Notes: generated from the sequence alone by a model not told the origin. 64,000 bases of DNA from Lacibacter cauensis (GCF_007830055.1 NZ_VLLE01000004.1:89248-153247); one strand, 5' to 3'. Positions 1-64,000 are shown, counted from the stretch's first letter. A program made the numbers and translations.

Positions 1-556
1 TAAGGGCATCGTATTTAATTCTGCCGATAGCAAGCACTTCCATCGCAAATACTGCACCTGCTATAGGGGTTCCGAATACTGCACCGAAACCTGCTGACAT
101 GCCACACATGAGCATTATTCTCTTGTCTCGGTGTTTTAGTTTGTACCAATGTGAAAATAAAGATGAAATACTACCCCCCATTTGAACTGCTGTTCCTTCT
201 CTACCTGCTGAACCACCAAAGAGATGTGTAATTATGGTAGAGAATAAAACCAAGGGCGTCATTAGTGTAGGAATGCCGCCCCCTGGCTTGTGTATTTCGT
301 CCATGATGAGGTTATTACCTGCATCAGAATTTTTACCGTAAAACTTGTAAAGAAATGTGATGAGCAGACCAGCTAAGGGTAGTAAGAAAATAAGCCAAAG
401 ATTATTCCATCGTGTGGCTGTGGCTATATCGAGCAACCAAAGGAACAGGGCAACTAATGAGCCTGTGACAAATGAAATGGGAACGATAAGGGCTGTCCAA
501 TAAAGTAAATGCCTCGCAATTTTTACTTGTTCAAAAGAGTATTTGTTTTTGTTCAT
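1..556 (-). CDS. ClC-family voltage-gated chloride channel protein (N-terminal part; the gene continues beyond the window start)
   Basis: Reverse-strand ATG at 554-556 gives [29 protein letters not shown].. with many TM helices and GSAGREG / [13 protein letters not shown] motifs typical of ClC channels. It is absent from the ORF track because it is truncated by the window edge. Confidence 0.6.
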
Positions 557-800
557 CCTACAAATAGATTATGATGTAATGATATTACTATTTGTAGGTG
601 CCATTAGCTTTAAGAAGCGGTTGGGTCAGGAAGACACCATTTCCTGTTTTGGGTATGCAAAAATAGCAAAATAGTGCCACATATTCAACGGAAATGTTTA
701 TCCCTTGATTAATCTGAACTTGAGGAACTTATCAAATAAATTATTTCAAATTTTTAAAGACTTTTATAGCACCTGATGATGAATACTGCAAATAGTCCTT

Positions 801-1226
801 TCATTTCCAAATCAAAATTATCATGCCTGTTAAAATAAATGCTGCACCTGCTAAAAGTTTTCCTGTGATTGGTTCTTTGAGAATTATGAATGAAAGAATT
901 AATGTTACTACAATACTTGCCTTATCAATAGAAGCTACATACGAAACTTGCCCTTCTTTCATTGCACGGTAATAAAATATCCACGACAATGAAGTTGTGA
1001 TGCCTGAAATTGCAAGAAACATCAAATTTTTGGAGGAAGTTTGTTGTAATTCAACAAAAGCATTGCGAAACAAAAAAGCGTTTGCACCAACAATTGAAAA
1101 CACAACTGCTGTCCGCACTGCTAAAGCGGTGTCGCTGCTTAAATCTTTCATTCCAAATTTTGCAATGACAGATGTAAGCCCTGCAAACAGCATTGAAATG
1201 ATTGCATATAAAATCCATTTTTCCAT
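801..1226 (-). CDS. Small single-domain EamA/DMT-family membrane transporter
   Basis: 141 aa with 4 predicted TM helices and an EamA-like pattern. It lies immediately downstream of, and co-directional with, the RND operon. Confidence 0.5.
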   Translation of the reverse strand: MEKWILYAIISMLFAGLTSVIAKFGMKDLSSDTALAVRTAVVFSIVGANAFLFRNAFVELQQTSSKNLMFLAISGITTSLSWIFYYRAMKEGQVSYVASIDKASIVVTLILSFIILKEPITGKLLAGAAFILTGMIILIWK

Positions 1227-1241
1227 AATAAAAGATAGTGT

Positions 1242-4200
1242 TTAATATTTTTGTTTATTTCTATACAACAACCGCATTAAACTTGGAAATACCAACAATA
1301 ACATCGGCAAGCCTACCACAAACCCACCAATCACAGCTACTGCCAAAGGTTGCTGCATTTGAGCACCTAACCCAATTCCTAACGCCAAAGGCATAAGGGC
1401 TAAAATGGCTCCGATAGCTGTCATTAGTTTTGGTCGGATACGCAAAGCGATTGCATAGTTTATTGATTGGTCAACATTGTTTGTTTGTTGCATATTGAAA
1501 CGGTATTGTGCAACGGTGAAAATTGCATTTTCTGCCAGTATGCCCACAATCATAATGATGCCTGTGTAACTGCTTACATTTAAAGGAATGTTTGTGAGAT
1601 ATAAGGCAATGATGCAACCGCAAATACCCATGATAGAAATGAAAAGAAGTAAAAGTGAAAGCAACCATTCTTTAAATAAAAACATAAATACTCCGAACAC
1701 TAAAAGTGTAGCCATGATAAGGATAAGCAGGAGTTCTTTAAATGATTGTTGTTGCTCGGAATATGCACCGCCATAAGCAATGGAATATCCTTTTGGCAAT
1801 GGCAATTTTGAATTAAGTTGTTGCTGAATTTCGGTAATGGCACTTCCTAAATCTCTATTATCTAATCGGGCTGTAAGCACTACGCAAGATTTTAAGTTTT
1901 CTCTGCGTTGTTCGTTTTCGCCTTGAACAATTTTTACATCACAAAAAAATGTGAGTGGTCTTGTTGTTCCGTCAGGTAAAAAAATGAGTTGCCGTTTGAT
2001 GTGTTCCAAATCATTTATATTCATATCGGCAAACCGCATTACAATTCTTCGCATTTGTTCGCCTTCCTGAATTTGCCCTACTTGTATTCCTGCTGTCATG
2101 GCTGCCTGTGCAGGCGATGGAATGGGTTGATTGGAGTTGATGCCCAAAGTAATTCCGCCTGTATAAGCTGAAAGTTGTGTCTGAAAATCAAGCAACGAAA
2201 TTTTGTATTGATTTAATAGTTCCTGATTGGGTGTGAATACCAATGAAGGACCCGCAATTCGTAAACCGTTATCAATATCTGCAATGCCTTGAATGTTTCC
2301 TATTATTTCTTCGGCTTGTTTGGTAATGTTTTGTAATTGGGTGTAATCATCTCCAAAAAACTTTACTTCAATAGGTGAAGGTGTGCTCATTAAATCGCCT
2401 AACAAATCGGCTATACGTTGTCCAAATGAAATATGTAATACGGGTTGTTTGGCTGAAATTTCCTTTCGTAAATCATCAATTACATCTACTGTTGTTTTTG
2501 TGCGGTGTTGTTTTAGCTGAATAGAGTAATCGCCAAAGTTCTGCGGAACGGTGCTAAATGCCATTCTTATTCCTGTTCTTCGGCTGTATGTTTCAACATC
2601 GGGATGGGCAATGATTATTTTTTCAATTTCCCTTAATACTCTGTCAGTTTCCTTCAATGATGTTCCGGGTGGCATGAAATAATCTAATACAATTGTGCCT
2701 TCGTCTAAATCGGGCAAAAAACCTGTTTCCAATTTTCCGAAACTAAACCATGCTGATAACACAAAAATAATTATCAATGAAAAGGCAAATACTGGTTTGT
2801 TAAAAAACCAAGTAAGCCATTTCAGTTTGCGAATGCTTTGTTCGGCTGTTTTGTGATGCGTTTTTTTAGGCTGTTTAAAGCCAATTATGATATGAAAGAC
2901 AGGCAATAACAACCATGTTACAAGAAACGAAGTTACCATAGTAAGCTGCATAGTGTCTGAAAGCTCTTTGAAAAAGCTTCCTGCTAAACCACTCATCATT
3001 CGGAAAGGAAAATGTATTACAATGGTTGCTAATGAAGAACCAATCATGGCGGGAAATAATTCGTGTATAGCCTCCTTTACAACACTAAAACGGTTTTTTT
3101 CGGGTTCGTCTTCGTGCTTTCTGTAAATCTGTTCTATGATTACGATGGCATCATCTATTATCAAACCAATGGACGCAGCAATAGCACCCAATGACATAAT
3201 GTTTATGCTTATTCCTACTAAGTATAAAACAAAAATGGTGAATGCTAATGTTACCGGAATTGTAAGCATTACAACCAAACTTGCCCTCCATGAACGAAGG
3301 AAAATAATCATTACGATGATAGCTAAAAACAAACCTTCGTAAATGGTTTTAATTACGCTGTGGATGCTGTCGCCAACAAAAGCAGATTGATTGTAGTAAG
3401 GTTTCAGCACCATCCCTTCGGGCAATTGCTTTTGAATTTCGGCTGCTTTGCTCTCACATTCTTTTGCAAAATCAATCAAGTTTATTCCAGGTTGTTTTAC
3501 CAAGTCAATCAATACTGCATCGTGTCCATTTGCGTTTACAACCACAAATTCTACTTGTTCTTTTAATTCAATTTTAGCAATGTCTTTTAGTTTGATTAAT
3601 CGTGTTCCATCGTTTTTTATAATGGTGTTTTCCAATTCTTCAATGTCCATTACCCTTGTGTCGGTAAGCGACAAATACAAACGGCTGAAATCTTCTACCG
3701 CACCATTTGACAACACATAATTATTGCTATTGAAAACATTGATAATTGTATTCGGTGTAATGCCCAGCGATGCCATTTTTATCGCATCGGGAACAATTAC
3801 AAACTCTTTATTTTTTCCTCCACGAACCACCACATTTGAAATGCCGTTTACCTGCGAAAACATAGGTCGGACAATGAGATTGGCTTTGTCTTTTAGTGCA
3901 ACTAAACTGTGTTTCTTGCTTTCTAAGGTGAAGCCATAAACAGGAAAAGTGCTTTGGTTCATTGCTTCGGCTGCAATACTCACGCCTTGCGGAAGGAAGT
4001 TTTTAATTTCATTGATACGGCTTTCTACCTGTGTTTTGGCATTGTAAATATCTGAACCCCAATCAAAGAAAATATCAATTACACAACTTCCCCTACTGGT
4101 ACTGCTCTTTACAACCTTTACTCCTTTCACCTTTTTTGCTGCACTCTCCAAAGGCTTTGTAACGGTTATCATCATGCGGTCAATAGGCTGCTGCCCCGCA

Positions 4201-4349
4201 TCGGCAATTAAAGTAATTCTTGGAAATAATACTTCGGGAAAAAGATTGGTTTGCATTTGGGTATAAGAAAATATACCTGCTGCCAAAAGCAGTAAACCAA
4301 TAAATAGAATTGGCTTTTTGAAGATTTGGAAAATGTTTTGTTTGCTCAT
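1242..4349 (-). CDS. Efflux RND transporter permease, CusA/CzcA (heavy-metal) family
   Basis: 1035 aa with 12-TM architecture, two large periplasmic loops and typical CzcA/AcrB-family conservation. Its start overlaps the upstream MFP gene by 4 nt (ATGA). Confidence 0.85.
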   Translation of the reverse strand: MSKQNIFQIFKKPILFIGLLLLAAGIFSYTQMQTNLFPEVLFPRITLIADAGQQPIDRMMITVTKPLESAAKKVKGVKVVKSSTSRGSCVIDIFFDWGSDIYNAKTQVESRINEIKNFLPQGVSIAAEAMNQSTFPVYGFTLESKKHSLVALKDKANLIVRPMFSQVNGISNVVVRGGKNKEFVIVPDAIKMASLGITPNTIINVFNSNNYVLSNGAVEDFSRLYLSLTDTRVMDIEELENTIIKNDGTRLIKLKDIAKIELKEQVEFVVVNANGHDAVLIDLVKQPGINLIDFAKECESKAAEIQKQLPEGMVLKPYYNQSAFVGDSIHSVIKTIYEGLFLAIIVMIIFLRSWRASLVVMLTIPVTLAFTIFVLYLVGISINIMSLGAIAASIGLIIDDAIVIIEQIYRKHEDEPEKNRFSVVKEAIHELFPAMIGSSLATIVIHFPFRMMSGLAGSFFKELSDTMQLTMVTSFLVTWLLLPVFHIIIGFKQPKKTHHKTAEQSIRKLKWLTWFFNKPVFAFSLIIIFVLSAWFSFGKLETGFLPDLDEGTIVLDYFMPPGTSLKETDRVLREIEKIIIAHPDVETYSRRTGIRMAFSTVPQNFGDYSIQLKQHRTKTTVDVIDDLRKEISAKQPVLHISFGQRIADLLGDLMSTPSPIEVKFFGDDYTQLQNITKQAEEIIGNIQGIADIDNGLRIAGPSLVFTPNQELLNQYKISLLDFQTQLSAYTGGITLGINSNQPIPSPAQAAMTAGIQVGQIQEGEQMRRIVMRFADMNINDLEHIKRQLIFLPDGTTRPLTFFCDVKIVQGENEQRRENLKSCVVLTARLDNRDLGSAITEIQQQLNSKLPLPKGYSIAYGGAYSEQQQSFKELLLILIMATLLVFGVFMFLFKEWLLSLLLLFISIMGICGCIIALYLTNIPLNVSSYTGIIMIVGILAENAIFTVAQYRFNMQQTNNVDQSINYAIALRIRPKLMTAIGAILALMPLALGIGLGAQMQQPLAVAVIGGFVVGLPMLLLVFPSLMRLLYRNKQKY

Positions 4350-5281
4350 TTCGCTTTAAGGGTTGTGATTGATATTAAAGCGGTGTCGGGCAAACCGTAA
4401 TTTCCTTTGCTTACTATTTTATCGGTAATATTGAACTGTGGCGATAAAACTTCTATACGGTCTGAATTTTTATTGCCGACTGTAACAGGAATTTTAATTG
4501 CGGTGCTGTCGTTAATGAGTTTCATTACCCAAAACTCTTTCATCATTTCATCACTCAATACGCAGGATTTTGGCAACACTTGTTTTTTGTTTTGTGTGCC
4601 TTTGCTGATGCCTACTTTTACCATCATATTTTCAGGGAGAAATAAATTTTCATTGCACTTTGCTAAAATGGTTTGAGTTTGTGCGGTTACATTCATTGCT
4701 GTTAGTGCCTTTGTGAATGTTGCTGAATGCTGTGTGTTGTCGGGTAAAATAAGTGTGCAAGTGTTTCCTGTTTTTGTATAAGCAGTAAATTCATAAGGCA
4801 CATTTACCTGAAAAACTAAATCGTTGCTTTCGGCTATGGTGCAAAGTTGCGTTCCTTCTAACACATAGTCACCTGCTTGTTGTTTGTCTAATGTTGAAAT
4901 TATGCCCGTTGCTGATGCGGTAACTTTAATTATTCCAAAGTTTTTGAGTGTGCTGTCAACCTTTGAAACATCCGTTCCTAAAGCTCTGCTTTCCTTTGAT
5001 TGCAACACATACAACACATCGCCTTTGCTCACTTTATCGCCCAGTTTCACATTTACCTGCGTGATAAATGCCGGAATAGGAGCTGTAACCAAATTTCGTT
5101 TTAAGTAGATGGTTGTGCCAAACAAAGTCAGTTCATCGTTGATGGAACCGTTGCTGATTGAAACAACTTCAACTGGTGTTTTAGGTATTGTGTTTTGTTC
5201 CGTTTTTGTTTCTGTTTTACTTCCGCAGGAAGCTAAAACCAAAACCAAAGCGATTGAAAAGTATTTGCGTAGTTGTTTCAT
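4346..5281 (-). CDS. Efflux RND periplasmic adaptor (membrane fusion protein) lipoprotein
   Basis: 311 aa with a lipoprotein signal (LVLASCGS) and a beta-barrel/lipoyl-like MFP pattern. Position is between the TolC-like and RND genes, translationally coupled. Confidence 0.75.
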   Translation of the reverse strand: MKQLRKYFSIALVLVLASCGSKTETKTEQNTIPKTPVEVVSISNGSINDELTLFGTTIYLKRNLVTAPIPAFITQVNVKLGDKVSKGDVLYVLQSKESRALGTDVSKVDSTLKNFGIIKVTASATGIISTLDKQQAGDYVLEGTQLCTIAESNDLVFQVNVPYEFTAYTKTGNTCTLILPDNTQHSATFTKALTAMNVTAQTQTILAKCNENLFLPENMMVKVGISKGTQNKKQVLPKSCVLSDEMMKEFWVMKLINDSTAIKIPVTVGNKNSDRIEVLSPQFNITDKIVSKGNYGLPDTALISITTLKAK

Positions 5282-5297
5282 TTCTCTTTGTTGTTAT

Positions 5298-6575
5298 TTA
5301 CCAGTTCCAATAATTGTATGCGTTTATGAGTGATTGCTGTTGTGAAAAAAGCAAGGTATAATCCCGTTGAGCCGTTGCCATATTCTTCAACACCATCGTG
5401 TAATTGATTATAGATAGTTGTCCTGACAGGATTTCTTTTTTGTAACTATTCAGCAATACCTTATAATCTTTTAGTTGCTGTTCTGCAATGGAAATGCGGT
5501 CTGTATAAGATTGCAGTTCGGTTAATATTTTTGATTTGCGAACAGTGTTTTGAGTAATGAAATTGCTTTTGTAAAACGAAACCGATTGCTCCAAAACCTG
5601 TGTCTTATTTCTGTTGATTGACTTCTGATTTCCATCAAAAAAGTTGTAAGTAAAAGTTAATCCGGCACTAATGCCGAAGCGTTTGGGAATTGTTGGTGCA
5701 TAAACTGCATTCAGTCCGGTGTTTGCAAAAAGACTTACCTGCGGTTTATATTTTAGTTCAAATGCTTTTTGCTGTGCAATTAAATTCAAACTATCCAAAT
5801 GATATTTTTCCAAAAACATTGAATTAGAAACGGTGCTATTCAAAGTCAGATTAGTGTTTTGAAGTTGCACTAAAGCTGTGTCGTTAATTCCGCAAAGAAT
5901 GTTTAAGTCCATTAGATCTCTGCGGTAGGTGGCTTTGAAATTGGTTAGTTGAGCCAAATAATTTTGGTGTTCAATATTCAGCAGGGTAAGGTCGGATTGT
6001 TTGTAGATGCTGCTTTCCACTAACTTTTTCAACACATCTTTTTGGTCTTCCAGCAATTTTACCATTGCTTCTGCATAATCAGTTTGCTTATTGTCCTGCA
6101 AACACAAAATGTATTGGTCAGTTACAATTTTCTCAATATCGTGTTCGGTTAGTTTGCTGTTGTTCTGATTGATTTGAGAAGTAACTGTTAATTGCTCACT
6201 GGCTGTTTTGTAGCGTTGTCCGTTAAAAAGAGGTTGGGTAACATTGAGTAATGCCTGATATGTTCCTCCATTTGTTGCAGCAAAGTCATAACCGTAATAA
6301 TTGGTTGCTCCGTTTGAGTTTGGCTCAAATGAAGTTTTGTTATTGTCGGTTGAAATGATTGGTGAAAAAAGGTAATTGGCGGTTACGCCAATTTGTGGTT
6401 TGGTATAAAGGGCTTTCAGGCGTTCAGCATCTAACTGGTTTGCCTTACTTTGATTTTTGTTGTCGTTAATTAATGGGCTGTTTTGCTTGGCTGCTGTTGT
6501 GTAATAACTCAAATTGTTTTGTGCGAAACAAATATTGGTAGCTAAAAGCAGTAATGCAAGAATGAGTTTTTGCAT
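5298..6575 (-). CDS. TolC-family outer-membrane efflux protein
   Basis: Internal ATG (MQKLILALLLLATNICFAQ, signal peptide) gives ~425 aa with two coiled-coil/beta repeats typical of OMF proteins. The ORF-track start at 6665 lies inside the upstream gene and is an over-extension. Confidence 0.7.
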   Translation of the reverse strand: MQKLILALLLLATNICFAQNNLSYYTTAAKQNSPLINDNKNQSKANQLDAERLKALYTKPQIGVTANYLFSPIISTDNNKTSFEPNSNGATNYYGYDFAATNGGTYQALLNVTQPLFNGQRYKTASEQLTVTSQINQNNSKLTEHDIEKIVTDQYILCLQDNKQTDYAEAMVKLLEDQKDVLKKLVESSIYKQSDLTLLNIEHQNYLAQLTNFKATYRRDLMDLNILCGINDTALVQLQNTNLTLNSTVSNSMFLEKYHLDSLNLIAQQKAFELKYKPQVSLFANTGLNAVYAPTIPKRFGISAGLTFTYNFFDGNQKSINRNKTQVLEQSVSFYKSNFITQNTVRKSKILTELQSYTDRISIAEQQLKDYKVLLNSYKKEILSGQLSIINYTMVLKNMATAQRDYTLLFSQQQSLINAYNYWNW

Positions 6576-6576
6576 C

Positions 6577-7011
6577 TTAATCTTTTTCTTCTGATAAATA
6601 TTTTCCTTCTCCATCAAACACAATTTCTTTTCCTGTGATTTGGATTTCATAGGTATTAGAGCCATCCTGTTTGGTTATTTTTTCGCAGCCCTGAATTTTT
6701 TCGTTGGGGTAGTGGGCTTTGATGTAATCGGGAATAGCGGAGGCATTTGGCAACTGGCTTTCGGCAATTACCAATTCTGTTTCTGTTACCTCTGCTTTGT
6801 CGTTAAACGATACTGCTCCTTTTTCTTCTCCATCTTTGTATTTGGCTTCCCAAATTGGCGGTTCATCATTCCATTTCAAAATAGTTGCGTTGGGATGAAG
6901 TTTTACAAATGCTTCTGAAATGTTAGCTGGAACTTGTCGGGTTTTAGCGGCTTGGTTGCAAGCGGATAAAATCAGAACTGTAAATGCGAATAGAATTATT
7001 AGTTTATTCAT
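6577..7011 (-). CDS. PepSY-like (BLIP-like, DUF2874-type) periplasmic lipoprotein
   Basis: Trimmed to the ATG giving MNKLIILFAFTVLILSACNQ (lipoprotein signal). The protein is ~145 aa and is a paralog of the next gene. Shared motifs: 'F.K.YP...I..W..E' and 'YE.EI.G.E..FD..GK....'. Confidence 0.55.
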   Translation of the reverse strand: MNKLIILFAFTVLILSACNQAAKTRQVPANISEAFVKLHPNATILKWNDEPPIWEAKYKDGEEKGAVSFNDKAEVTETELVIAESQLPNASAIPDYIKAHYPNEKIQGCEKITKQDGSNTYEIQITGKEIVFDGEGKYLSEEKD

Positions 7012-7021
7012 GGTTGTGGTT

Positions 7022-7450
7022 TTAATCCTTCGTTTCTTTAATGAATTTTCCGTTGCTATCAAACAATAAATCCAAGCCTTTAATTTCGGCTTCATAAGTA
7101 ACCGTGCCTCTGGCATCAGTAATTTTTGCAGCTTCTTTTACCTTTTGTCCTTTGTAGTTGCTTGCCACATACTCCAAAATTCCTTTTGGCAATTGGTTTA
7201 ATTCAATTTCTACTTCGGCTTCCAGTATGTTGCCTTGTGCATCAAACAAAACTGAATTGTCAATTTTATTGAGGTCAAAACTTGCTTCAAACTTTTCTCC
7301 TTCCTTATCCCACTTTACTTCTTTGATGCTTGGATAGTGTTTTTGAAAGGATGTTTTTACGGATGCAGGAACATCTTTTTCCTGTATTTTTTGTGCAAAG
7401 GTGAGTGATGTAATCACCGCTGCAACTAACATTGAAGCTAACTTTTTCAT
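7022..7450 (-). CDS. PepSY-like (BLIP-like) periplasmic protein, paralog
   Basis: 142 aa with a signal peptide, a tandem paralog of 6577-7011. It is the first gene of the PepSY-PepSY-TolC-MFP-RND transcription unit. Confidence 0.55.
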   Translation of the reverse strand: MKKLASMLVAAVITSLTFAQKIQEKDVPASVKTSFQKHYPSIKEVKWDKEGEKFEASFDLNKIDNSVLFDAQGNILEAEVEIELNQLPKGILEYVASNYKGQKVKEAAKITDARGTVTYEAEIKGLDLLFDSNGKFIKETKD

Positions 7451-7500
7451 TGCCTTGTTTATGAAGTGAATTAAAATTTACAGGGCAAAGTTGCAACCCG

Positions 7501-7529
7501 ATTTAGAAGAAATTTAGAATTTTTAGAAA
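7501..7529. promoter_or_regulatory. Three direct TTAGAA repeats (~10-bp phasing) upstream of the PepSY-efflux operon; candidate response-regulator boxes
   Basis: Sequence gatTTAGAAgaaatTTAGAAtttTTAGAAag. A similar TTGAATtaatTTAGAAT lies at 9481-9497 upstream of the RR-HK operon. Confidence 0.35.
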
Positions 7530-8788
7530 GCCACCGAAAACGAATGAAAATTGTCGGCAAATGAGTAGGTGATTTTCCAGTTGTTCAGGTCTGCAATCTT
7601 CTTGATGATAGCCAAACCCAAGCCGTTTCCTTGTTCGGATGGGTTGGATTTTGCAAAGCGGTTGAATAACTTATCTGCAACCAAAGGTTGTGGTTGTCCT
7701 GTGTTTGAAAAGGTAAGCGAATTGCTTGAAAGGATTACAACTATTTGCCCATCACTTATATTATGCCGAATGGCATTTAGAAACAAATTACTGATAAGGA
7801 TTTCCGTCAAAACAGGATTTGAATTTGTTGAAACGGTTTCATTCAATTCTGTTTTTATTATAAGATTTTTTGCCTTTGCCTGTTCGGTAAAAAAATCAAG
7901 GTGCTTTTCAATTGCTTCATACAAACTGATTGTTTGTTTCTCGTTGTAGTTGTCGTTTTCAATTTTAGAAAGCAGTAATAGATTTTTGTTGAGGCGGTTT
8001 AACCTTGATACACTATCGTTTAATGAACTTAAAATTTGGTTTTGCTGCTCTGTAAATTCTGCACTCTGAATAAGTGTATCAATCTTTGCCTGAAAAACGG
8101 CTAAAGGCGTTTGTAATTCGTGTGCTGCGTTTTCTATAAATTCCCGTTGGCTGTGGTAAATGGAAGTATTGCGTTCAATCAGTTTTTCAATGCTTTGATT
8201 TAGGCGGTTAAATTCCTCAATGTTGGTATTGGTAAGTTTAGGTTGATTGGATTTGTCAATTTCAAATTGCTCAATTTTCTGCAAGGTTTCGTAAAAAGGT
8301 TTCCAAAGATTTTGCGATAATCTTTTATTGATAATTAATAAGCCAACAAGCAACAGCGAAATGATGATTAAGAAAAGAAGTGCAATGCTTTTCATTAAAT
8401 CTTCTGTTTCCACTAAGTTAATTCGTGCTGAATAGGTGTAGGGTTTTCCTTCAATGGAAACAGGTAAATTGAGTTCCCTGTATGGTTCGTTTTCGGAATT
8501 AAGTGTGTCGTAATAATAGCTGTAAAAAATGGTGTCTTTTTGTAGGGGCTTTGCTACAATAATTTTTATATCACGGTTAAATTTGTTCCAAATAGATATG
8601 TCCGCTTCTTTCAATTGTGCAATGGAGAATTGCAAAAATTCATTCTTGCGAAGTATCAATGCTTCGTCTGCATCATCAATGTATAGCTTCTCGGTAAGGA
8701 AATAAAACAAAGGTGCTGCTATAATTAAAATCAGCACTGCAAAAATTAAATATGCTCTTGATGTTTTATGTAATAGTTTTTTAGTCAT
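7523..8788 (-). CDS. Sensor histidine kinase (periplasmic sensing, HisKA + HATPase_c)
   Basis: Two TM segments flank a ~110-aa periplasmic loop. It has an H-box (AAHELQTPLAV), N-box (LISNLFLNAIRHN) and G-boxes (GNGLGLAI). It overlaps the RR gene by 8 nt. Confidence 0.85.
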   Translation of the reverse strand: MTKKLLHKTSRAYLIFAVLILIIAAPLFYFLTEKLYIDDADEALILRKNEFLQFSIAQLKEADISIWNKFNRDIKIIVAKPLQKDTIFYSYYYDTLNSENEPYRELNLPVSIEGKPYTYSARINLVETEDLMKSIALLFLIIISLLLVGLLIINKRLSQNLWKPFYETLQKIEQFEIDKSNQPKLTNTNIEEFNRLNQSIEKLIERNTSIYHSQREFIENAAHELQTPLAVFQAKIDTLIQSAEFTEQQNQILSSLNDSVSRLNRLNKNLLLLSKIENDNYNEKQTISLYEAIEKHLDFFTEQAKAKNLIIKTELNETVSTNSNPVLTEILISNLFLNAIRHNISDGQIVVILSSNSLTFSNTGQPQPLVADKLFNRFAKSNPSEQGNGLGLAIIKKIADLNNWKITYSFADNFHSFSVAF

Positions 8789-9458
8789 TCTGCCACTTGT
8801 AACCTAATCCGTAAACTGTTTTTATATAGTCGCTGCAACCTGCATCTTTCAATTTGTTTTTAAGATTTTTGATATGGGCATACACAAAATCGTGGTTGTC
8901 CAACATATCTGCCATATCGCCTGAAAGATGCTCGGCAATAGCACTTTTTGAAAGCACTTTATTTTCATTGCCGATTAAATATAACAGCAAATCAATTTCT
9001 TTTTTAGTGATGTCAATTTTCTTGCTTTTTACTTTTACTGTTTTAGAACGAATATCAATTTCAATTTCGTTGTAAGCAACAAGATTGTTGCCTTTGAAGT
9101 TTTTTCGCCTGATGAGTGCTTGTATTCTTACAAGCAATTCAGATAAATGAAATGGCTTTGTGAGGTAGTCGTCTGCCCCCAAATTGAACCCTTCAATTCG
9201 TGTGTCCAAAGTTTCTTTTGCAGAAATGATGATTACTCCTTCGATTTTATTTTGCCGTTTTAATTCCTTCAAAATTTCAAAGCCGTTGCCGTCAGGCAAC
9301 ATCAGGTCAAGTAAAATACAATCGTATTCATAGATTGAAATTTTGTCAATTGCATTTTTTAAATTGTTTACCCATTCACATATGAAGCTATTACCTTTAA
9401 GGTAACTTCTGATGCTCTCTGCAAGCTCCTTTTCATCTTCTATGAGTAACAATTTCAT
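8781..9458 (-). CDS. OmpR-family response regulator (receiver + winged-helix)
   Basis: Phospho-acceptor region ILLDLMLPDGNGFEIL and a C-terminal wHTH (TVYGLGYKW). Confidence 0.85.
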   Translation of the reverse strand: MKLLLIEDEKELAESIRSYLKGNSFICEWVNNLKNAIDKISIYEYDCILLDLMLPDGNGFEILKELKRQNKIEGVIIISAKETLDTRIEGFNLGADDYLTKPFHLSELLVRIQALIRRKNFKGNNLVAYNEIEIDIRSKTVKVKSKKIDITKKEIDLLLYLIGNENKVLSKSAIAEHLSGDMADMLDNHDFVYAHIKNLKNKLKDAGCSDYIKTVYGLGYKWQND

Positions 9459-9480
9459 GGTACAAAACTCGGTTCCAATT

Positions 9481-9497
9481 TTGAATTAATTTAGAAT
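9481..9497. promoter_or_regulatory. TTGAAT-N4-TTAGAAT direct repeat upstream of the RR/HK operon (candidate autoregulatory site)
   Basis: Same half-site family as 7501-7529. Confidence 0.3.
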
Positions 9498-9507
9498 GGC
9501 GAATTGA

Positions 9508-11619
9508 TTATAAAAACCAAAGACTTTCTCTTCCAAAGTCAGGCAGTTTGTCGTGTTGGAAATAGGGATAAATCTCTGCAACCATTTCAGGGTATTTGAT
9601 TGTAACTGGCAAACTTTGCTGATTGGTGCTTTTCCAATACATACGGCTGAACTGATAAACCTGGTCAATGAGTTGTTCAACTAAATTCATATCATCTAAC
9701 ATGCCTTCAACAGTTGATGACAAAGCAATCTTCACCGGAAAGTGATATTCCTTCTGTGCTGGTTTTGCCGTTGCATCGTAACGGGTATTATTGAACAACA
9801 AGTATTCTGATTTACCAACTTTTACAATTGTACCACTGTAAGGCATCAGGTTATTGCCGTCTTTTAAGTCAAAGCCTAAAAGTTCTTTGCTTTCTGTTTT
9901 ATTGATGGTTACAACGATTACAGGAATATTTAAGCCTAATGTATGCAGCGTTCTCAGGATGGGTTCTAATTCCTTTTTGCCAATGTCTTTATAGAAATGA
10001 ATAACAAGCCTTGAAGCTGTGTAATTAACTGCAATGAACTTTGCAACTGCTTCACGAATAGAACCTGCAAGACTTACAGTATCGTTGCCTTTAAAACAGT
10101 CAAAGCCTTTAAACATTCCCTCGTTATTAAAGCAAAATGCAGAGCCTACAAACCTTGTTTTTCTTGTTACTGAATAGAATGCTCCAACGCCAACAATCAG
10201 TTCGTTATTGGTTGGTCTGTTTAAACGCCACGGCACACCGCCCAACTTTGCCAGCATTGCGATTTCAATATGTGGCAGGAATGTATTGAAGTAAGAATTT
10301 GGCTTACCGTTTTTGTACAGGTGTTCGCTTTTGATTACCTGTGAAAGCACACCTTCATACAATAGTATTTCTTTGATTTTATAATAGATGTTCTTCCTTG
10401 CTTCGTCTTTCTCTAATTTGGGAACCGGATTAACAAACAAAGCCATGTATTGAGTATCGGGAAGCCATTCTGCATTTTTCACAGCATTTTTCACTGCTGT
10501 AACTGCATTTTGTACTGTATCAAACTCAACGTTCTTTGAAATATCTAACTCAAAAGGAACTTTGATGTAGTCCTGCATCTTGGGGAATGGAAATCTATCA
10601 TCTTTCCAACCACTGTTCAGATACTTATATAACTCGGTAACTGCACCTGCTTTGTCTGACTGCTGATAAATGAAAAAGAATTTGAAATTGCTTGGCTTTT
10701 GTGGCAACTGGTAAGGACCTTTTGACTTAAAATCTTTCTTGGGTTCTTTCCCTGTTCTATTGCCTGAATAAAGCAGGTCATTTGATGTAGAACTAATGAC
10801 CCGATACTGCTCTGCAATTGGCTTATAAAAACCATTTGAACTGATTGGAATTAAGTTGCGGAAAGTATCGTTATCAAAATACTTGGTGTAAAAGTCTTGC
10901 AATACATTGAGGTATCTCGGATAGCGGTTTGTTAAATTTGGTACATCGTGGGCAATCTCTAAATGTGGTTTGATGTCATTACTCAATACAGGAAAGCACT
11001 TATCAGGCATATTGATTACTTCCTGCGGTCTAAACTTCCATTTGTATAAGATGCCATTGCAAACTATCCAATTGTAAAGGTTAGTATTGAAGTTGTAAAT
11101 CTCTGAAACAGGTTTAGCAAAAACTTTTGTCGTGCCGTCATAAGACAAAACTATTTCGGGTTTATCTGTAACCCTTGCATGTTGCACCTTTACAGTAAAC
11201 TGGTTGTACACATTGTATTTTGCATTGCTTTTATCCTTGTCGTGAAACCATACTTCTGTTTCGCTGGTGAAATTCTGATGGATAATGTCAGCAATGCCCA
11301 TGAAATAATCCCGAATGAGAAAACGGTAATAATGATTTGCGAACCTGTAAGAAACAGATAAGTCAATCTCCAGTTCTATTGCACCCTCTTTGGCTGGTTG
11401 AAAATCTGTGTACAGTTTGTTTAACTCTAACAGTTCTAATGCAGAAAGTTTATCATCAAGAAGCCCTTGCAAATCATCTTTGAACACCGGGTAATAATCA
11501 GCCTGTTTCTGCTTATAAAAAGCAAATTTCTGTTTCCCTTTAGGTGGGTCAAATGGAATGATGTTTAAGAGTAATTCTTGCTGCATAAAGTTTAAATATT
11601 TTCTAAACGGGTTATCCAA
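9508..11619 (-). CDS. Long prokaryotic Argonaute (pAgo), predicted catalytically inactive (long-B type)
   Basis: 703 aa. The MID-domain 5'-phosphate pocket pattern is conserved: YYKIK ... GVLSQVIK ... NTFLPHIEIAMLAKLGGVPWRL, matching the hAgo2 VYAEVK...GMATQCVQ...LKINVKLGGVN pattern (Y/K/Q/K). In the PIWI domain, the first catalytic Asp is replaced (IVGVGAFYS versus iGADVTH) and the last His/Asp is replaced (VYQFSRMYW), so the DEDX tetrad is incomplete. An alternative start at ATG 11586 would remove the 28-nt overlap with the upstream gene. Confidence 0.65.
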   Translation of the reverse strand: MDNPFRKYLNFMQQELLLNIIPFDPPKGKQKFAFYKQKQADYYPVFKDDLQGLLDDKLSALELLELNKLYTDFQPAKEGAIELEIDLSVSYRFANHYYRFLIRDYFMGIADIIHQNFTSETEVWFHDKDKSNAKYNVYNQFTVKVQHARVTDKPEIVLSYDGTTKVFAKPVSEIYNFNTNLYNWIVCNGILYKWKFRPQEVINMPDKCFPVLSNDIKPHLEIAHDVPNLTNRYPRYLNVLQDFYTKYFDNDTFRNLIPISSNGFYKPIAEQYRVISSTSNDLLYSGNRTGKEPKKDFKSKGPYQLPQKPSNFKFFFIYQQSDKAGAVTELYKYLNSGWKDDRFPFPKMQDYIKVPFELDISKNVEFDTVQNAVTAVKNAVKNAEWLPDTQYMALFVNPVPKLEKDEARKNIYYKIKEILLYEGVLSQVIKSEHLYKNGKPNSYFNTFLPHIEIAMLAKLGGVPWRLNRPTNNELIVGVGAFYSVTRKTRFVGSAFCFNNEGMFKGFDCFKGNDTVSLAGSIREAVAKFIAVNYTASRLVIHFYKDIGKKELEPILRTLHTLGLNIPVIVVTINKTESKELLGFDLKDGNNLMPYSGTIVKVGKSEYLLFNNTRYDATAKPAQKEYHFPVKIALSSTVEGMLDDMNLVEQLIDQVYQFSRMYWKSTNQQSLPVTIKYPEMVAEIYPYFQHDKLPDFGRESLWFL

Positions 11620-12254
11620 TTATTGAATCTTGGAGATTTTGCCCTTATGCGTTCCAAACCAATTGCCTCAGAAAGAATATCACCATAAACAACCTTATTG
11701 TAACCGTTAATAATTCTTTCTAAACGATGAGACGGAGAAGTAGCTTTATTGTTGTTTATCATTTCAGGATTTGCATAATCAGCAAAGGTTTTTTCAAGCT
11801 CTGCCATACCTACTAAATCTTCTTTTGGTATTTGACTTTTGATGACGTCAATATCATTGAAAAGCAATCCTTCAAATTCATGCAATTGCAAATAAGGAAT
11901 AAATCTATTTTGAAATTGTGGGTCAATGCTCTGTAACATTGATTGCTCTAGGCTATCCATACGGCTGTATTTGTCTACAATTGTATGTGCTGCATCCCAT
12001 CCCGGAAACTGGTATTTTGCATACATGCCATAATAGTCAATAAAGGTGGTCACATAAGCATCCGGTTCTGCTTTGAGGTGTGTATCGATTTGATCTTTTA
12101 ATTTACTCCATTTAACAATACCACCTCTTGATGCCTTAATTAAGGGTGTTTGCAAATAAATATTTCTGTTGATGAAAGGAACCTGTAAGTTAGTTTTAGC
12201 AAATGCTTGCTCTGTAGGTCCTTCGCAAATCATAATTATCCTTTTCATAACCAT
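11592..12254 (-). CDS. DUF4276-like protein (TOPRIM-like putative nuclease partner of the upstream ATPase)
   Basis: 220 aa. The N-terminal MICEGPTE(Q) resembles the conserved start of the DUF4276 family as I recall it. A downstream acidic 'LFNDIDVIK' gives an E...DxD-like arrangement reminiscent of TOPRIM. It is translationally coupled to the ATPase (3-nt gap) and to pAgo. Confidence 0.5.
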   Translation of the reverse strand: MVMKRIIMICEGPTEQAFAKTNLQVPFINRNIYLQTPLIKASRGGIVKWSKLKDQIDTHLKAEPDAYVTTFIDYYGMYAKYQFPGWDAAHTIVDKYSRMDSLEQSMLQSIDPQFQNRFIPYLQLHEFEGLLFNDIDVIKSQIPKEDLVGMAELEKTFADYANPEMINNNKATSPSHRLERIINGYNKVVYGDILSEAIGLERIRAKSPRFNNWITRLENI

Positions 12255-12257
12255 TTA

Positions 12258-13328
12258 CTAAAAGTTTGGTTGACCTGTTGTAATAATGTTTCTTTTCCAT
12301 AAATCATCTATGGTGTAATCTTCTAACCAGACCTTTAATTTCTCTGAATCTAACCTTTCAAAAATGCTTTCTCCGTTCTTTTGGTCAACTGTAATCACAT
12401 TTTCTGGTTCAAAATGACTTATTAAGTCAGTGGACTGAGTTGCAATAATTACTTGGCACTTTTTTGCTGCTACAGATTTTACCAACCCTGCAAGTTTGGA
12501 AATTGCCGTTGGGTGCAAGCCCAATTCAGGTTCATCAATAATGATAGTTTCCGGTAGATTGGGCTGAAGAAATAAGGTTGCTAAAGCAATAAAACGAATT
12601 GTACCATCTGACAAATCGTTTACACCATATACAGTAGAACTATACTTGCTTTGCCATCTTAGTTTCAGGTTTCCGTTACTCTCTGGACGAAAGAAAAAAT
12701 CTAAAAAGTATGGAGCTATGCTCTGGATTGTTTTTACAATGAGATTGTAGACAATAGGTTTTTCTTTTTGAATGTTATACAAATAAGCACCCAGATTGCT
12801 ACCCTTTTCATACAAATAGTATTTATCGTTCTCAATGTTTGATTCCTTATTGAATGGCGAATTTTCACCAGTATCATGAAAGTGATATTTCGCTAATTGC
12901 TTTAGATAATTTCTTATGTAGTCTGCTCTTGGGATTGTTTGATAACGCAAAACAGATTCGGGACCAAATGATGCAGCATCTACGGGGTTTTTATAATAGG
13001 GATTATTACCATACCATAAACCCTCTTTTGTGAAAATAAAACCTGCATCACCTTTCTTTATTGTAAAAGAGTAGCCGTTGGTATTGGGAAAATACAAGTG
13101 TGTTGAAATTTCCTCTGTCACTTTATCTCCCTTGTGTAAAAAAGTATCTATACCTTTTAGAGCAACAAACTCTTGTAGATTGCGATTATACACCTGCTTT
13201 AAAAAATCAAAGAAGGATAAAAAATTACTTTTACCACTTCCGTTTGCACCAATAAGAATATTGATGGGTTGGAGCTTTAGGCTTAACTCTTTAATAGATT
13301 TATAGCCGTTTATGTCAATTTTATTCAT
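12258..13328 (-). CDS. ABC/AAA_21-type ATPase (OLD/RecF-like abortive-infection ATPase family)
   Basis: 356 aa with Walker A IGANGSGKSN, an ABC-signature-like LSDGTIRF and Walker B IIIDEPELGLHP. It overlaps the HsdS stop by 4 nt. Confidence 0.75.
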   Translation of the reverse strand: MNKIDINGYKSIKELSLKLQPINILIGANGSGKSNFLSFFDFLKQVYNRNLQEFVALKGIDTFLHKGDKVTEEISTHLYFPNTNGYSFTIKKGDAGFIFTKEGLWYGNNPYYKNPVDAASFGPESVLRYQTIPRADYIRNYLKQLAKYHFHDTGENSPFNKESNIENDKYYLYEKGSNLGAYLYNIQKEKPIVYNLIVKTIQSIAPYFLDFFFRPESNGNLKLRWQSKYSSTVYGVNDLSDGTIRFIALATLFLQPNLPETIIIDEPELGLHPTAISKLAGLVKSVAAKKCQVIIATQSTDLISHFEPENVITVDQKNGESIFERLDSEKLKVWLEDYTIDDLWKRNIITTGQPNF

Positions 13329-14788
13329 TTGACTTTGTTTTGTTCGTTCTTAATGTGCTTAAATGCTTCCTTCTCGTCTTGTTCAATAAATATTTCAACT
13401 GCCTTTTTCGCCACGTCAATTAATGACTTCGACTGCTGCTCTGCTAACTGAACCGACTTAACCTTTTTTGTTATTGCTTTTACATTCTTAGATACAGGAA
13501 TAATTAAACCTGCTACATCTGTATTCTTGATGTGACCAACTGTGTCAGCAATAGTCATTTGCCTTAACAACTGCATTTGACCTATTTTACTATTGATGAC
13601 AAGAAGAATATACTCAGAGGTGAATTGCGATTTGGGTTTGATTTGAATATGACATACACGCTGATTAACATATACTGGCTCCACAACTAAACTGCTATAA
13701 AACCATTTAAGACCATCCATGCCAATCACAATATCACCAGTATTTGCCTTTGTCAATTTTAGTTTTCTTACATAATCATTATCCAACTTAGTGAGGTCGG
13801 CTGTTTGGATAAAATGAGGTTTACAATCTCTAATCCTTATGAAAGGTTCACCTTCACCCACCTCGATAAACTGTTTACTTTGAAAAGGGAAACCATTTTT
13901 TATTACTATTTCTGAACGCAGTTTTGTTGTTTCAAACTTTGATAACCGTTCAAGTAATTCAAGGCAAGCTGCATCCCAAAATTCAGCATCTAATCTGTCG
14001 CCTTTAAGCATTGTACTTAGTTTTATAATTGAGTGATTGTCCTCAATTTCAAACTGTACTTTGTAGTTCTTGAATTTAATTTTCTTTGGCTTCCAAGTGT
14101 CTAAATTCAATTCCTTGAAAAGCATGTCTTCTGCTGCCTTATACTCTTTTAAGGCTTTTTGCTGAAGGCTATAAGATGTTTCAACAAGCTGCTGTATCTC
14201 ATTCTGAAACTTCTTACTTACTACAGGTATCGGGATGGTGTACAAATATGACGGTGCAATTTCAGGCTGCAAGCCACCATACATTCCTTTATCTATTAAT
14301 TTCCGACCATAGAATGAATTAAGGAAAACGCCCAAATAAAACGGGTTGACCTTTTTTGTTCTAACGATAAGAATATGAGAAGATGCAATTAATGGTTCCC
14401 TTTGCCCAAAGTAAATTGCAGTATCCCCGAAATTTGCTCCTGTTCTTGTAATTACAACATCACCATGATTTACTAAGTTGCTCTTTAGCTTTTTAGCATC
14501 ATCTGAACTGATAAAAACCTCTGAACTCTCGAATGTAATGTTCAATGGTCTTAAATTCTGGGTTCTAAAAAAAGTTACACCCTCGTCTGAATATTCTCGT
14601 TTAATCTCTGAAGGATGCAAGATTACGGTATCAAGATTTCCAAGAGTTTTATACTTTTTACTTGTAACAGCATCATAAACCCTCAAATATTCTGGATGAT
14701 AAAACTCCGCATCAATACGTAATCTGCCTTCTAATGCAGAAAAGTTTATTGCTGAGTATTCAAAGTTTTTATACTTTCTAATGTCCAT
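13325..14788 (-). CDS. Restriction-modification specificity subunit (HsdS-like, two target-recognition domains)
   Basis: 487 aa with a duplicated TRD/coiled-coil organisation. The start is 1 nt downstream of the methyltransferase stop. Confidence 0.8.
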   Translation of the reverse strand: MDIRKYKNFEYSAINFSALEGRLRIDAEFYHPEYLRVYDAVTSKKYKTLGNLDTVILHPSEIKREYSDEGVTFFRTQNLRPLNITFESSEVFISSDDAKKLKSNLVNHGDVVITRTGANFGDTAIYFGQREPLIASSHILIVRTKKVNPFYLGVFLNSFYGRKLIDKGMYGGLQPEIAPSYLYTIPIPVVSKKFQNEIQQLVETSYSLQQKALKEYKAAEDMLFKELNLDTWKPKKIKFKNYKVQFEIEDNHSIIKLSTMLKGDRLDAEFWDAACLELLERLSKFETTKLRSEIVIKNGFPFQSKQFIEVGEGEPFIRIRDCKPHFIQTADLTKLDNDYVRKLKLTKANTGDIVIGMDGLKWFYSSLVVEPVYVNQRVCHIQIKPKSQFTSEYILLVINSKIGQMQLLRQMTIADTVGHIKNTDVAGLIIPVSKNVKAITKKVKSVQLAEQQSKSLIDVAKKAVEIFIEQDEKEAFKHIKNEQNKVK

Positions 14789-14789
14789 C

Positions 14790-17009
14790 TTAGTTGTTTA
14801 AGAAATCAAATGCTACATCACCTGCCTTAGCTCTTTTTTTACCCCAATCCTCATACGCATCGGCAATCATTGAAAGGTCAGTTTGGTAAACAGGATTTTT
14901 ATTTTCATCCAGCACTACATTACCTTCCTTATCCTGTAAAAAGATATACTCCCCTGAGTTGTTCTTAAAACTAATTTTGCTTGTAGCGAAGAATATTGGA
15001 TAATCTTTAATCTCTTCGCCTTCTTCATATTTCTTTAGAAACAACAAGCTCGTTTTTGTGCCTGTATGTGGTTTGAAGCTATTGCCATGCAAACCAACGA
15101 CTGCCAAAATCCTCGCCTTGCTGGTTACAAACTTCCGAACATACTTTTCACTGCTATTATTGAATATGCCCTGTGGCAGAACAATAACAGCTCTTCCCCC
15201 TGGGTTCAACAAATCAAGAACCCTCTCAATAAAAAGTATATGCCTATCAACTTTCTCCCACTTGCTTTCGTTCTTTTTGAAGTTGATAATTTCTTTTATC
15301 CTTGGGGTCAATTGTGGCTCAAATAATTCGCCTTCCAATACAGCATCTATCATTACCTGAGATATTAACTGACAAGCAAACTGCTGGTCATCTTCACTTT
15401 CCAAATCAATTTCCTCATCTTTATTTATCTCTTTCACTTTTGCAATTATGCTTTCAATACCTTCATCAGTAAAGGTTATTTCAAACTCCTCTGCAATGGT
15501 ATTTATCATTGCTTTAATCTTGCCAGTATCAATTTTAAAAGTGTAACGATGCCCTAAGATTTCATTGTAAAGATTGATTAATGATTTTTCCTGTATATCG
15601 CCTGCGAATGGCGGGTTGCTCATTACTATATCAAAATGCAAGTGCTTGTTTTTATCATCACTTATCAAATCTTCTTTTTGAAGTTCAACAGTAATTTCAG
15701 GTGTCCACTTGGGATGCTCCAAAGAGTTTTGTTTAAAGATGTGTGTTTTACCATCACCTGCAATCAGCATTATTGCTCTTGAAATTTTTGCTGACTTTTC
15801 ATCAAAGTCAATACCCCATAAATATTTTGAAGCATAATTAACCTTTGCTTTCTCGGTGGTCATTTTGTATTTATTCCACACATACTCCATTGTATGCACA
15901 AGAAAACCTGCTGAACCACAAGCCGGGTCAATTACATATTCCTTATTGCTTGGGTTTATCATTCGTACACAAAAATCAATTACAGGTCTTGGTGTGAAGT
16001 ATTGCCCTTTCTTGCTTTTAGCAACATCAGGTATTAAATATTCAAACGCTTCATCAATGATGCGGAGGTTGGAGAAAAACAGTTTAACTTCTGTGAGTTC
16101 ACCAACACAAACGTTCAAATGTTCCGGTGTTAATTCAATGCTATCAGAAGCTGCAAAAATTCCTTTCCATTCTTTCTTTGCATCATCAAACAGTTTGCCT
16201 ATTTCCCTTTTGGTTACTTCTGCTGTTTTGTATTGGCGGAAAAGCAAGGATTTATCCTTCCTGTTTTCTGCCTCCCATTCATCATACAACTTTGCGTAGA
16301 TGAGTTTGAAAATCTCTGTAAAGCTGTCTGCACCGGAATTAGCAAGTACAAGTTCTTCCAGCACTTCAATAATCTTGCGAAGATTGAACTGCTTATTTTC
16401 ATTGATCTTCTCTAATTCAGATAAGGTCCACTTACGGCCAAGAATAATGTCTTTGATTGAGGCTGCCGGATGTTCTTCATCTTTTACCTGCTGATATTCC
16501 GCTTCAGTAGGAATGTCTGGTAAGCTATCATCAAACTCTTTTGGGTATGGTCTAAAAAGCCTTGTAATGGCATTACCGTTTACACCAACACCAAGCGGAG
16601 AACCTTCATTGTTCAAATAGCTTTTAAGCTGCTGTATGCTATTCTTTTGGGATGGAGCTTTTACCTCCACCAAAATCCACGGTGTTGTTTCGTCTTCCTG
16701 GTAAACAACTATATCAGCCCGTCCTCGTCCGTTCCTTCCGAAACTTACATTCTGCTCACACTTCAACCTGTTTTTGGGATAGTGATAATGTTCTGTCAAT
16801 TCAGTAAGGAATAATTGCCTTACAATTTCTTCGGGTGCAGATTTGCCTGTGGCTACATTGTAAACCAATTTGTCTTTTCCTTCGCTGTCGTGACTTTTTA
16901 AATACCACTTGCCTTTTTCCTTCTCAAAGAATTTGAGTTTCGGAACGTATTGCTTTTGCAGTGACAGATCCGTTTCCCAGTTGGGCAGTATTTTTGAAAG
17001 TATATCCAT
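14790..17009 (-). CDS. Fused PD-(D/E)xK nuclease (HsdR_N-like) + N6-adenine DNA methyltransferase; type IIB (BcgI A-subunit-like) or type I-like RM enzyme
   Basis: 739 aa. The N-terminal RADIVVYQEDETTPWILVEVKAP is a D...EVK nuclease motif. MTase motif I is IDPACGSAGFLV and motif IV is NPPF. There is a ~110-aa insertion between NPPF and the LLNPGGRAVIVLPQGIF motif. No HsdR helicase gene is present in the operon. Confidence 0.7.
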   Translation of the reverse strand: MDILSKILPNWETDLSLQKQYVPKLKFFEKEKGKWYLKSHDSEGKDKLVYNVATGKSAPEEIVRQLFLTELTEHYHYPKNRLKCEQNVSFGRNGRGRADIVVYQEDETTPWILVEVKAPSQKNSIQQLKSYLNNEGSPLGVGVNGNAITRLFRPYPKEFDDSLPDIPTEAEYQQVKDEEHPAASIKDIILGRKWTLSELEKINENKQFNLRKIIEVLEELVLANSGADSFTEIFKLIYAKLYDEWEAENRKDKSLLFRQYKTAEVTKREIGKLFDDAKKEWKGIFAASDSIELTPEHLNVCVGELTEVKLFFSNLRIIDEAFEYLIPDVAKSKKGQYFTPRPVIDFCVRMINPSNKEYVIDPACGSAGFLVHTMEYVWNKYKMTTEKAKVNYASKYLWGIDFDEKSAKISRAIMLIAGDGKTHIFKQNSLEHPKWTPEITVELQKEDLISDDKNKHLHFDIVMSNPPFAGDIQEKSLINLYNEILGHRYTFKIDTGKIKAMINTIAEEFEITFTDEGIESIIAKVKEINKDEEIDLESEDDQQFACQLISQVMIDAVLEGELFEPQLTPRIKEIINFKKNESKWEKVDRHILFIERVLDLLNPGGRAVIVLPQGIFNNSSEKYVRKFVTSKARILAVVGLHGNSFKPHTGTKTSLLFLKKYEEGEEIKDYPIFFATSKISFKNNSGEYIFLQDKEGNVVLDENKNPVYQTDLSMIADAYEDWGKKRAKAGDVAFDFLNN

Positions 17010-17013
17010 TGGT

Positions 17014-17325
17014 TTACTTGTTTTTCTTTTTTGTTTTACGATACTTTATTTCGTCCTCAGCAACCTGCATTGCTTTAAGTGCCAAATCCTCATCTTTCGT
17101 TACATCAATAATCTGGTCCGCTAACCAAAGTGTAAGCAATTCATCGTTGCTGACTTTCATTATTCGGGCTAACTGAATTACCTGCTCTTTCTTGGCTTTG
17201 CGTTCCCCTCTCTCAATTTTACTAAGCATAGGAGTATCAATTTCCAAAATAGAAGCAACCTGCCTTTGCAACAAATTATTCTGCTCTCTGAGTTGCTTTA
17301 ATCGTTCACCAAATTGGTTTGCCAT
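17014..17325 (-). CDS. XRE-family HTH transcriptional regulator (candidate C-protein-like controller of the RM/defence operon)
   Basis: 103 aa with LKQLREQNNLLQRQVASILEIDTPMLSKIERGER (XRE HTH). Its stop is 4 nt from the RM gene start. An ATTGCCA direct repeat sits at the start codon. Confidence 0.75.
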   Translation of the reverse strand: MANQFGERLKQLREQNNLLQRQVASILEIDTPMLSKIERGERKAKKEQVIQLARIMKVSNDELLTLWLADQIIDVTKDEDLALKAMQVAEDEIKYRKTKKKNK

Positions 17326-17448
17326 CTCATTTTTATTTTGTTTTAGTGATGGCGATTGCCACTAATGATGTAATTGCCATAACCTGAAATTTGACTTGTC
17401 AAATATTGGCAAATATAGGAAAAGAAAAGCAATAGAATGATAAGAAAC

Positions 17449-17492
17449 TTAGCAAAGCTGCAAAACTTGCAAAGTCTGCAAAGTGTGCAAGG
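17449..17492. repeat. Five tandem ~9-bp iteron-like repeats (yTGCAAAG)
   Basis: Sequence ttAGCAAAGcTGCAAAAcTTGCAAAGtCTGCAAAGtGTGCAAGG, in the intergenic region downstream of the primase-like gene and upstream of the XRE gene. An inverted cluster lies at 18896-18940. Confidence 0.6.
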
Positions 17493-17527
17493 CACACCTG
17501 CACCCCAACACCTGAAAGGTGAAGGGG

Positions 17528-19792
17528 TTAGGATTTGCGGTACAGACCCGCCTTTAACTTGGTGAGGGAAACTCCGGTAGCCGTTTTTAGGATTTCATCA
17601 ACTGAACGGGCTGAAAGTTTGAATTGTGAGCCTAACTCTGTTGCCTGTTTCCGGGTGAACTCTTCCGGCAGGGCTTCAAAGAATTTGCGTTTGCTGTCGC
17701 CTGATTGGAAACTCATCACTTCGTTCTGCTTTGGCAGGTTGTTAAACATGAGTAGACTGTGTTGCAAGTAAGTTTGTGCAATGGCAAGGGCTGTATTAAA
17801 ATCTTCATCGGTGCAAAAAACTGTGTCGGTAACTTCACCGTTCTCAAACTTACGGAGTGCTGAAAATATCATGCAAAGCCTGAACATGATTAAGCCTAAA
17901 CGGTACACAATGCCTGAAGCCTCCTCACTGGTAAAAATGGTTACTTCTGAAAGGATGCCTGAAAAGGTTGTGTTTAAAACCTGCCATTGTTCGGGCTGCA
18001 ATTGTACCACTGTTGGCGACTGTTCCAAAAAGCCAATCATGTCTAACACTGATTGAGAAAGTGCCTCAAAATGGTCATTGAAAACAATGGTGTGGCTCTG
18101 TGGTGAAGGGTCTTGCCAAACAATTTCATTTTTGAAAGCATAGAACAGGAAGCGGCTGAATAAGCCATCTTCTGCTGATGCAATCAGCTTTGGAGCTTGT
18201 GCCGGAGTGCCTGACAAGGCAACGGCTAAACGTGGCTCGTTGATTTCAATGTATTCGTTATTGGTTTTACGGGTAAGGGTAATTTTCTCATGGTGGAAGG
18301 CAGCCCGCAGGGCTGGCGAATAGTCGCCCCAATCTTGCTTTTTTGCTCCACTCATGGTATCAGCTTCAGTTTCGCAAATGATACCTTGCCCATCGTTGTT
18401 TTGCAGGTGTTCAATCATCCTGGAATGTGAACTGTCGGCAGGAATGAAAACGATTTTGAAAGGTGGTTCATTCGGTTTTTCGGGTGCAGGTTCTCCTTTC
18501 TTTCTGTTGCGTTGGAGTTCCTTGTAATCTACCATTTCAGCATCATGCCTTTTCTGGGCTTCTCTGCTTGCACCTAATACCTGTTGATGGTATTTGTCAG
18601 CCAATCGTTTTGCGTTCTTTAAAACGCCCTTTCCGCTTGCAGCAGGGGCAATGATAAAAGTGTATAGATGCGGATGCACTCTTTCCTGAAAATAGATGCC
18701 TGTTACTTTTGGAAGGCAACCGCTAATGATTGCAATTGCACCAGTGAAGAACACATCTCTTTTCCGCTTGTCGGAAAAGGCAATTGAGCCTTCTTTAAGG
18801 ATATGGGGCAAAGCCTCATAGACTTCATCAGGAATGGTTGGAGTGGTCTTTAAATAGTCCTCTAAAGGGTCTTCATCTTCCGCCTGTGTATTGGGCTTTG
18901 CAGGTTGCAACTTTGCAGACTTTGCAAACTTTGCAAATTCACCTGCATGGTGGGTGTAGGCACTTTTTACCGCTTCAAGAATTTCTCTTTCAGGTAGGTC
19001 AAAATGCTGCGAACATAAAAGTTCAGTATCGGGCTGCGATATACCAGCTCTGTTGCAATTAGAAGCAAGCAGATAAATAAAATTGTTTCTGTTTCCATCT
19101 GTGTATGATGCTTTTTGATTTGTGAATTGAATTTGTTGATTGAAAAGGAATGCAGCGTTCAGATTTGTATCAGGTAAATCCCGCATCACTTGTGCTGCGG
19201 GTTGCTGCTTTTGCTTAACCTCTTGCTTGGTGATAATTTCATGTACTTGTACTTTGAATTTCTCATTGTAAATATTCTTGTACAGTCCAGGGTGATAACT
19301 CACAAAGCAAAGCCGGGTAATGTCCTTGCAGCTTGGGTCTGCCTTCAAACCTGTTGCTTCTTCGTAATACTTCTGCACTTGTAAATAAGCGATGTCGTGC
19401 TGTTCAATGTCTGTATCTATTTCAACAAACACTTTTAAACCGTTACCGCTTGGGCTGATAAAGCATAAGAAGGTGTAAGGGATTTCGGAAATGACTTTAA
19501 AGGCTGTATTTAGTTGTTCAGGTGTCAGCTTATCAAAATCTAAATGCACAAAACCGCTGTACATTTCAATAAACTGCATTTGCCTTTTCTCTGTGAATAC
19601 TGCGGATGGAGTGAATGCCAACAGTTGCTTTTTTTTGTTGGCAGCTTCTTCCGTTTTGCCTTGCTCCAGTAAAGCCCTGATTTCTTCTACCTCTGCTTTG
19701 TATTTGCCGGAAGCAATATCATTACCGATAAGCAGCAATGATTTTTTTTCAACCGGCACGGTGAAGTTTTTAAATATCGTACATGATGCCAT
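17528..19792 (-). CDS. VirE_N / DUF3987 primase-helicase-like protein (Bacteroidetes mobile-element replication/mobilisation protein)
   Basis: 754 aa. The N-terminal BT4734/VirE-like region is followed by a P-loop (IIAPAASGKGVL) in a DUF3987/D5-like C-terminal region. This is the typical partner of an integrase plus small HTH in Bacteroidota islands. Confidence 0.6.
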   Translation of the reverse strand: MASCTIFKNFTVPVEKKSLLLIGNDIASGKYKAEVEEIRALLEQGKTEEAANKKKQLLAFTPSAVFTEKRQMQFIEMYSGFVHLDFDKLTPEQLNTAFKVISEIPYTFLCFISPSGNGLKVFVEIDTDIEQHDIAYLQVQKYYEEATGLKADPSCKDITRLCFVSYHPGLYKNIYNEKFKVQVHEIITKQEVKQKQQPAAQVMRDLPDTNLNAAFLFNQQIQFTNQKASYTDGNRNNFIYLLASNCNRAGISQPDTELLCSQHFDLPEREILEAVKSAYTHHAGEFAKFAKSAKLQPAKPNTQAEDEDPLEDYLKTTPTIPDEVYEALPHILKEGSIAFSDKRKRDVFFTGAIAIISGCLPKVTGIYFQERVHPHLYTFIIAPAASGKGVLKNAKRLADKYHQQVLGASREAQKRHDAEMVDYKELQRNRKKGEPAPEKPNEPPFKIVFIPADSSHSRMIEHLQNNDGQGIICETEADTMSGAKKQDWGDYSPALRAAFHHEKITLTRKTNNEYIEINEPRLAVALSGTPAQAPKLIASAEDGLFSRFLFYAFKNEIVWQDPSPQSHTIVFNDHFEALSQSVLDMIGFLEQSPTVVQLQPEQWQVLNTTFSGILSEVTIFTSEEASGIVYRLGLIMFRLCMIFSALRKFENGEVTDTVFCTDEDFNTALAIAQTYLQHSLLMFNNLPKQNEVMSFQSGDSKRKFFEALPEEFTRKQATELGSQFKLSARSVDEILKTATGVSLTKLKAGLYRKS
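18896..18940. repeat. Four to five tandem CTTTGCA(A/G) repeats, the reverse complement of the 17449-17492 iterons, inside the primase-like coding sequence
   Basis: Sequence CTTTGCAGGTTGCAACTTTGCAGACTTTGCAAACTTTGCAAATTC. It encodes the ..EFAKFAKSAKLQ.. segment. Confidence 0.55.
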
Positions 19793-19822
19793 TGTTCTGT
19801 TCTTTCAGTTAGTTAAAAAATT

Positions 19823-20128
19823 CTACTTGCTGCGTTTGTTGCGGATTACATAGTCAGTAGCCAACTGGTCAATTTCATCGGCTGCTGATTGGCGGTTACG
19901 TTGTAACCAGTTATCCAACTCCTCCCGTTTGAAGTAGAGTTTTTTACCCTGCGGACAGAAATGGGGAATGTGCTTTGTACTTGTGAGCTTGTACAAATGC
20001 GAAGGACTTACATCTAAATATTTGCAAGCCTCGTTAAAGTTCAGGACTGTTTTTTGCAACAGGTTTTGCTCATCCAGCTTGTTAGCGATTTCGGTGAGCT
20101 TGTCTAAGATTAATTCTTCGTGTGCCAT
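19823..20128 (-). CDS. Small helix-turn-helix DNA-binding protein (excisionase/regulatory, Bacteroidetes mobile-element type)
   Basis: ATG start (MAHEELILDK..) gives ~101 aa. The ORF-track start at 20182 is probably an over-extension. A basic C-terminal helix is present. It lies upstream of the primase-like gene, as in CTn/NBU-like modules. Confidence 0.5.
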   Translation of the reverse strand: MAHEELILDKLTEIANKLDEQNLLQKTVLNFNEACKYLDVSPSHLYKLTSTKHIPHFCPQGKKLYFKREELDNWLQRNRQSAADEIDQLATDYVIRNKRSK

Positions 20129-20233
20129 CTTTTTTAAATTTTTAAATTGATGGCACAAACCTCCTAATTGCTTGAGGGGCAAAGGTTAAGGGGTTAACCC
20201 CTTACTCAGATTACTGAATAATCTTAATGTTTT

Positions 20234-21301
20234 TTATTGCAGTTGTTTGAAAATCTTGTCAATGTTTGCACTCTCCTTTGGCTCAATTTTATTCTTTGAA
20301 CTACTTGCCGAAAGGTTGTTCGCTTTTATCAATGTGTCCTTCTTAGAATAGAAGATTTTTGATTTCTCAATGTTTGCCAATGTGAGGCTATTGAAGTAAG
20401 GCATAAACTTGTCAATGCAATAACGGAAATGCTTTGTTTCGCAGCCTAATTGAATTTTAACTGCACCGGGTAAAATACTTTTTGCTGTAAAGGCTTTTAT
20501 AAGTTCGTCTGCACTGGTAACATCTTCATTGAGTAGGTCTATCTGATAGCACAATTGATTTACAACCGTTGTAAGTTTTGCAACATCATCTTTGAAGCCA
20601 AAGCAAACTGTATCTTGATTACCATTGTACTCTGTATTGCCTTCTGTATCTGCATCAGGCTTTCCGATATATTCTATTTGTTGAACTGCGGAAATAGGTA
20701 ATTCCAAATCCAATAAGTAAAAATCATCCAGTGAAACGGTTTGCTGAAGCTGGGTTTCAAATGCTTTCTGAATGCTGAAATAAAGCAGTATCAATGAATG
20801 TTTAAGGTAATGCAAAGCAAAGTGAATATGATTGCTGCTTTCATCGGGTGTTGTAGTAAAGCCTTGTTCCTGTAATTCGGCTGCGGTTTGTTTGGCTAAG
20901 ACTTTTATGTCGTTAAGGATTTTGCCAACCTGATACTGTATGTCAACTAAATCTGAAAGGGTTGCTGCTTGCAGCAACACAGCATTGTAAACACGAAGTG
21001 TTTCTGCTGTTATTACGAAGTAATAAAAATTCGTCACCGGGTCTTTGTAGCTCGGTAAATCTGTTTTGTATTGCAAAGGCTGCAAGGGGTCTTTAGTATT
21101 AGCAGCAACAGGCAGAAGTTTTTGAAGGGTGGGAAAGTCTGTAAGTAATGCTGTGATTTGCTTATGCAAATCTGCATTGGTAACTGGTGAAGCTGCTTTT
21201 GCAGCTTTCACCAATTCAACAAACCGCCTTGTATTGGTGGTGTCAAGTTTCCACGGCTTTAAAGTACCGTGCATTATACTGTCTAATATTTTTACTTCCA
21301 T
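20234..21301 (-). CDS. Hypothetical protein (island-encoded; possible RteC-like/regulatory role)
   Basis: 355 aa with no motif I can assign. It is translationally adjacent to the integrase (3-nt gap). Confidence 0.4.
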   Translation of the reverse strand: MEVKILDSIMHGTLKPWKLDTTNTRRFVELVKAAKAASPVTNADLHKQITALLTDFPTLQKLLPVAANTKDPLQPLQYKTDLPSYKDPVTNFYYFVITAETLRVYNAVLLQAATLSDLVDIQYQVGKILNDIKVLAKQTAAELQEQGFTTTPDESSNHIHFALHYLKHSLILLYFSIQKAFETQLQQTVSLDDFYLLDLELPISAVQQIEYIGKPDADTEGNTEYNGNQDTVCFGFKDDVAKLTTVVNQLCYQIDLLNEDVTSADELIKAFTAKSILPGAVKIQLGCETKHFRYCIDKFMPYFNSLTLANIEKSKIFYSKKDTLIKANNLSASSSKNKIEPKESANIDKIFKQLQ

Positions 21302-21303
21302 TA

Positions 21304-22410
21304 CTATAAATCTATTTTGATGCGGTTTGCAGCTTCTTTCTTTTTATGGTCAATCACTTTTGCATAAATCTCTGTTGTCTTTAAATGCTTATGCCCTAAC
21401 ATTTTTGATACTGTGTAAATATCACTACCTAAAGTTAGTTGTAATGTTGCGTAGGTGTGCCTTGCACAGTGAAAGGTGATTGTTTTGCTTATACCTGCCC
21501 TCATTGCCCATTGCTGCAATCGCAGGTTGTGCCAGGCTGAATATTTCAACCCTATAAAAACTCTTTCTTTTGGTTCGCCTCTTTCACCTAACAAACTAAA
21601 AGCCTGTTCGGAAATGGGTAATGTTTCAGAGCCTTTTGTTTTCTTTTGAGTGTAGCGGATGTAGTGCCCGATTTCATCAGAGTATTGCAGCTCCATCCAT
21701 GTGAGTTTTTGAATATCACTCCAACGCAAACCAGTTAAGGCACTGAACAAGAAAGCTGTTTTCATTTGTGGTATATCGCATTCAGCTTTAGCCATCGCCT
21801 GTAATTCTTCTTGTGTCAAAAATTCTCTTTCCGGTTCACCTGCTTTTATTCCTTCAATGGTATCGCATGGGTTACGCTGTATGATTTCATCTTTTAAAGC
21901 CTGTTTTAATGCTGCCCTTACTTTATTGAAATAGGAGCTTTGCGAATTTTGAGAAAGTGGCTGATTGGCAGGGGTACGGGCTTGCTTCATCAGGTATTCT
22001 TTGAAACCTTCCAACCATGCTTTATCCACTTGGGTAAATGTTACATCATGCTTGCAATACTTCTTCATGTGTTTTAGCACACTATCCCAATTGCCATAAT
22101 TGCCCTGACTGTCTTTCCTTTCTTCCATGAGGTATTCAAAGTAGCGAAGGAAACTGCCTTTCATCTTGCCCTGGTCTTGGAAACCATAAATGCCATTCTG
22201 CAACTCCAAATGTCTTTTGCTGCGGATGGCTTCTGCAAGTGCTAAGTTCTTACGGTTTTCTTCCTTCTGTTCCTTTGTCAGTTTACCTTTCTCCGGGTCG
22301 GGATAAAGTGTAAGCTGCAAATGTTCATAGTTGCGTTTGCCTTGATGGTAGTAGTCAAGGTATAAAGTGATTTTATCACCTTTGAGCCGTTGGCGAAGTG
22401 TTACTTTCAT
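21304..22410 (-). CDS. Site-specific tyrosine recombinase / integrase
   Basis: 368 aa with an N-terminal SAM-like/arm-binding region and a C-terminal catalytic region: ...LRWSDI..., HCARHTYATLQL..., LGHKHLKTTEIYAKV (R..H..R..Y). Confidence 0.85.
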   Translation of the reverse strand: MKVTLRQRLKGDKITLYLDYYHQGKRNYEHLQLTLYPDPEKGKLTKEQKEENRKNLALAEAIRSKRHLELQNGIYGFQDQGKMKGSFLRYFEYLMEERKDSQGNYGNWDSVLKHMKKYCKHDVTFTQVDKAWLEGFKEYLMKQARTPANQPLSQNSQSSYFNKVRAALKQALKDEIIQRNPCDTIEGIKAGEPEREFLTQEELQAMAKAECDIPQMKTAFLFSALTGLRWSDIQKLTWMELQYSDEIGHYIRYTQKKTKGSETLPISEQAFSLLGERGEPKERVFIGLKYSAWHNLRLQQWAMRAGISKTITFHCARHTYATLQLTLGSDIYTVSKMLGHKHLKTTEIYAKVIDHKKKEAANRIKIDL

Positions 22411-22418
22411 TCTTTCAG

Positions 22419-22766
22419 TTATTTAAAAAGATTATTAATTTCTGTTCTTGGAATGATAGTACGACTGCCCAACTTGGAAGCCTTTAAACTCCCTGCATCA
22501 ATCAACCTGTAAATGGTCCATCTGCTGGCTCCGATTAACTGGCAAGTTTCCTTTACACTCAGGAACTCCTTTTGGGTAACAATGGGGTTGAATGGTTTCT
22601 GCTCATTCTCTTTCTGAATAACAGCTTCAACCTTTGCATTTCTTGCCCTCTGTTTGTAGGCTGCACTTGCACAGCGATGGGAACAACATTTAGTTGTTGT
22701 CTTCTGTGTAATGAATTTTTTGCCGCAGTGCTGACAGGTTTTTTCTACTTTAATCGTACTACTCAT
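22419..22766 (-). CDS. Zinc-ribbon + HTH excisionase-family DNA-binding protein
   Basis: 115 aa with CQHCGKK..CCSHRC (zinc ribbon) and a C-terminal MerR/Xis-like HTH (CQLIGASRWTIYRLIDAG). Confidence 0.6.
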   Translation of the reverse strand: MSSTIKVEKTCQHCGKKFITQKTTTKCCSHRCASAAYKQRARNAKVEAVIQKENEQKPFNPIVTQKEFLSVKETCQLIGASRWTIYRLIDAGSLKASKLGSRTIIPRTEINNLFK

Positions 22767-22767
22767 T

Positions 22768-22921
22768 TTGTTGCTCTTTGTGGCTAACTGTTGCAGGGTG
22801 TAGCTGTGTGTAGCATCATTTCACCACTTACTGAATTTTTGTTGCTCGGAAACATGAGCAACAAATCAAGGCAACAATTAGGCAACAAATATAAGTAAAA
22901 AAGAGTAGTTTGGCAACAAAT
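22768..22921. repeat. Cluster of GCAACAA motifs: two inverted (TTGTTGCTC) and four direct (GaGCAACAAAT / GGCAACAAtT / GGCAACAAAT ×2). Candidate arm-type/regulatory sites at the island end.
   Basis: Read directly. Inverted copies are at 22768-22776 and 22840-22848. Direct copies are at 22856-22866, 22870-22879, 22881-22890 and 22912-22921. The palindrome TTGTTGCTCggaaacatGAGCAACAA is at 22840-22864. Confidence 0.6.
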
Positions 22922-22985
22922 AAAAGAAGGAAAAATCAGCTAAAACCTATGAAAAACAAGCACTTAGCAAACAAAGGAAAGATAA

Positions 22986-24365
22986 TTACTTTCCGATACA
23001 GAATTTGCTGAAGATAAAATCCAGCCTGTCTTCGTTTGTAATTTCGCCTGTTATTTCTCCAAGGAAGTGCAGGCAACGCCTGATATCCAAAGCAAGTAAA
23101 TCTCCAGACAATTGATTATTTAACCCATTAAAAATATCCGTCAATGCTTTTTGTACTTCCTGGAGAGCTGTATAATGGCGTGCATTTGTGATAATGGTAT
23201 TTTCCGTTTGAACAGTACCTTGTACTACTTTATCAACCAATCGTTGTTTTAATAAATCGATATGCAGTTTCGATTTAGCAGCAATAAAGAGTACCGCATC
23301 ACCAGAAAATTTTTCCTGCGCAACATCTTCAGTTAAGGTGTCTACTTTATTGCCAACCAGTAAGAAGTTTGTATTATGTTCCTGAATTTGATGGTAGGCG
23401 GCTTCAACTGTTGCCTGTGTTTCTTCGTTTACATCAAACAAATAAACCACAAGGTCAGCGGCCTTCATTTTTTCAATGCTCTTTTCTACACCTATTGTTT
23501 CAATTACGTCCCTGCTTTCACGAATGCCAGCTGTATCGATTAAACGAAACAGGATGCCGTTGATATTGAGTACTTCTTCAATCGTATCTCTTGTTGTTCC
23601 TGCAATGTCGCTTACAATAGCTCTGTTTTCGTTTAACAACGTATTAAGCAGTGTTGATTTACCTGCATTAGGTTTGCCAACAATGGCTACACTTACACCA
23701 TTTTTAATAACGTTACCGAGTTTAAACGACTGCAACAACTCGGTTGTAACCTGCTGCATTCTTGCAATAAGTTCATAAAAGCGTGAGCGGTCTGCAAACT
23801 CAACATCTTCCTGCGAAAAGTCGAGCTCTAATTCTATTAAGGCTGAAAACTGTATGAGTTGTTCCCTTAGTTCTTTTAATACACCCGAAAAACCTCCACG
23901 TATATTGTGCAATGCTGTTTTTTGCGAAGCTTCGGTATTACTTGCAATTAAGTCTGCAACTGCCTCAGCCTGTGTTAAATCGAGTTTACCTTTAAGAAAA
24001 GCCCTTTGTGTAAACTCACCGGGTTTTGCCAAACGTGCACCGTATTTGGTAAGTGTGTGTATTACCTGCTCTTGTATAAACGGAGACCCATGACAGGAAA
24101 TTTCAATAACATCTTCGCCTGTATAACTTCGTGGGTTCTTGAATAATGAAACCACCACTTCATCCAGAACCTTATCACCATCTTTTAAAAAGCCTACATG
24201 GATTGTATGCGATTTTTGCTGTGCTAAATCTTTAGATGGAAACAATTGGTTAACGATTGTAATTGCGTTGTCGCCACTTAAACGAATGACTCCTATTGCA
24301 CCAATACCATGTGGCGTTGCCAAGGCAACAATTGTATCTTCCCAACCCGATAGTTTTCCAAGCAT
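22986..24365 (-). CDS. mnmE: tRNA modification GTPase MnmE (TrmE)
   Basis: 459 aa. G-domain motifs are GKPNAGKST and DTAGIRE, the N-terminal is GAIGVIRLSG, and the hallmark C-terminal is FSKFCIGK. Confidence 0.9.
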   Translation of the reverse strand: MLGKLSGWEDTIVALATPHGIGAIGVIRLSGDNAITIVNQLFPSKDLAQQKSHTIHVGFLKDGDKVLDEVVVSLFKNPRSYTGEDVIEISCHGSPFIQEQVIHTLTKYGARLAKPGEFTQRAFLKGKLDLTQAEAVADLIASNTEASQKTALHNIRGGFSGVLKELREQLIQFSALIELELDFSQEDVEFADRSRFYELIARMQQVTTELLQSFKLGNVIKNGVSVAIVGKPNAGKSTLLNTLLNENRAIVSDIAGTTRDTIEEVLNINGILFRLIDTAGIRESRDVIETIGVEKSIEKMKAADLVVYLFDVNEETQATVEAAYHQIQEHNTNFLLVGNKVDTLTEDVAQEKFSGDAVLFIAAKSKLHIDLLKQRLVDKVVQGTVQTENTIITNARHYTALQEVQKALTDIFNGLNNQLSGDLLALDIRRCLHFLGEITGEITNEDRLDFIFSKFCIGK

Positions 24366-24397
24366 ATTGCAAATTTAACGTTTGCCCGCTTGCCTTG

Positions 24398-24874
24398 CTA
24401 CTTTTGTGCAGTTGCATCTACCAAAACATATTTACGAATATCAAGTATTCTCATTTCATCCATCACGTCAATCATCTCTTTGTACGAAGCATCAGGACCT
24501 GGGGCAATTAGTACCGTATAATTCGAATCACTATGCAGCTGATCGATAATACGTTTACGCTTGTTCAGCAGATGATCCCGTAAAGTATTTTGATTATAAA
24601 GTGTGAGTGTGCCTTTTTGAATAGGGCGACTTTCGAATCCTTCAAAATAATCTACAACACCATTGCCTTTCATCTGCAATGTAATGGTCGCTGACTCAGG
24701 TGTTTGACTTGGATCTACAAGTTCTCCGTCATCAGGTACATGCAAACCAAAAGCTCTTGGTTTGGATAGTTGTGTTGTAAAAATGAAGAATGTAATTAAA
24801 AGGAAACCAAGATCTACCAGTGGAGTAAAGTCAACACGTACTGTACGTTTGTCGTTGGTATCAATTGCAGCCAT
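24398..24874 (-). CDS. exbD: Biopolymer transport protein ExbD/TolR
   Basis: ATG start MAAIDTNDKRTVRVDFTPLVDLGFLLITFFIFTT (ExbD signature). The ORF-track start at 24970 is an over-extension. Confidence 0.8.
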   Translation of the reverse strand: MAAIDTNDKRTVRVDFTPLVDLGFLLITFFIFTTQLSKPRAFGLHVPDDGELVDPSQTPESATITLQMKGNGVVDYFEGFESRPIQKGTLTLYNQNTLRDHLLNKRKRIIDQLHSDSNYTVLIAPGPDASYKEMIDVMDEMRILDIRKYVLVDATAQK

Positions 24875-25018
24875 AATAGTTGTTTTTATTGAGATGGCTA
24901 CACGAAAAAAATCCATACCGCAAACAGAAATTGTTTGTTTGGGCCTTAGCGTATAAACAAAAGTCCCCATCGGAAATCCGATGGGGAGCTTGCTTGTATA
25001 TTCCTTCTTGAAAAGGTC

Positions 25019-25846
25019 TTACGGTTGCTCATCTGGCAAGCGGAACGTAATCTTCTGACGGCGCCATGCTTTTACCTGACGACCGTTTTGAATTGCAGGA
25101 ATCCACTTTGGTCCACGCTTGATTGCATTTACTGCAACCTCAGCTAATTTAGAACCTTTCATTGAAAGTGCTTCCACATTACTTACGTTGCCTTCTTTAT
25201 CCACGATAAACTGAACCTCACATGTACCTGCTTGACCATCGTCAACCAGATCATCGATATTTTTCTCTACTTCACGTTGTACATATTGGTTCCATTTACC
25301 TTCTCCACCAGGGAACTGGGCTTCTACCTCCACTTTGGTAAACACCTGGTTTTCGTCTTCCTTAGGAGCTTCCACCACTTTGGTTTCTTCTTCTACTTTT
25401 GGAGGATTTACTACTTCAGGATCTTTAATACCTTCCTGGTCGATTTTACCTACGTTGGTAATTTCTTCCTGCTCCTTTACTTCTTGTTTTTCATCGAATT
25501 TTTCGTCTTCTACAATTTTAGGAGGCGTAAACTTCGTGATTTCAATTTTCGGGGGCTCCTGCTTTGGAGGAGGTGGGGGTGGCGGCTCAATTTTTTGAGG
25601 CTCTTCCTGTTTAATATCGGCCAGGGTTACATCCTGTACCTTTACTTTCGTCTTATCAGCATTACCTACGCTGCGGCTAACAATCACACTGATGAAAATC
25701 AACAGAGCCATCCCTGCTGTAATCAACAAAGCTGTTGTTAAACGGCGTTTGTAATTTTTTCGGAGTTCATAAGCACCGTAATCTTTATTCCTGCCATCAA
25801 ACAGGATATCAAGAAAATCGGCGTTTAATATTTTATTTACTTCCAT
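25019..25846 (-). CDS. tonB: Energy transducer TonB
   Basis: 275 aa with an N-terminal TM, a Pro/Glu/Lys-rich spacer (PPPPPPKQEPP) and a C-terminal TonB domain. Confidence 0.8.
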   Translation of the reverse strand: MEVNKILNADFLDILFDGRNKDYGAYELRKNYKRRLTTALLITAGMALLIFISVIVSRSVGNADKTKVKVQDVTLADIKQEEPQKIEPPPPPPPKQEPPKIEITKFTPPKIVEDEKFDEKQEVKEQEEITNVGKIDQEGIKDPEVVNPPKVEEETKVVEAPKEDENQVFTKVEVEAQFPGGEGKWNQYVQREVEKNIDDLVDDGQAGTCEVQFIVDKEGNVSNVEALSMKGSKLAEVAVNAIKRGPKWIPAIQNGRQVKAWRRQKITFRLPDEQP

Positions 25847-25897
25847 AATTAACGGTTGTGTTTTGTGTTAGATGCAAAATCCGGATTATTCCATACG

Positions 25898-26461
25898 TTA
25901 TTTTCCGCCGGCTGCAGGAGCTGGGGCAGATGTTCCTTCGGTTACCCGAATTAAAGCATTTTCGCCCTCTGCTATATCTACAACAGCGTAACGTTTAATT
26001 TCCAGTATCTGCATTTCATCAAGCATGTCCACTACATTTTTGTAGTTCGCTTCTTCGTTTGGCTTGATGATCACAACGAGATCTTTTTCTGCTGTGGAGC
26101 CTTTTTTACGCAACAGTTCGTTCCGGATTTCTTTAAAGTTGGAAGACTTAAAATTCGATCCGTCGCTTTGCAACTGCCCTTCGTAATAGTATACGTGGTT
26201 GCTCTTACTCAGCAACACCGTAAAGGCGCCTGAAGCTTTTGCCTGGGTCTGCTCTTCATCTTTCGCACTATCATCAGGAACATTCAGCTTAAATGCTTTA
26301 GGGCTATTGATGGTCGTAGTAAAGATAAAGAACGTGATCAACAGGAACCCGAGATCAACCATGGGCGTCATATCTACACGGGCATCTTTCCGAGCCTGCT
26401 TCTTGACCCCCGGGCCTTTCTTATGGCCACCTCCGCCGGAGTCTTGTGCTATCTCTGCCAT
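25898..26461 (-). CDS. exbD: ExbD/TolR family protein
   Basis: 187 aa with MTPMVDLGFLLITFFIFTT. Confidence 0.8.
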   Translation of the reverse strand: MAEIAQDSGGGGHKKGPGVKKQARKDARVDMTPMVDLGFLLITFFIFTTTINSPKAFKLNVPDDSAKDEEQTQAKASGAFTVLLSKSNHVYYYEGQLQSDGSNFKSSNFKEIRNELLRKKGSTAEKDLVVIIKPNEEANYKNVVDMLDEMQILEIKRYAVVDIAEGENALIRVTEGTSAPAPAAGGK

Positions 26462-26484
26462 TGTTCAGTTTTTAATGTTATAAA

Positions 26485-27168
26485 TTATTTTGCTTCACCG
26501 CCACCTTGTTCCTTCTGACGCTTATACAAAGGAGTACCAGAAGGTACACCTTCCATAGCTGTGATGAGCTTGAACGAGAAGATTCCGTTTTTCTTAAACG
26601 CTGCAAGAATGTTTTTGAAATACGGATAGGTTGTTCCGTTATCACCATTCAGCATAATATTGGCTGGCTTACGGCCTCCTGTACCGGTTAACAATGCATT
26701 GATATAATCATTTAACTGATTATTTAATGTATCGGAAACAGGAATACCAGGTTGCTTAAACGCTTTGTATTCTGCATCGCTTAAAGCCAAAAAGCTTTTC
26801 AGCTGACTAACAGGAACACCAATACCGCCACTGGAGAACTTGATAAAGTTTGAAATTTCTGCAGGAGTTAAACCCAAACCTTTCTGGCGGCTTAAAACAT
26901 CAGCAGTTAACTGGGCCTTTTCTCTACCTTCTTTATCAGAGCTAAAGCTGATGAAAACACGACCCTCTTTATCAAATGAAACTTTGAACACATCCTTATC
27001 TTCCACCTTGTCGGATGAAACCGACTTAGGATTGTCGATATTTACCACTTCTGGTGGTTTGAACTTCGTTGCCAACATGAAGAAGGTAAGGATCAGAAAC
27101 GACACATCCACGAAGGCTGTCATATCTACCCATGTACTCTTCCGGGCTATTTTATTAAGTTTTGACAC
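26485..27168 (-). CDS. exbD: ExbD-like biopolymer transporter (long variant)
   Basis: 227 aa with MTAFVDVSFLILTFFMLAT. Confidence 0.7.
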   Translation of the reverse strand: MSKLNKIARKSTWVDMTAFVDVSFLILTFFMLATKFKPPEVVNIDNPKSVSSDKVEDKDVFKVSFDKEGRVFISFSSDKEGREKAQLTADVLSRQKGLGLTPAEISNFIKFSSGGIGVPVSQLKSFLALSDAEYKAFKQPGIPVSDTLNNQLNDYINALLTGTGGRKPANIMLNGDNGTTYPYFKNILAAFKKNGIFSFKLITAMEGVPSGTPLYKRQKEQGGGEAK

Positions 27169-27249
27169 TAGATTAAAGTTTTGAATTATGAAGATTCAGT
27201 TTCAGTAAAAATCCATACACAACAGCCAAACTATTTTGGCAGGGTAAGC

Positions 27250-28104
27250 TTATTTGTACTGAGTTGCAAAACTTTGAGTTAATGTGAAACTTGTTTCATC
27301 AATTCCGTAAGTAATTGAATCGATCTTTGTAGTAAACACGTTGTACATGATCATCGCAAAAGATGAAGTACCGATACCCAACGCTGTGTTATAGAGGGCT
27401 TCAGAGATACCTACCGCCAACGCACCAGCGTCGCCACCACCACCTTCTTTACCGAGGGCAGAGAATGAACGGATCATACCCAATACAGTACCCAACAGGG
27501 CAATCAACGTACCGAGAGATGTAATTGTTGATAAGAATACCAGGTTTTTAGAAAGCATTGGCAGTTCCAAAGCAGTGGCTTCTTCTACTTCTTTCTGAAT
27601 TGCACCTACTTTCTGATCGTGATCAACACCTTCTGCAGTAGTCATTTCACGGTATTTTTTCAAACCTGCTTTCATAACGTTTGCAACAGAACCTTTTTGC
27701 TTGTCGCACTCAGCTAAAGCTGCATCGATATTTTTGTTAGCGAGGTGATACTGAACCTTGCGGATAAAATCGGTTGCATTGCCAGCACCCATTGCTTTTG
27801 TGATAGTGAGGAAACGCTCAATAGAAAACACGATTACCATGAGGAATAAGCCGATCAGGAAAGGTACGATGATACCACCTTCATAAATCGCATTGAGGGC
27901 TCCTTTTGGTTTGTGATGCTTAGGCCAGAACCAACCTTCTGTTGCTGGTTCTTCAAAACCACTTGGGTTACCTAAAATAAAACGCCAGATAGTGTAACCG
28001 GCAAGGATACACACAATTGGTGCAATCCATGAAATAACGTTTGTGCTCTGCTTTGCTTGCCCTGAAGTAGCGGCTTTTGCTGCCGTTGGTTTTGTTTCAG
28101 CCAT
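27250..28104 (-). CDS. exbB: MotA/TolQ/ExbB proton-channel protein
   Basis: 284 aa with three TM helices and the characteristic ExbB C-terminal region (LGTVLGMIRSF). Confidence 0.8.
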   Translation of the reverse strand: MAETKPTAAKAATSGQAKQSTNVISWIAPIVCILAGYTIWRFILGNPSGFEEPATEGWFWPKHHKPKGALNAIYEGGIIVPFLIGLFLMVIVFSIERFLTITKAMGAGNATDFIRKVQYHLANKNIDAALAECDKQKGSVANVMKAGLKKYREMTTAEGVDHDQKVGAIQKEVEEATALELPMLSKNLVFLSTITSLGTLIALLGTVLGMIRSFSALGKEGGGGDAGALAVGISEALYNTALGIGTSSFAMIMYNVFTTKIDSITYGIDETSFTLTQSFATQYK

Positions 28105-28405
28105 GACAATTGATTTTTTGGTTTTTTAATTAAGTAAGTTTTACGTCTTAAATAGTGGTACAATTCTATGAAATTTCTTTTTCAAAAAATCAAACCAATT
28201 TCCCCTTAACAGGGTGGCACAAGTTAGGGAAATATTTATTTTCTGCAACTTCCGTTCATTTTAATTTTTTGAGTAGTTACAACAATCGTTTGCAGCCGTT
28301 TATCATTTTTCGCCGCTTGTCATTAACAATTTCCATTCGTTTTTGTACTCAATCGGTTTCATTGTTTAACCACTATCTTCAATCGTTTTTTAAACCCAAC
28401 AAAGT

Positions 28406-30973
28406 ATGAAGAAAAATCTGATGCTATTTTCCCTGCTGATGGCAGGTAGTTTAGGCGCTGCTGTTGCGCAAAACCGGCCGGGCAATCCAACCACCGGCGG
28501 GGCGCCAACACAAATGCCAACCGGTATGCCCGGCGGTGGAGCCCCTGCGCAGCGTACCGCTCCAAAACCTTACAAAGATGTAATTACAGACAAGGCAAAA
28601 ACAGACGAAGGCCTGTTTAAAGTGCATTTCCTCGACGATAAGTACTTCTTTGAACTGCCAGACTCTTTACTCAACAGAGACATCCTTGTAGTTACCCGTA
28701 TTTCTAAATCTGCTGCAGGTTTAAGCAATGGCTTTTCCGGTTATGCAGGCGATATCGTTAACAATAACGTTATCCGCTTTGAAAGAGGCCCCAACAATAA
28801 AATCTTTTTAAAACGTGTATCCTTCGACCAGCGTGGTACCGACGAGAATGGTATGTACAAATCGGTTGTTAATTCCAATACACAGCCCATTATGCAGGCT
28901 TTTGACGTGAAAGCTTACAACAGAGATTCTGTAACCAATACCCGTTTTACGGTAATTGAAATGACCGATTTTATTGCGGGCGATAACGATGTGTTGTTTT
29001 TTAACACCGGCTCAAAAAGCAGCCTACAATTAGGTATGATTCAGGCCGACAAATCGTACACACAAACGATCAAATCATACCCCATTAATATTGAAATTAA
29101 AACGGTAAAAACATATGGCCGTGCTGTAACACCAGCAACTGCCCAAGCCGGAGGTTTTGGTGGCGGTAACCGTGCAAGCACATTTACATTAGAGTTAAAC
29201 AGCTCGATGTTACTGCTTCCAAAAACGCCTGCAAAAGCAAGATACTTCGACCCCCGTGTTGGCTTCTTTACACGTCGTGTAACCGACTTTGATGCCAATC
29301 CGCAAGGTGTTAAGGAAATCCAGATGGCTGTACGCTGGAAACTGGAGCCTAAAGAGGAAGATGTAGAGAAATATCTCCGTGGCGAATTGGTAGAGCCTAA
29401 AAACCCCATCATCTATTACATCGATCCCGCAACGCCTAAAAAGTGGGTGCCTTACTTAATACAAGGTGTAAGCGATTGGCAGGCTGCTTTTGAAAAAGCC
29501 GGTTTCAAAAATGCGATTATCGGCAAAATGGCTCCTACAGCAAAAGAAGACAGTACATGGAGTTTGGAAGATGCCCGTTTCAGTGCAATTGTATACAAGC
29601 CTAGCGAAGTTGCAAACGCAAGTGGACCTAACGTACACGATCCACGCAGCGGACAAATTCTGGAAAGCCATATTAACTGGTACCACAATGTAATGAGCTT
29701 ATTGCGTAACTGGTATTTTGTACAAACAGCTGCAGTTGATGCAGGTGCCCGTACAATGGTATTTGATGATGCATTAATGGGCGAACTGATTCGTTTTGTA
29801 TCATCACACGAAGTTGGTCACACGCTTGGTCTGCGTCACAACTATGGTTCGTCATCAACAGTTCCTGTTGACAGTTTGCGCAACAAGGCATGGGTAGAAG
29901 CAAATGGCCACACCCCTTCTATTATGGATTATGCACGCTTCAACTATGTAGCACAACCGGAAGATAATATTTCACGTTCAGGATTATTCCCTCGCATTGG
30001 CGATTACGATAAATGGGCTATTGAATGGGGTTACCGCTGGATGCCCGAATACAAAACTGCAGAAGCTGAAGTTCCTGTACTGCAAAAACTCACTACAGAA
30101 CGTTTAAAGAATAAGCGTTTGTGGTTTGGTACAGAAACAAACCCCGATGATCCCCGTTCGCAAAACGAAGACCTTGGTAACGATGCCATGAAAGCAAGCG
30201 CTTATGGTATCAAGAACCTGCAACGCATTGTACCCAACCTCATCAACTGGACCAAACAGCCAAACGAAAGCTATGATGGTTTAAATGAAATGTACAACCA
30301 GGTACAAACACAGTTTGGCCGTTATATGGGTCATGTTGCAAAGTGGGTTGGTGGTATTTACGAAACACCGAAAATGGTTGAACAGGAAGGACCGGTTTAC
30401 GAATTTGTTGCAAAAGCAAAACAAAAAGAAGCTGTTGCCTTCTTAAATCAGCAGTTGTTTACCACACCAACATGGTTAATTAACAACGATATTTTCGGAC
30501 GCACAGGTATTAATCCACAAGAGATCATCGGTAACAGACAGGAAGCTGTGATTAATCGTTTGATCTCTGTTTCTACCATGAGCAAATTATTTGCTGCAGA
30601 AGCAGAATTGGGCAACAATGCTTACAAAGCAACGGAGTTAATGGATGATCTGCGCCGTTCAATCTTCAGCGAAGTGTACACACGTAAAGCAACAGATATC
30701 TATCGCCGTAATTTGCAGAAGATGTTTGTAGAGCGTGTTATTTCATTGCTCCCGGGCGCACCGTCTTCAAACACTGGTGGACTTTCCATTACATTCCAGA
30801 TTACACCATCTGTGAATGTAAAGAATACAGATGCTTATTCTATTCTTAAAGGAACATTACGCCAGCTGAGCAACGATATTAAAGCTGCATTGCCTTTAAC
30901 AACAGATAACATTACAAAACTGCATCTGCAGGATTTAAACGACCGTATTACAGATATTCTCAACAAGAAATAA
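28406..30973 (+). CDS. Secreted zinc-dependent metalloprotease (Bacteroidetes DUF5117/DUF5118-type)
   Basis: 855 aa with a signal peptide and an HExxH zinc site (SSHEVGHTLGLRHN). Confidence 0.75.
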   Translation: MKKNLMLFSLLMAGSLGAAVAQNRPGNPTTGGAPTQMPTGMPGGGAPAQRTAPKPYKDVITDKAKTDEGLFKVHFLDDKYFFELPDSLLNRDILVVTRISKSAAGLSNGFSGYAGDIVNNNVIRFERGPNNKIFLKRVSFDQRGTDENGMYKSVVNSNTQPIMQAFDVKAYNRDSVTNTRFTVIEMTDFIAGDNDVLFFNTGSKSSLQLGMIQADKSYTQTIKSYPINIEIKTVKTYGRAVTPATAQAGGFGGGNRASTFTLELNSSMLLLPKTPAKARYFDPRVGFFTRRVTDFDANPQGVKEIQMAVRWKLEPKEEDVEKYLRGELVEPKNPIIYYIDPATPKKWVPYLIQGVSDWQAAFEKAGFKNAIIGKMAPTAKEDSTWSLEDARFSAIVYKPSEVANASGPNVHDPRSGQILESHINWYHNVMSLLRNWYFVQTAAVDAGARTMVFDDALMGELIRFVSSHEVGHTLGLRHNYGSSSTVPVDSLRNKAWVEANGHTPSIMDYARFNYVAQPEDNISRSGLFPRIGDYDKWAIEWGYRWMPEYKTAEAEVPVLQKLTTERLKNKRLWFGTETNPDDPRSQNEDLGNDAMKASAYGIKNLQRIVPNLINWTKQPNESYDGLNEMYNQVQTQFGRYMGHVAKWVGGIYETPKMVEQEGPVYEFVAKAKQKEAVAFLNQQLFTTPTWLINNDIFGRTGINPQEIIGNRQEAVINRLISVSTMSKLFAAEAELGNNAYKATELMDDLRRSIFSEVYTRKATDIYRRNLQKMFVERVISLLPGAPSSNTGGLSITFQITPSVNVKNTDAYSILKGTLRQLSNDIKAALPLTTDNITKLHLQDLNDRITDILNKK

Positions 30974-30994
30974 TCCTACACGGTTACACATAAA

Positions 30995-31027
30995 AAGACC
31001 CCGAAAAAATCGGGGTCTTTTTATTTT
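30995..31027. terminator. Bidirectional rho-independent terminator between convergent genes
   Basis: Sequence AGACCCCGAaaaaaaTCGGGGTCTTTTTATTTT, with A-rich tracts on both sides. Confidence 0.8.
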
Positions 31028-31040
31028 ACTGAAGAAAGTT

Positions 31041-32960
31041 TTAATTATCGTTTCCTTGCTCTTTCTTTTTATCAGCATCCATCATTTCCATCAGCTTCAA
31101 ACCAAGTAATCCGCTGATTGGGCCGTCGGATCCATTGTTGCCACCAATTAATACATCTGGGATAATTTTGATCTGGCCTTTACTGATCTCTTCGGTAATC
31201 TTGTAACGGGTAAAGTTATCGCCACCCATTGCCTTCACCTGCAATTCGTATGCTTCTGCAGTTGATTTACCGATAGCCATAATTTTTTCCGCTTCAGCTA
31301 AACCGGTTTTCGAAATACGTTCTGCATCAGCAGCAGCATTCAACTTTGTTGATTCGGCTTGTGCGGCAGCTTTCATTTTTATTGCTTCCGATTCAGCATT
31401 TGCACGCATCTTGGTTGCTTCAGCTTCTGCATTTACATTCAGCTTTAAACTGGTAGCATCACCTTCTGCTTTCTTCACTGTTGCATCTGCAGTGCGTTGC
31501 GCAATTTCTACACTTTGCTGTGCTTTTACAATCTCCTTCTGCATATCGGCAATGGCTGTTTCTTTTTCTACACCCTGCCGTTTCTCTTGTGCCATACGTT
31601 GTGTTTCATACGTCTTCTCCTCTTCCTGTGCTATCTTACGATCGGTTAATGTTTTCATCAACGCTTCAGGAGGTACAATGTCACCAATCAATGTATCAAC
31701 AGCATTTACGTTGTACTCTTCCAGCACATCTTTGATGTGTTCTTTCGCTGCGTTCTGCCGTTCTTTACGGGTGCTTAAGAAAGAAATTACATCACTGTCC
31801 TGCGCACTGTTACGGAAATAGTTACCAATAGTTGGTTCCAGTACCTGACTTACAAGATTGTTCATACTGCCGAAGCGTGCAATTACTTTTGGCGCTTCGG
31901 TAGCAGGTATGTGAATGATTTGTGCAACATCAAGGTTAAAAGGGAAACCGTCTTTCGAACGCACTGTAATTGTTGATAGATTCTTGTCTAACGAGTGTGC
32001 TTCGCTTCTTGCATTTGCCCAGTTTAAAACGAGATTGGTTGTTGGCACTAATTCCACTTTTGTCGTGTACTTATTAACGGGATATTTACCCGGACCAAGC
32101 GGTTCCATCCACACACCACGATAACCTTTTTCAACAATGTTACCATGTTTAAAAGTTTCACCGGTTAAGTCTTTACCTACTTCACCAATGTAAGAGATCA
32201 CCACACCTACATGACCAATCGGAATATCCGTCATGGGTGTTTCTTCAATCTGCAATGCCCATGGGTTGATGTAGTATGAACCGGCAAGTATTACCTGCGG
32301 CTGCAAACCACGGTTACCGCCATTGGTAAGAAATGCATCAAAATTCTGGAAGTTGTTATGCCCTTCTACAAACTTACCGGCAATGGAACCAATCGGAATC
32401 GGTTCACCATCCAGGGCGGTTACAATACCCACCATGTTTTCGTTAATGGTTACCTGGTCTACCACACTCACATCAAACAAATGACGGTTGATACGATACG
32501 AACCTGCTGTGATATACGCTGTTTGACGACCACGTTGGCCACCTCTTTCCAGGAAAGCCTGCGCATCCTGAAAGTTATCACAATCAACCCTGCGTGCAAG
32601 AATGTGACCTGTTGGTATTTCAGCACCGTCTTTACTCAATACCAGTGCAATTTTACCTTCGGGTACAACTGTAAACGGAATCATATCTACTCCGTATTGC
32701 CAGGGCCACATAAACCAGTATAAGCCCGGTGCTAATGTTTTTGCCTGAAAACCGGCTTCGCCTTTGGTAGCAATAATGCGACCATCGGGTAACTCACGGT
32801 TGGCACCAATGAGTACGAACTTTTTAGTTACAAGACCAATTTTGTCTTCGGGTACGATGACCATACCAAAGAAAACACGTAGTACGAATTTGTAGAAGAT
32901 GAGTGAAAAGAATAAAACTAACACCCACCAATAGGCGAAAAATAAGGATGCAATGTCCAT
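31041..32960 (-). CDS. SPFH/Band-7 (flotillin-like) membrane protein with a long C-terminal coiled coil
   Basis: 639 aa with an N-terminal TM, an SPFH core and an Ala/Glu/Lys-rich repeated coiled coil (EAEATKMRANAESEAIKMKAAAQAES...). Confidence 0.7.
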   Translation of the reverse strand: MDIASLFFAYWWVLVLFFSLIFYKFVLRVFFGMVIVPEDKIGLVTKKFVLIGANRELPDGRIIATKGEAGFQAKTLAPGLYWFMWPWQYGVDMIPFTVVPEGKIALVLSKDGAEIPTGHILARRVDCDNFQDAQAFLERGGQRGRQTAYITAGSYRINRHLFDVSVVDQVTINENMVGIVTALDGEPIPIGSIAGKFVEGHNNFQNFDAFLTNGGNRGLQPQVILAGSYYINPWALQIEETPMTDIPIGHVGVVISYIGEVGKDLTGETFKHGNIVEKGYRGVWMEPLGPGKYPVNKYTTKVELVPTTNLVLNWANARSEAHSLDKNLSTITVRSKDGFPFNLDVAQIIHIPATEAPKVIARFGSMNNLVSQVLEPTIGNYFRNSAQDSDVISFLSTRKERQNAAKEHIKDVLEEYNVNAVDTLIGDIVPPEALMKTLTDRKIAQEEEKTYETQRMAQEKRQGVEKETAIADMQKEIVKAQQSVEIAQRTADATVKKAEGDATSLKLNVNAEAEATKMRANAESEAIKMKAAAQAESTKLNAAADAERISKTGLAEAEKIMAIGKSTAEAYELQVKAMGGDNFTRYKITEEISKGQIKIIPDVLIGGNNGSDGPISGLLGLKLMEMMDADKKKEQGNDN

Positions 32961-33280
32961 AGTTGATAAAATGGTTTAAGAATGAAAAATAATTGTTGTT
33001 GCGCAGTATTTACAGCGTTACGCAGCTATGCAGGAGCATTGTTAGTAAGTAGGTGCACCTTTGTTTAAAACTTACGGGAGATGACTGAGGAAGCAGTTGG
33101 CGCTGGAAACAAAAAATGTACGTTCTACATTGGAGTAATTTCCTTTAAAAGGAAGAGCAAAGATATTTTACCGTTTACACATGTGGAATAAAATCCGGTG
33201 AGAACGGGAAGTACACTTTCACCATCGGTAAAGTATGTATGATGGATGGTAAGGAAAGAAAAGCTTGCTGTTAACAACTA

Positions 33281-34594
33281 TTACTCGTAGCGTAAAGCAG
33301 TGATCGGATCGAGTTTAGCGGCTTTCCGTGCCGGGTATAGGCCTGCGATTAAACCGGTTGTAAAACAAATGGCAACACCGATAGCGGCCCACATCCAGGG
33401 AACGACAAAGCCTGTTTTGAAGAAGACGGCTGCAAGATTACCCACCAGTATACCCAGTACAATACCAAAGAAAGCACCGAGCAGACTGATCAAAATACTT
33501 TCCCATAAAAACTGTTTGCGTATGTTGGAGCTTTTAGCACCGATTGATTTCGCAAGTCCGATTTCACGTGTGCGTTCGCTTACTGCTACCAGCATAATAT
33601 TGGTTAAGCCGATGGCTGCGCCTAACAATGTTATGGCACCAATAATAATGGCTGCTATTTGTACATAGCTGAGTGTTTTCTTTAACGATTCAACAATACT
33701 GTCGCTGCGGTCTACGTAAAAGTTATCAGCTTCTTTGGTTGATAATTTTCTTGCCTGGCGAAATACACCTGTTGCTTCACCAACAGCTGCATCCATTTGG
33801 GCAAAATCATTTGCCCGGATGGTAATGTTGTAACTTCCGCTGCCGTTAAACACCCTGCGAACGTTATTGTACGTAATTAAGCCAATATTATCGAGCGAAA
33901 GAAAAGAGCTGGCGCCCCTTGCCTTCAATACCCCAATTACCCGGTAGCGGTTTGAACCAATGCGGATGATTTTCCCAATAGCATAAGCCGATTTGCCCTT
34001 GAACAGTTTCTGTACCAAATCGCTGCCGAGGATAACCACATTGCGGCCACTCTCAACATCAAGCTTATTAAAATCACGCCCCTGCTCCAGCGTATAACCA
34101 CTGTTCAGTAAATAATTTTCATCACCGCCAATTACACGCACATTGGGATTGGTTTTCTGCTCTTCAAAAAAAACGGTTGCGTTACCGCTTGCAAATTTTG
34201 AAATACTTACAGTTGCGGGAAAAGAAAACTGCTCTTTAAATCTTCTAGCTTCGTCAAAGGTGATAAAGCGATCGAGGTTGGAGCTCCGTTGCTTCGTACC
34301 GGCTTTTTTTGTCCGGGTTAAATCACTTCTTGGTCCTCCACCAAAACGGATATTCCGCTCTTTATAACGTAAGCTGAAAGAATTAGCGCCAAGTATGGAG
34401 AAGTTCTCGTACAAACTCTGGTTCATTGCCTCAATGGCGGTAATGATTCCGATTAATGCCATGATACCAAAAGCAATAATGGATACAGTAATACCCGTAC
34501 GTAATTTGTTGGAACGAATGGTTCGCCAGGCTAATGATAAGATGTCGGAGAATGTCATATGCGCATTTGAATCAAAACCGGTTAACGGCTTCAT
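33281..34594 (-). CDS. ABC transporter permease (FtsX/MacB-like), orphan (no adjacent ATPase)
   Basis: 437 aa with one N-terminal TM, a large periplasmic domain and three C-terminal TMs (FtsX topology). Confidence 0.7.
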
Positions 34595-34700
34595 TATTCA
34601 TCCCGAAATTAAGAAAGCTGCACCGAATTGCAAGTTGTTTCTATAAACGGTAAAGCCTCCGTTTTGACGGAGGCTTTGCAAAATCGCTTTGTAAGCTTAT

Positions 34701-36080
34701 TTAAAAGAAAAAGAGCATGTTTGTTAACAACGAAGGATAAACACCCAACACAACTACTACTGCCGCTACAACCACCAGCAACGCTTTAAAAGGAGCTGTA
34801 ATTTCAAGTTCCTGAGCCTCTCCATCTTTAAAATACATAGCTTGAATAACACGGAAATAATAATACACACTCACTGCCGCCATTAACACCGCAAAGATGA
34901 CCAACCACAGGTATGTTCCCGTTTTAACAGCCGCTGCCAGCACATAGTACTTTGCAAAGAAGCCTGCAGTTAAAGGGATACCAGCCAACGACAAAAAACA
35001 AACAGTTAATACAAACGCTACAAGCGGTTGTCTTTTTGCAAGACCGTTAAAGCCTTCAAATGTATAATCCTTCATTTTTACCAGCACAGCAAAGATGCCG
35101 ATGGTGGCAAAGCAATAGGCAGCTGCATACAGCAACAAGCCCTGCTTCGATAAATCGTTTACAGCAAAAACAGCAAACAGCATAAAACCTGCCTGTGCAA
35201 TACTTGAGTAAGCCAGCATCCGCTTTACGCTTTGCTGGTATACAGCAGTGATGTTACCAATGAACAATGTAAGTGCTGTGATAACCGCAACCGTTAACTT
35301 CCATGTATCGGCTTTGCCGGCAAATGCATTTGTAAAGAGGTTAAGGAAGCCGATGAAGATGGCGGCCTTCACAATGGTTGCCATGAACGAAGTAAAAACT
35401 GTTGGAGCACCGTCGTATACATCAGGAGTCCAGAAATGAAAAGGGGCAGCAGAAACCTTAAAGGCCAAAGCAACCATCACCATTACAATACCAACAGTGG
35501 TAAAGGCTGTAAAGTTATCAGATGTAATTGCCGCCAAACGTTCTACCTGGAACGAACCTGCAGCACCATACAGAAATGCAATACCCATTAACAGAATACC
35601 GGTTGAAAAAGATCCCATGAGGAAGTATTTCAACGCAGCCTCGTTTCCTTTAAGATTTCGCTTATCTGAACCCGTTAAGATGTAAAGAGGAATCGAAACA
35701 ATTTCAATACCGATGAAAAGAATAAGCAGGTTGTTGAATAAAGCAACCAGTCCTGCACCACTCATGACAAAAAAGATCAACGCAAAATATTCGAACGAGT
35801 GCTTACCTACCGCTTCTACATCTTTTCCGCTGAGTAAAATGTAAATGAGTAAGGCAAGGATTAACACTGTAAGAAACAGCAAACCAAAACGCTCATAGTG
35901 CAACATACCTTTAAAGTCGCTGTTAATGATCATTTTTCCACTGAGATCAAATAGGTTTCCGATCAATAATGCAACCGCACCCACAAGGGCTACAGTTTTA
36001 GCCGCCGATTTGCTGTTCAGGAACAAACCGCTGAACATCATCACCACACCCCAAATCGCCGAAAGTAAAATCAGGTTCAT
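34701..36080 (-). CDS. nuoN: NADH-quinone oxidoreductase subunit N
   Basis: 459 aa polytopic antiporter-like subunit. It is the last gene of the nuo operon. Confidence 0.85.
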   Translation of the reverse strand: MNLILLSAIWGVVMMFSGLFLNSKSAAKTVALVGAVALLIGNLFDLSGKMIINSDFKGMLHYERFGLLFLTVLILALLIYILLSGKDVEAVGKHSFEYFALIFFVMSGAGLVALFNNLLILFIGIEIVSIPLYILTGSDKRNLKGNEAALKYFLMGSFSTGILLMGIAFLYGAAGSFQVERLAAITSDNFTAFTTVGIVMVMVALAFKVSAAPFHFWTPDVYDGAPTVFTSFMATIVKAAIFIGFLNLFTNAFAGKADTWKLTVAVITALTLFIGNITAVYQQSVKRMLAYSSIAQAGFMLFAVFAVNDLSKQGLLLYAAAYCFATIGIFAVLVKMKDYTFEGFNGLAKRQPLVAFVLTVCFLSLAGIPLTAGFFAKYYVLAAAVKTGTYLWLVIFAVLMAAVSVYYYFRVIQAMYFKDGEAQELEITAPFKALLVVVAAVVVVLGVYPSLLTNMLFFF

Positions 36081-36098
36081 CGTTCTTCGTTAAAGAGT

Positions 36099-37535
36099 TT
36101 ATTTAAAGATTCCCAGTATAAAACTTGCAGTATCCTTGGTTAAATTAAACACAGGCGAAGGATACACACCCATTACAAAAATGGCCACCACAATTACAGC
36201 CAACGCTGCTTTTTCAATAAAGCTGATGTCTGTATTGTTGGCGGTTAATGCATTTTCATTACCATAAAATACTTTCTGGATCATGCGCAATGTGTAGATG
36301 GCACTGAGGATGATGCTTAACCCACCAACAGCGGCATACCATACATTGAATTTGAACAGACCATTGAACATGAGGAATTCACCAATGAATGCATTGGTCA
36401 ATGGCAACGCTACGTTGGCCAAGGCAACAATCACCAGCAGAATAGTTAATGCAGGTGCCTTTTGTGCAAGACCACCCAGCTCACTCATTTTGCGTGTGCC
36501 GAATTTGCGTTCAATCAGTTCTACCACGATCCACATACCGAGTACGTTTACACCGTGACTGAAGAACTGAATGATTGCTCCCTGTAAACCACTTTCATTG
36601 TTTACAAACAAGGCCGCACTCATTAAACCAATATGCGCAATGGATGAATAAGCGATTAAACGTTTCAGATCGTCTTGCTGCATGGCAACAATACTTGCGT
36701 ATACCATACCGATTACGCTTAACCCAATCACCACGTTATCGAACTGTACAGCTGCATCGGGGAACAAAGGCAATAACCAACGAACCACTGCAAACAAACC
36801 CATCTTCACCATCAATGCACTCAATACCATGGTTACTGCAGTTGGAGATTGTTCGTATGCATCGGGCTGCCAGGTATGGAAAGGAAACACCGGCATCTTG
36901 ATGGCAAATGCAATAAAGAATAACCAGAATAACCAGGTTTGCTGATCGCCTGACAACTTCACAGCATACAACGAATCCATTGCAAAAGATCCGTCGGCTG
37001 TTTGGAAATACATATACAATAAACCAACCAGCATCAGCAACGAACCGATGAATGTATAAATGAAAAACTTAAATGTAACTGCAATGCGTTTTTCGCCACC
37101 CCATTTACTGCAGAGGAAATAAACAGGAATAAGCGCCAACTCCCAGAAGAAATAAAACAGCAAACCATCAGCTGCCAAAAACACACCCACAATACCGGCC
37201 TGTGCCAATAACATCAGTCCATAAAAGCTGTTGGGCGAAGCGTATGTCGACTTCCAGGTAGAAGCAAAAATAACCGGATAAGCAAGTGCGGACAGCAAAC
37301 AGAGCAATGTACTGGCTCCATCCATTTTTAAAGCAAAGCTTGCGCCCAATTGCGGCAACCATTCTGCAGAAAAACTTCTGCCTGCTTCGTTACCTGTTAC
37401 GAGACTGTACGAAATCGCTGCCAGGGAAACGAGCGACACAACAAAACTCCATAGCTTGGCCTTGTTTTCCTGCTTTAAAAAGAAGGACACCAATCCACCA
37501 ATCAACGGAACCAATATCATCAATAATGCTATCAT
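36099..37535 (-). CDS. nuoM: NADH-quinone oxidoreductase subunit M
   Basis: 478 aa antiporter-like subunit. Confidence 0.85.
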   Translation of the reverse strand: MIALLMILVPLIGGLVSFFLKQENKAKLWSFVVSLVSLAAISYSLVTGNEAGRSFSAEWLPQLGASFALKMDGASTLLCLLSALAYPVIFASTWKSTYASPNSFYGLMLLAQAGIVGVFLAADGLLFYFFWELALIPVYFLCSKWGGEKRIAVTFKFFIYTFIGSLLMLVGLLYMYFQTADGSFAMDSLYAVKLSGDQQTWLFWLFFIAFAIKMPVFPFHTWQPDAYEQSPTAVTMVLSALMVKMGLFAVVRWLLPLFPDAAVQFDNVVIGLSVIGMVYASIVAMQQDDLKRLIAYSSIAHIGLMSAALFVNNESGLQGAIIQFFSHGVNVLGMWIVVELIERKFGTRKMSELGGLAQKAPALTILLVIVALANVALPLTNAFIGEFLMFNGLFKFNVWYAAVGGLSIILSAIYTLRMIQKVFYGNENALTANNTDISFIEKAALAVIVVAIFVMGVYPSPVFNLTKDTASFILGIFK

Positions 37536-37556
37536 AATACAGCTATGCCTGGTTAA

Positions 37557-39467
37557 TTAAAGAAATTTGATAGTAATAACAAACAAAAGCAGGATACCAA
37601 TCACCATCCACAACACATAAGAGCCTACCTGTCCGCTCTGTAACAAACGCAACTGGCGACCGCCCCACTGTACTCCTTTTCCTACACCATTTACAATACC
37701 GTCGATACCACTCTTCTCCACAAAGCGGTTAAAGAAAACGCCTAAGCCGTTGAGTGGTTTTGTAATGATGTTATTGTACAACTCATCTACATACCATTTA
37801 TTCGCCAGCACTTTTCCAAAGCCTTCGGGTTCGCCTGTTTCTGGATTTTTGCTGAAACGGTTCAACGCAAAGAAGATGGAACCTGCAATAAGCGTTAAGC
37901 TTACAGCCAATAAAATATATTCAGTTGAATGTTCGACATGATGTACTTCAGCAGCTTCCGTTGAAAGCTTAAACACAGGTGCTAAATAATGTTCCAGACG
38001 ATGTGCATCAGCTGCAAATAATTCCGGAATACCAACAAAACCTGCAACTACAGCAAGAAAAGCAAGAATAACCAACGGCACCGTCATTTGCCAAGGGCTT
38101 TCGTGCAAGTGGTGTTCCTGTTCGTGTGTACCACGGAACGTTCCTTTAAACGTCATGGCATATAAACGGAACATGTAGAAAGCAGTCATTAATGCACCGG
38201 CTAAACCAATGATGTAAAACACAGGATTCGCAGCAAATGCATGTACCAAAATTTCATCTTTAGAAAAGAAACCGCTGAACGGAGGAATACCGGCAATGGC
38301 AATACAACCTAATAAGAAAGTAATATGTGTGATGGGCAATTTCTTTGAAAGTCCACCCATTTTACGAATGTCCTGTTCGTGATGCATGGCATGGATAACA
38401 CTACCAGCGCCAAGGAACAACAATGCTTTGAAGAAAGCGTGTGTCATTACATGAAACACAGCTCCGGTGTAAGCACCAACGCCCAAACCAAGGAACATAT
38501 AACCTAACTGACTAACTGTTGAGTAAGCCAGTACCTTTTTAATATCGTTTTGTTTGATGGCGATTGTTGCAGCGAGGATAGCTGTTGCCAAACCAACCAC
38601 GGCTACCACTACCTGCGTTGCAGGTGCAAGCGTATATAAAATGTTGCTGCGTGCAATCATGTAAATACCTGCGGTAACCATTGTTGCTGCGTGGATAAGT
38701 GCTGATACTGGTGTTGGACCAGCCATCGCATCGGGTAACCAGGTATACAAAGGAATTTGTGCACTTTTACCTGTTGCACCAACAAAGAGCAATAATGTAA
38801 TGACAACAAGGATACTATCGCCTTTAAACATACCCGAAGCCTGTGTAAACACTTCGGTATACGTTAACGATCCAAACTGTTGAATAATGAAGAACAAGCC
38901 GAGCAGGAAACCAAGGTCGCCAATACGGTTCATCACAAAGGCTTTGCGCGCCGCATTGCCGTATTCGTTATTCTTAAACCAGTAACCAATCAGTAAGTAA
39001 GAACAAAGACCTACACCTTCCCAACCAATGAACATGATGAGGTAATTGGCACCTAACACCAGCAACAACATGCTGAACACGAACAGGTTTAAATAAGCGA
39101 AGTAGCGTGCAAAGTGATGACTGGCTTCTTCGTGCATGTAGGAAGTTGAATACAGGTGAATTAAAAAACCAACACCTGTAATTACCAGCAGGAACAAGGC
39201 CGACAATTGATCTACCTGGAAAGCAAACGGAATATTGAGGCCAGCAACATTGATAAACTCAAACAGGTTCACAGTTGTTGCTGTAAATGCTTCCGCTCTT
39301 GTTTCGTTAAAAATGAGTACACTCACAATAAACGAAGCAAGCACTGCCGCACTGCCAATGATTCCGCTGAGCGATTTGCTGATGTAATTTCTTCCAAGTC
39401 CATTGATGAGAAAGCCGATCAACGGAAACAACGGAACCAGATAAACCAAGTCGATAATACTCTTCAT
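37557..39467 (-). CDS. nuoL: NADH-quinone oxidoreductase subunit L
   Basis: 636 aa antiporter-like subunit with a C-terminal extension. Confidence 0.85.
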   Translation of the reverse strand: MKSIIDLVYLVPLFPLIGFLINGLGRNYISKSLSGIIGSAAVLASFIVSVLIFNETRAEAFTATTVNLFEFINVAGLNIPFAFQVDQLSALFLLVITGVGFLIHLYSTSYMHEEASHHFARYFAYLNLFVFSMLLLVLGANYLIMFIGWEGVGLCSYLLIGYWFKNNEYGNAARKAFVMNRIGDLGFLLGLFFIIQQFGSLTYTEVFTQASGMFKGDSILVVITLLLFVGATGKSAQIPLYTWLPDAMAGPTPVSALIHAATMVTAGIYMIARSNILYTLAPATQVVVAVVGLATAILAATIAIKQNDIKKVLAYSTVSQLGYMFLGLGVGAYTGAVFHVMTHAFFKALLFLGAGSVIHAMHHEQDIRKMGGLSKKLPITHITFLLGCIAIAGIPPFSGFFSKDEILVHAFAANPVFYIIGLAGALMTAFYMFRLYAMTFKGTFRGTHEQEHHLHESPWQMTVPLVILAFLAVVAGFVGIPELFAADAHRLEHYLAPVFKLSTEAAEVHHVEHSTEYILLAVSLTLIAGSIFFALNRFSKNPETGEPEGFGKVLANKWYVDELYNNIITKPLNGLGVFFNRFVEKSGIDGIVNGVGKGVQWGGRQLRLLQSGQVGSYVLWMVIGILLLFVITIKFL

Positions 39468-39533
39468 AATAGTTAAGTACGAGGTACGAAGTTGGAAGTA
39501 CGTAACTCGTACTTCGTCATTCGTAATTCGGTA

Positions 39534-39869
39534 TTAATGTTTAAGTCTGTTCAAAAAGTTTACATCCACACTATGAATGTTACGGTACATCATTACAATA
39601 ATGGCCAAACCAACACTTACCTCAGCTGCTGCTACCACCATAATAAAAAACACAAATAACTGCGCCTCAACCCCTGCTACTGCAGCCGGATCGATGGCAA
39701 TTGCATTTTGTGCATGCATTTTAGAAAATGCAACCAGCAACAGGTTTACTGCATTCAGCATCAGTTCCACACACATGAAAATGATGATGGCATTGCGGCG
39801 AGTTAATACACCTGCCACACCAATACTGAACAAGGCAACTGCTAAAAAGATATAATATGTAATCGGCAT
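39534..39869 (-). CDS. nuoK: NADH-quinone oxidoreductase subunit K
   Basis: [14 protein letters not shown].. gives ~111 aa with 3 TM. The track ORF is over-extended upstream. Confidence 0.8.
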
Positions 39870-39968
39870 AAATAAGATTTGAAAACTTTTCAATTTGAAA
39901 ATTTGAAAATTGGCATCTGTCTGTCTGATCGTATCATTTTCAAATTCGCAAATTTTCAAATTAATAAT

Positions 39969-40472
39969 TTAATCTCCTTTCTTTCCTATCACCACTGCGC
40001 CAACCATGGCACTTAAAAACAACACACTGCTTATTTCAAAAGGCAATACATAATCGGTAAACAATGTTTTGCCCAATGTCTTAATCAAACCCGTTTCGCC
40101 ACCCATACTTACCGGCGCTTTCAACAACTCATCGCTCTGGCGTAGAGCAGCTACAAATACCAGCATTAAACTACAACCGGCAACAACCCCTGCTATCTTC
40201 AGCCATTTGTTTTTCTGTGGCTCGGTTTCTGCATTCAGGTTCATTAACATGATCACAAACAGGAACAACACCATAATGGCACCGGCGTACACGATAATGT
40301 TTACAATAGCAAGGAACTGTGCATTCAATAAAATGTAATGACCGGAAATGGCAAAGAATACCACAATTAACCACAGTACGCTGTATACCGGGTTTTTACT
40401 GGTAACCATCATTAAGGCTCCAAACACTGCAAGAACAGAAAGGAACCAGAATAGAATTTGAGTAATCTCCAT
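39969..40472 (-). CDS. nuoJ: NADH-quinone oxidoreductase subunit J
   Basis: 167 aa with 5 TM. Confidence 0.8.
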   Translation of the reverse strand: MEITQILFWFLSVLAVFGALMMVTSKNPVYSVLWLIVVFFAISGHYILLNAQFLAIVNIIVYAGAIMVLFLFVIMLMNLNAETEPQKNKWLKIAGVVAGCSLMLVFVAALRQSDELLKAPVSMGGETGLIKTLGKTLFTDYVLPFEISSVLFLSAMVGAVVIGKKGD

Positions 40473-40545
40473 AAACTGTTAAGTAAGAAGTAGCAAAGTT
40501 TAAAGTGCGTGTTGTACTTTTTAGTTTGTACTTCTGTATTTGTTT

Positions 40546-41112
40546 TTATTGCTGTTGACTGGCTTTCGCCTTGCGTTCATCGATTAATCCTTTCGCTTTG
40601 GTAAATGCTTCAGGGTTTTCTTTTGGATGCGGGATAACCATGTTCTCCTTTCCATAAATAAAACTCTGGCGGCTGTAATTTGCCGGAGCGAATGTTTCGG
40701 TTAAATAGATCGCATCTTTCGGGCAAGCCTCTTCGCACAAACCACAGAAAATGCAACGCAGCATGTTAATCTCGTACTTTGCTGCATACTTTTCTTCACG
40801 GTATAAATGCTCTTCGCCGGGCAAACGTTCTGCAGCATCCATGGTAATCGCTTCTGCAGGACAAGCAACTGCACACAAGCCACAGGCTGTGCAATTTTCT
40901 CTGCCCTCTTCATCACGGTTTAAAATATGCAGACCACGGAAAACAGGACTGAATGGTCTTGTTTCTTCGGGGAACTTAATCGTAGCTTTCTTTTTAAAAA
41001 TGTGCGAAAAGGTAATACCCATACCTTTTAACACTGCGGGGAGATAAATTTTCTCCGCAAAGTTCAGTGGCCGGCGGTCTACCTGTTTTGCTCTGTTAGT
41101 TAATTGCATCAA
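40546..41112 (-). CDS. nuoI: NADH-quinone oxidoreductase subunit I (2×[4Fe-4S])
   Basis: Cysteine clusters CTACGLCAVACP and CIFCGLCEEACP. Confidence 0.85.
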   Translation of the reverse strand: MMQLTNRAKQVDRRPLNFAEKIYLPAVLKGMGITFSHIFKKKATIKFPEETRPFSPVFRGLHILNRDEEGRENCTACGLCAVACPAEAITMDAAERLPGEEHLYREEKYAAKYEINMLRCIFCGLCEEACPKDAIYLTETFAPANYSRQSFIYGKENMVIPHPKENPEAFTKAKGLIDERKAKASQQQ

Positions 41113-41279
41113 CGTTATTTAAAAAGTTTGCAAATGTATTTTTTATTATCAACTTCTGCTCTTTTATCAGTAGCTGTTGCGTCGCACTCTTGTACTGCAA
41201 CAATTCTATTCATCTTTAGCGAAGTCGAAAGACCCTCCTCTTTCAATCACTCATCACTGCTCATTCATCACTCATCTTT

Positions 41280-42338
41280 TTACTTCTTCAAAAACAAAAT
41301 CACTGCAGCTGTTACCAGCATATTGAACAAGGCCAGCGGAATTAATTTTTTCCAGCCCAGATTCATCAGCTGATCGTAACGGAAACGTGGAATCGTCCAT
41401 CGCACCCACATGAAAATGAAAATGAAGACCAATATTTTTACAAAGAGTGCAGCTGCACCCAGTAATGCCATCAGGTTTGCAGATAAACCCCACGCAGTTT
41501 CATCGTAGAAAGGAAGGATATCATATCCGCCGAAATACAATGTTGCCATCACCGCACTGCTGATGAACATATTGATGTACTCTGCAAAAAGATAAAAGCC
41601 AAGTTTCAAACTTGAATACTCGGAGTGGTAACCCCCAATCAATTCGTTTTCTGCTTCAGCAAGATCGAACGGTGTACGGTTACATTCTGCAAATGCACAC
41701 ACGAGGAAAATAAAAAAGCCTAAAGGTTGTAAAAAGAAATTCCACCAACCTTCCTGTTGCTGTTTTACCATTTCGCCTAAGCTCAACGAACCGGTAATCA
41801 TCAACAGAGCAATCAAAGAAAGCCCCATTGCCAATTCGTACGAAATAATTTGTGAAGCAGCACGTAAACCACCCATGAGCGAAAACTTATTGTTACTTGC
41901 CCATGAACCGATCATGATACCGTATACACCTAAGCTTACAACACCAAACACGTAAAGGATGCCAATATTTACATCCGCAATCTGCAATGTAATGGTACGG
42001 CCGAATAACTCTGCTTTATCACCCCATGGAATTACTGCACTGGTAAGCATGGCGGTGATCATTGCCAGCGAAGGACCAAGAATAAATAATACTTTGTTAG
42101 AAGAGGTAGGAATGATTTCTTCTTTAAAGAACATTTTTACACCATCGGCCAAGGGTTGCAGTAAGCCCAACGGACCTGCACGGTTTGGACCGATACGATC
42201 CTGAATCCAGGCCGCTACTTTACGTTCGCCAAAGGTCATGTACAGGGCTACTACTAACGAAATAGTAATAATCACGGCAATGAAGATGAGTTTCTCCAGT
42301 ACCAATGCCCAATCGACTGCTAATAAAATCATATCCAT
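41280..42338 (-). CDS. nuoH: NADH-quinone oxidoreductase subunit H
   Basis: 352 aa with 8 TM. Confidence 0.85.
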   Translation of the reverse strand: MDMILLAVDWALVLEKLIFIAVIITISLVVALYMTFGERKVAAWIQDRIGPNRAGPLGLLQPLADGVKMFFKEEIIPTSSNKVLFILGPSLAMITAMLTSAVIPWGDKAELFGRTITLQIADVNIGILYVFGVVSLGVYGIMIGSWASNNKFSLMGGLRAASQIISYELAMGLSLIALLMITGSLSLGEMVKQQQEGWWNFFLQPLGFFIFLVCAFAECNRTPFDLAEAENELIGGYHSEYSSLKLGFYLFAEYINMFISSAVMATLYFGGYDILPFYDETAWGLSANLMALLGAAALFVKILVFIFIFMWVRWTIPRFRYDQLMNLGWKKLIPLALFNMLVTAAVILFLKK

Positions 42339-43450
42339 TAATTTCCTTTCTTCAGTTGTTTAAATACCTGCGATGTTGCCGGCCCTTTGATTTCGCTTAA
42401 CTCCACTTGGTTTACTTCACTTACATCTTTAATGTTCATGAGTAACTTCGGATCTCTGCCGCCCATTACTTTCGCTACCGTTTCGTTTGGCTTTTTCATG
42501 CCTACATAATGGCCTTGCGAAATCACTGAGTGACGGCTCACCTGCGATGGTCCTTCAATTACCCAGTCGCTGATTTTCTTCCGCTCAAAACGACAGGTAT
42601 TACAGATCCAGCCGGGTTCGCCTTTGGTGGTATCTTTTACTTCGCCCCACTCATCTTTACGAGCAGTTACACGCAACACTTCATCGCCACGCATCCACAA
42701 CTGTACTTCGCCACTGCACTTATCGCAATTGCAATGTGCATCTACAGGCTTGGTAAACCATACACGGTTTTTGAAGCGGAAGGTTTTATCGGTTAAAGCG
42801 CCCACCGGACAAACATCAATCACGTTACCGATGAAATCATTATCTAAACTCTTTTCAATGTAGGTTGCAATTTCTGCATGATCGCCACGGCTTAATACAC
42901 CATGACGGCGTTCTTTACTTACCTGGTCTGCAGTGTATACGCAACGGTAGCAAAGAATACAACGGGTCATGTGCAACTGAATGTACGGACCCAGGTCGTG
43001 CTTATCGAATGTTCTGCGTTTGAACTCGTAACGGCTTGCACCTTTACCGTGTTCGTAGCTGAGATCCTGTAAATGACATTCACCTGCCTGGTCGCAGATA
43101 GGGCAATCCAACGGATGATTGATCAATAAAAATTCAACCACACCGTTTCTTGCATCGGTTACACGATCGCTGGTAATATTTTTCACCACCATACCGTCCA
43201 TTACTGTGGTACGGCAGCTTGCAACAAGCTTTGGCATCGGGCGGGGATCGGCTGTAGAACCTGCTGCCACTTCTACCAAACAAGTACGGCACTTACCACC
43301 ACTATCTTTAAGCTTGCTGTAATAGCACATTGCAGGCGGAGTAACATCGCCACCAATTTTTCGTGCAGCATTCAGAATGGTTGTTCCCGGCTCCACTTCA
43401 ACGGTGATGTTATCGATGGTTACTTTAAAAAGTTGTTTTTGCTCAGACAT
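42338..43450 (-). CDS. nuoG: NADH-quinone oxidoreductase subunit G, short form (Fe-S N-terminal domains only)
   Basis: 370 aa. The 2Fe-2S motif is CYYSKLKDSGGKCRTCLV and the 4Fe-4S motif is HPLDCPICDQAGECHLQDL. The large molybdopterin-like C-terminal domain is absent. Confidence 0.75.
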   Translation of the reverse strand: MSEQKQLFKVTIDNITVEVEPGTTILNAARKIGGDVTPPAMCYYSKLKDSGGKCRTCLVEVAAGSTADPRPMPKLVASCRTTVMDGMVVKNITSDRVTDARNGVVEFLLINHPLDCPICDQAGECHLQDLSYEHGKGASRYEFKRRTFDKHDLGPYIQLHMTRCILCYRCVYTADQVSKERRHGVLSRGDHAEIATYIEKSLDNDFIGNVIDVCPVGALTDKTFRFKNRVWFTKPVDAHCNCDKCSGEVQLWMRGDEVLRVTARKDEWGEVKDTTKGEPGWICNTCRFERKKISDWVIEGPSQVSRHSVISQGHYVGMKKPNETVAKVMGGRDPKLLMNIKDVSEVNQVELSEIKGPATSQVFKQLKKGN

Positions 43451-43477
43451 ATTGTTGAATACGTTCTTTCAAATTTG

Positions 43478-44839
43478 TTATGCAGTTGGTGCTGCTATTT
43501 CCAATGGTTTTGCATAATTGGCCAAACCATAATTTCTTACCAATGCTTCGCTCGGGTTGGTCACATGCCATTCAAACTCATCACGGAAATGACGGATGGC
43601 TGCTGCTACAGGCCATGCTGCTGCGTCGCCCAACGGACAAATGGTATTTCCTTCGATCTTGCGTTGAATATCCCACAACAAATCAATATCACTCATGCTG
43701 CCTTTACCCTGATCGATCTTCAGCAGAATTTTTTCCATCCAGCCTGTTCCTTCACGGCAGGGCGAACATTGTCCGCAACTTTCATGACGATAGAACCGTG
43801 CAAGCGTATACGTATGCTTCACCACACACTGGTCTTCATCCATTACAATAAAACCACCGCTACCCATCATGGTGCCTGTTGCAAAACCACCATCGCTCAA
43901 ACTCTCATACGTCATCATGCGGGTTTCGCCCTTTGCTGTTTTCAGCAAAAGATTAGCCGGAAGAATAGGTACAGATGAACCACCGGGGATACATGCTTTC
44001 AGCTTTTTGCCATTGGCAATACCACCGCAGTATTCATCGCTGTAAATAAATTCTTCAACCGAAATATTCATTTCAATTTCATACACGCCTGGTTTGTTGA
44101 TGTTACCGCATGCAGAAATGAGTTTTGTACCTGTAGATTTTCCTGTACCAAGCTTTGCATATTCCTCACCGCCTTCGTTCACGATGGGCACAACTGCTGC
44201 AATAGATTCCACATTGTTTACCACCGTTGGGCAACCCCACAAACCTTTTACCGCAGGGAACGGAGGTTTGATACGTGGATTACCACGCTTACCTTCCAGG
44301 CTTTCAATCAATGCTGTTTCTTCGCCGCAGATGTAGGCACCGGCGCCCGGCTGCACAAAAATGTCGCAATCGAAACCACTGCCTAAAATATTTTTACCAA
44401 GGAATCCTGCATTGCGGGCTTCCTGTACAGCTACTTCTAAAATTTCTTTTACCCACCAGTACTCACCACGGATGTAGATGTACGAACGGTTGCTTCCCAG
44501 TGCATACGAAGCACAGATCATTCCTTCAATCAACAAATGCGGAATGAACTCCATGAGATAACGGTCTTTAAACGTACCCGGCTCACTCTCATCGGCATTT
44601 ACAACAAGGTAACGGGGAACACCTTCAGGTTTTGCAAGGAAGCTCCACTTCATACCGGTAGGGAAACCTGCACCACCACGGCCACGCAAGCCACTTTTCT
44701 TTACTTCTTCTACCACCGCTTCAGGGCTCATCGTCTTCAGTACTTTTTCCACGCTGCGGTAACCACCTTCACGGCGATACACATCGTAATGCCTGATGCC
44801 TTCTACATGTGCTTTTTCTAAAAGTAATTTTCTGCCCAT
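43478..44839 (-). CDS. nuoF: NADH-quinone oxidoreductase subunit F
   Basis: The NAD/FMN region is GRGGAGFPTGMKW, with an ESCGQCSPCREG 4Fe-4S motif. Confidence 0.9.
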   Translation of the reverse strand: MGRKLLLEKAHVEGIRHYDVYRREGGYRSVEKVLKTMSPEAVVEEVKKSGLRGRGGAGFPTGMKWSFLAKPEGVPRYLVVNADESEPGTFKDRYLMEFIPHLLIEGMICASYALGSNRSYIYIRGEYWWVKEILEVAVQEARNAGFLGKNILGSGFDCDIFVQPGAGAYICGEETALIESLEGKRGNPRIKPPFPAVKGLWGCPTVVNNVESIAAVVPIVNEGGEEYAKLGTGKSTGTKLISACGNINKPGVYEIEMNISVEEFIYSDEYCGGIANGKKLKACIPGGSSVPILPANLLLKTAKGETRMMTYESLSDGGFATGTMMGSGGFIVMDEDQCVVKHTYTLARFYRHESCGQCSPCREGTGWMEKILLKIDQGKGSMSDIDLLWDIQRKIEGNTICPLGDAAAWPVAAAIRHFRDEFEWHVTNPSEALVRNYGLANYAKPLEIAAPTA

Positions 44840-44880
44840 ATCATTTTCCTCTTTGTGAGGAGATCGTTTTACTCAATTAA

Positions 44881-45099
44881 TTATTGCTTGTTGGTATCGC
44901 TGCTGTCGTTGTCTTTAAACCAATCGGGTTTAAAGCGCAATACATTCCGGAAAATCAGCGATACAAATGCCAGTCCGATGCCGATAAACAACAATGGCCG
45001 CATGGTTGCTTTGTCTTTCGACATTAAAAATGCAATCATCACAATCATTGCCGATGTAGAAAGTAAAAAGCCGATATACATTGCTGTTCTCTTCTTCAT
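44881..45099 (-). CDS. Small predicted membrane protein encoded between nuoE and nuoF
   Basis: ~72 aa from an internal ATG (MKKRTAMYIGFLL..) with two hydrophobic helices. This start abuts the nuoE stop with a 1-nt gap. The longer track ORF overlaps nuoE. Confidence 0.35.
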   Translation of the reverse strand: MKKRTAMYIGFLLSTSAMIVMIAFLMSKDKATMRPLLFIGIGLAFVSLIFRNVLRFKPDWFKDNDSSDTNKQ

Positions 45100-45100
45100 C

Positions 45101-45589
45101 TTAATTGGCTTTGGCTTTACCTTCTGCAATCAATGCATCAATTTTTTCTTTGGTCAGGTGCTCCCGATAATCAGGACCTAACTGCATCATCGGTGCATAA
45201 CCGCATGCACCTAAACATTCAACTGTTTTTAATGTAAACAGTCCATCTTCAGTTGTTTGGCCGGGTTTAATGCCCAGCTTTTCGTAGATGTAGGCTACAA
45301 TATCATCGCTGCCACGCAACATGCAAGGACCTGTCTGGCAAACCTCAAAAACCGTTTTACCAACAGGCTGTAAATTGTACATGCTGTAGAAGGTAGCCAC
45401 TTCGTACACTTCAATAGAAGTAATCTTTAATAACTCCGCTACATAATCCATTGCCTCGGCACTTAACCAACCGCCATTCTGCTGCTGGGTATAATGCAAC
45501 AAAGGAATTAAAGCACTCTTCTGCTTTCCTTCGGGGTAGTGCGAGATCATCTCTTCTACCTTCTTCAACTGTTCTTCAGAAAACTTCAT
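45101..45589 (-). CDS. nuoE: NADH-quinone oxidoreductase subunit E
   Basis: The 2Fe-2S thioredoxin-like motifs are CQTGPCMLRG and CLGACGYAPMMQ. Confidence 0.9.
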   Translation of the reverse strand: MKFSEEQLKKVEEMISHYPEGKQKSALIPLLHYTQQQNGGWLSAEAMDYVAELLKITSIEVYEVATFYSMYNLQPVGKTVFEVCQTGPCMLRGSDDIVAYIYEKLGIKPGQTTEDGLFTLKTVECLGACGYAPMMQLGPDYREHLTKEKIDALIAEGKAKAN

Positions 45590-45621
45590 TATTAATGTTC
45601 AATTAATCAATTATCAATTCG

Positions 45622-46869
45622 CTACGCATCCAGCTCGCCTGCAATCAAATTCAAACTACTCATTACCAGGATCGCATCACTCAACATACTGCCCTTCACC
45701 AGTTCTTCAAATGCCTGATAATAAATAAAGCAGGGACGACGGAAATGCAAACGGTACGGTGTACGTCCACCATCGCTGATGAAATAAAAACCTAACTCAC
45801 CATTTGCACCTTCTACACTGTGGTACACTTCACCTTTTGGCATTTCAATTTCACCCATGATGATTTTAAAGTGCCAGATGAGTGCTTCCATGCTGGTATA
45901 TACATCTTTCTTTTCGGGCAGATAGTAAGCAGGTACGTTGGCATGATATACTTCTGCCTCTGCACCTTTTATGTTTTGTATTTTTTGATAAGCCTGTTCG
46001 ATGATGCTGAGACTCTGCCACATTTCCACATTACGCACCAGGAAGCGATCGTAGGTATCGCCGGTTGTACCAACCGGTACAATGAAATCAAAATCCTGGT
46101 AAGAAGAATAAGGGCTGTGTACACGCACATCATAATCTACACCGGCAGCACGCAGGTTGGGGCCTGTAAAACCGTAGTTCAAGGCACGTTCGGCAGAGAT
46201 GGGTCCGCAACCAACTGTACGATCTACAAAAATGCGGTTACGTGTAAACAGGTTTTCGAACTCTTCTAGTGCCTTTGGATATTCTTTGAGGAAACGTTCC
46301 AGTTTTTCCCAAGCAGCAGGTGTAAAGTTGCGCTCGAAACCACCAATACGGCCAATGTTTGTGGTTAAACGGCTGCCGCAGATCTCTTCATAAATTTCAT
46401 AAATCAACTCACGGTATTCCATCAGGTACACGAAACCGGAGAATGCACCGGCATCAACACCCAGAATGGAGTTACAAATGAGGTGATCGGCAATACGTGC
46501 CAACTCCATCAAAATAACACGGAGGTAATCCACTCTTTTTGGCGTTTCAATACCCAGCAGTTTTTCGCAGGTAAGATGCCAGCCGATATTATTGATGGGA
46601 CTGCTGCAATAATTTAAACGATCGGTAATTGGGGTAACCTGGTACAGCGAACGACGCTCTGCCAGTTTTTCAAATGCACGATGAATATAGCCGACAGTAG
46701 ATTCAGAACTCATTACACGCTCACCATCCATTTCCATGATGTTCTGAAACACACCATGTGTAGCAGGGTGTGTAGGACCTACGTTAAGGGTGATTGTTTT
46801 TTTCTCAATCGAACCTTCGGGTAATAATATATTTTGAACGTCGCTCATGATTAATTCTCCATTATTCAA
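45622..46869 (-). CDS. nuoD: NADH-quinone oxidoreductase subunit D
   Basis: 415 aa 49-kDa subunit, separate from nuoC. Confidence 0.9.
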   Translation of the reverse strand: MNNGELIMSDVQNILLPEGSIEKKTITLNVGPTHPATHGVFQNIMEMDGERVMSSESTVGYIHRAFEKLAERRSLYQVTPITDRLNYCSSPINNIGWHLTCEKLLGIETPKRVDYLRVILMELARIADHLICNSILGVDAGAFSGFVYLMEYRELIYEIYEEICGSRLTTNIGRIGGFERNFTPAAWEKLERFLKEYPKALEEFENLFTRNRIFVDRTVGCGPISAERALNYGFTGPNLRAAGVDYDVRVHSPYSSYQDFDFIVPVGTTGDTYDRFLVRNVEMWQSLSIIEQAYQKIQNIKGAEAEVYHANVPAYYLPEKKDVYTSMEALIWHFKIIMGEIEMPKGEVYHSVEGANGELGFYFISDGGRTPYRLHFRRPCFIYYQAFEELVKGSMLSDAILVMSSLNLIAGELDA

Positions 46870-46872
46870 TTA

Positions 46873-47391
46873 TCAATTAACAGAACCTCCTCTTCCAAAC
46901 ATCTCATCATCCTTATCAATACGTGTTTGGTCTTCTAACGGAAACTCTTTACGCAGCGGGAAGTAATCCATTTCATCCACATTTAAAATGCGTTTGAGAT
47001 TGGGATGACCCACGAAGTTTACCCCAAAGAAATCGTAGGTTTCACGCTCCATCCAGTTGGCGGTTGCATATAACTGCGTAGCCGTGTAAACATCAGGCTT
47101 ATTAATATCGGTAAACACTTTAAAGCGGATGCGTACATTATCAACCAGGTTGTGGAGATGATAAACCACCGCCAGTTCTCTGCCTTTATCGTTCGGGTAA
47201 TGTACAGCCTGCAAATCGGTGAGGAAACGGAATTTCAACGTTTCATCATCAAATAAAAACTGGAGTACTTTGAGGTTTAACTCTTTGGGAGCTTCGAATG
47301 TAAGCATACCATAAGGCTCGGTAAAGTTTGTTACCGCTTCCCCAAATTTCTCTACCAGCTTGTTTTGTATCTGTTCGTTGGTTAAACTCAT
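46873..47391 (-). CDS. nuoC: NADH-quinone oxidoreductase subunit C
   Basis: 172 aa 30-kDa subunit. Confidence 0.85.
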   Translation of the reverse strand: MSLTNEQIQNKLVEKFGEAVTNFTEPYGMLTFEAPKELNLKVLQFLFDDETLKFRFLTDLQAVHYPNDKGRELAVVYHLHNLVDNVRIRFKVFTDINKPDVYTATQLYATANWMERETYDFFGVNFVGHPNLKRILNVDEMDYFPLRKEFPLEDQTRIDKDDEMFGRGGSVN

Positions 47392-47461
47392 ATCGCTTCA
47401 CGCTTTTCGCTGCTTGCTGCACGCCTAAGCCATTCGCTTTTAGCGTGAAGCCTGCGGCTTC

Positions 47462-48052
47462 TTATTGTATTCCGTAGCTTTCTAATAATTTTTGATAATG
47501 CTCGCTGTTGCGGCGACGCAGGCTTTCCTGTCCTACAAGATCCTGGATGCGCATTAAGCCATCCAGAATTGCTTCGGGACGGGGAGGACAACCGGGCACA
47601 TACACATCTACCGGTACTACCTGATCAATTCCCTGCAAGACACTGTAGGTATCGAAAATACCACCACTGCTTGCACAGGCACCTACTGCCATTACCCAGC
47701 GGGGCTCGGCCATTTGCAGGTACACCTGTTTTACCACAGGTGCCATTTTTTTAGAAATGGTTCCCATTACCATCATCAAATCGCACTGGCGTGGAGTAAA
47801 CGCCATACGCTCCGAACCAAAACGGGCCAGATCGTAATGCGCCGCTGCTGTAGCCATAAATTCAATACCGCAGCAGGAAGTTGCAAAAGGCAAAGGCCAG
47901 ATTGAATTTTTACGGGCCAAGCCAACCACCTCACTCAGCTTTGTTGCAAAAAAACCTTCGCCCATATGACCATCAGGCATATCAACCATACTGATATGAC
48001 CATTATAATCTGCAGGCTTCGGGTTAATGTTATATTGTACCGGACGTGCCAT
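47462..48052 (-). CDS. nuoB: NADH-quinone oxidoreductase subunit B
   Basis: CCGIEFM and GCPPRPE cluster-N2 motifs. Confidence 0.9.
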   Translation of the reverse strand: MARPVQYNINPKPADYNGHISMVDMPDGHMGEGFFATKLSEVVGLARKNSIWPLPFATSCCGIEFMATAAAHYDLARFGSERMAFTPRQCDLMMVMGTISKKMAPVVKQVYLQMAEPRWVMAVGACASSGGIFDTYSVLQGIDQVVPVDVYVPGCPPRPEAILDGLMRIQDLVGQESLRRRNSEHYQKLLESYGIQ

Positions 48053-48083
48053 AGTTTTATTGTTTAAAGTAAGTTTCCCGGAA

Positions 48084-48503
48084 TTAATCTTCCCAGGTTA
48101 ACGCACCTTTCTTAATAATGTAATAGAAACCGCAAAGGAAAAAGCCGACAAACATCAATACCGCCACAAATCCACTCCATCCAAGCTCTTTGAAATTAAC
48201 AGCGTAAGGGTAGAAAAAGATTACTTCCACATCAAATAAAACAAACAAAATTGCTACCAGAAAGTACTTTACAGCCATTGGCTGGCGGGCGTTACCGTGA
48301 ATTTCGATACCACTCTCAAAGTTTTCGAGCTTTTGAGCCGTTGGACGTTTGGGGCCTAACAGGTGCGTAAGCACCATCATTACTGCCACAAAGCCTACAG
48401 CAAACAGAATTTGTATACCAATTGGGAAATAGTTACTGGAATCGTTTACAGCTTTTGCAACTGTAGAAGCAGGATTGGACTGTAAAAAGAAAAGCTCTAG
48501 CAT
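48084..48503 (-). CDS. nuoA: NADH-quinone oxidoreductase subunit A
   Basis: ATG at 48501-48503 (MLELFFLQS..) gives ~139 aa with 3 TM. The track ORF begins at a TTG 24 nt upstream. Confidence 0.8.
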   Translation of the reverse strand: MLELFFLQSNPASTVAKAVNDSSNYFPIGIQILFAVGFVAVMMVLTHLLGPKRPTAQKLENFESGIEIHGNARQPMAVKYFLVAILFVLFDVEVIFFYPYAVNFKELGWSGFVAVLMFVGFFLCGFYYIIKKGALTWED

Positions 48504-48615
48504 CAGAGACGGTTTTGAATGCCGCAAAAATAAGGCAGGGTAATCGAAATTCCCTGTAATAAAAAAAAATCCCTTCGCTGATGCGAAGGGATTGTATACC
48601 AGATAAACTTAACTG

Positions 48616-50325
48616 CTAACTTTTTGACGAAGAACTGCCGGCAGAATTCGATGTTACACCACCGGGTTTAGTGGTTGTTGTACTACCGGTTGTTTGTGAT
48701 TTACCACCTGTAAGCTGACGTTTGTACTCAGTAGCTTCTTTATCAGTTGGGTCTATTGCCAGGATTTTATCGCAGAACTCAATCGCTACTTTATAATCTT
48801 TCTTCACAAAAATGTTGTACCCGATAAAATACTTGTATGCCAATTTAATTTGCGGACGGAAAGAAACAGAGTCTTTACTTGCCGATGCAACCTGTACAAA
48901 TTTTTCGAAATGCGGGTTGGCCATTCCGTTTACCATGCTGGTATCGATGCTCCAGTTTGCACGGGCACGCCAGTAGTAACCATAAGCCTGATCAGGATAC
49001 TTTTCTGTATACACGGCAAATACGCTATCGGACTTTGTATAGAAAGAAAAATCGCCACCGGAGCCTGCATCAAAAAATGCACGGCCGAGATTGTACATAT
49101 CAACGTTGCTCGGAGATTTCTTGGCTTTGTATTGCTTATCTAACCAATAAGCAGTTGCAGGCTTGTCGCCTTGCTTTTTGGCTAACGCAACAGCTTTATC
49201 TAAATAAGATGCTTTGTTATCCTGCACAGTATCTGCGTCCATTGCCTTTTCGTAGTAAGCATAAGATTGCGCCTCACTTCCTTTTGTGGCAGCTAAAATA
49301 TCGCCTAACAATTCATAATCCTTCGGTACAATTTCCTCAGGCTTTGATTTTTTAAAGAACTCATCAATGCTGGCTTTGGCATTTGCCATATCGCCACCTT
49401 TAAAATAGCTGTATGCTTTTAAACGGTAGATACGAGGCTTGATGACGTTTACACCAACTTTCGTAATTAAGGCATCTGCCAACGTAATCGCTTCGCTGTA
49501 TTTACCGGCAGCATATTTCAAATCAATTGTATAGTAATCGTTTTGCGGATCGCTGTCAATTGCGGCAATGTACTTGTGCAAATAATCTTCAGCCTTCGCT
49601 ACATCCCTGAAATACCAATAAACATATAAAGAATACAACGCAGGACCGTAAGCGGGATCCATTGCTACAGCCTCTTCATAAGCAGGCAGGAAGTAGTCTT
49701 TATTTTTTTGACTTTCGTAGATCAATCCTTCTTTGTGCTTTGCAGCAGCGTATTTAGGATTTAAGTTCAAGGCATTTTTAAAAGCCAATACCGCATTACC
49801 GCCATCAACCAGCTTGCGGTAAGCATCGCCAATTGTTACATAAACCGAAGGATCGTTGAACTTTTTGGTAGTTGTAATTTTCTGCAGGTGCGTAATACCA
49901 TAGTTGGCATCGCCAGCTTTGGTATAAGCATTGGCACGGCCTACAGCATGCAACACCTCGTTATCTTTCGATTTGCTGTTGTTAACAGCCATATCGAAAT
50001 GGTTACGGGCATCTGTGGTTTTGTTTTCCAGCAATTCTACGTGTCCCATACCCGCCATCAGTAAAGGCGAAGTTGCACTTGCCTGCAATGCGGCCTGGTA
50101 GGTTTCCTTTGCTTTTGCTACATCTTCCAGGCCAATATATGCCTGACCTAACCAATAAGCAGCCTCTTCATTTTTAGGATTGGCTGCTACCAATTTTTCA
50201 AAAACTTCTTTCGCACTTTTGAAGCGTTCGTAATACATGAACTTTTTGCCATCTTCGATTGATTGCGCAAACAGCTGCTGCACAAATACAATTGCCACAA
50301 ATGCTAAACTGAGTGATCGTTTCAT
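48616..50325 (-). CDS. Secreted tetratricopeptide-repeat protein with a Ser/Thr-rich C-terminal tail
   Basis: 569 aa with a signal peptide, multiple TPR-like helices and a C-terminal ...TGGKSQTTGSTTTTKPGGVTSNSAGSSSSKS. Confidence 0.65.
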   Translation of the reverse strand: MKRSLSLAFVAIVFVQQLFAQSIEDGKKFMYYERFKSAKEVFEKLVAANPKNEEAAYWLGQAYIGLEDVAKAKETYQAALQASATSPLLMAGMGHVELLENKTTDARNHFDMAVNNSKSKDNEVLHAVGRANAYTKAGDANYGITHLQKITTTKKFNDPSVYVTIGDAYRKLVDGGNAVLAFKNALNLNPKYAAAKHKEGLIYESQKNKDYFLPAYEEAVAMDPAYGPALYSLYVYWYFRDVAKAEDYLHKYIAAIDSDPQNDYYTIDLKYAAGKYSEAITLADALITKVGVNVIKPRIYRLKAYSYFKGGDMANAKASIDEFFKKSKPEEIVPKDYELLGDILAATKGSEAQSYAYYEKAMDADTVQDNKASYLDKAVALAKKQGDKPATAYWLDKQYKAKKSPSNVDMYNLGRAFFDAGSGGDFSFYTKSDSVFAVYTEKYPDQAYGYYWRARANWSIDTSMVNGMANPHFEKFVQVASASKDSVSFRPQIKLAYKYFIGYNIFVKKDYKVAIEFCDKILAIDPTDKEATEYKRQLTGGKSQTTGSTTTTKPGGVTSNSAGSSSSKS

Positions 50326-50387
50326 TGTTTCTTTCTTCTTTGGTTTAAGTAATCTGGTTGCTCACAGGGTCGGTAAAAATATTGAAT

Positions 50388-51323
50388 TTATTGCGTTACC
50401 GGTTTTACTAATTTCAGTTGCGTTTCCCGCATAATATAAATTCTTCTGCCGGGAACCAGGTAGCCTCGTCTGAAAATCAGCTGCCCACGGTCACTATTCA
50501 TAAAATTCACAAACGCTTTTCCCAATCCTGCGTGATTTTCTTTCAAGACGTAATAAATTTCACGGGAGTAAGGATAACGTTTTGTTAAAATTTCTTCCTG
50601 CCAGGGTTTGGTAAATGTTCCAGCCTCATCGCAACTATCGCATGGTAACCAGGCAATACGCACTTTTTTCAGCATTTCCAGCTGGTTTACATCTTCCGGA
50701 TTACCAATCCAGCTTACACCCACAAACCCTACGTAGCCGGGGTTTCGGGAAATATAATCAACCACATCGCTGCTGTTTTTAGCTGCAGTAATAACGGAGG
50801 TATTAAACATTTTACCTTTTAAAATACTATCGATGGCATAACGTACCGAACTGGTTGCTTTCACCCCGTCAAAAACCGGTTTGTAAGGCAGTTTGCTGGT
50901 GCCCAGCAACAGCTCCTGCACATCTTCTTTGGTAAAAACAGAATCAGCAGCACTTCTGTTTACAACAAGTGCTACTGCATCTCTCGCCAACAACTCACTT
51001 TTGGGATACAACCCCAGCGAGTCGGAATAATAACGGGCTTCGGCAGCAGTGAGTTTGCGGGTAACAATTACCATACGGGTACTGTCGTTGAGCAAATCGT
51101 CCCAACACTCCGCTTCCGGTTTATACTCTGCAATAATCTTTGCCTTTGGGTAAGCCGATTCAAATACTTTTACCTGTTCCTCAATAATAGGTTTGAAAGC
51201 CTCATCTACACTTATATAAATAGTTCCAGACGTACCGGTATCTGCAGGCTGTGGCTTTTTTGTTTTGCAAGAAACAAAAACAACAAAAAGAAGACTTAAG
51301 AAAGCAGCAAAACGCTTAACCAT
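50388..51323 (-). CDS. PstS-like periplasmic substrate-binding lipoprotein (PBP superfamily) associated with the TonB system
   Basis: 311 aa with a lipoprotein signal (FVVFVSCK) and a PBP type-2 fold pattern. It is the usual neighbour of TonB/TPR genes in Bacteroidota ExbBD-TonB modules. Confidence 0.55.
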   Translation of the reverse strand: MVKRFAAFLSLLFVVFVSCKTKKPQPADTGTSGTIYISVDEAFKPIIEEQVKVFESAYPKAKIIAEYKPEAECWDDLLNDSTRMVIVTRKLTAAEARYYSDSLGLYPKSELLARDAVALVVNRSAADSVFTKEDVQELLLGTSKLPYKPVFDGVKATSSVRYAIDSILKGKMFNTSVITAAKNSSDVVDYISRNPGYVGFVGVSWIGNPEDVNQLEMLKKVRIAWLPCDSCDEAGTFTKPWQEEILTKRYPYSREIYYVLKENHAGLGKAFVNFMNSDRGQLIFRRGYLVPGRRIYIMRETQLKLVKPVTQ

Positions 51324-51325
51324 AC

Positions 51326-51565
51326 TCAGGAAGGATTTTTATACGATTTAACGCCTCTGAAAATGCGAAATGCGCCGTATACAAAAGCTCCGATACCAAA
51401 CACCGTAATAATATCGGGCGGAGGAAAGGCAATTTCCAGGCCAATAAATTTTGAAACGGCCAACACTGCCCCTACAATGGCATAAATCAACCCCATCACC
51501 AAGTCGAACAACGCTCGTACGTTTACGGGTTTATTTTTCTTTCTAAAGTCTTCCTGTATTGACAT
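51326..51565 (-). CDS. Small two-TM membrane protein
   Basis: 79 aa, translationally coupled to the PstS-like gene (stop/start 3 nt apart). Confidence 0.45.
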   Translation of the reverse strand: MSIQEDFRKKNKPVNVRALFDLVMGLIYAIVGAVLAVSKFIGLEIAFPPPDIITVFGIGAFVYGAFRIFRGVKSYKNPS

Positions 51566-51601
51566 GTAAGCTTTTTAGGGAGCGGGCAAGTTAACCAATT
51601 T

Positions 51602-52426
51602 TTACTCTTCGGGAGCGGTAAAAGTAACCGGTTGTGTAAAATATACAGCTACTGCTTTGCCGTTCTGTTTGCCGGGTTTCCATTTGGGCATGCGGCCAAT
51701 AACCCGCAACACTTCCCGGTCGAATTGCGAACCACCGCTTGCTACAATTACAGCATCTGTAACATCGCCATTGGAATTGACTACAAACTTTACCCGTACA
51801 GTTTTCCGATCGCCCGCCTCCAGGTCATCGGGTACCCGCAGCATTTTTTGCAAATAGCTGATCCATGCCTGCATACCGCCGGGAAATTCGGGCGCTATCT
51901 CGGACACTTCGAGAATTTGCGGAGCTTCCGGCTGTGTTTCTTTGGGAGGATCGGGAGTGATGATCGTTTCGTCTCCTCTATTTGCCTGGATATAACCTTC
52001 GCCGCCAGGTGTTCCCGGATCATCAGTTGGACCTGGATTGTATGGCTGAGGATCTGTTCTGTCGGGCGGTAAATTCCTTGCTTCATCATCGGGAACAATT
52101 ACCGGATCCGTATCAATTTTTGTAGGCGGCTGCTCGGCCACTGTACGTTCTTTTGGTTGCGGTTGTTCTTTCGGCTGTTCCGGTTCAACATACTTGTCTA
52201 AAACAATCTCCGTTATTTTTTCTCTTGCCAAAGATCCGGAGTCTGCTTTCCTGGGTTGACTCATTACAATTACAAACCCGGCACCTACCAATACCAACAT
52301 GGTTGCCATTGCTTTTTTAAGATGTGATGGATAAGCTTTGCGGATGGAATAAGCACCGTACGCTTTGTTACGGTTTTCGAATAAAATGTCTAATAAATCG
52401 GCTTTGAGAATTTCTTCGCTTTTCAT
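51602..52426 (-). CDS. tonB: Energy transducer TonB (second paralog)
   Basis: ATG MKSEEILKADLLDILFENRNKAYGAYSIRKAYP. The N-terminal motif is shared with the TonB at 25019-25846. It has a Pro-rich spacer and a C-terminal TonB domain. Confidence 0.75.
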   Translation of the reverse strand: MKSEEILKADLLDILFENRNKAYGAYSIRKAYPSHLKKAMATMLVLVGAGFVIVMSQPRKADSGSLAREKITEIVLDKYVEPEQPKEQPQPKERTVAEQPPTKIDTDPVIVPDDEARNLPPDRTDPQPYNPGPTDDPGTPGGEGYIQANRGDETIITPDPPKETQPEAPQILEVSEIAPEFPGGMQAWISYLQKMLRVPDDLEAGDRKTVRVKFVVNSNGDVTDAVIVASGGSQFDREVLRVIGRMPKWKPGKQNGKAVAVYFTQPVTFTAPEE

Positions 52427-52701
52427 GTTATTACAGTTTGGTTGTGAACAATAAACAGTATGCTGCACAGTTGCAGTGCTGTTCCGTTTTCTACTTCATG
52501 AAAAACAAAAGTTCATTGATCTGTGTCGGCCGACTTGATAGTGAAACGTTTGTTTATAAACCAGTAATTAAAAAGTACTGTTTGCTATTTAGATGCGTTG
52601 CAGAAATAAATCCACAAACATAGTCACCGCTTGATTTAGGAAGAACCTGCAAGCGGAAACATTCAACCCAAAACTTGTTACACTCATTTATCTTTGCGGC
52701 C

Positions 52702-53178
52702 ATGCGTATTTTGATGGTTTGTTTGGGAAATATTTGTCGCAGTCCGTTGGCAGAAGGAATACTGCAGCAGAAAGCGGGAACAGCAGGTTTGGAATGGCGT
52801 GTGGAAAGTGCCGGAACCGGTGGTTGGCATACCGGAGAACCTCCGCATCATTTAAGTACCAAAGTGGCAAAACTGAATGGTGTTGACATCAGCAACCAAC
52901 GTGCACGACAATTTGTAAAAGAAGATTTTCTAAACTACGATTTCATTTATGTAATGGACAGCAGCAACTATGTTGATGTAAAACACATGAGCGGAACGTT
53001 ATGGAACGAAGCAAAAATAGATCTGCTGTTAAACGAATTATACCCGGGTGAAAACAGAGCCGTTCCCGATCCCTGGTATGGAAAAGAAGATGGCTATCAT
53101 CAAGTGTACGAACTAATCGATGCAGCATGCGACAGGATCATACAGAAGCATACACAGGAAGTACGAGCTACGAAGTAA
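52702..53178 (+). CDS. Low-molecular-weight protein-tyrosine phosphatase
   Basis: MRILMVCLGNICRSP (CX5R P-loop) and a DP motif (VPDPWYG). Confidence 0.85.
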   Translation: MRILMVCLGNICRSPLAEGILQQKAGTAGLEWRVESAGTGGWHTGEPPHHLSTKVAKLNGVDISNQRARQFVKEDFLNYDFIYVMDSSNYVDVKHMSGTLWNEAKIDLLLNELYPGENRAVPDPWYGKEDGYHQVYELIDAACDRIIQKHTQEVRATK

Positions 53179-53219
53179 GGAAAACAAGAAACGATAAACA
53201 ATAAACTATAAACTGAGCA

Positions 53220-54644
53220 ATGGCGAAGGTGAACGTATCATTACCACAGGGAACAAGAGATTTTGGAGCAGAAGTTGTACGCAAACGCAACTATATTTTT
53301 TCAACCATTAAATCGGTATTTGAAGTATACGGGTTTGAGCCATTGGAAACACCTGCCATGGAAAACCTTGATACGTTGATGGGCAAGTATGGCGAAGAAG
53401 GTGATAAGCTGATTTTTAAAATACTGAATAACGGAGAGTATTTGAACGGACTGAGGCCTGAAGACTTTTTTGGGATCGCCTTAGGTAGTTTGAAAAATAT
53501 TCCAACAACCGAAGAAGTATATTTATCAACTGAAGATTTTAAGAAAAAGTATTCCAGAATTACAAATCACGTTTCAAGCCGTGCATTAAAATACGATCTT
53601 ACTATTCCGTTTGCACGTTATGTAGCCATGAACCATCATCAACTCACCATGCCATTCAAACGCTACCAGGTGCAGCCGGTTTGGAGAGCAGATCGTCCGC
53701 AAAAAGGACGTTACCGTGAATTTTACCAATGCGATGCAGATGTGGTGGGCAGCAAATCGTTGTTGAACGAAGTGGAACTCACGAATATTTATGCAACTGT
53801 ATTCAGCAAGCTGGGCGTAAGTGTAGATATTAAAATCAACAGTCGTAAAATTTTGGCTGCATTGGCCGAAATATGTGGCGGTGCCGATAAGATGGTAGAT
53901 ATCACCATTGCTATTGACAAACTGGATAAGATCGGCATTGAAAAAGTAAAAGAAGAACTGGCGCAGCGTGGATTAAATACTGAGCAGATCAGCATCATCG
54001 AAAACTATCTCAACATTACCGGCAGCAACGAAGAAAAGCTTGCAGCCATTAAACAACTGTTGAGCAGTAATGAAACAGGTGCCAAAGGAATTGAAGAAAT
54101 TGAAACTGTTTATCGCCAATCGGGCATCAGTAATTTACAATTCGACTTTACGCTGGCACGTGGTCTCAACTATTATACAGGCGTTATTTTCGAGGTAAAA
54201 GCCAACAATGTACAAATGGGAAGCATCGGAGGCGGTGGCCGCTACGATGATCTGACCGGTTTATTTGGTGTTCCGAATATTCCCGGAGTTGGCATTTCGT
54301 TTGGTGTAGACCGTATTTACGATGTAATGGAAGAGTTACAACTTTTTCCGGCAAGCGTACATACAGGTACCAAAATATTATTCTTCAACTTAGGTGATGC
54401 AGAAAGCAAAAAAGCATTTGAGCTGATGCAGGCGTTACGCAGCAAAGGAGTGGCAGCAGAACTTTACCACGAAAACAGCAAATTCGACAAACAATTTAAA
54501 TACGCAGAAAAAAAACAGATACCGTTTATTGTTATCATCGGCACCAAGGAACTCGAAAGCAGTAGCTGCAATGTAAAAGAACTGGCAACTGGCCAACAGG
54601 AAACCTGCAACTTCGATGACCTGCTGAAAAAATTCATCAGCTGA
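53220..54644 (+). CDS. hisS: Histidine--tRNA ligase
   Basis: 474 aa class-II aaRS with HisRS motifs (GTRDF, ..YQVQPVWRADRPQKGRYREFYQCDAD.., GGGRYD) and a C-terminal anticodon-binding domain. Confidence 0.9.
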   Translation: MAKVNVSLPQGTRDFGAEVVRKRNYIFSTIKSVFEVYGFEPLETPAMENLDTLMGKYGEEGDKLIFKILNNGEYLNGLRPEDFFGIALGSLKNIPTTEEVYLSTEDFKKKYSRITNHVSSRALKYDLTIPFARYVAMNHHQLTMPFKRYQVQPVWRADRPQKGRYREFYQCDADVVGSKSLLNEVELTNIYATVFSKLGVSVDIKINSRKILAALAEICGGADKMVDITIAIDKLDKIGIEKVKEELAQRGLNTEQISIIENYLNITGSNEEKLAAIKQLLSSNETGAKGIEEIETVYRQSGISNLQFDFTLARGLNYYTGVIFEVKANNVQMGSIGGGGRYDDLTGLFGVPNIPGVGISFGVDRIYDVMEELQLFPASVHTGTKILFFNLGDAESKKAFELMQALRSKGVAAELYHENSKFDKQFKYAEKKQIPFIVIIGTKELESSSCNVKELATGQQETCNFDDLLKKFIS

Positions 54645-54733
54645 AGTATTTTAAACTAATCTGTAAAACCTTTCATTCTTTTTTGGGTTGTATGGGTGCT
54701 TCTCTTTATTTTTGCCACCCTTAAAATTTCAGT

Positions 54734-54822
54734 CGGTGAGGTGGATGAGTGGCTGAAATCAGTAGTTTGCTAAACTGCCGTACGGGTAACTCTGTACCGC
54801 GGGTTCGAATCCCGCCCTCACC
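54734..54822 (+). tRNA. tRNA-Ser (anticodon GCU), type II with a long variable arm
   Basis: Acceptor GGTGAGG/CCTCACC, anticodon stem GTAGT/ACTGC with loop TTGCTAA, variable arm CGTACGGGTAACTCTGTACCG, T-arm CGGGTTCGAATCCCG, discriminator G. CCA is not encoded. Confidence 0.8.
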
Positions 54823-54824
54823 GC
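54801..54824 (+). repeat. attL: 24-bp direct repeat (GGTTCGAATCCCGCCCTCACCGCA) formed by the tRNA-Ser 3' end
   Basis: An identical 24-mer is found at 62036-62059. Confidence 0.85.
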
Positions 54825-54878
54825 ACTACTACAAGAGCAATTAACTGCAAATCAGTTAGTTGCTTTCTTGTTTTTATG

Positions 54879-54902
54879 AGGTGGTGCATTTCGTGGTGCA
54901 GT
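54879..54902. repeat. Two GTGGTGCA(G/T)TT direct repeats next to attL (candidate integrase arm-type sites)
   Basis: The same 11-12-mer recurs at 55761-55774, 61907-61918 and 61919-61934. Confidence 0.6.
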
Positions 54903-54982
54903 TCCAGCCCTTTACTTTCTATTTTGTACAGTTTTTAAATGAATTACTTTTATCCTGCCATATCAACTATGGCGCTTTTAAC

Positions 54983-55300
54983 TTACCGGCTCCCGTTTAT
55001 ACGGGGGCTTTTTGTTACATTTCTGTAATCGACGAAAGCAGTTACAACCAGTACAACAGCCCAGACCACATCAACAACATTCCAAAGGGTTCGGCCTAAT
55101 GCCAACTTGATAAATGGGTTAATCAACAAAGCTGACGAACCCCATAGGACGGCAAGCCCGGTAATTTTGCGATCTTGAAAAGCAAGCACAGCAAAACCCA
55201 CCATACCCAAAAATCGAACTAGTTCGTAATAGCCGTAAGGCATGTTTAACAGGCATACAGCAAACAATACGGCTAGGGCTATTTTAATTAGTGTCTTCAT
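54983..55300 (-). CDS. Small 3-TM membrane protein (element-encoded)
   Basis: Internal ATG MKTLIKIALAVLFAV.. gives ~105 aa. The coordinates are listed 5'->3' on the minus strand, so the CDS occupies 54983-55300. Confidence 0.35.
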   Translation of the reverse strand: MKTLIKIALAVLFAVCLLNMPYGYYELVRFLGMVGFAVLAFQDRKITGLAVLWGSSALLINPFIKLALGRTLWNVVDVVWAVVLVVTAFVDYRNVTKSPRINGSR

Positions 55301-55760
55301 CTTTCTTAAATAGGCGTTGTGGCACAACGCAATTACTGATACCAAAAACAAACCCAGTCATTACCAATAATTCAATTATTATCCATAGGTTATAACGTTC
55401 GGGTGTTGTCCAAATGATGTAAGTTAAAAATGCAGAGTTTATAAATGCTAATATCGAAGAACCTATGTAAGTAACAGGATTAACAGGCACTTTCCTGAAT
55501 ACTATCGATATAACCAATAGTATAATCGACTTAATCAGATTTAAAATGAATGAGAAAAAAGCTAATCCACCTAATAATAACAGTAATAGTTTCCAGATCA
55601 ATTTCAGACTATTGAACCAATTAAAAACATCACTGGCAAAAGCATCCCAAAAGTAAAATATCAAATTATTAAGAAGGGCTAAAATTAAGGCGGCTAATAC
55701 AAGATAGCCCCATGAGTACAAAGGATTGCTTTGTGTTTCCTGAAATGACTGATTAGGCAT
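55284..55760 (-). CDS. Small 4-TM membrane protein (element-encoded)
   Basis: 158 aa. The start codon abuts a GTGGTGCAGTT repeat. Confidence 0.4.
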   Translation of the reverse strand: MPNQSFQETQSNPLYSWGYLVLAALILALLNNLIFYFWDAFASDVFNWFNSLKLIWKLLLLLLGGLAFFSFILNLIKSIILLVISIVFRKVPVNPVTYIGSSILAFINSAFLTYIIWTTPERYNLWIIIELLVMTGFVFGISNCVVPQRLFKKDEDTN

Positions 55761-55824
55761 GTGGTGCAGTTTTTGGGTTGCCCTAACAAGATATAAAATT
55801 CATCCAGTCTTGCAACACCCACAA

Positions 55825-55851
55825 CAAAAAACCCGACCTGTTAAGTCGGGC
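55825..55851 (-). terminator. Rho-independent terminator (minus strand) after the 134-aa gene
   Basis: Minus-strand reading gives CCCGAC-ttaacag-GTCGGG followed by TTTTTT (plus-strand 55825-55850: aaaaaaCCCGACctgttaaGTCGGG). Confidence 0.6.
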
Positions 55852-56091
55852 TGTGTGTGAATGTAGCGGGCTATTATACGCTTCAGTGCTGGGTTGCTAT
55901 ACTTGCTCAGGTGATTTCTCGAATAAAGGCTGACAAATCTGGTCAATCGTCTTTAATCGAGATGAAGCGATTAGAAAAATCAGTGAAAGACTATGAGTCT
56001 TTTTTGTGATTGCTAATTGTGCTTTTTTCTTGTAGCGAGTGTTCTTTTTCATAACTGGTATTGATAGTTAAACAATGTTTTCGACTGCTTT

Positions 56092-56496
56092 TTAGTTTGA
56101 TCTCTCATCTGTCATTTGTAAACTCCTTTGCATCATAATTTTTGAATACGCAAGCGCACCGTTTAAAACTTCCTCATCCGTTCTTAACTCTACATCATGT
56201 TTACTCACATGTTCAACACGCTTGTTTATTAAAACAAGCTGCTGCAGCATTTCTACATTGAAATAAAGCCCGTTTTGTATCTCATTTCTTATTCCGGCAT
56301 TGTATCGCTCTTCGGGCAACTGATCCGCAATTGCACGGATCTGGCTTATAAAGTGGTTAACAATCTCTGTGATCGGGTACATGTCAAACAAACTTTGTGA
56401 TGCCTCGTAATTGTTGACTAATGCAGTAAGTAAGTCTTGATCTTCCTGGCTTCTTGTCTTTGCAAATTCTTGTAACAGTTGATTAATTCGTGTCAT
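56092..56496 (-). CDS. Hypothetical helical protein (element-encoded)
   Basis: 134 aa with no secure motif. An R-x6-H (RVEHVSKH) is reminiscent of HEPN but is weak. Confidence 0.35.
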   Translation of the reverse strand: MTRINQLLQEFAKTRSQEDQDLLTALVNNYEASQSLFDMYPITEIVNHFISQIRAIADQLPEERYNAGIRNEIQNGLYFNVEMLQQLVLINKRVEHVSKHDVELRTDEEVLNGALAYSKIMMQRSLQMTDERSN

Positions 56497-56798
56497 AGTG
56501 TTTTATTTATTTGAGGCCTAACTTATAGTAAATGCCCTGCTCCTGCAATAGCGAATCAAATTGACTCCACGTACAAACGGGGTAACCCTGTACCCTTTAT
56601 GACACTTTATTTGTAATGTGATAAATACTCGGATATTTTTTACTGATTATCAACCCTCTCATTTTTGCAACATCATTGTAAAAATACTTTCATCTTTTTT
56701 CGAGGGGAGTTAAAATGACTCCCTGTTTTTGGCCTGTTTGCACATGAAAAAAATGGTACTTCGCTATACAGAGGGGGTCTATCATCCACAGTACCGGG

Positions 56799-57218
56799 TT
56801 AATTTTTGAGGGGAACGGGCTTTTTTGAAACCGGGCGGGTCGGCTTTCGTTTAGATTGCTTTTTCAATTTCGTTTTACCTACTGCCTTGTCAATTTCTGT
56901 TAGCAGATTAAAGCCGCTGATCGTCGGCCGGTACTTCTTTGTTTTACCGAATTGCTCCACGAAAACAAGTTCATGCTTTAGCAGGGAATCAATGTTTTTC
57001 CTCAGCTGCGTTCTGCTGTTTGTGTTGCCCATTGCCTCCGCTATCATAGTTGCAGTGCAGCCAAAGTGCGACTGTCTTTCGCTTATTACAAGTAGGATCT
57101 TTACTGCTGACAGGTTAAACGTTAAGTCGTCACGCTCCTTTATCTGTTTGAAAGCCTGTGTTAAGTTCAAGGCTCTTTTTAAGTGTATGTATTGCATTTG
57201 CTGAATTGCTTTGTGCAA
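56799..57218 (-). CDS. Winged-helix (MarR-like) DNA-binding protein with a basic C-terminal tail
   Basis: 139 aa with a wHTH core and a KK/R-rich tail. Confidence 0.4.
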   Translation of the reverse strand: MHKAIQQMQYIHLKRALNLTQAFKQIKERDDLTFNLSAVKILLVISERQSHFGCTATMIAEAMGNTNSRTQLRKNIDSLLKHELVFVEQFGKTKKYRPTISGFNLLTEIDKAVGKTKLKKQSKRKPTRPVSKKPVPLKN

Positions 57219-57262
57219 GGTTTTCCGATTATAATTAGATAGGAAAACCGTGCATTTGTAAT

Positions 57263-58135
57263 TTATGAGCAGGCCAACTGTTGAAGCGCTTGCCCTGCAA
57301 GATTTACTATTTGTTCCTTATGCTTATTCGTTCCGTACTGGTTTACTATACGTTCAAACTCTCTCTCCTTTCTATAGTCTGTTGATGTTTTACAATTCCT
57401 GTACACCCATACATTCGGATTCTGCATTATCTCAAACAATCTCTTTTCCTTCTCGGTCATGCTTTCTATGCTGATTGTATGATCTGTAAAAACTAAATCT
57501 GTTGCATCTTGCACGGTTTTCCGACCTAATGTAAACAGCACCTTATCGCAGGTTAAATCAAACAGGCTTTTTGCTCCTTGTACTATCAATTCCCTTGATC
57601 GCATGTACTTCGTTTCAAATCTCAGCGTGTTTGTAGTGCTGTATTGCCTGCCTTTGTCATACAACTTGATAAACTTGTCACCACTTGCAAACTCAATGAA
57701 ATAAAATGCCTCATTTTCTTTCTCATAAGGCCATGCGGGTCTTGTGTTGCGATAGCAGATACACTGATCTATTATTTCACTGGCTGCAAGCGCCGGGTGA
57801 ATATTAAAACCAACCTCCAGGTTCTTAATGAGTGCAAGCATTGGGTTTAATCTTAGCAGGCTGCACATGTGCCTAATAGCATCCTGCACATCGGAGAAAG
57901 TAAACTGTTTGTGGTTAGTGCCTTGCCAATACTTATGCAGTGAACCTGCAATTTGTAAGCGTGTCTTAGAAAACTGAGTTAGTTGAAACACACCCCATTC
58001 ACAAACCATTTTATCAACGTGCAGCACTTCCCCCGTTTTTGGGTCATGTTCTTGCCTCCATTGCAGGAAAGGAAGTGCTGTCGTTGTTTCGATTTGCGCC
58101 CGATCTTCTACCCATAATTTCATGTAGTCGATCAT
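57263..58135 (-). CDS. Hypothetical protein, possibly a replication-initiation-type protein of the element
   Basis: 290 aa with no confident motif. It follows the small wHTH gene 58141-58437 (98 aa). Confidence 0.3.
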   Translation of the reverse strand: MIDYMKLWVEDRAQIETTTALPFLQWRQEHDPKTGEVLHVDKMVCEWGVFQLTQFSKTRLQIAGSLHKYWQGTNHKQFTFSDVQDAIRHMCSLLRLNPMLALIKNLEVGFNIHPALAASEIIDQCICYRNTRPAWPYEKENEAFYFIEFASGDKFIKLYDKGRQYSTTNTLRFETKYMRSRELIVQGAKSLFDLTCDKVLFTLGRKTVQDATDLVFTDHTISIESMTEKEKRLFEIMQNPNVWVYRNCKTSTDYRKEREFERIVNQYGTNKHKEQIVNLAGQALQQLACS

Positions 58136-58140
58136 GTGTA

Positions 58141-58437
58141 CTATTGAGCAAATAAAACTGATTGAGTAAGCGCCGGGAATAATCCGGGATCTGTTGTAAA
58201 CTCGGTTGCTGTTTTCTTTGTGATTTTACATTCACGCTTATTGAGTGCAGCAATCAGTTTTGCTTTTCGTAATGTGGCAACATACCTGCAAATATTCGCT
58301 CTATCAATGCCTGTTCTTACCTCAATTTCTTTCATTGTTGCAGGCTCAATCTGCCATGCTTCAAAAACCTTTTGCAACTGTACTTTGTATTTTGGCTCGC
58401 CGTCATAATTGGCGAGTAATTCGGTAATTTCGCTCAT
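58141..58437 (-). CDS. Small HTH DNA-binding protein
   Basis: 98 aa with a ..MKEIEVRTGIDRANICRYV.. HTH. Confidence 0.4.
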   Translation of the reverse strand: MSEITELLANYDGEPKYKVQLQKVFEAWQIEPATMKEIEVRTGIDRANICRYVATLRKAKLIAALNKRECKITKKTATEFTTDPGLFPALTQSVLFAQ

Positions 58438-58504
58438 CTTATTCTCTTTACATTTTACTAATAGGCAAGCATTACGGGCTTGCCTGTTTTATTTCCTGCC
58501 TGTG

Positions 58505-59314
58505 TTATGGCCTGCCGTAAATCGTGGGCGTGTAGTTCGCCTGTGGGGGCGTAAACCAACTAACAGACGGAGAGAAACGGCGGCCGTAAATATTGCCCGT
58601 TCCTTGTGGTGCCGTGTTCAATGGTGAACCAATGTTTGCAGGATTAAAGCTGCTCATTGGATTAGCTGATACCGGCTGCAAAGTCTGTTGTGGTTGCTTA
58701 TTAAAACCGCCATTGCCCGCAAACTGCAGAACTGTATTTGCAATTGATGTAACGCCGTTGCTAATGCTCTCTGAAACGTTCGCCCTGTTTTGCTCTGCTG
58801 AATTTAGCAGCCCCTGTTTGTAGTTAAAGTCACGGTCAAACTTTCTCAATTGATCACCGTAAATTTTATCGTTTTCGCCTGTCATTACTTGCAATGCGTT
58901 GTTCAAATTGCCCAACATGCTTGTGCGATATTGAGCCTCCTGCACGGCAAGGTTGTTCAGTGCATTCTCTGTATTGTTTTGCACTGCACCGGCGGCGGCT
59001 ATCAACTGCTGAGGATTTGCAGCCCTTGCAAGATTCATCATTGAGTTTGCTTGACTGCGGTATAGGTTATTCTCCTGTGTCGCTGCTCCTGGCATCCTTG
59101 CATTTAAACTTTGTCTTGCTGTATCAAGTTGCTCCTGTGCAAACGGGCTTGTTTGGTACGTCGGATCAATTGGATTGATTGCGTTCGCTTGTTCCTGTTG
59201 ATTTTTGGATAAAGCGTTTTGTCTTATTGCACTTGCTGCGTGCTTACCCCACACCGGAAAAAACGAAACGTAGTTCGCCCAGCGGTTGGCGTTGCGTGTT
59301 CTTAAATCTCCCAT
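58505..59314 (-). CDS. Gln/Asn/Ala-rich low-complexity protein (element-encoded)
   Basis: 269 aa with strongly biased N/Q/A/S composition and no TM. Confidence 0.4.
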   Translation of the reverse strand: MGDLRTRNANRWANYVSFFPVWGKHAASAIRQNALSKNQQEQANAINPIDPTYQTSPFAQEQLDTARQSLNARMPGAATQENNLYRSQANSMMNLARAANPQQLIAAAGAVQNNTENALNNLAVQEAQYRTSMLGNLNNALQVMTGENDKIYGDQLRKFDRDFNYKQGLLNSAEQNRANVSESISNGVTSIANTVLQFAGNGGFNKQPQQTLQPVSANPMSSFNPANIGSPLNTAPQGTGNIYGRRFSPSVSWFTPPQANYTPTIYGRP

Positions 59315-59580
59315 TACGCTACCCTCCTGTTTTCAAGTGAAGAAACAACAGAGTGCCAATTGTAACGAACGTTTGAACCGATACGAAAACAAGGTATAGC
59401 ACCTTTCTTTTCCCATCGAATTGCTGTTGGTTCGGTAATTGCTAAACGTTTGCATAATTCTGCACGATCAATAATCTCAACTTGTGCAGCGGTGGGAAGC
59501 GTTGGAGTTTCTTTAAGGATGGCTTTTACTTCGCCAATCTCTGAAAGTATCGCTTCAAATGGATTGTTCATAAAATTCAT
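59314..59580 (-). CDS. Excisionase-type HTH protein
   Basis: The likely start is the internal ATG MNFMNNPFEAI.. The C-terminal is AELCKRLAITEPTAIRWEKKGAIPCFRIGSNVRY (MerR/Xis-like HTH). The track ORF extends to 59655. Confidence 0.5.
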   Translation of the reverse strand: MNFMNNPFEAILSEIGEVKAILKETPTLPTAAQVEIIDRAELCKRLAITEPTAIRWEKKGAIPCFRIGSNVRYNWHSVVSSLENRRVA

Positions 59581-59664
59581 TTTTGTTATTGCACTATTGC
59601 AGAACAAAAATGAATCTGGTTTTAGGTCATACTGGGGTGCACTGGGGGTGCACAATTTTTTTTA

Positions 59665-60501
59665 CTATAAGTCAGGGAAGCTGTTGTTAAGTCTTGTGTA
59701 TTCAAGTTCAACAGCTTTAAATGCAATTAAATTACTATCTCTGAACTCTTCAAGTAATAATTCATAGACTTTTTTAAATTCTAACACTTGAAGTTCATAC
59801 TCAGGATCGTATAAATATCCTCGATTTTTCAATTTTGAATGATAGTTCCGTATTGTGGTTTGCGATATTTCATACTTTCTTGCAATTCCCTGCACTTGTT
59901 TTGGGTTAAGTGCTTCACACCCACCCTCGTAGAATTTTTTAAGCAGCCAGTATAACTTTGTTTTACCGCCGGTAGCTTCGAAAGATACAGTTTCCTCTTT
60001 CCCATACTTTTTTAAATATTCAAACAACATTGCAAAATTTCCACCTTCCACAACATAACTAAGCGCTTCAAACGTTTTCTCGTCTTCGTCCTTCAATTCG
60101 CACATTCTTAAACCTTGATAGCTACTGCTCACATCTGATAAGTATTTTGCATTTCTAATTGAAGCAGCAAGGTTAAACCTTGCATTTTTAAATTCCGGAT
60201 TATTGATAAGGTCGTAAATGCGTGTTTCAGGGTGCCCAATTTGTAAATGAAATCCTATTCTTAACAAGTCTGCCACTTCGCCCATTTTCGCAAACATTCC
60301 CGTGGCTTTTCCTTCCAAAAAAAACAAATTAAACTCTTGAATTTTAGCTGTTATGTAATGTTCTTTCAGCGGCGCCCGTCCTATTTGTTTTTGGAACTGA
60401 ATTTTGTATAAACTCAGAGTGAAGCCCCACTGCTTAACAATATCACAAAACAAATCTTTTTTACTTATGCCGCTTCTTTTTAATAACTCCAACAGATTCA
60501 T
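59665..60501 (-). CDS. Hypothetical protein with a C-terminal HTH (element regulatory/partner protein)
   Basis: ATG MNLLELLKRSG.. The track start at 60528 is GTG. The protein is ~278 aa with a ..QVQGIARKYEISQTTIRNYHSKL.. HTH. Confidence 0.4.
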   Translation of the reverse strand: MNLLELLKRSGISKKDLFCDIVKQWGFTLSLYKIQFQKQIGRAPLKEHYITAKIQEFNLFFLEGKATGMFAKMGEVADLLRIGFHLQIGHPETRIYDLINNPEFKNARFNLAASIRNAKYLSDVSSSYQGLRMCELKDEDEKTFEALSYVVEGGNFAMLFEYLKKYGKEETVSFEATGGKTKLYWLLKKFYEGGCEALNPKQVQGIARKYEISQTTIRNYHSKLKNRGYLYDPEYELQVLEFKKVYELLLEEFRDSNLIAFKAVELEYTRLNNSFPDL

Positions 60502-60502
60502 C

Positions 60503-61861
60503 TTATACGGCTTTAAGTTTAAACTCACTCAAATCTGCATCCCATGCTTTCAGCATCACCGTCTTTTTTAGCTGGCTTGTTACATTCACGTATCTTTTAA
60601 AACTCTTGTAATCCTTCCAGCCTCCAATAGCCATGACCTGTTCAGCACTCATTCCCTTTTCAAGTGATAATGTTGCAAACGTCTTTCTTCCGGTATGGCT
60701 TCCCACTAAATCATATTTGGGATAAATATTAACTATGCGCTTTGCTCCTTGAAACCTTACAATTTCAATAGGCTCAGCAATTCCTGCACGTTTGCATAGT
60801 TGCTTTACATACTCATTCATCTTTTGGTTACTGATAACAGGCAATGGCTTTAGCTGCTGTTCATACTTGGCTAAAATTACCCGTGAATAATTAGTAAGGG
60901 GAATGGTAAGGGGCTGTTTGGTTTTGGTTACTGTTAATCTTATTTCATCGTGCTTTATGTGTTCACGCTTCAATTGTGCAAGGTCGCTGTAACGTAACCC
61001 TGTTGTGCATCCAAAGCAAAAAACGTCACGAACCTGGGCTAACTTTTTGTTGTTGGAAAGGTCGAGTCGAAAGAGGGTTTCAAATTCATTGCTTGTTAAT
61101 GCAATTACTTCCATAGGTTCACGCTTGATTGTGAAATCTTTGTACTTATCGCTTACCTGCACACCGTTCTTTTTGGCATAGTTCAAAAATGTTTTAATGG
61201 TGCTTAGCTGCTTTGAAGCTGTCGAATTTGTTAATGGAATGCGTTGCACGGTTTCCCCCTTTCTGTTCGTAGTTGTCCCTGTGGGTGAAATCAGAAAGGA
61301 TTGAAAGGATTGAAAAAATGAATAATCAATTTTATCGAATGTAATTTTTCGCCTTGTATGCTTTTGAAAGTCCTGTAAATGCCTTTTTAACGATCTGTAT
61401 GTTTGTAGGCTTCCTTCCTCTCTTGTGGTTGTATGCTCATTAATGTACTTGTCAATGAAATCAAAAAGGAATGTGCTGCTTTCGTCTTTTTTCGTTACAG
61501 GCTGTTTCAATTCTGTGTATTTGGCGGCAACCATGTCGGCCGAATACACAACCCCGTCAAATTCAAACCGCTGCTCAATTGCCTCCAAATCGCTTTTAAT
61601 GGCTAAAAGTCGTTTGTTTATTTCTTTCGATTCCTTGTCGGTTAGAAACTGGTCGTACCCAATTAGGGGGGCGGCTTTCTTTGCTGCCTTTTTTTCAATG
61701 TAAATTGTTCGCTGCTCTTTACTATCCCAGCAATACGGCAGCACCATTATGCCGGTAGGAATGCTTTTGCGTTGCCCTTTGATTTGGTAGATTAAGCGAA
61801 TAGGAGATTTACTATTGGTGTACTTCGCTTCTCTGCGAAGTTCAAAACGGATTGTACCCAT
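60503..61861 (-). CDS. Site-specific tyrosine integrase (Bacteroidetes type with N-terminal arm-binding domain)
   Basis: 452 aa with ..GLRYSDLAQL.., ..VGSHTGRKTFATL.. and ..WKDYKSFKRYVNV.. (R/H/R/Y catalytic pattern). Confidence 0.85.
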   Translation of the reverse strand: MGTIRFELRREAKYTNSKSPIRLIYQIKGQRKSIPTGIMVLPYCWDSKEQRTIYIEKKAAKKAAPLIGYDQFLTDKESKEINKRLLAIKSDLEAIEQRFEFDGVVYSADMVAAKYTELKQPVTKKDESSTFLFDFIDKYINEHTTTREEGSLQTYRSLKRHLQDFQKHTRRKITFDKIDYSFFQSFQSFLISPTGTTTNRKGETVQRIPLTNSTASKQLSTIKTFLNYAKKNGVQVSDKYKDFTIKREPMEVIALTSNEFETLFRLDLSNNKKLAQVRDVFCFGCTTGLRYSDLAQLKREHIKHDEIRLTVTKTKQPLTIPLTNYSRVILAKYEQQLKPLPVISNQKMNEYVKQLCKRAGIAEPIEIVRFQGAKRIVNIYPKYDLVGSHTGRKTFATLSLEKGMSAEQVMAIGGWKDYKSFKRYVNVTSQLKKTVMLKAWDADLSEFKLKAV

Positions 61862-61906
61862 ATCATTTGCTTTTAACTTACCGTGAAGGTAATAAAAAAC
61901 AATGCT

Positions 61907-61934
61907 GTGGTGCAGTTTGTGGTGCAGTTTTTTT
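61907..61934. repeat. Tandem GTGGTGCAGTTT ×2 adjacent to the integrase start/attR
   Basis: Sequence ctGTGGTGCAGTTTGTGGTGCAGTTTTTTT. Confidence 0.6.
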
Positions 61935-62035
61935 AATAACCTGTTTTAGTTTCATTTTGCGTTAACTGATAAATCCCTTTGTTACCAGTCGTTTCCCATA
62001 CCGAAAGCTAAATGCAATTTAATCAAATTTTCAAA

Positions 62036-62059
62036 GGTTCGAATCCCGCCCTCACCGCA
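62036..62059 (+). repeat. attR: second copy of the 24-bp tRNA-Ser 3'-end repeat
   Basis: Identical to 54801-54824. Confidence 0.85.
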
Positions 62060-62062
62060 TAA

Positions 62063-62091
62063 AAACCATCGTTTAAAGCGATGGTTTTTTG
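62063..62091 (+). terminator. Rho-independent terminator (likely the original tRNA-Ser terminator displaced by the insertion)
   Basis: Sequence ACCATCG-tttaaag-CGATGGT followed by TTTTTT. Confidence 0.7.
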
Positions 62092-62179
62092 TTTTTCTAC
62101 CCTTGTGCCCTCCCCTTCCACAGGTTTTTATTCAGGCTTGTTTTTTTCTTAACTTACAGCATACCTTAATTTCTACTGT

Positions 62180-64000
62180 ATGCGCACAAAATCGGCATTG
62201 GCTATTACGCTACTGGCACTAACATTTGGCTTTATTGGCTTTTATATTTTCAACCGATCAACTTCATTAGAAAAAAAATCAGCAACTGCTTTACGGTTGC
62301 AGCAAGAAGAAGATGAGCAGGAAGAAGGTGGCATTAAACGTCGTTTATACGAATGGAAAATGCTCCACGATCCGGCTACTGGTGAAATTCCACGTGATGC
62401 ACAACGGAAAGATCTTGCACTGCTGGCGACAATCAAAGCCCGCCAGAGTAAACCTGGTTTCCGCCAAACCATTAACAACACGTACACTGCTGCCGGCCCT
62501 TCACAAAATGGAGGAAGAACCCGAACCGTTGCGTATGATATGCGCAACAATGGAGTAATGTTGGCGGCAGGTGTTACAGGAGGTATCTATCGCTCAACCG
62601 ATGGCGGCAGCAGCTGGACCTATGTGAGTCCAGTTAGTGATGTGCGTATTGTAACATGTATGGCTCAGGACCCACGTCCTGGTTTTCAAGATACATGGTA
62701 TGCCGGCACCGGCGAATTGTTAGGCGCTTCTGCTGCTTATCCCAATGCATTTGTTCCCGGTTACGGTATTTACAAATCAACTGATAACGGTTTAACATGG
62801 ACAAAACTCAGCTCCACGATCATCAGCAGTGCCCGTGAAGGCTTCGATAGCATTTTTGATATGGTTTTTAATATACAGGTAGATGGCAGCGGTACGGTGT
62901 ATGCCGCTATTCTTAATTATATCATTCGTTCCAGCAATGGTGGAACAAGCTGGGGATTGGTACTGAACGAAACGGGTGAATTGGAAAATCCCGACCAGCA
63001 GATTGAAAACATGATCACAGATATTGTGATATCCAAACCAGGCGTTGTACCGGTTCGCTATTATGCTTGTTTTTCGGGCAGAAACAGAGACAGAGATACG
63101 GCAGGTGTATGGACCTCTACTACCGGTGCATTTGGCACATGGACCAGAATCGGGCACAGTGACCAAGTTGCAGGCTGGCGTGCATACAGCAATACTACCG
63201 ATGCAAATGGAGATTATACCGGCGGATGGGGTAAAACAGTGTTAGCAGTATCGCCGAGTAATTCAAATATTTTATATGTCATGTATCAGAATGCATTCAG
63301 CGCATCGCTGAGTGTACCGGAAGCTGATCTTTTCAGGGCAGATCTTACAAACTTTCCTACAGTTACCTGGAGTGCCAATCGTGGGCCTAACTTGCAGGCA
63401 ACCCGCAATGTTCCCCTATCTTCCGGTGGGGGCACACAAACCAAGTATATGGAAACGCAGGGCGGGTACAATATGTTACTGGCAGTGCATCCTACAAATC
63501 CCAATATTGTGATAGCGGGAGGCGTTAACCTGTTTCGCTCCACAGATGGCTTTTCAACAACTGGAACGTTTATTGGCGGACTTACCGCCACCAACTATTC
63601 TGATCCTAACGAAGCTGTACATGTAGACTTTCATTCATTCGCATTTCATCCATCCATTACAAACCGTGTGGTTGTGGGAAGTGATGGTGGTTTAGCTGTT
63701 ACCAATGATATTACTGCCGGCACTGTTTTATGGGGCGGCTTAGGCAACCAATACCAAACATTACAATACTATCATGTTGCCATCGACCCTGCTGCCGGTT
63801 CTCTTACGTTTGGTGGTGGTGCACAGGATAATTCAACTACCTACCGAGATTCAAAAGGTTTTTTAAACGGATCGGGATTACAGACACCTGTTGATGCCAA
63901 CGATCATTATGTTTTGATTGGTGGCGATGGCGGCTCTGTTGCTTTAACTTCCGGCGCAGGCACGAACCAATATTTTTTTGGCAGCGTACAGGAAGGAAGT
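62180..64000 (+). CDS. Secreted BNR/Asp-box repeat beta-propeller protein (sialidase/GH74/sortilin-like fold); the 3' end lies beyond the window
   Basis: ATG at 62180 in an open frame to the window end (607 codons). It has a signal/TM segment and repeated Asp-boxes (STDGGSSW, STDNGLTW, SSNGGTSW, STDGFSTTG). It is not in the ORF track because it has no stop within the window. Confidence 0.6.
   Translation, partial: MRTKSALAITLLALTFGFIGFYIFNRSTSLEKKSATALRLQQEEDEQEEGGIKRRLYEWKMLHDPATGEIPRDAQRKDLALLATIKARQSKPGFRQTINNTYTAAGPSQNGGRTRTVAYDMRNNGVMLAAGVTGGIYRSTDGGSSWTYVSPVSDVRIVTCMAQDPRPGFQDTWYAGTGELLGASAAYPNAFVPGYGIYKSTDNGLTWTKLSSTIISSAREGFDSIFDMVFNIQVDGSGTVYAAILNYIIRSSNGGTSWGLVLNETGELENPDQQIENMITDIVISKPGVVPVRYYACFSGRNRDRDTAGVWTSTTGAFGTWTRIGHSDQVAGWRAYSNTTDANGDYTGGWGKTVLAVSPSNSNILYVMYQNAFSASLSVPEADLFRADLTNFPTVTWSANRGPNLQATRNVPLSSGGGTQTKYMETQGGYNMLLAVHPTNPNIVIAGGVNLFRSTDGFSTTGTFIGGLTATNYSDPNEAVHVDFHSFAFHPSITNRVVVGSDGGLAVTNDITAGTVLWGGLGNQYQTLQYYHVAIDPAAGSLTFGGGAQDNSTTYRDSKGFLNGSGLQTPVDANDHYVLIGGDGGSVALTSGAGTNQYFFGSVQEGS

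Follow-up and report, generated by a model that had tools for sequence, protein, structure and literature searches.

A 7.2-kb integrative element lies in a serine tRNA gene of Lacibacter cauensis, within the 64,000-nucleotide stretch of DNA that we analyzed (the window; Table 1). The tRNA gene is still intact according to both ARAGORN and Rfam, and its 3' end is duplicated by the direct repeat GGTTCGAATCCCGCCCTCACCGCA, which has exactly 2 copies in the window. The perfect 24-bp att repeats described in the first-pass annotation are thus real, although the first copy starts at 54802 and not at 54801. No match to the 24-mer was obtained in 100 shuffles with 3 mismatches permitted (0 expected by chance). 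Because similarity between attL and attR stops right at both edges of the 24-mer, the direct-repeat unit measures 7,234 bp. The hairpin and T-tract reported behind the second copy are also present. The exact attB pattern had no match in JGI metagenomes.

Table 1. Genes and DNA features of the element (window coordinates).
Feature	Position	Strand	Evidence
Intact tRNA-Ser(GCU), integration target	54735..54824	+	ARAGORN (anticodon GCT; 54735-54824); Rfam tRNA (54735-54823, 54.5 bits)
attL core, 24-bp direct repeat = tRNA 3' end	54802..54825	+	exact repeat
Element-borne terminator-like hairpin, now 3' of tRNA	54834..54866	+	14-pair stem and T-rich tail
Left tandem arm-type repeats (GTGGTGCATTT, GTGGTGCAGTT)	54881..54903	+	
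122-aa DUF6804 membrane protein, variable distal cargo	54983..55351	-	Pfam PF20619 E=3e-26; homologue in L001
158-aa membrane protein, ~4 hydrophobic segments, variable distal cargo	55284..55760	-	
Internal arm-type motif copy, abutting start codon of 158-aa gene	55761..55771	+	
Terminator-like hairpin closing core operon ahead of cargo genes	55830..55852	-	
134-aa conserved core protein (p134)	56092..56496	-	homologues 51-52% identical in L008, L009, L010
Second copy of conserved 19-mer GCTTGC(C/G)TATTnnAAAAT	56137..56155	-	
139-aa conserved core protein, weakly winged-helix-like	56799..57218	-	homologues in L008, L009, L010, L031, L001
Palindrome TGCACGGTTTTCC-15 nt-GGAAAACCTTGCA just past rep stop codon, candidate double-strand origin	57214..57254	-	
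290-aa Rep_trans-fold protein, putative rolling-circle initiator/nickase (Rep)	57263..58135	-	
98-aa winged-helix (MarR_2-like) DNA-binding protein (wHTH), always upstream of rep	58141..58437	-	
Hairpin and conserved 19-mer, between Q/N-rich and wHTH genes	58452..58488	-	
269-aa Q/N-rich helical protein (QN), homologue of crAss-like phage gene following muzzle gene (cargo C1 slot)	58505..59314	-	
113-aa HTH_17 excisionase-like protein (Xis)	59314..59655	-	Pfam HTH_17; PHROG excisionase
287-aa protein (p287; annotated 278-aa), C-terminal HTH	59665..60528	-	
452-aa tyrosine integrase (Int), N-terminal arm-binding domain, adjoins attR	60503..61861	-	PF17293 (Arm-DNA-bind_5, E=2e-5); PF13102 (SAM_5, E=1e-18); PF00589 (E=5e-14); phrog_1 (E=2e-31)
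Right tandem arm-type repeats (GTGGTGCAGTT x2)	61907..61929	+	
attR core, second copy of 24-bp repeat	62036..62059	+	exact repeat, 24/24 bp
Original tRNA terminator-like hairpin and T-run, after attR	62061..62089	+	13 pairs

Putative arm sites, tandem copies of GTGGTGCA(G/T)TT, are found inside both ends of the element, at 54881 and 54893 on the left and at 61907 and 61919 on the right. GTGGTGCAGTT is exact at 54893, 55761, 61907 and 61919, and the copy at 54881 is the one-mismatch variant GTGGTGCATTT. The earlier claim of a repeat occurring twice near each end and once internally therefore holds for the internal copy and the right pair, but the left pair needs one mismatch. When up to one mismatch is allowed, 5 of the 6 matches in the window fall inside the element (1.44 expected over the whole 64 kb). 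The integrase beside attR, the repeat that rebuilds the tRNA 3' end, the tandem arm-type repeats at both ends and the relatives at other tRNAs all support the proposal of a tRNA-targeting integrative element, of which the locus appears to carry all sequence hallmarks. For its presumed mobility the evidence is indirect and consists of sister elements located at tRNA-Glu, Ser(GGA), Phe and Leu.

The gene inventory proposed previously was recovered: two membrane proteins (~4 and ~2-3 hydrophobic segments, the latter in the DUF6804 protein), several HTH proteins, a Q/N-rich protein and a 290-aa Rep. A search for homologues of the 158-aa membrane protein found none. In relatives, a Panacea toxin-antitoxin module or a PBECR3 nuclease takes the place of the two tRNA-proximal membrane proteins, which are swappable accessory cargo; the defence-like cargo at this variable distal end of relatives comprises SocA_Panacea, PBECR3, restriction or ABC-3C genes. 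The 139-aa core protein gave a weak CARF-HTH match, and the hairpin-associated 19-mer occupies the same place in four relatives (L008, L009, L010 and L011). The element contains no capsid, terminase (including small terminase), capsid-remodelling, ATPase, relaxase-accessory or coupling-protein gene, and no protein that it encodes has a Walker A motif.

The Int-Xis-Rep backbone has a wide distribution in reference genomes of Bacteroidota, with 67 loci that usually lie beside a tRNA, and an excisionase-like gene adjoins rep in ~60 of these 67. Sister elements keep the same compact gene order at other tRNAs. In L008 a tRNA 3' end is repeated over 28 bp, and both ends carry the same arm motif as the window element, TGCACCAC. 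In L009 the repeat, at tRNA-Glu, measures 16 bp, and another arm motif recurs at both ends. The phage-type QN gene is limited to a small Chitinophagaceae-type subgroup and was present in 0 of the 67 Rep-family elements, which makes it accessory to a single subgroup rather than a hallmark of the family. In the QN-bearing lineage of L009 and L010, the Rep slot is occupied by an unrelated module.

The possible Rep of the first-pass annotation was confirmed by structure, since a Rep_trans catalytic-domain fold was found (AF2 model, pLDDT 95); its matches in BFVD are Inoviridae G2P proteins. Residues invariant in 50 sequences of the family (K157-x-Y159-x-K161, R172-x-E174, E107 and D3) would parallel the RepDE catalytic set R189-x-Y191-x-K193, R212-x-E214, D142 and D46 (PMC4797284), and Rep is apparently a nickase with a complete set of catalytic residues. 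Similarity to pT181-family RepC/RepD, RepSTK1 and the MobT proteins of Tn916, ICEBs1, ICESt3 and streptococcal IMEs is below Pfam detection: PF02486 did not match the window Rep and matched just 1 of the 50 family members (E=0.008). A weak Phage_CRI match was obtained in Pfam (E=0.084), and a profile search gave no match in PDB. The family counts 2,742 clusters at 50% identity and, among the 67 reference-genome loci, appears confined to integrated Bacteroidota elements. Three diverse members had no match among 72,556 PLSDB plasmids, and Rep is therefore not known from autonomous plasmids. As DNA, the palindrome behind rep has a folding energy of -9.8 kcal/mol (z -4.6), all its 41 nt are identical in L008, and a third copy lies inside rep (57510-57522).

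The earlier description of the cargo as entirely uncharacterised did not hold for QN, which belongs to a gene family of the crAss-like phage tail/cargo module; this tie to the phage virion module is the new finding. Among 5.8 billion proteins QN had 20 homologues, and homologues occur only in three sister elements and 22 distinct crAss-like phage contigs (9 from Logan/ENA and 13 from IMG/VR, up to 74 kb). With the copy of phage L005 the window copy shares 76% identity, as against only 51-60% with other element copies. In a neighbor-joining tree, element and phage copies are intermixed and form three element-phage sister pairs; elements and phages have exchanged the gene at least three times. 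In four independent elements the gene is intact and subject to purifying selection, with pN of 0.16-0.31 against a saturated pS of ~0.8 (pN/pS ~0.2-0.4). It sits in the xis-coupled core operon, outside the cargo hot spot and at the same position in sister elements, and the overlap of its start codon with the xis stop codon (TAATG) suggests translational coupling. In its structure model QN is all-helical apart from a disordered tail; transmembrane segments are not predicted. Weak matches were obtained with internal virion, DNA-transfer and crAss-like phage proteins and, in PHROG, with a microvirus DNA pilot protein (E=0.0096). Similarity between element and phage DNA does not extend beyond the coding region of QN; the available phage fragments have no pac-like sequence in common with the element, and Rep, wHTH, p134 and p287 have no close relative in IMG/VR viral contigs.

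In 21 of the 22 distinct phage contigs QN is directly downstream of a confirmed muzzle gene, called from precomputed Pfam crAss_MUZ or crAss_MUZ_C matches; in the remaining one (L100), the upstream protein is a 952-aa partial, presumably the muzzle. The conserved module GroES - 222 - 212 - ring - muzzle - QN - ~500 aa - giant protein matches the order gp43-gp44(muzzle)-gp45(C1)-gp46(C2)-gp47 of PhicrAss001. Like gp45, the phage QN directly follows the muzzle and precedes the ~500-aa and giant proteins, and its 240-270 aa match the N-terminal 245 residues of gp45, which fill the tail barrel. It differs from gp45 in lacking detectable homology (hhalign probability 0.5), and the Pfam portal-binding domain crAss_CARG1, which matches gp45 itself at 2e-66, matched neither phage nor element QN. 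Because of this undetectable homology, the role of 'cargo protein' is deduced from position, size and weak hints of fold.

Carrying a gene of the crAss-like phage virion module makes the element a candidate parasite (satellite) of these phages. We tentatively prefer to read the locus as a minimalist rolling-circle satellite-like integrative element tied to crAss-like phages, an account to which we give somewhat less than an even chance. As judged from its genes, it has its own integration, excision and replication functions and lacks capsid or packaging machinery, as satellites do; its sole link to the phages is the one common gene. Infection by a crAss-like phage would induce the Int-p287-Xis-QN operon and the element would then excise. 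Rep would nick a hairpin origin, for which the palindrome is the candidate, and rolling-circle replication would yield concatemers to be packaged into helper capsids, ~10 units of 7.2 kb filling a 74-kb head and ~14 a 103-kb head. The tail-barrel/ejection ('cargo') protein made from the element's own gene copy would join the particles, either securing delivery of the element or spoiling helper virions.

Alternatively, the locus could be an integrative mobilizable element moved by a resident conjugative element, with the Rep_trans-fold protein acting as MobT-type relaxase and maintenance replicase and QN as an anti-phage decoy that poisons crAss-like tail assembly or blocks the ejection channel, thus shielding the host. 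Rep_trans/MobT proteins are indeed the relaxases of ICEs and of many small streptococcal IMEs integrated in tRNA or ribosomal genes (PMC5704250), the backbone is widespread mostly without any phage gene, relatives bear defence-like cargo distally, and no other gene of the element was found in viral contigs. We nevertheless hold this to be on the unlikely side: the 117 neighbouring proteins included no coupling protein, oriT accessory protein or canonical relaxase, and descriptions of MobT systems concern Firmicutes with TcpA/FA-type machinery and not Bacteroidota (PMC5704250). Moreover, QN is located in the core operon, coupled to xis, and not in the hot spot for cargo, and repeated allele exchange with phages suits helper matching at least as well as defence.

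A distinctly unlikely account is that of an integrated cryptic rolling-circle replicon ('integrative plasmid') without helper-dependent transfer, in which QN was passively captured and has no role in the life cycle. This would explain a locus with Rep, Int/Xis and little else, the absence of common DNA outside QN and the saturated synonymous sites, from which the capture must be old. Against this account, four independent elements keep the gene intact and under purifying selection, it was swapped with phages at least three times, and it is constant in position and coupled to xis; the three diverse Rep members without plasmid matches also count against it. The weak pilot-protein and Phage_CRI matches and the Inoviridae G2P matches in BFVD could point to a decayed prophage of a crAss-like phage, microvirus or inovirus. 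We consider such a remnant very improbable, given the intact att sites, a compact gene order that independent elements at different tRNAs have in common, and just one gene shared with crAss-like phages. A Microviridae or Inoviridae prophage was rejected because no ORF or domain for a major capsid protein or Zot-like morphogenesis ATPase and no Walker A motif was found.

Known satellites have characteristic markers: the Stl-type repressor, pri-rep and terS/ppi/cpm of PICIs, the alpha, sid, psu and delta genes of P4, and the AlpA and primase of PICMIs. No marker domain of PICI, P4-like, PLE or PICMI families was found in Pfam, PHROG, NCBIfam and PADLOC scans, and the integration site is a tRNA gene and not fis; these families were thus rejected. 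VEIMEs (PMC9618062) and PICMIs (PMC10803314) offer precedents for the satellite reading, being capsid-less satellites packaged as concatemers. Like the element described here, they are small and integrative, encode an integrase, an excisionase or AlpA-type HTH protein and their own replication initiator, have no gene for a capsid or for capsid remodelling, and bear defence-like cargo that varies (PMC9618062, PMC10803314). Their spread as concatemers in full-size helper capsids has been proposed or shown (PMC9618062, PMC10803314), and PICMI helpers are virulent phages (PMC10803314). PICMIs differ in belonging to Vibrionaceae, in being integrated next to fis and not in a tRNA gene, and in having three core proteins only, for excision and replication (PMC10803314); VEIMEs differ in being defined by their presence in virions (PMC9618062). 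The passages covered from these reports make no mention of a helper ejection or cargo-slot protein for VEIMEs (PMC9618062) or PICMIs (PMC10803314). In the literature searched, no satellite described by experiment or by computation came from the phylum Bacteroidota, and none had crAss-like phages as its presumed helper; both would be new.

The 3' end of the tRNA-Ser(GCT) gene is made by the 24-mer GGTTCGAATCCCGCCCTCACCGCA, which occurs twice in the window and nowhere else in it, and which was found in 0 of 100 shuffled sequences with up to three mismatches allowed. The flanks of the two copies differ at once on either side, and the integrated unit therefore comprises 7,234 bp. The first-pass annotation had proposed this exact repeat, with a first coordinate that was one base off, and the hairpin and T-tract that it saw after the second copy were recovered. 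It had also placed a candidate integrase arm-binding motif, GTGGTGCAGTT, twice near each end and once internally; this holds for the right-hand pair, which is exact, and for the internal copy, and for the left-hand pair only if one mismatch is allowed. All copies within the element lie on one strand, and the element has five of the window's six near-matches, versus 1.44 expected for the entire 64 kb. Its reading of these features as an integrative element is thus supported, in observation and interpretation. The predicted junctions are …TTTTCAAA-24mer-CTACTACAAG… for attP and tRNA-24mer-TAAAAACCATCG for attB, and the exact attB (empty-site) pattern had no match in metagenomes. The internal motif copy (55761-55771) abuts the start codon of the gene for the 158-aa membrane protein, just past the core-operon terminator; it could be an older element end, with the two cargo genes acquired later on its far side, or a device that links expression of the cargo to binding of the integrase. 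The region upstream of the tRNA holds ordinary housekeeping genes, among them an ORF that we take, from its CLGNICRSP motif, to be low-molecular-weight phosphotyrosine phosphatase-like, and a 474-aa ORF, presumably histidyl-tRNA synthetase as read from its sequence alone.

Coordinates of the element's features and of other features in the window (positions in the window unless a locus is named)
Feature	Position	Strand	Remarks
Fluoride riboswitch (crcB motif)	588-653	minus	Rfam 47.8 bits; unrelated to the element
Housekeeping genes	52675-54644		upstream of the tRNA
tRNA-Ser(GCT)	54735-54824		sole tRNA in the window by ARAGORN; Rfam concurs
24-mer, first copy	54802-54825
Element-supplied hairpin	54834-54866		now 3' of the tRNA; unlike the hairpin after the second 24-mer copy
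Arm-type motif, tandem	54881/54893		one mismatch in the copy at 54881
DUF6804 membrane protein, 122 aa	54983-55351	minus	PF20619
Membrane protein, 158 aa	55284-55760	minus	located after a terminator-like hairpin
Arm-type motif, single copy	55761
p134	56092-56496	minus	conserved, function unassigned
19-mer	56137-56155	minus
p139	56799-57218	minus	conserved, function unassigned
Palindrome, 13-bp arms	57214-57254		directly past the rep stop codon; third copy within rep
Rep, 290 aa	57263-58135	minus
wHTH, 98 aa	58141-58437	minus	winged helix
19-mer	58452-58470	minus
QN (Q/N-rich), 269 aa	58505-59314	minus
Xis-like, 113 aa	59314-59655	minus	HTH_17; PHROG excisionase
p287	59665-60528	minus	weak HTH at C-terminus
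Int, 452 aa	60503-61861	minus	Arm-DNA-bind_5, SAM_5 and Phage_integrase domains
Arm-type motif, tandem	61907/61919
24-mer, second copy	62036-62059
Hairpin with T-run	62061-62089		13 pairs; directly after the second 24-mer copy
19-mer in relatives	L008 10755, 13065; L009 10767, 13550; L010 3415, 6198; L011 1109

The element carries 10 closely spaced genes, all on the minus strand, and the stop codon of xis overlaps the start codon of QN (TAATG). Exact database matches of its proteins were the entries IQ13_2198, 2200 and 2202, from which the host is Lacibacter cauensis (Chitinophagaceae). No element protein has a Walker A motif, and scans with the PADLOC defence-system models and NCBIfam returned generic HTH matches only. 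A 19-mer, GCTTGC(C/G)TATTnnAAAAT, occurs in two copies per element, one shortly before the wHTH gene and the other inside the 3'-terminal part of p134. This placement is kept in elements whose proteins are only ~50% identical, including a lineage with a different replication module, and the 19-mer was not found in the phage fragments described below; it may serve the conserved wHTH protein as an operator, or act as a promoter.

The 290-aa protein had been flagged as a possible Rep, and structure prediction bears this out. Its AlphaFold model, built from a 50-sequence alignment, has a pLDDT of 95 and matches Inoviridae G2P proteins in BFVD. The invariant residues of the family are D3, E107, K157-x-Y159-x-K161 and R172-x-E174. 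In RepDE, the active site consists of the metal ligands D46, D142 and E214, the catalytic Y191 between R189 and K193, and R212 (PMC4797284), to which the invariant residues of Rep appear to correspond in pattern. On this model, the protein is a putative Rep_trans-fold nickase; it has no match to Pfam PF02486 and therefore belongs to a remote, unnamed branch of the superfamily. The palindrome behind rep folds as DNA significantly better than shuffles, and its 41 nt are identical in the closest relative (L008); we propose it as a candidate origin.

A word-indexed search retrieved three relatives of Rep, and an exhaustive HMM search 2,742 clusters. Scanning 185,579 species genomes with a Rep alignment gave 67 loci, which span Chitinophagales, Sphingobacteriales, Cytophagales, Flavobacteriales and Bacteroidales. 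At almost every locus a tyrosine integrase is encoded on the same strand, 1-4 kb upstream. An HTH_17 protein comes immediately ahead of rep in about 60 of the 67, and in 6 of the 9 loci checked an oppositely oriented tRNA (Ser-GGA, Phe or Leu) marks the distal end. The elements at these tRNA-bearing loci measure about 4.7-8 kb and share the geometry of the window element. The QN gene was present in none of the 67 reference-genome loci; in one of these relatives, from a Lacibacter MAG (L031), Int is 71% identical to that of the window, and wHTH and rep come straight after xis. At some Flavobacteriia loci (L066, L090 and L093) rep is closely followed, not preceded, by the gene of the best integrase match, which is an alternative backbone arrangement. 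Marinifilum flexuosum (L086) has two Rep-family genes ~6.5 kb apart (3250-4500 and 9788-11239), which may be tandem elements at one site. With the Rep of one family member (L034) as query, the only match among 50,697 phage records was at 5011-6183 of MT835707.1 (L107), a scaffold of 28 kb from human faeces labelled 'UNVERIFIED Bacteriophage sp.'; the protein encoded there is a distant member of the Rep family (26% identity, E=2e-4). The gene lies near a tRNA-Asn and large ORFs, and the scaffold is not a concatemer.

QN links the element to phages. Genomic context was recovered for ten of its 20 homologues: three lie in sister elements (L008; L009/L010/L011; L001/L002) and seven in phage contigs (L004-7, L012-13, L014-15, L016, L098, L099 and L100). 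All 13 IMG/VR matches also lie in phage contigs, of up to 74 kb, so that 22 distinct QN-bearing phage contigs are known in total. The matching phages come from runs SRR28123324-28, ERR12387302/09 and SRR27907435, and the elements from SRR25752787, SRR17641701-03 and ERR14847260/61. Alignment-based scans with QN gave no match in genome contigs and only 6 matches in metagenomes, which were distant and phage-like. The sister elements all (3/3) have the gene order Int-p~300-Xis-QN-wHTH-(Rep)-p139-p134, and L008 shares 82% (Int) and 88% (Rep) identity with the window. At the site of the window's two membrane proteins, L009 has a Panacea antitoxin module and L001 a PBECR3 nuclease. The Rep slot of the QN-bearing L009 (11173-12376) and L010 (3821-5024) is taken by two proteins, of 170 and 232 aa, that match no Pfam family and are unrelated to Rep in profile comparison; this is presumably a swapped replication or initiation module.

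In 21 of the 22 phage contigs QN immediately follows the gene for a 1,130-1,160-aa protein, as part of a conserved module ordered GroES, 222 aa, 212 aa, ring-like 248 aa, the large protein, QN, about 500 aa and a giant protein; in the remaining contig (L100) the upstream protein is partial (952 aa). The large protein has precomputed Pfam crAss_MUZ/crAss_MUZ_C matches in L012, L014, L098 and L099, and its orthologue in L005, 49-56% identical to these, by itself misses E<=0.01 against Pfam. In the reference phage PhicrAss001, the gene of cargo protein C1 (gp45) comes right after the muzzle gene (gp44), with gp46 (C2) and the subunits of the virion RNA polymerase next in line; the N-terminal ~245 residues of gp45 occupy the tail barrel and are presumed to be ejected first (PMC10172136). 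QN, directly after the muzzle gene as gp45 is, therefore sits in the C1 slot, and its length matches that of the tail-barrel portion of gp45. Homology of QN to gp45, gp46 or crAss_CARG1 was undetectable, and a PDB profile search was empty. Its AlphaFold model is all-helical to residue ~198 and disordered beyond; because confidence is low (pLDDT 61), its weak Foldseek matches, to proteins of crAss-like phages, to internal virion proteins and to a DNA transfer protein, count only as hints. QN is a conserved gene common only to the elements and the virion module of crAss-like phages, and likely encodes an ejection/cargo protein.

Over residues 1-204, the window QN is 76% identical to the protein of phage L004-7, versus only 60%, 51% and 51% to those of the elements L008, L009 and L001. 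In a neighbour-joining tree built on the conserved region, sequences from elements and from phages are interspersed, with sister pairs formed by the window and phage L004-7, L008 and phage L100, and L009 and phage L014-15. Element-phage similarity is 72% at the DNA level, from the start codon to near codon 198. Synonymous differences are saturated (~0.8) and non-synonymous ones much lower (0.16-0.31), which indicates that QN is under purifying selection in both elements and phages and that the transfers are not recent. Between phages L016 and L005, the muzzle protein is 98.5% identical and QN only 55%. Around this gene (L016 10001-12533 versus L005 7815-8544), the ring and muzzle proteins are 94-98% identical and the protein after QN 64%, and L016 has two reverse-strand genes inserted 3' of QN; in the phages themselves, the cargo slot is a hot spot of recombination or diversification.

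The element is thus tRNA-integrated, with an integrase, an excisionase-like protein and a putative rolling-circle-type nickase, and encodes neither transfer nor packaging machinery; from one gene, QN, we infer that it depends on, or targets, crAss-like phages. Through its coupling to xis, QN would be expressed at induction. The main rival is an IME in which Rep acts as a MobT-type relaxase, a role described for such Rep proteins in streptococcal IMEs (PMC5704250), and QN as an anti-phage decoy. A Pfam survey of 117 proteins downstream at Rep loci found scattered defence genes and no relaxase, coupling protein or capsid gene. The IME and satellite readings are compatible, not exclusive, because satellites often interfere with their helpers by structural mimics. 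A passive integrated replicon is less likely; three diverse Rep-family members had no match among 72,556 plasmids. So is a prophage remnant: tblastn and blastn found no further gene or DNA shared between the rest of the element and the fetched phage fragments, and Rep, wHTH, p134 and p287 were not shared with phages in IMG/VR scans. A microvirus prophage, suggested by a weak PHROG match to a DNA pilot protein, was rejected, there being no capsid gene and no tblastn match among the 50,697 phage records. An inovirus or inovirus satellite, suggested by the G2P-like Rep fold, was likewise discarded: a Zot-like ATPase and Walker A are absent, and the sole phage link is to tailed crAss-like phages.

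A further-reaching proposal, which we regard as possible and rather doubtful, is that the elements represent the first crAss-like phage satellites, with a strategy so far undescribed among satellites: they would carry their own allele of a tail-barrel/ejection cargo protein, repeatedly swapped with helper lineages, and hijack or sabotage protein ejection, as opposed to remodelling capsids or redirecting the terminase. The unnamed Int-Xis-Rep family (>2,700 Rep clusters) may then be the main phage- or helper-dependent 'hitchers' in Bacteroidota.

The present analysis adds the Rep_trans assignment, places the element in a very large family of Bacteroidota mini-elements that has no name, and uncovers an unexpected tie to crAss-like phages, which are among the most abundant phages known. 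The titles and abstracts returned by a full-text literature search mention no satellite or other parasite of crAss-like phages and no satellite in Bacteroidota. The element, a candidate natural antagonist or passenger of these phages in a host that can be cultured, retains one virion-module gene and trades it repeatedly with them, and so offers a genetic handle on poorly understood cargo/ejection proteins, as well as a way into the large, uncharacterised family of rolling-circle mini-elements that sit in tRNA genes throughout Bacteroidota. Should the element travel in phage particles, the 'minimalist satellite' concept reaches a new phylum and a new helper order. The closest concepts are VEIMEs (PMC9618062) and PICMIs (PMC10803314), capsid-less satellites that move as concatemers in full-size helper heads; rolling-circle replication of the element would yield concatemers of this sort.
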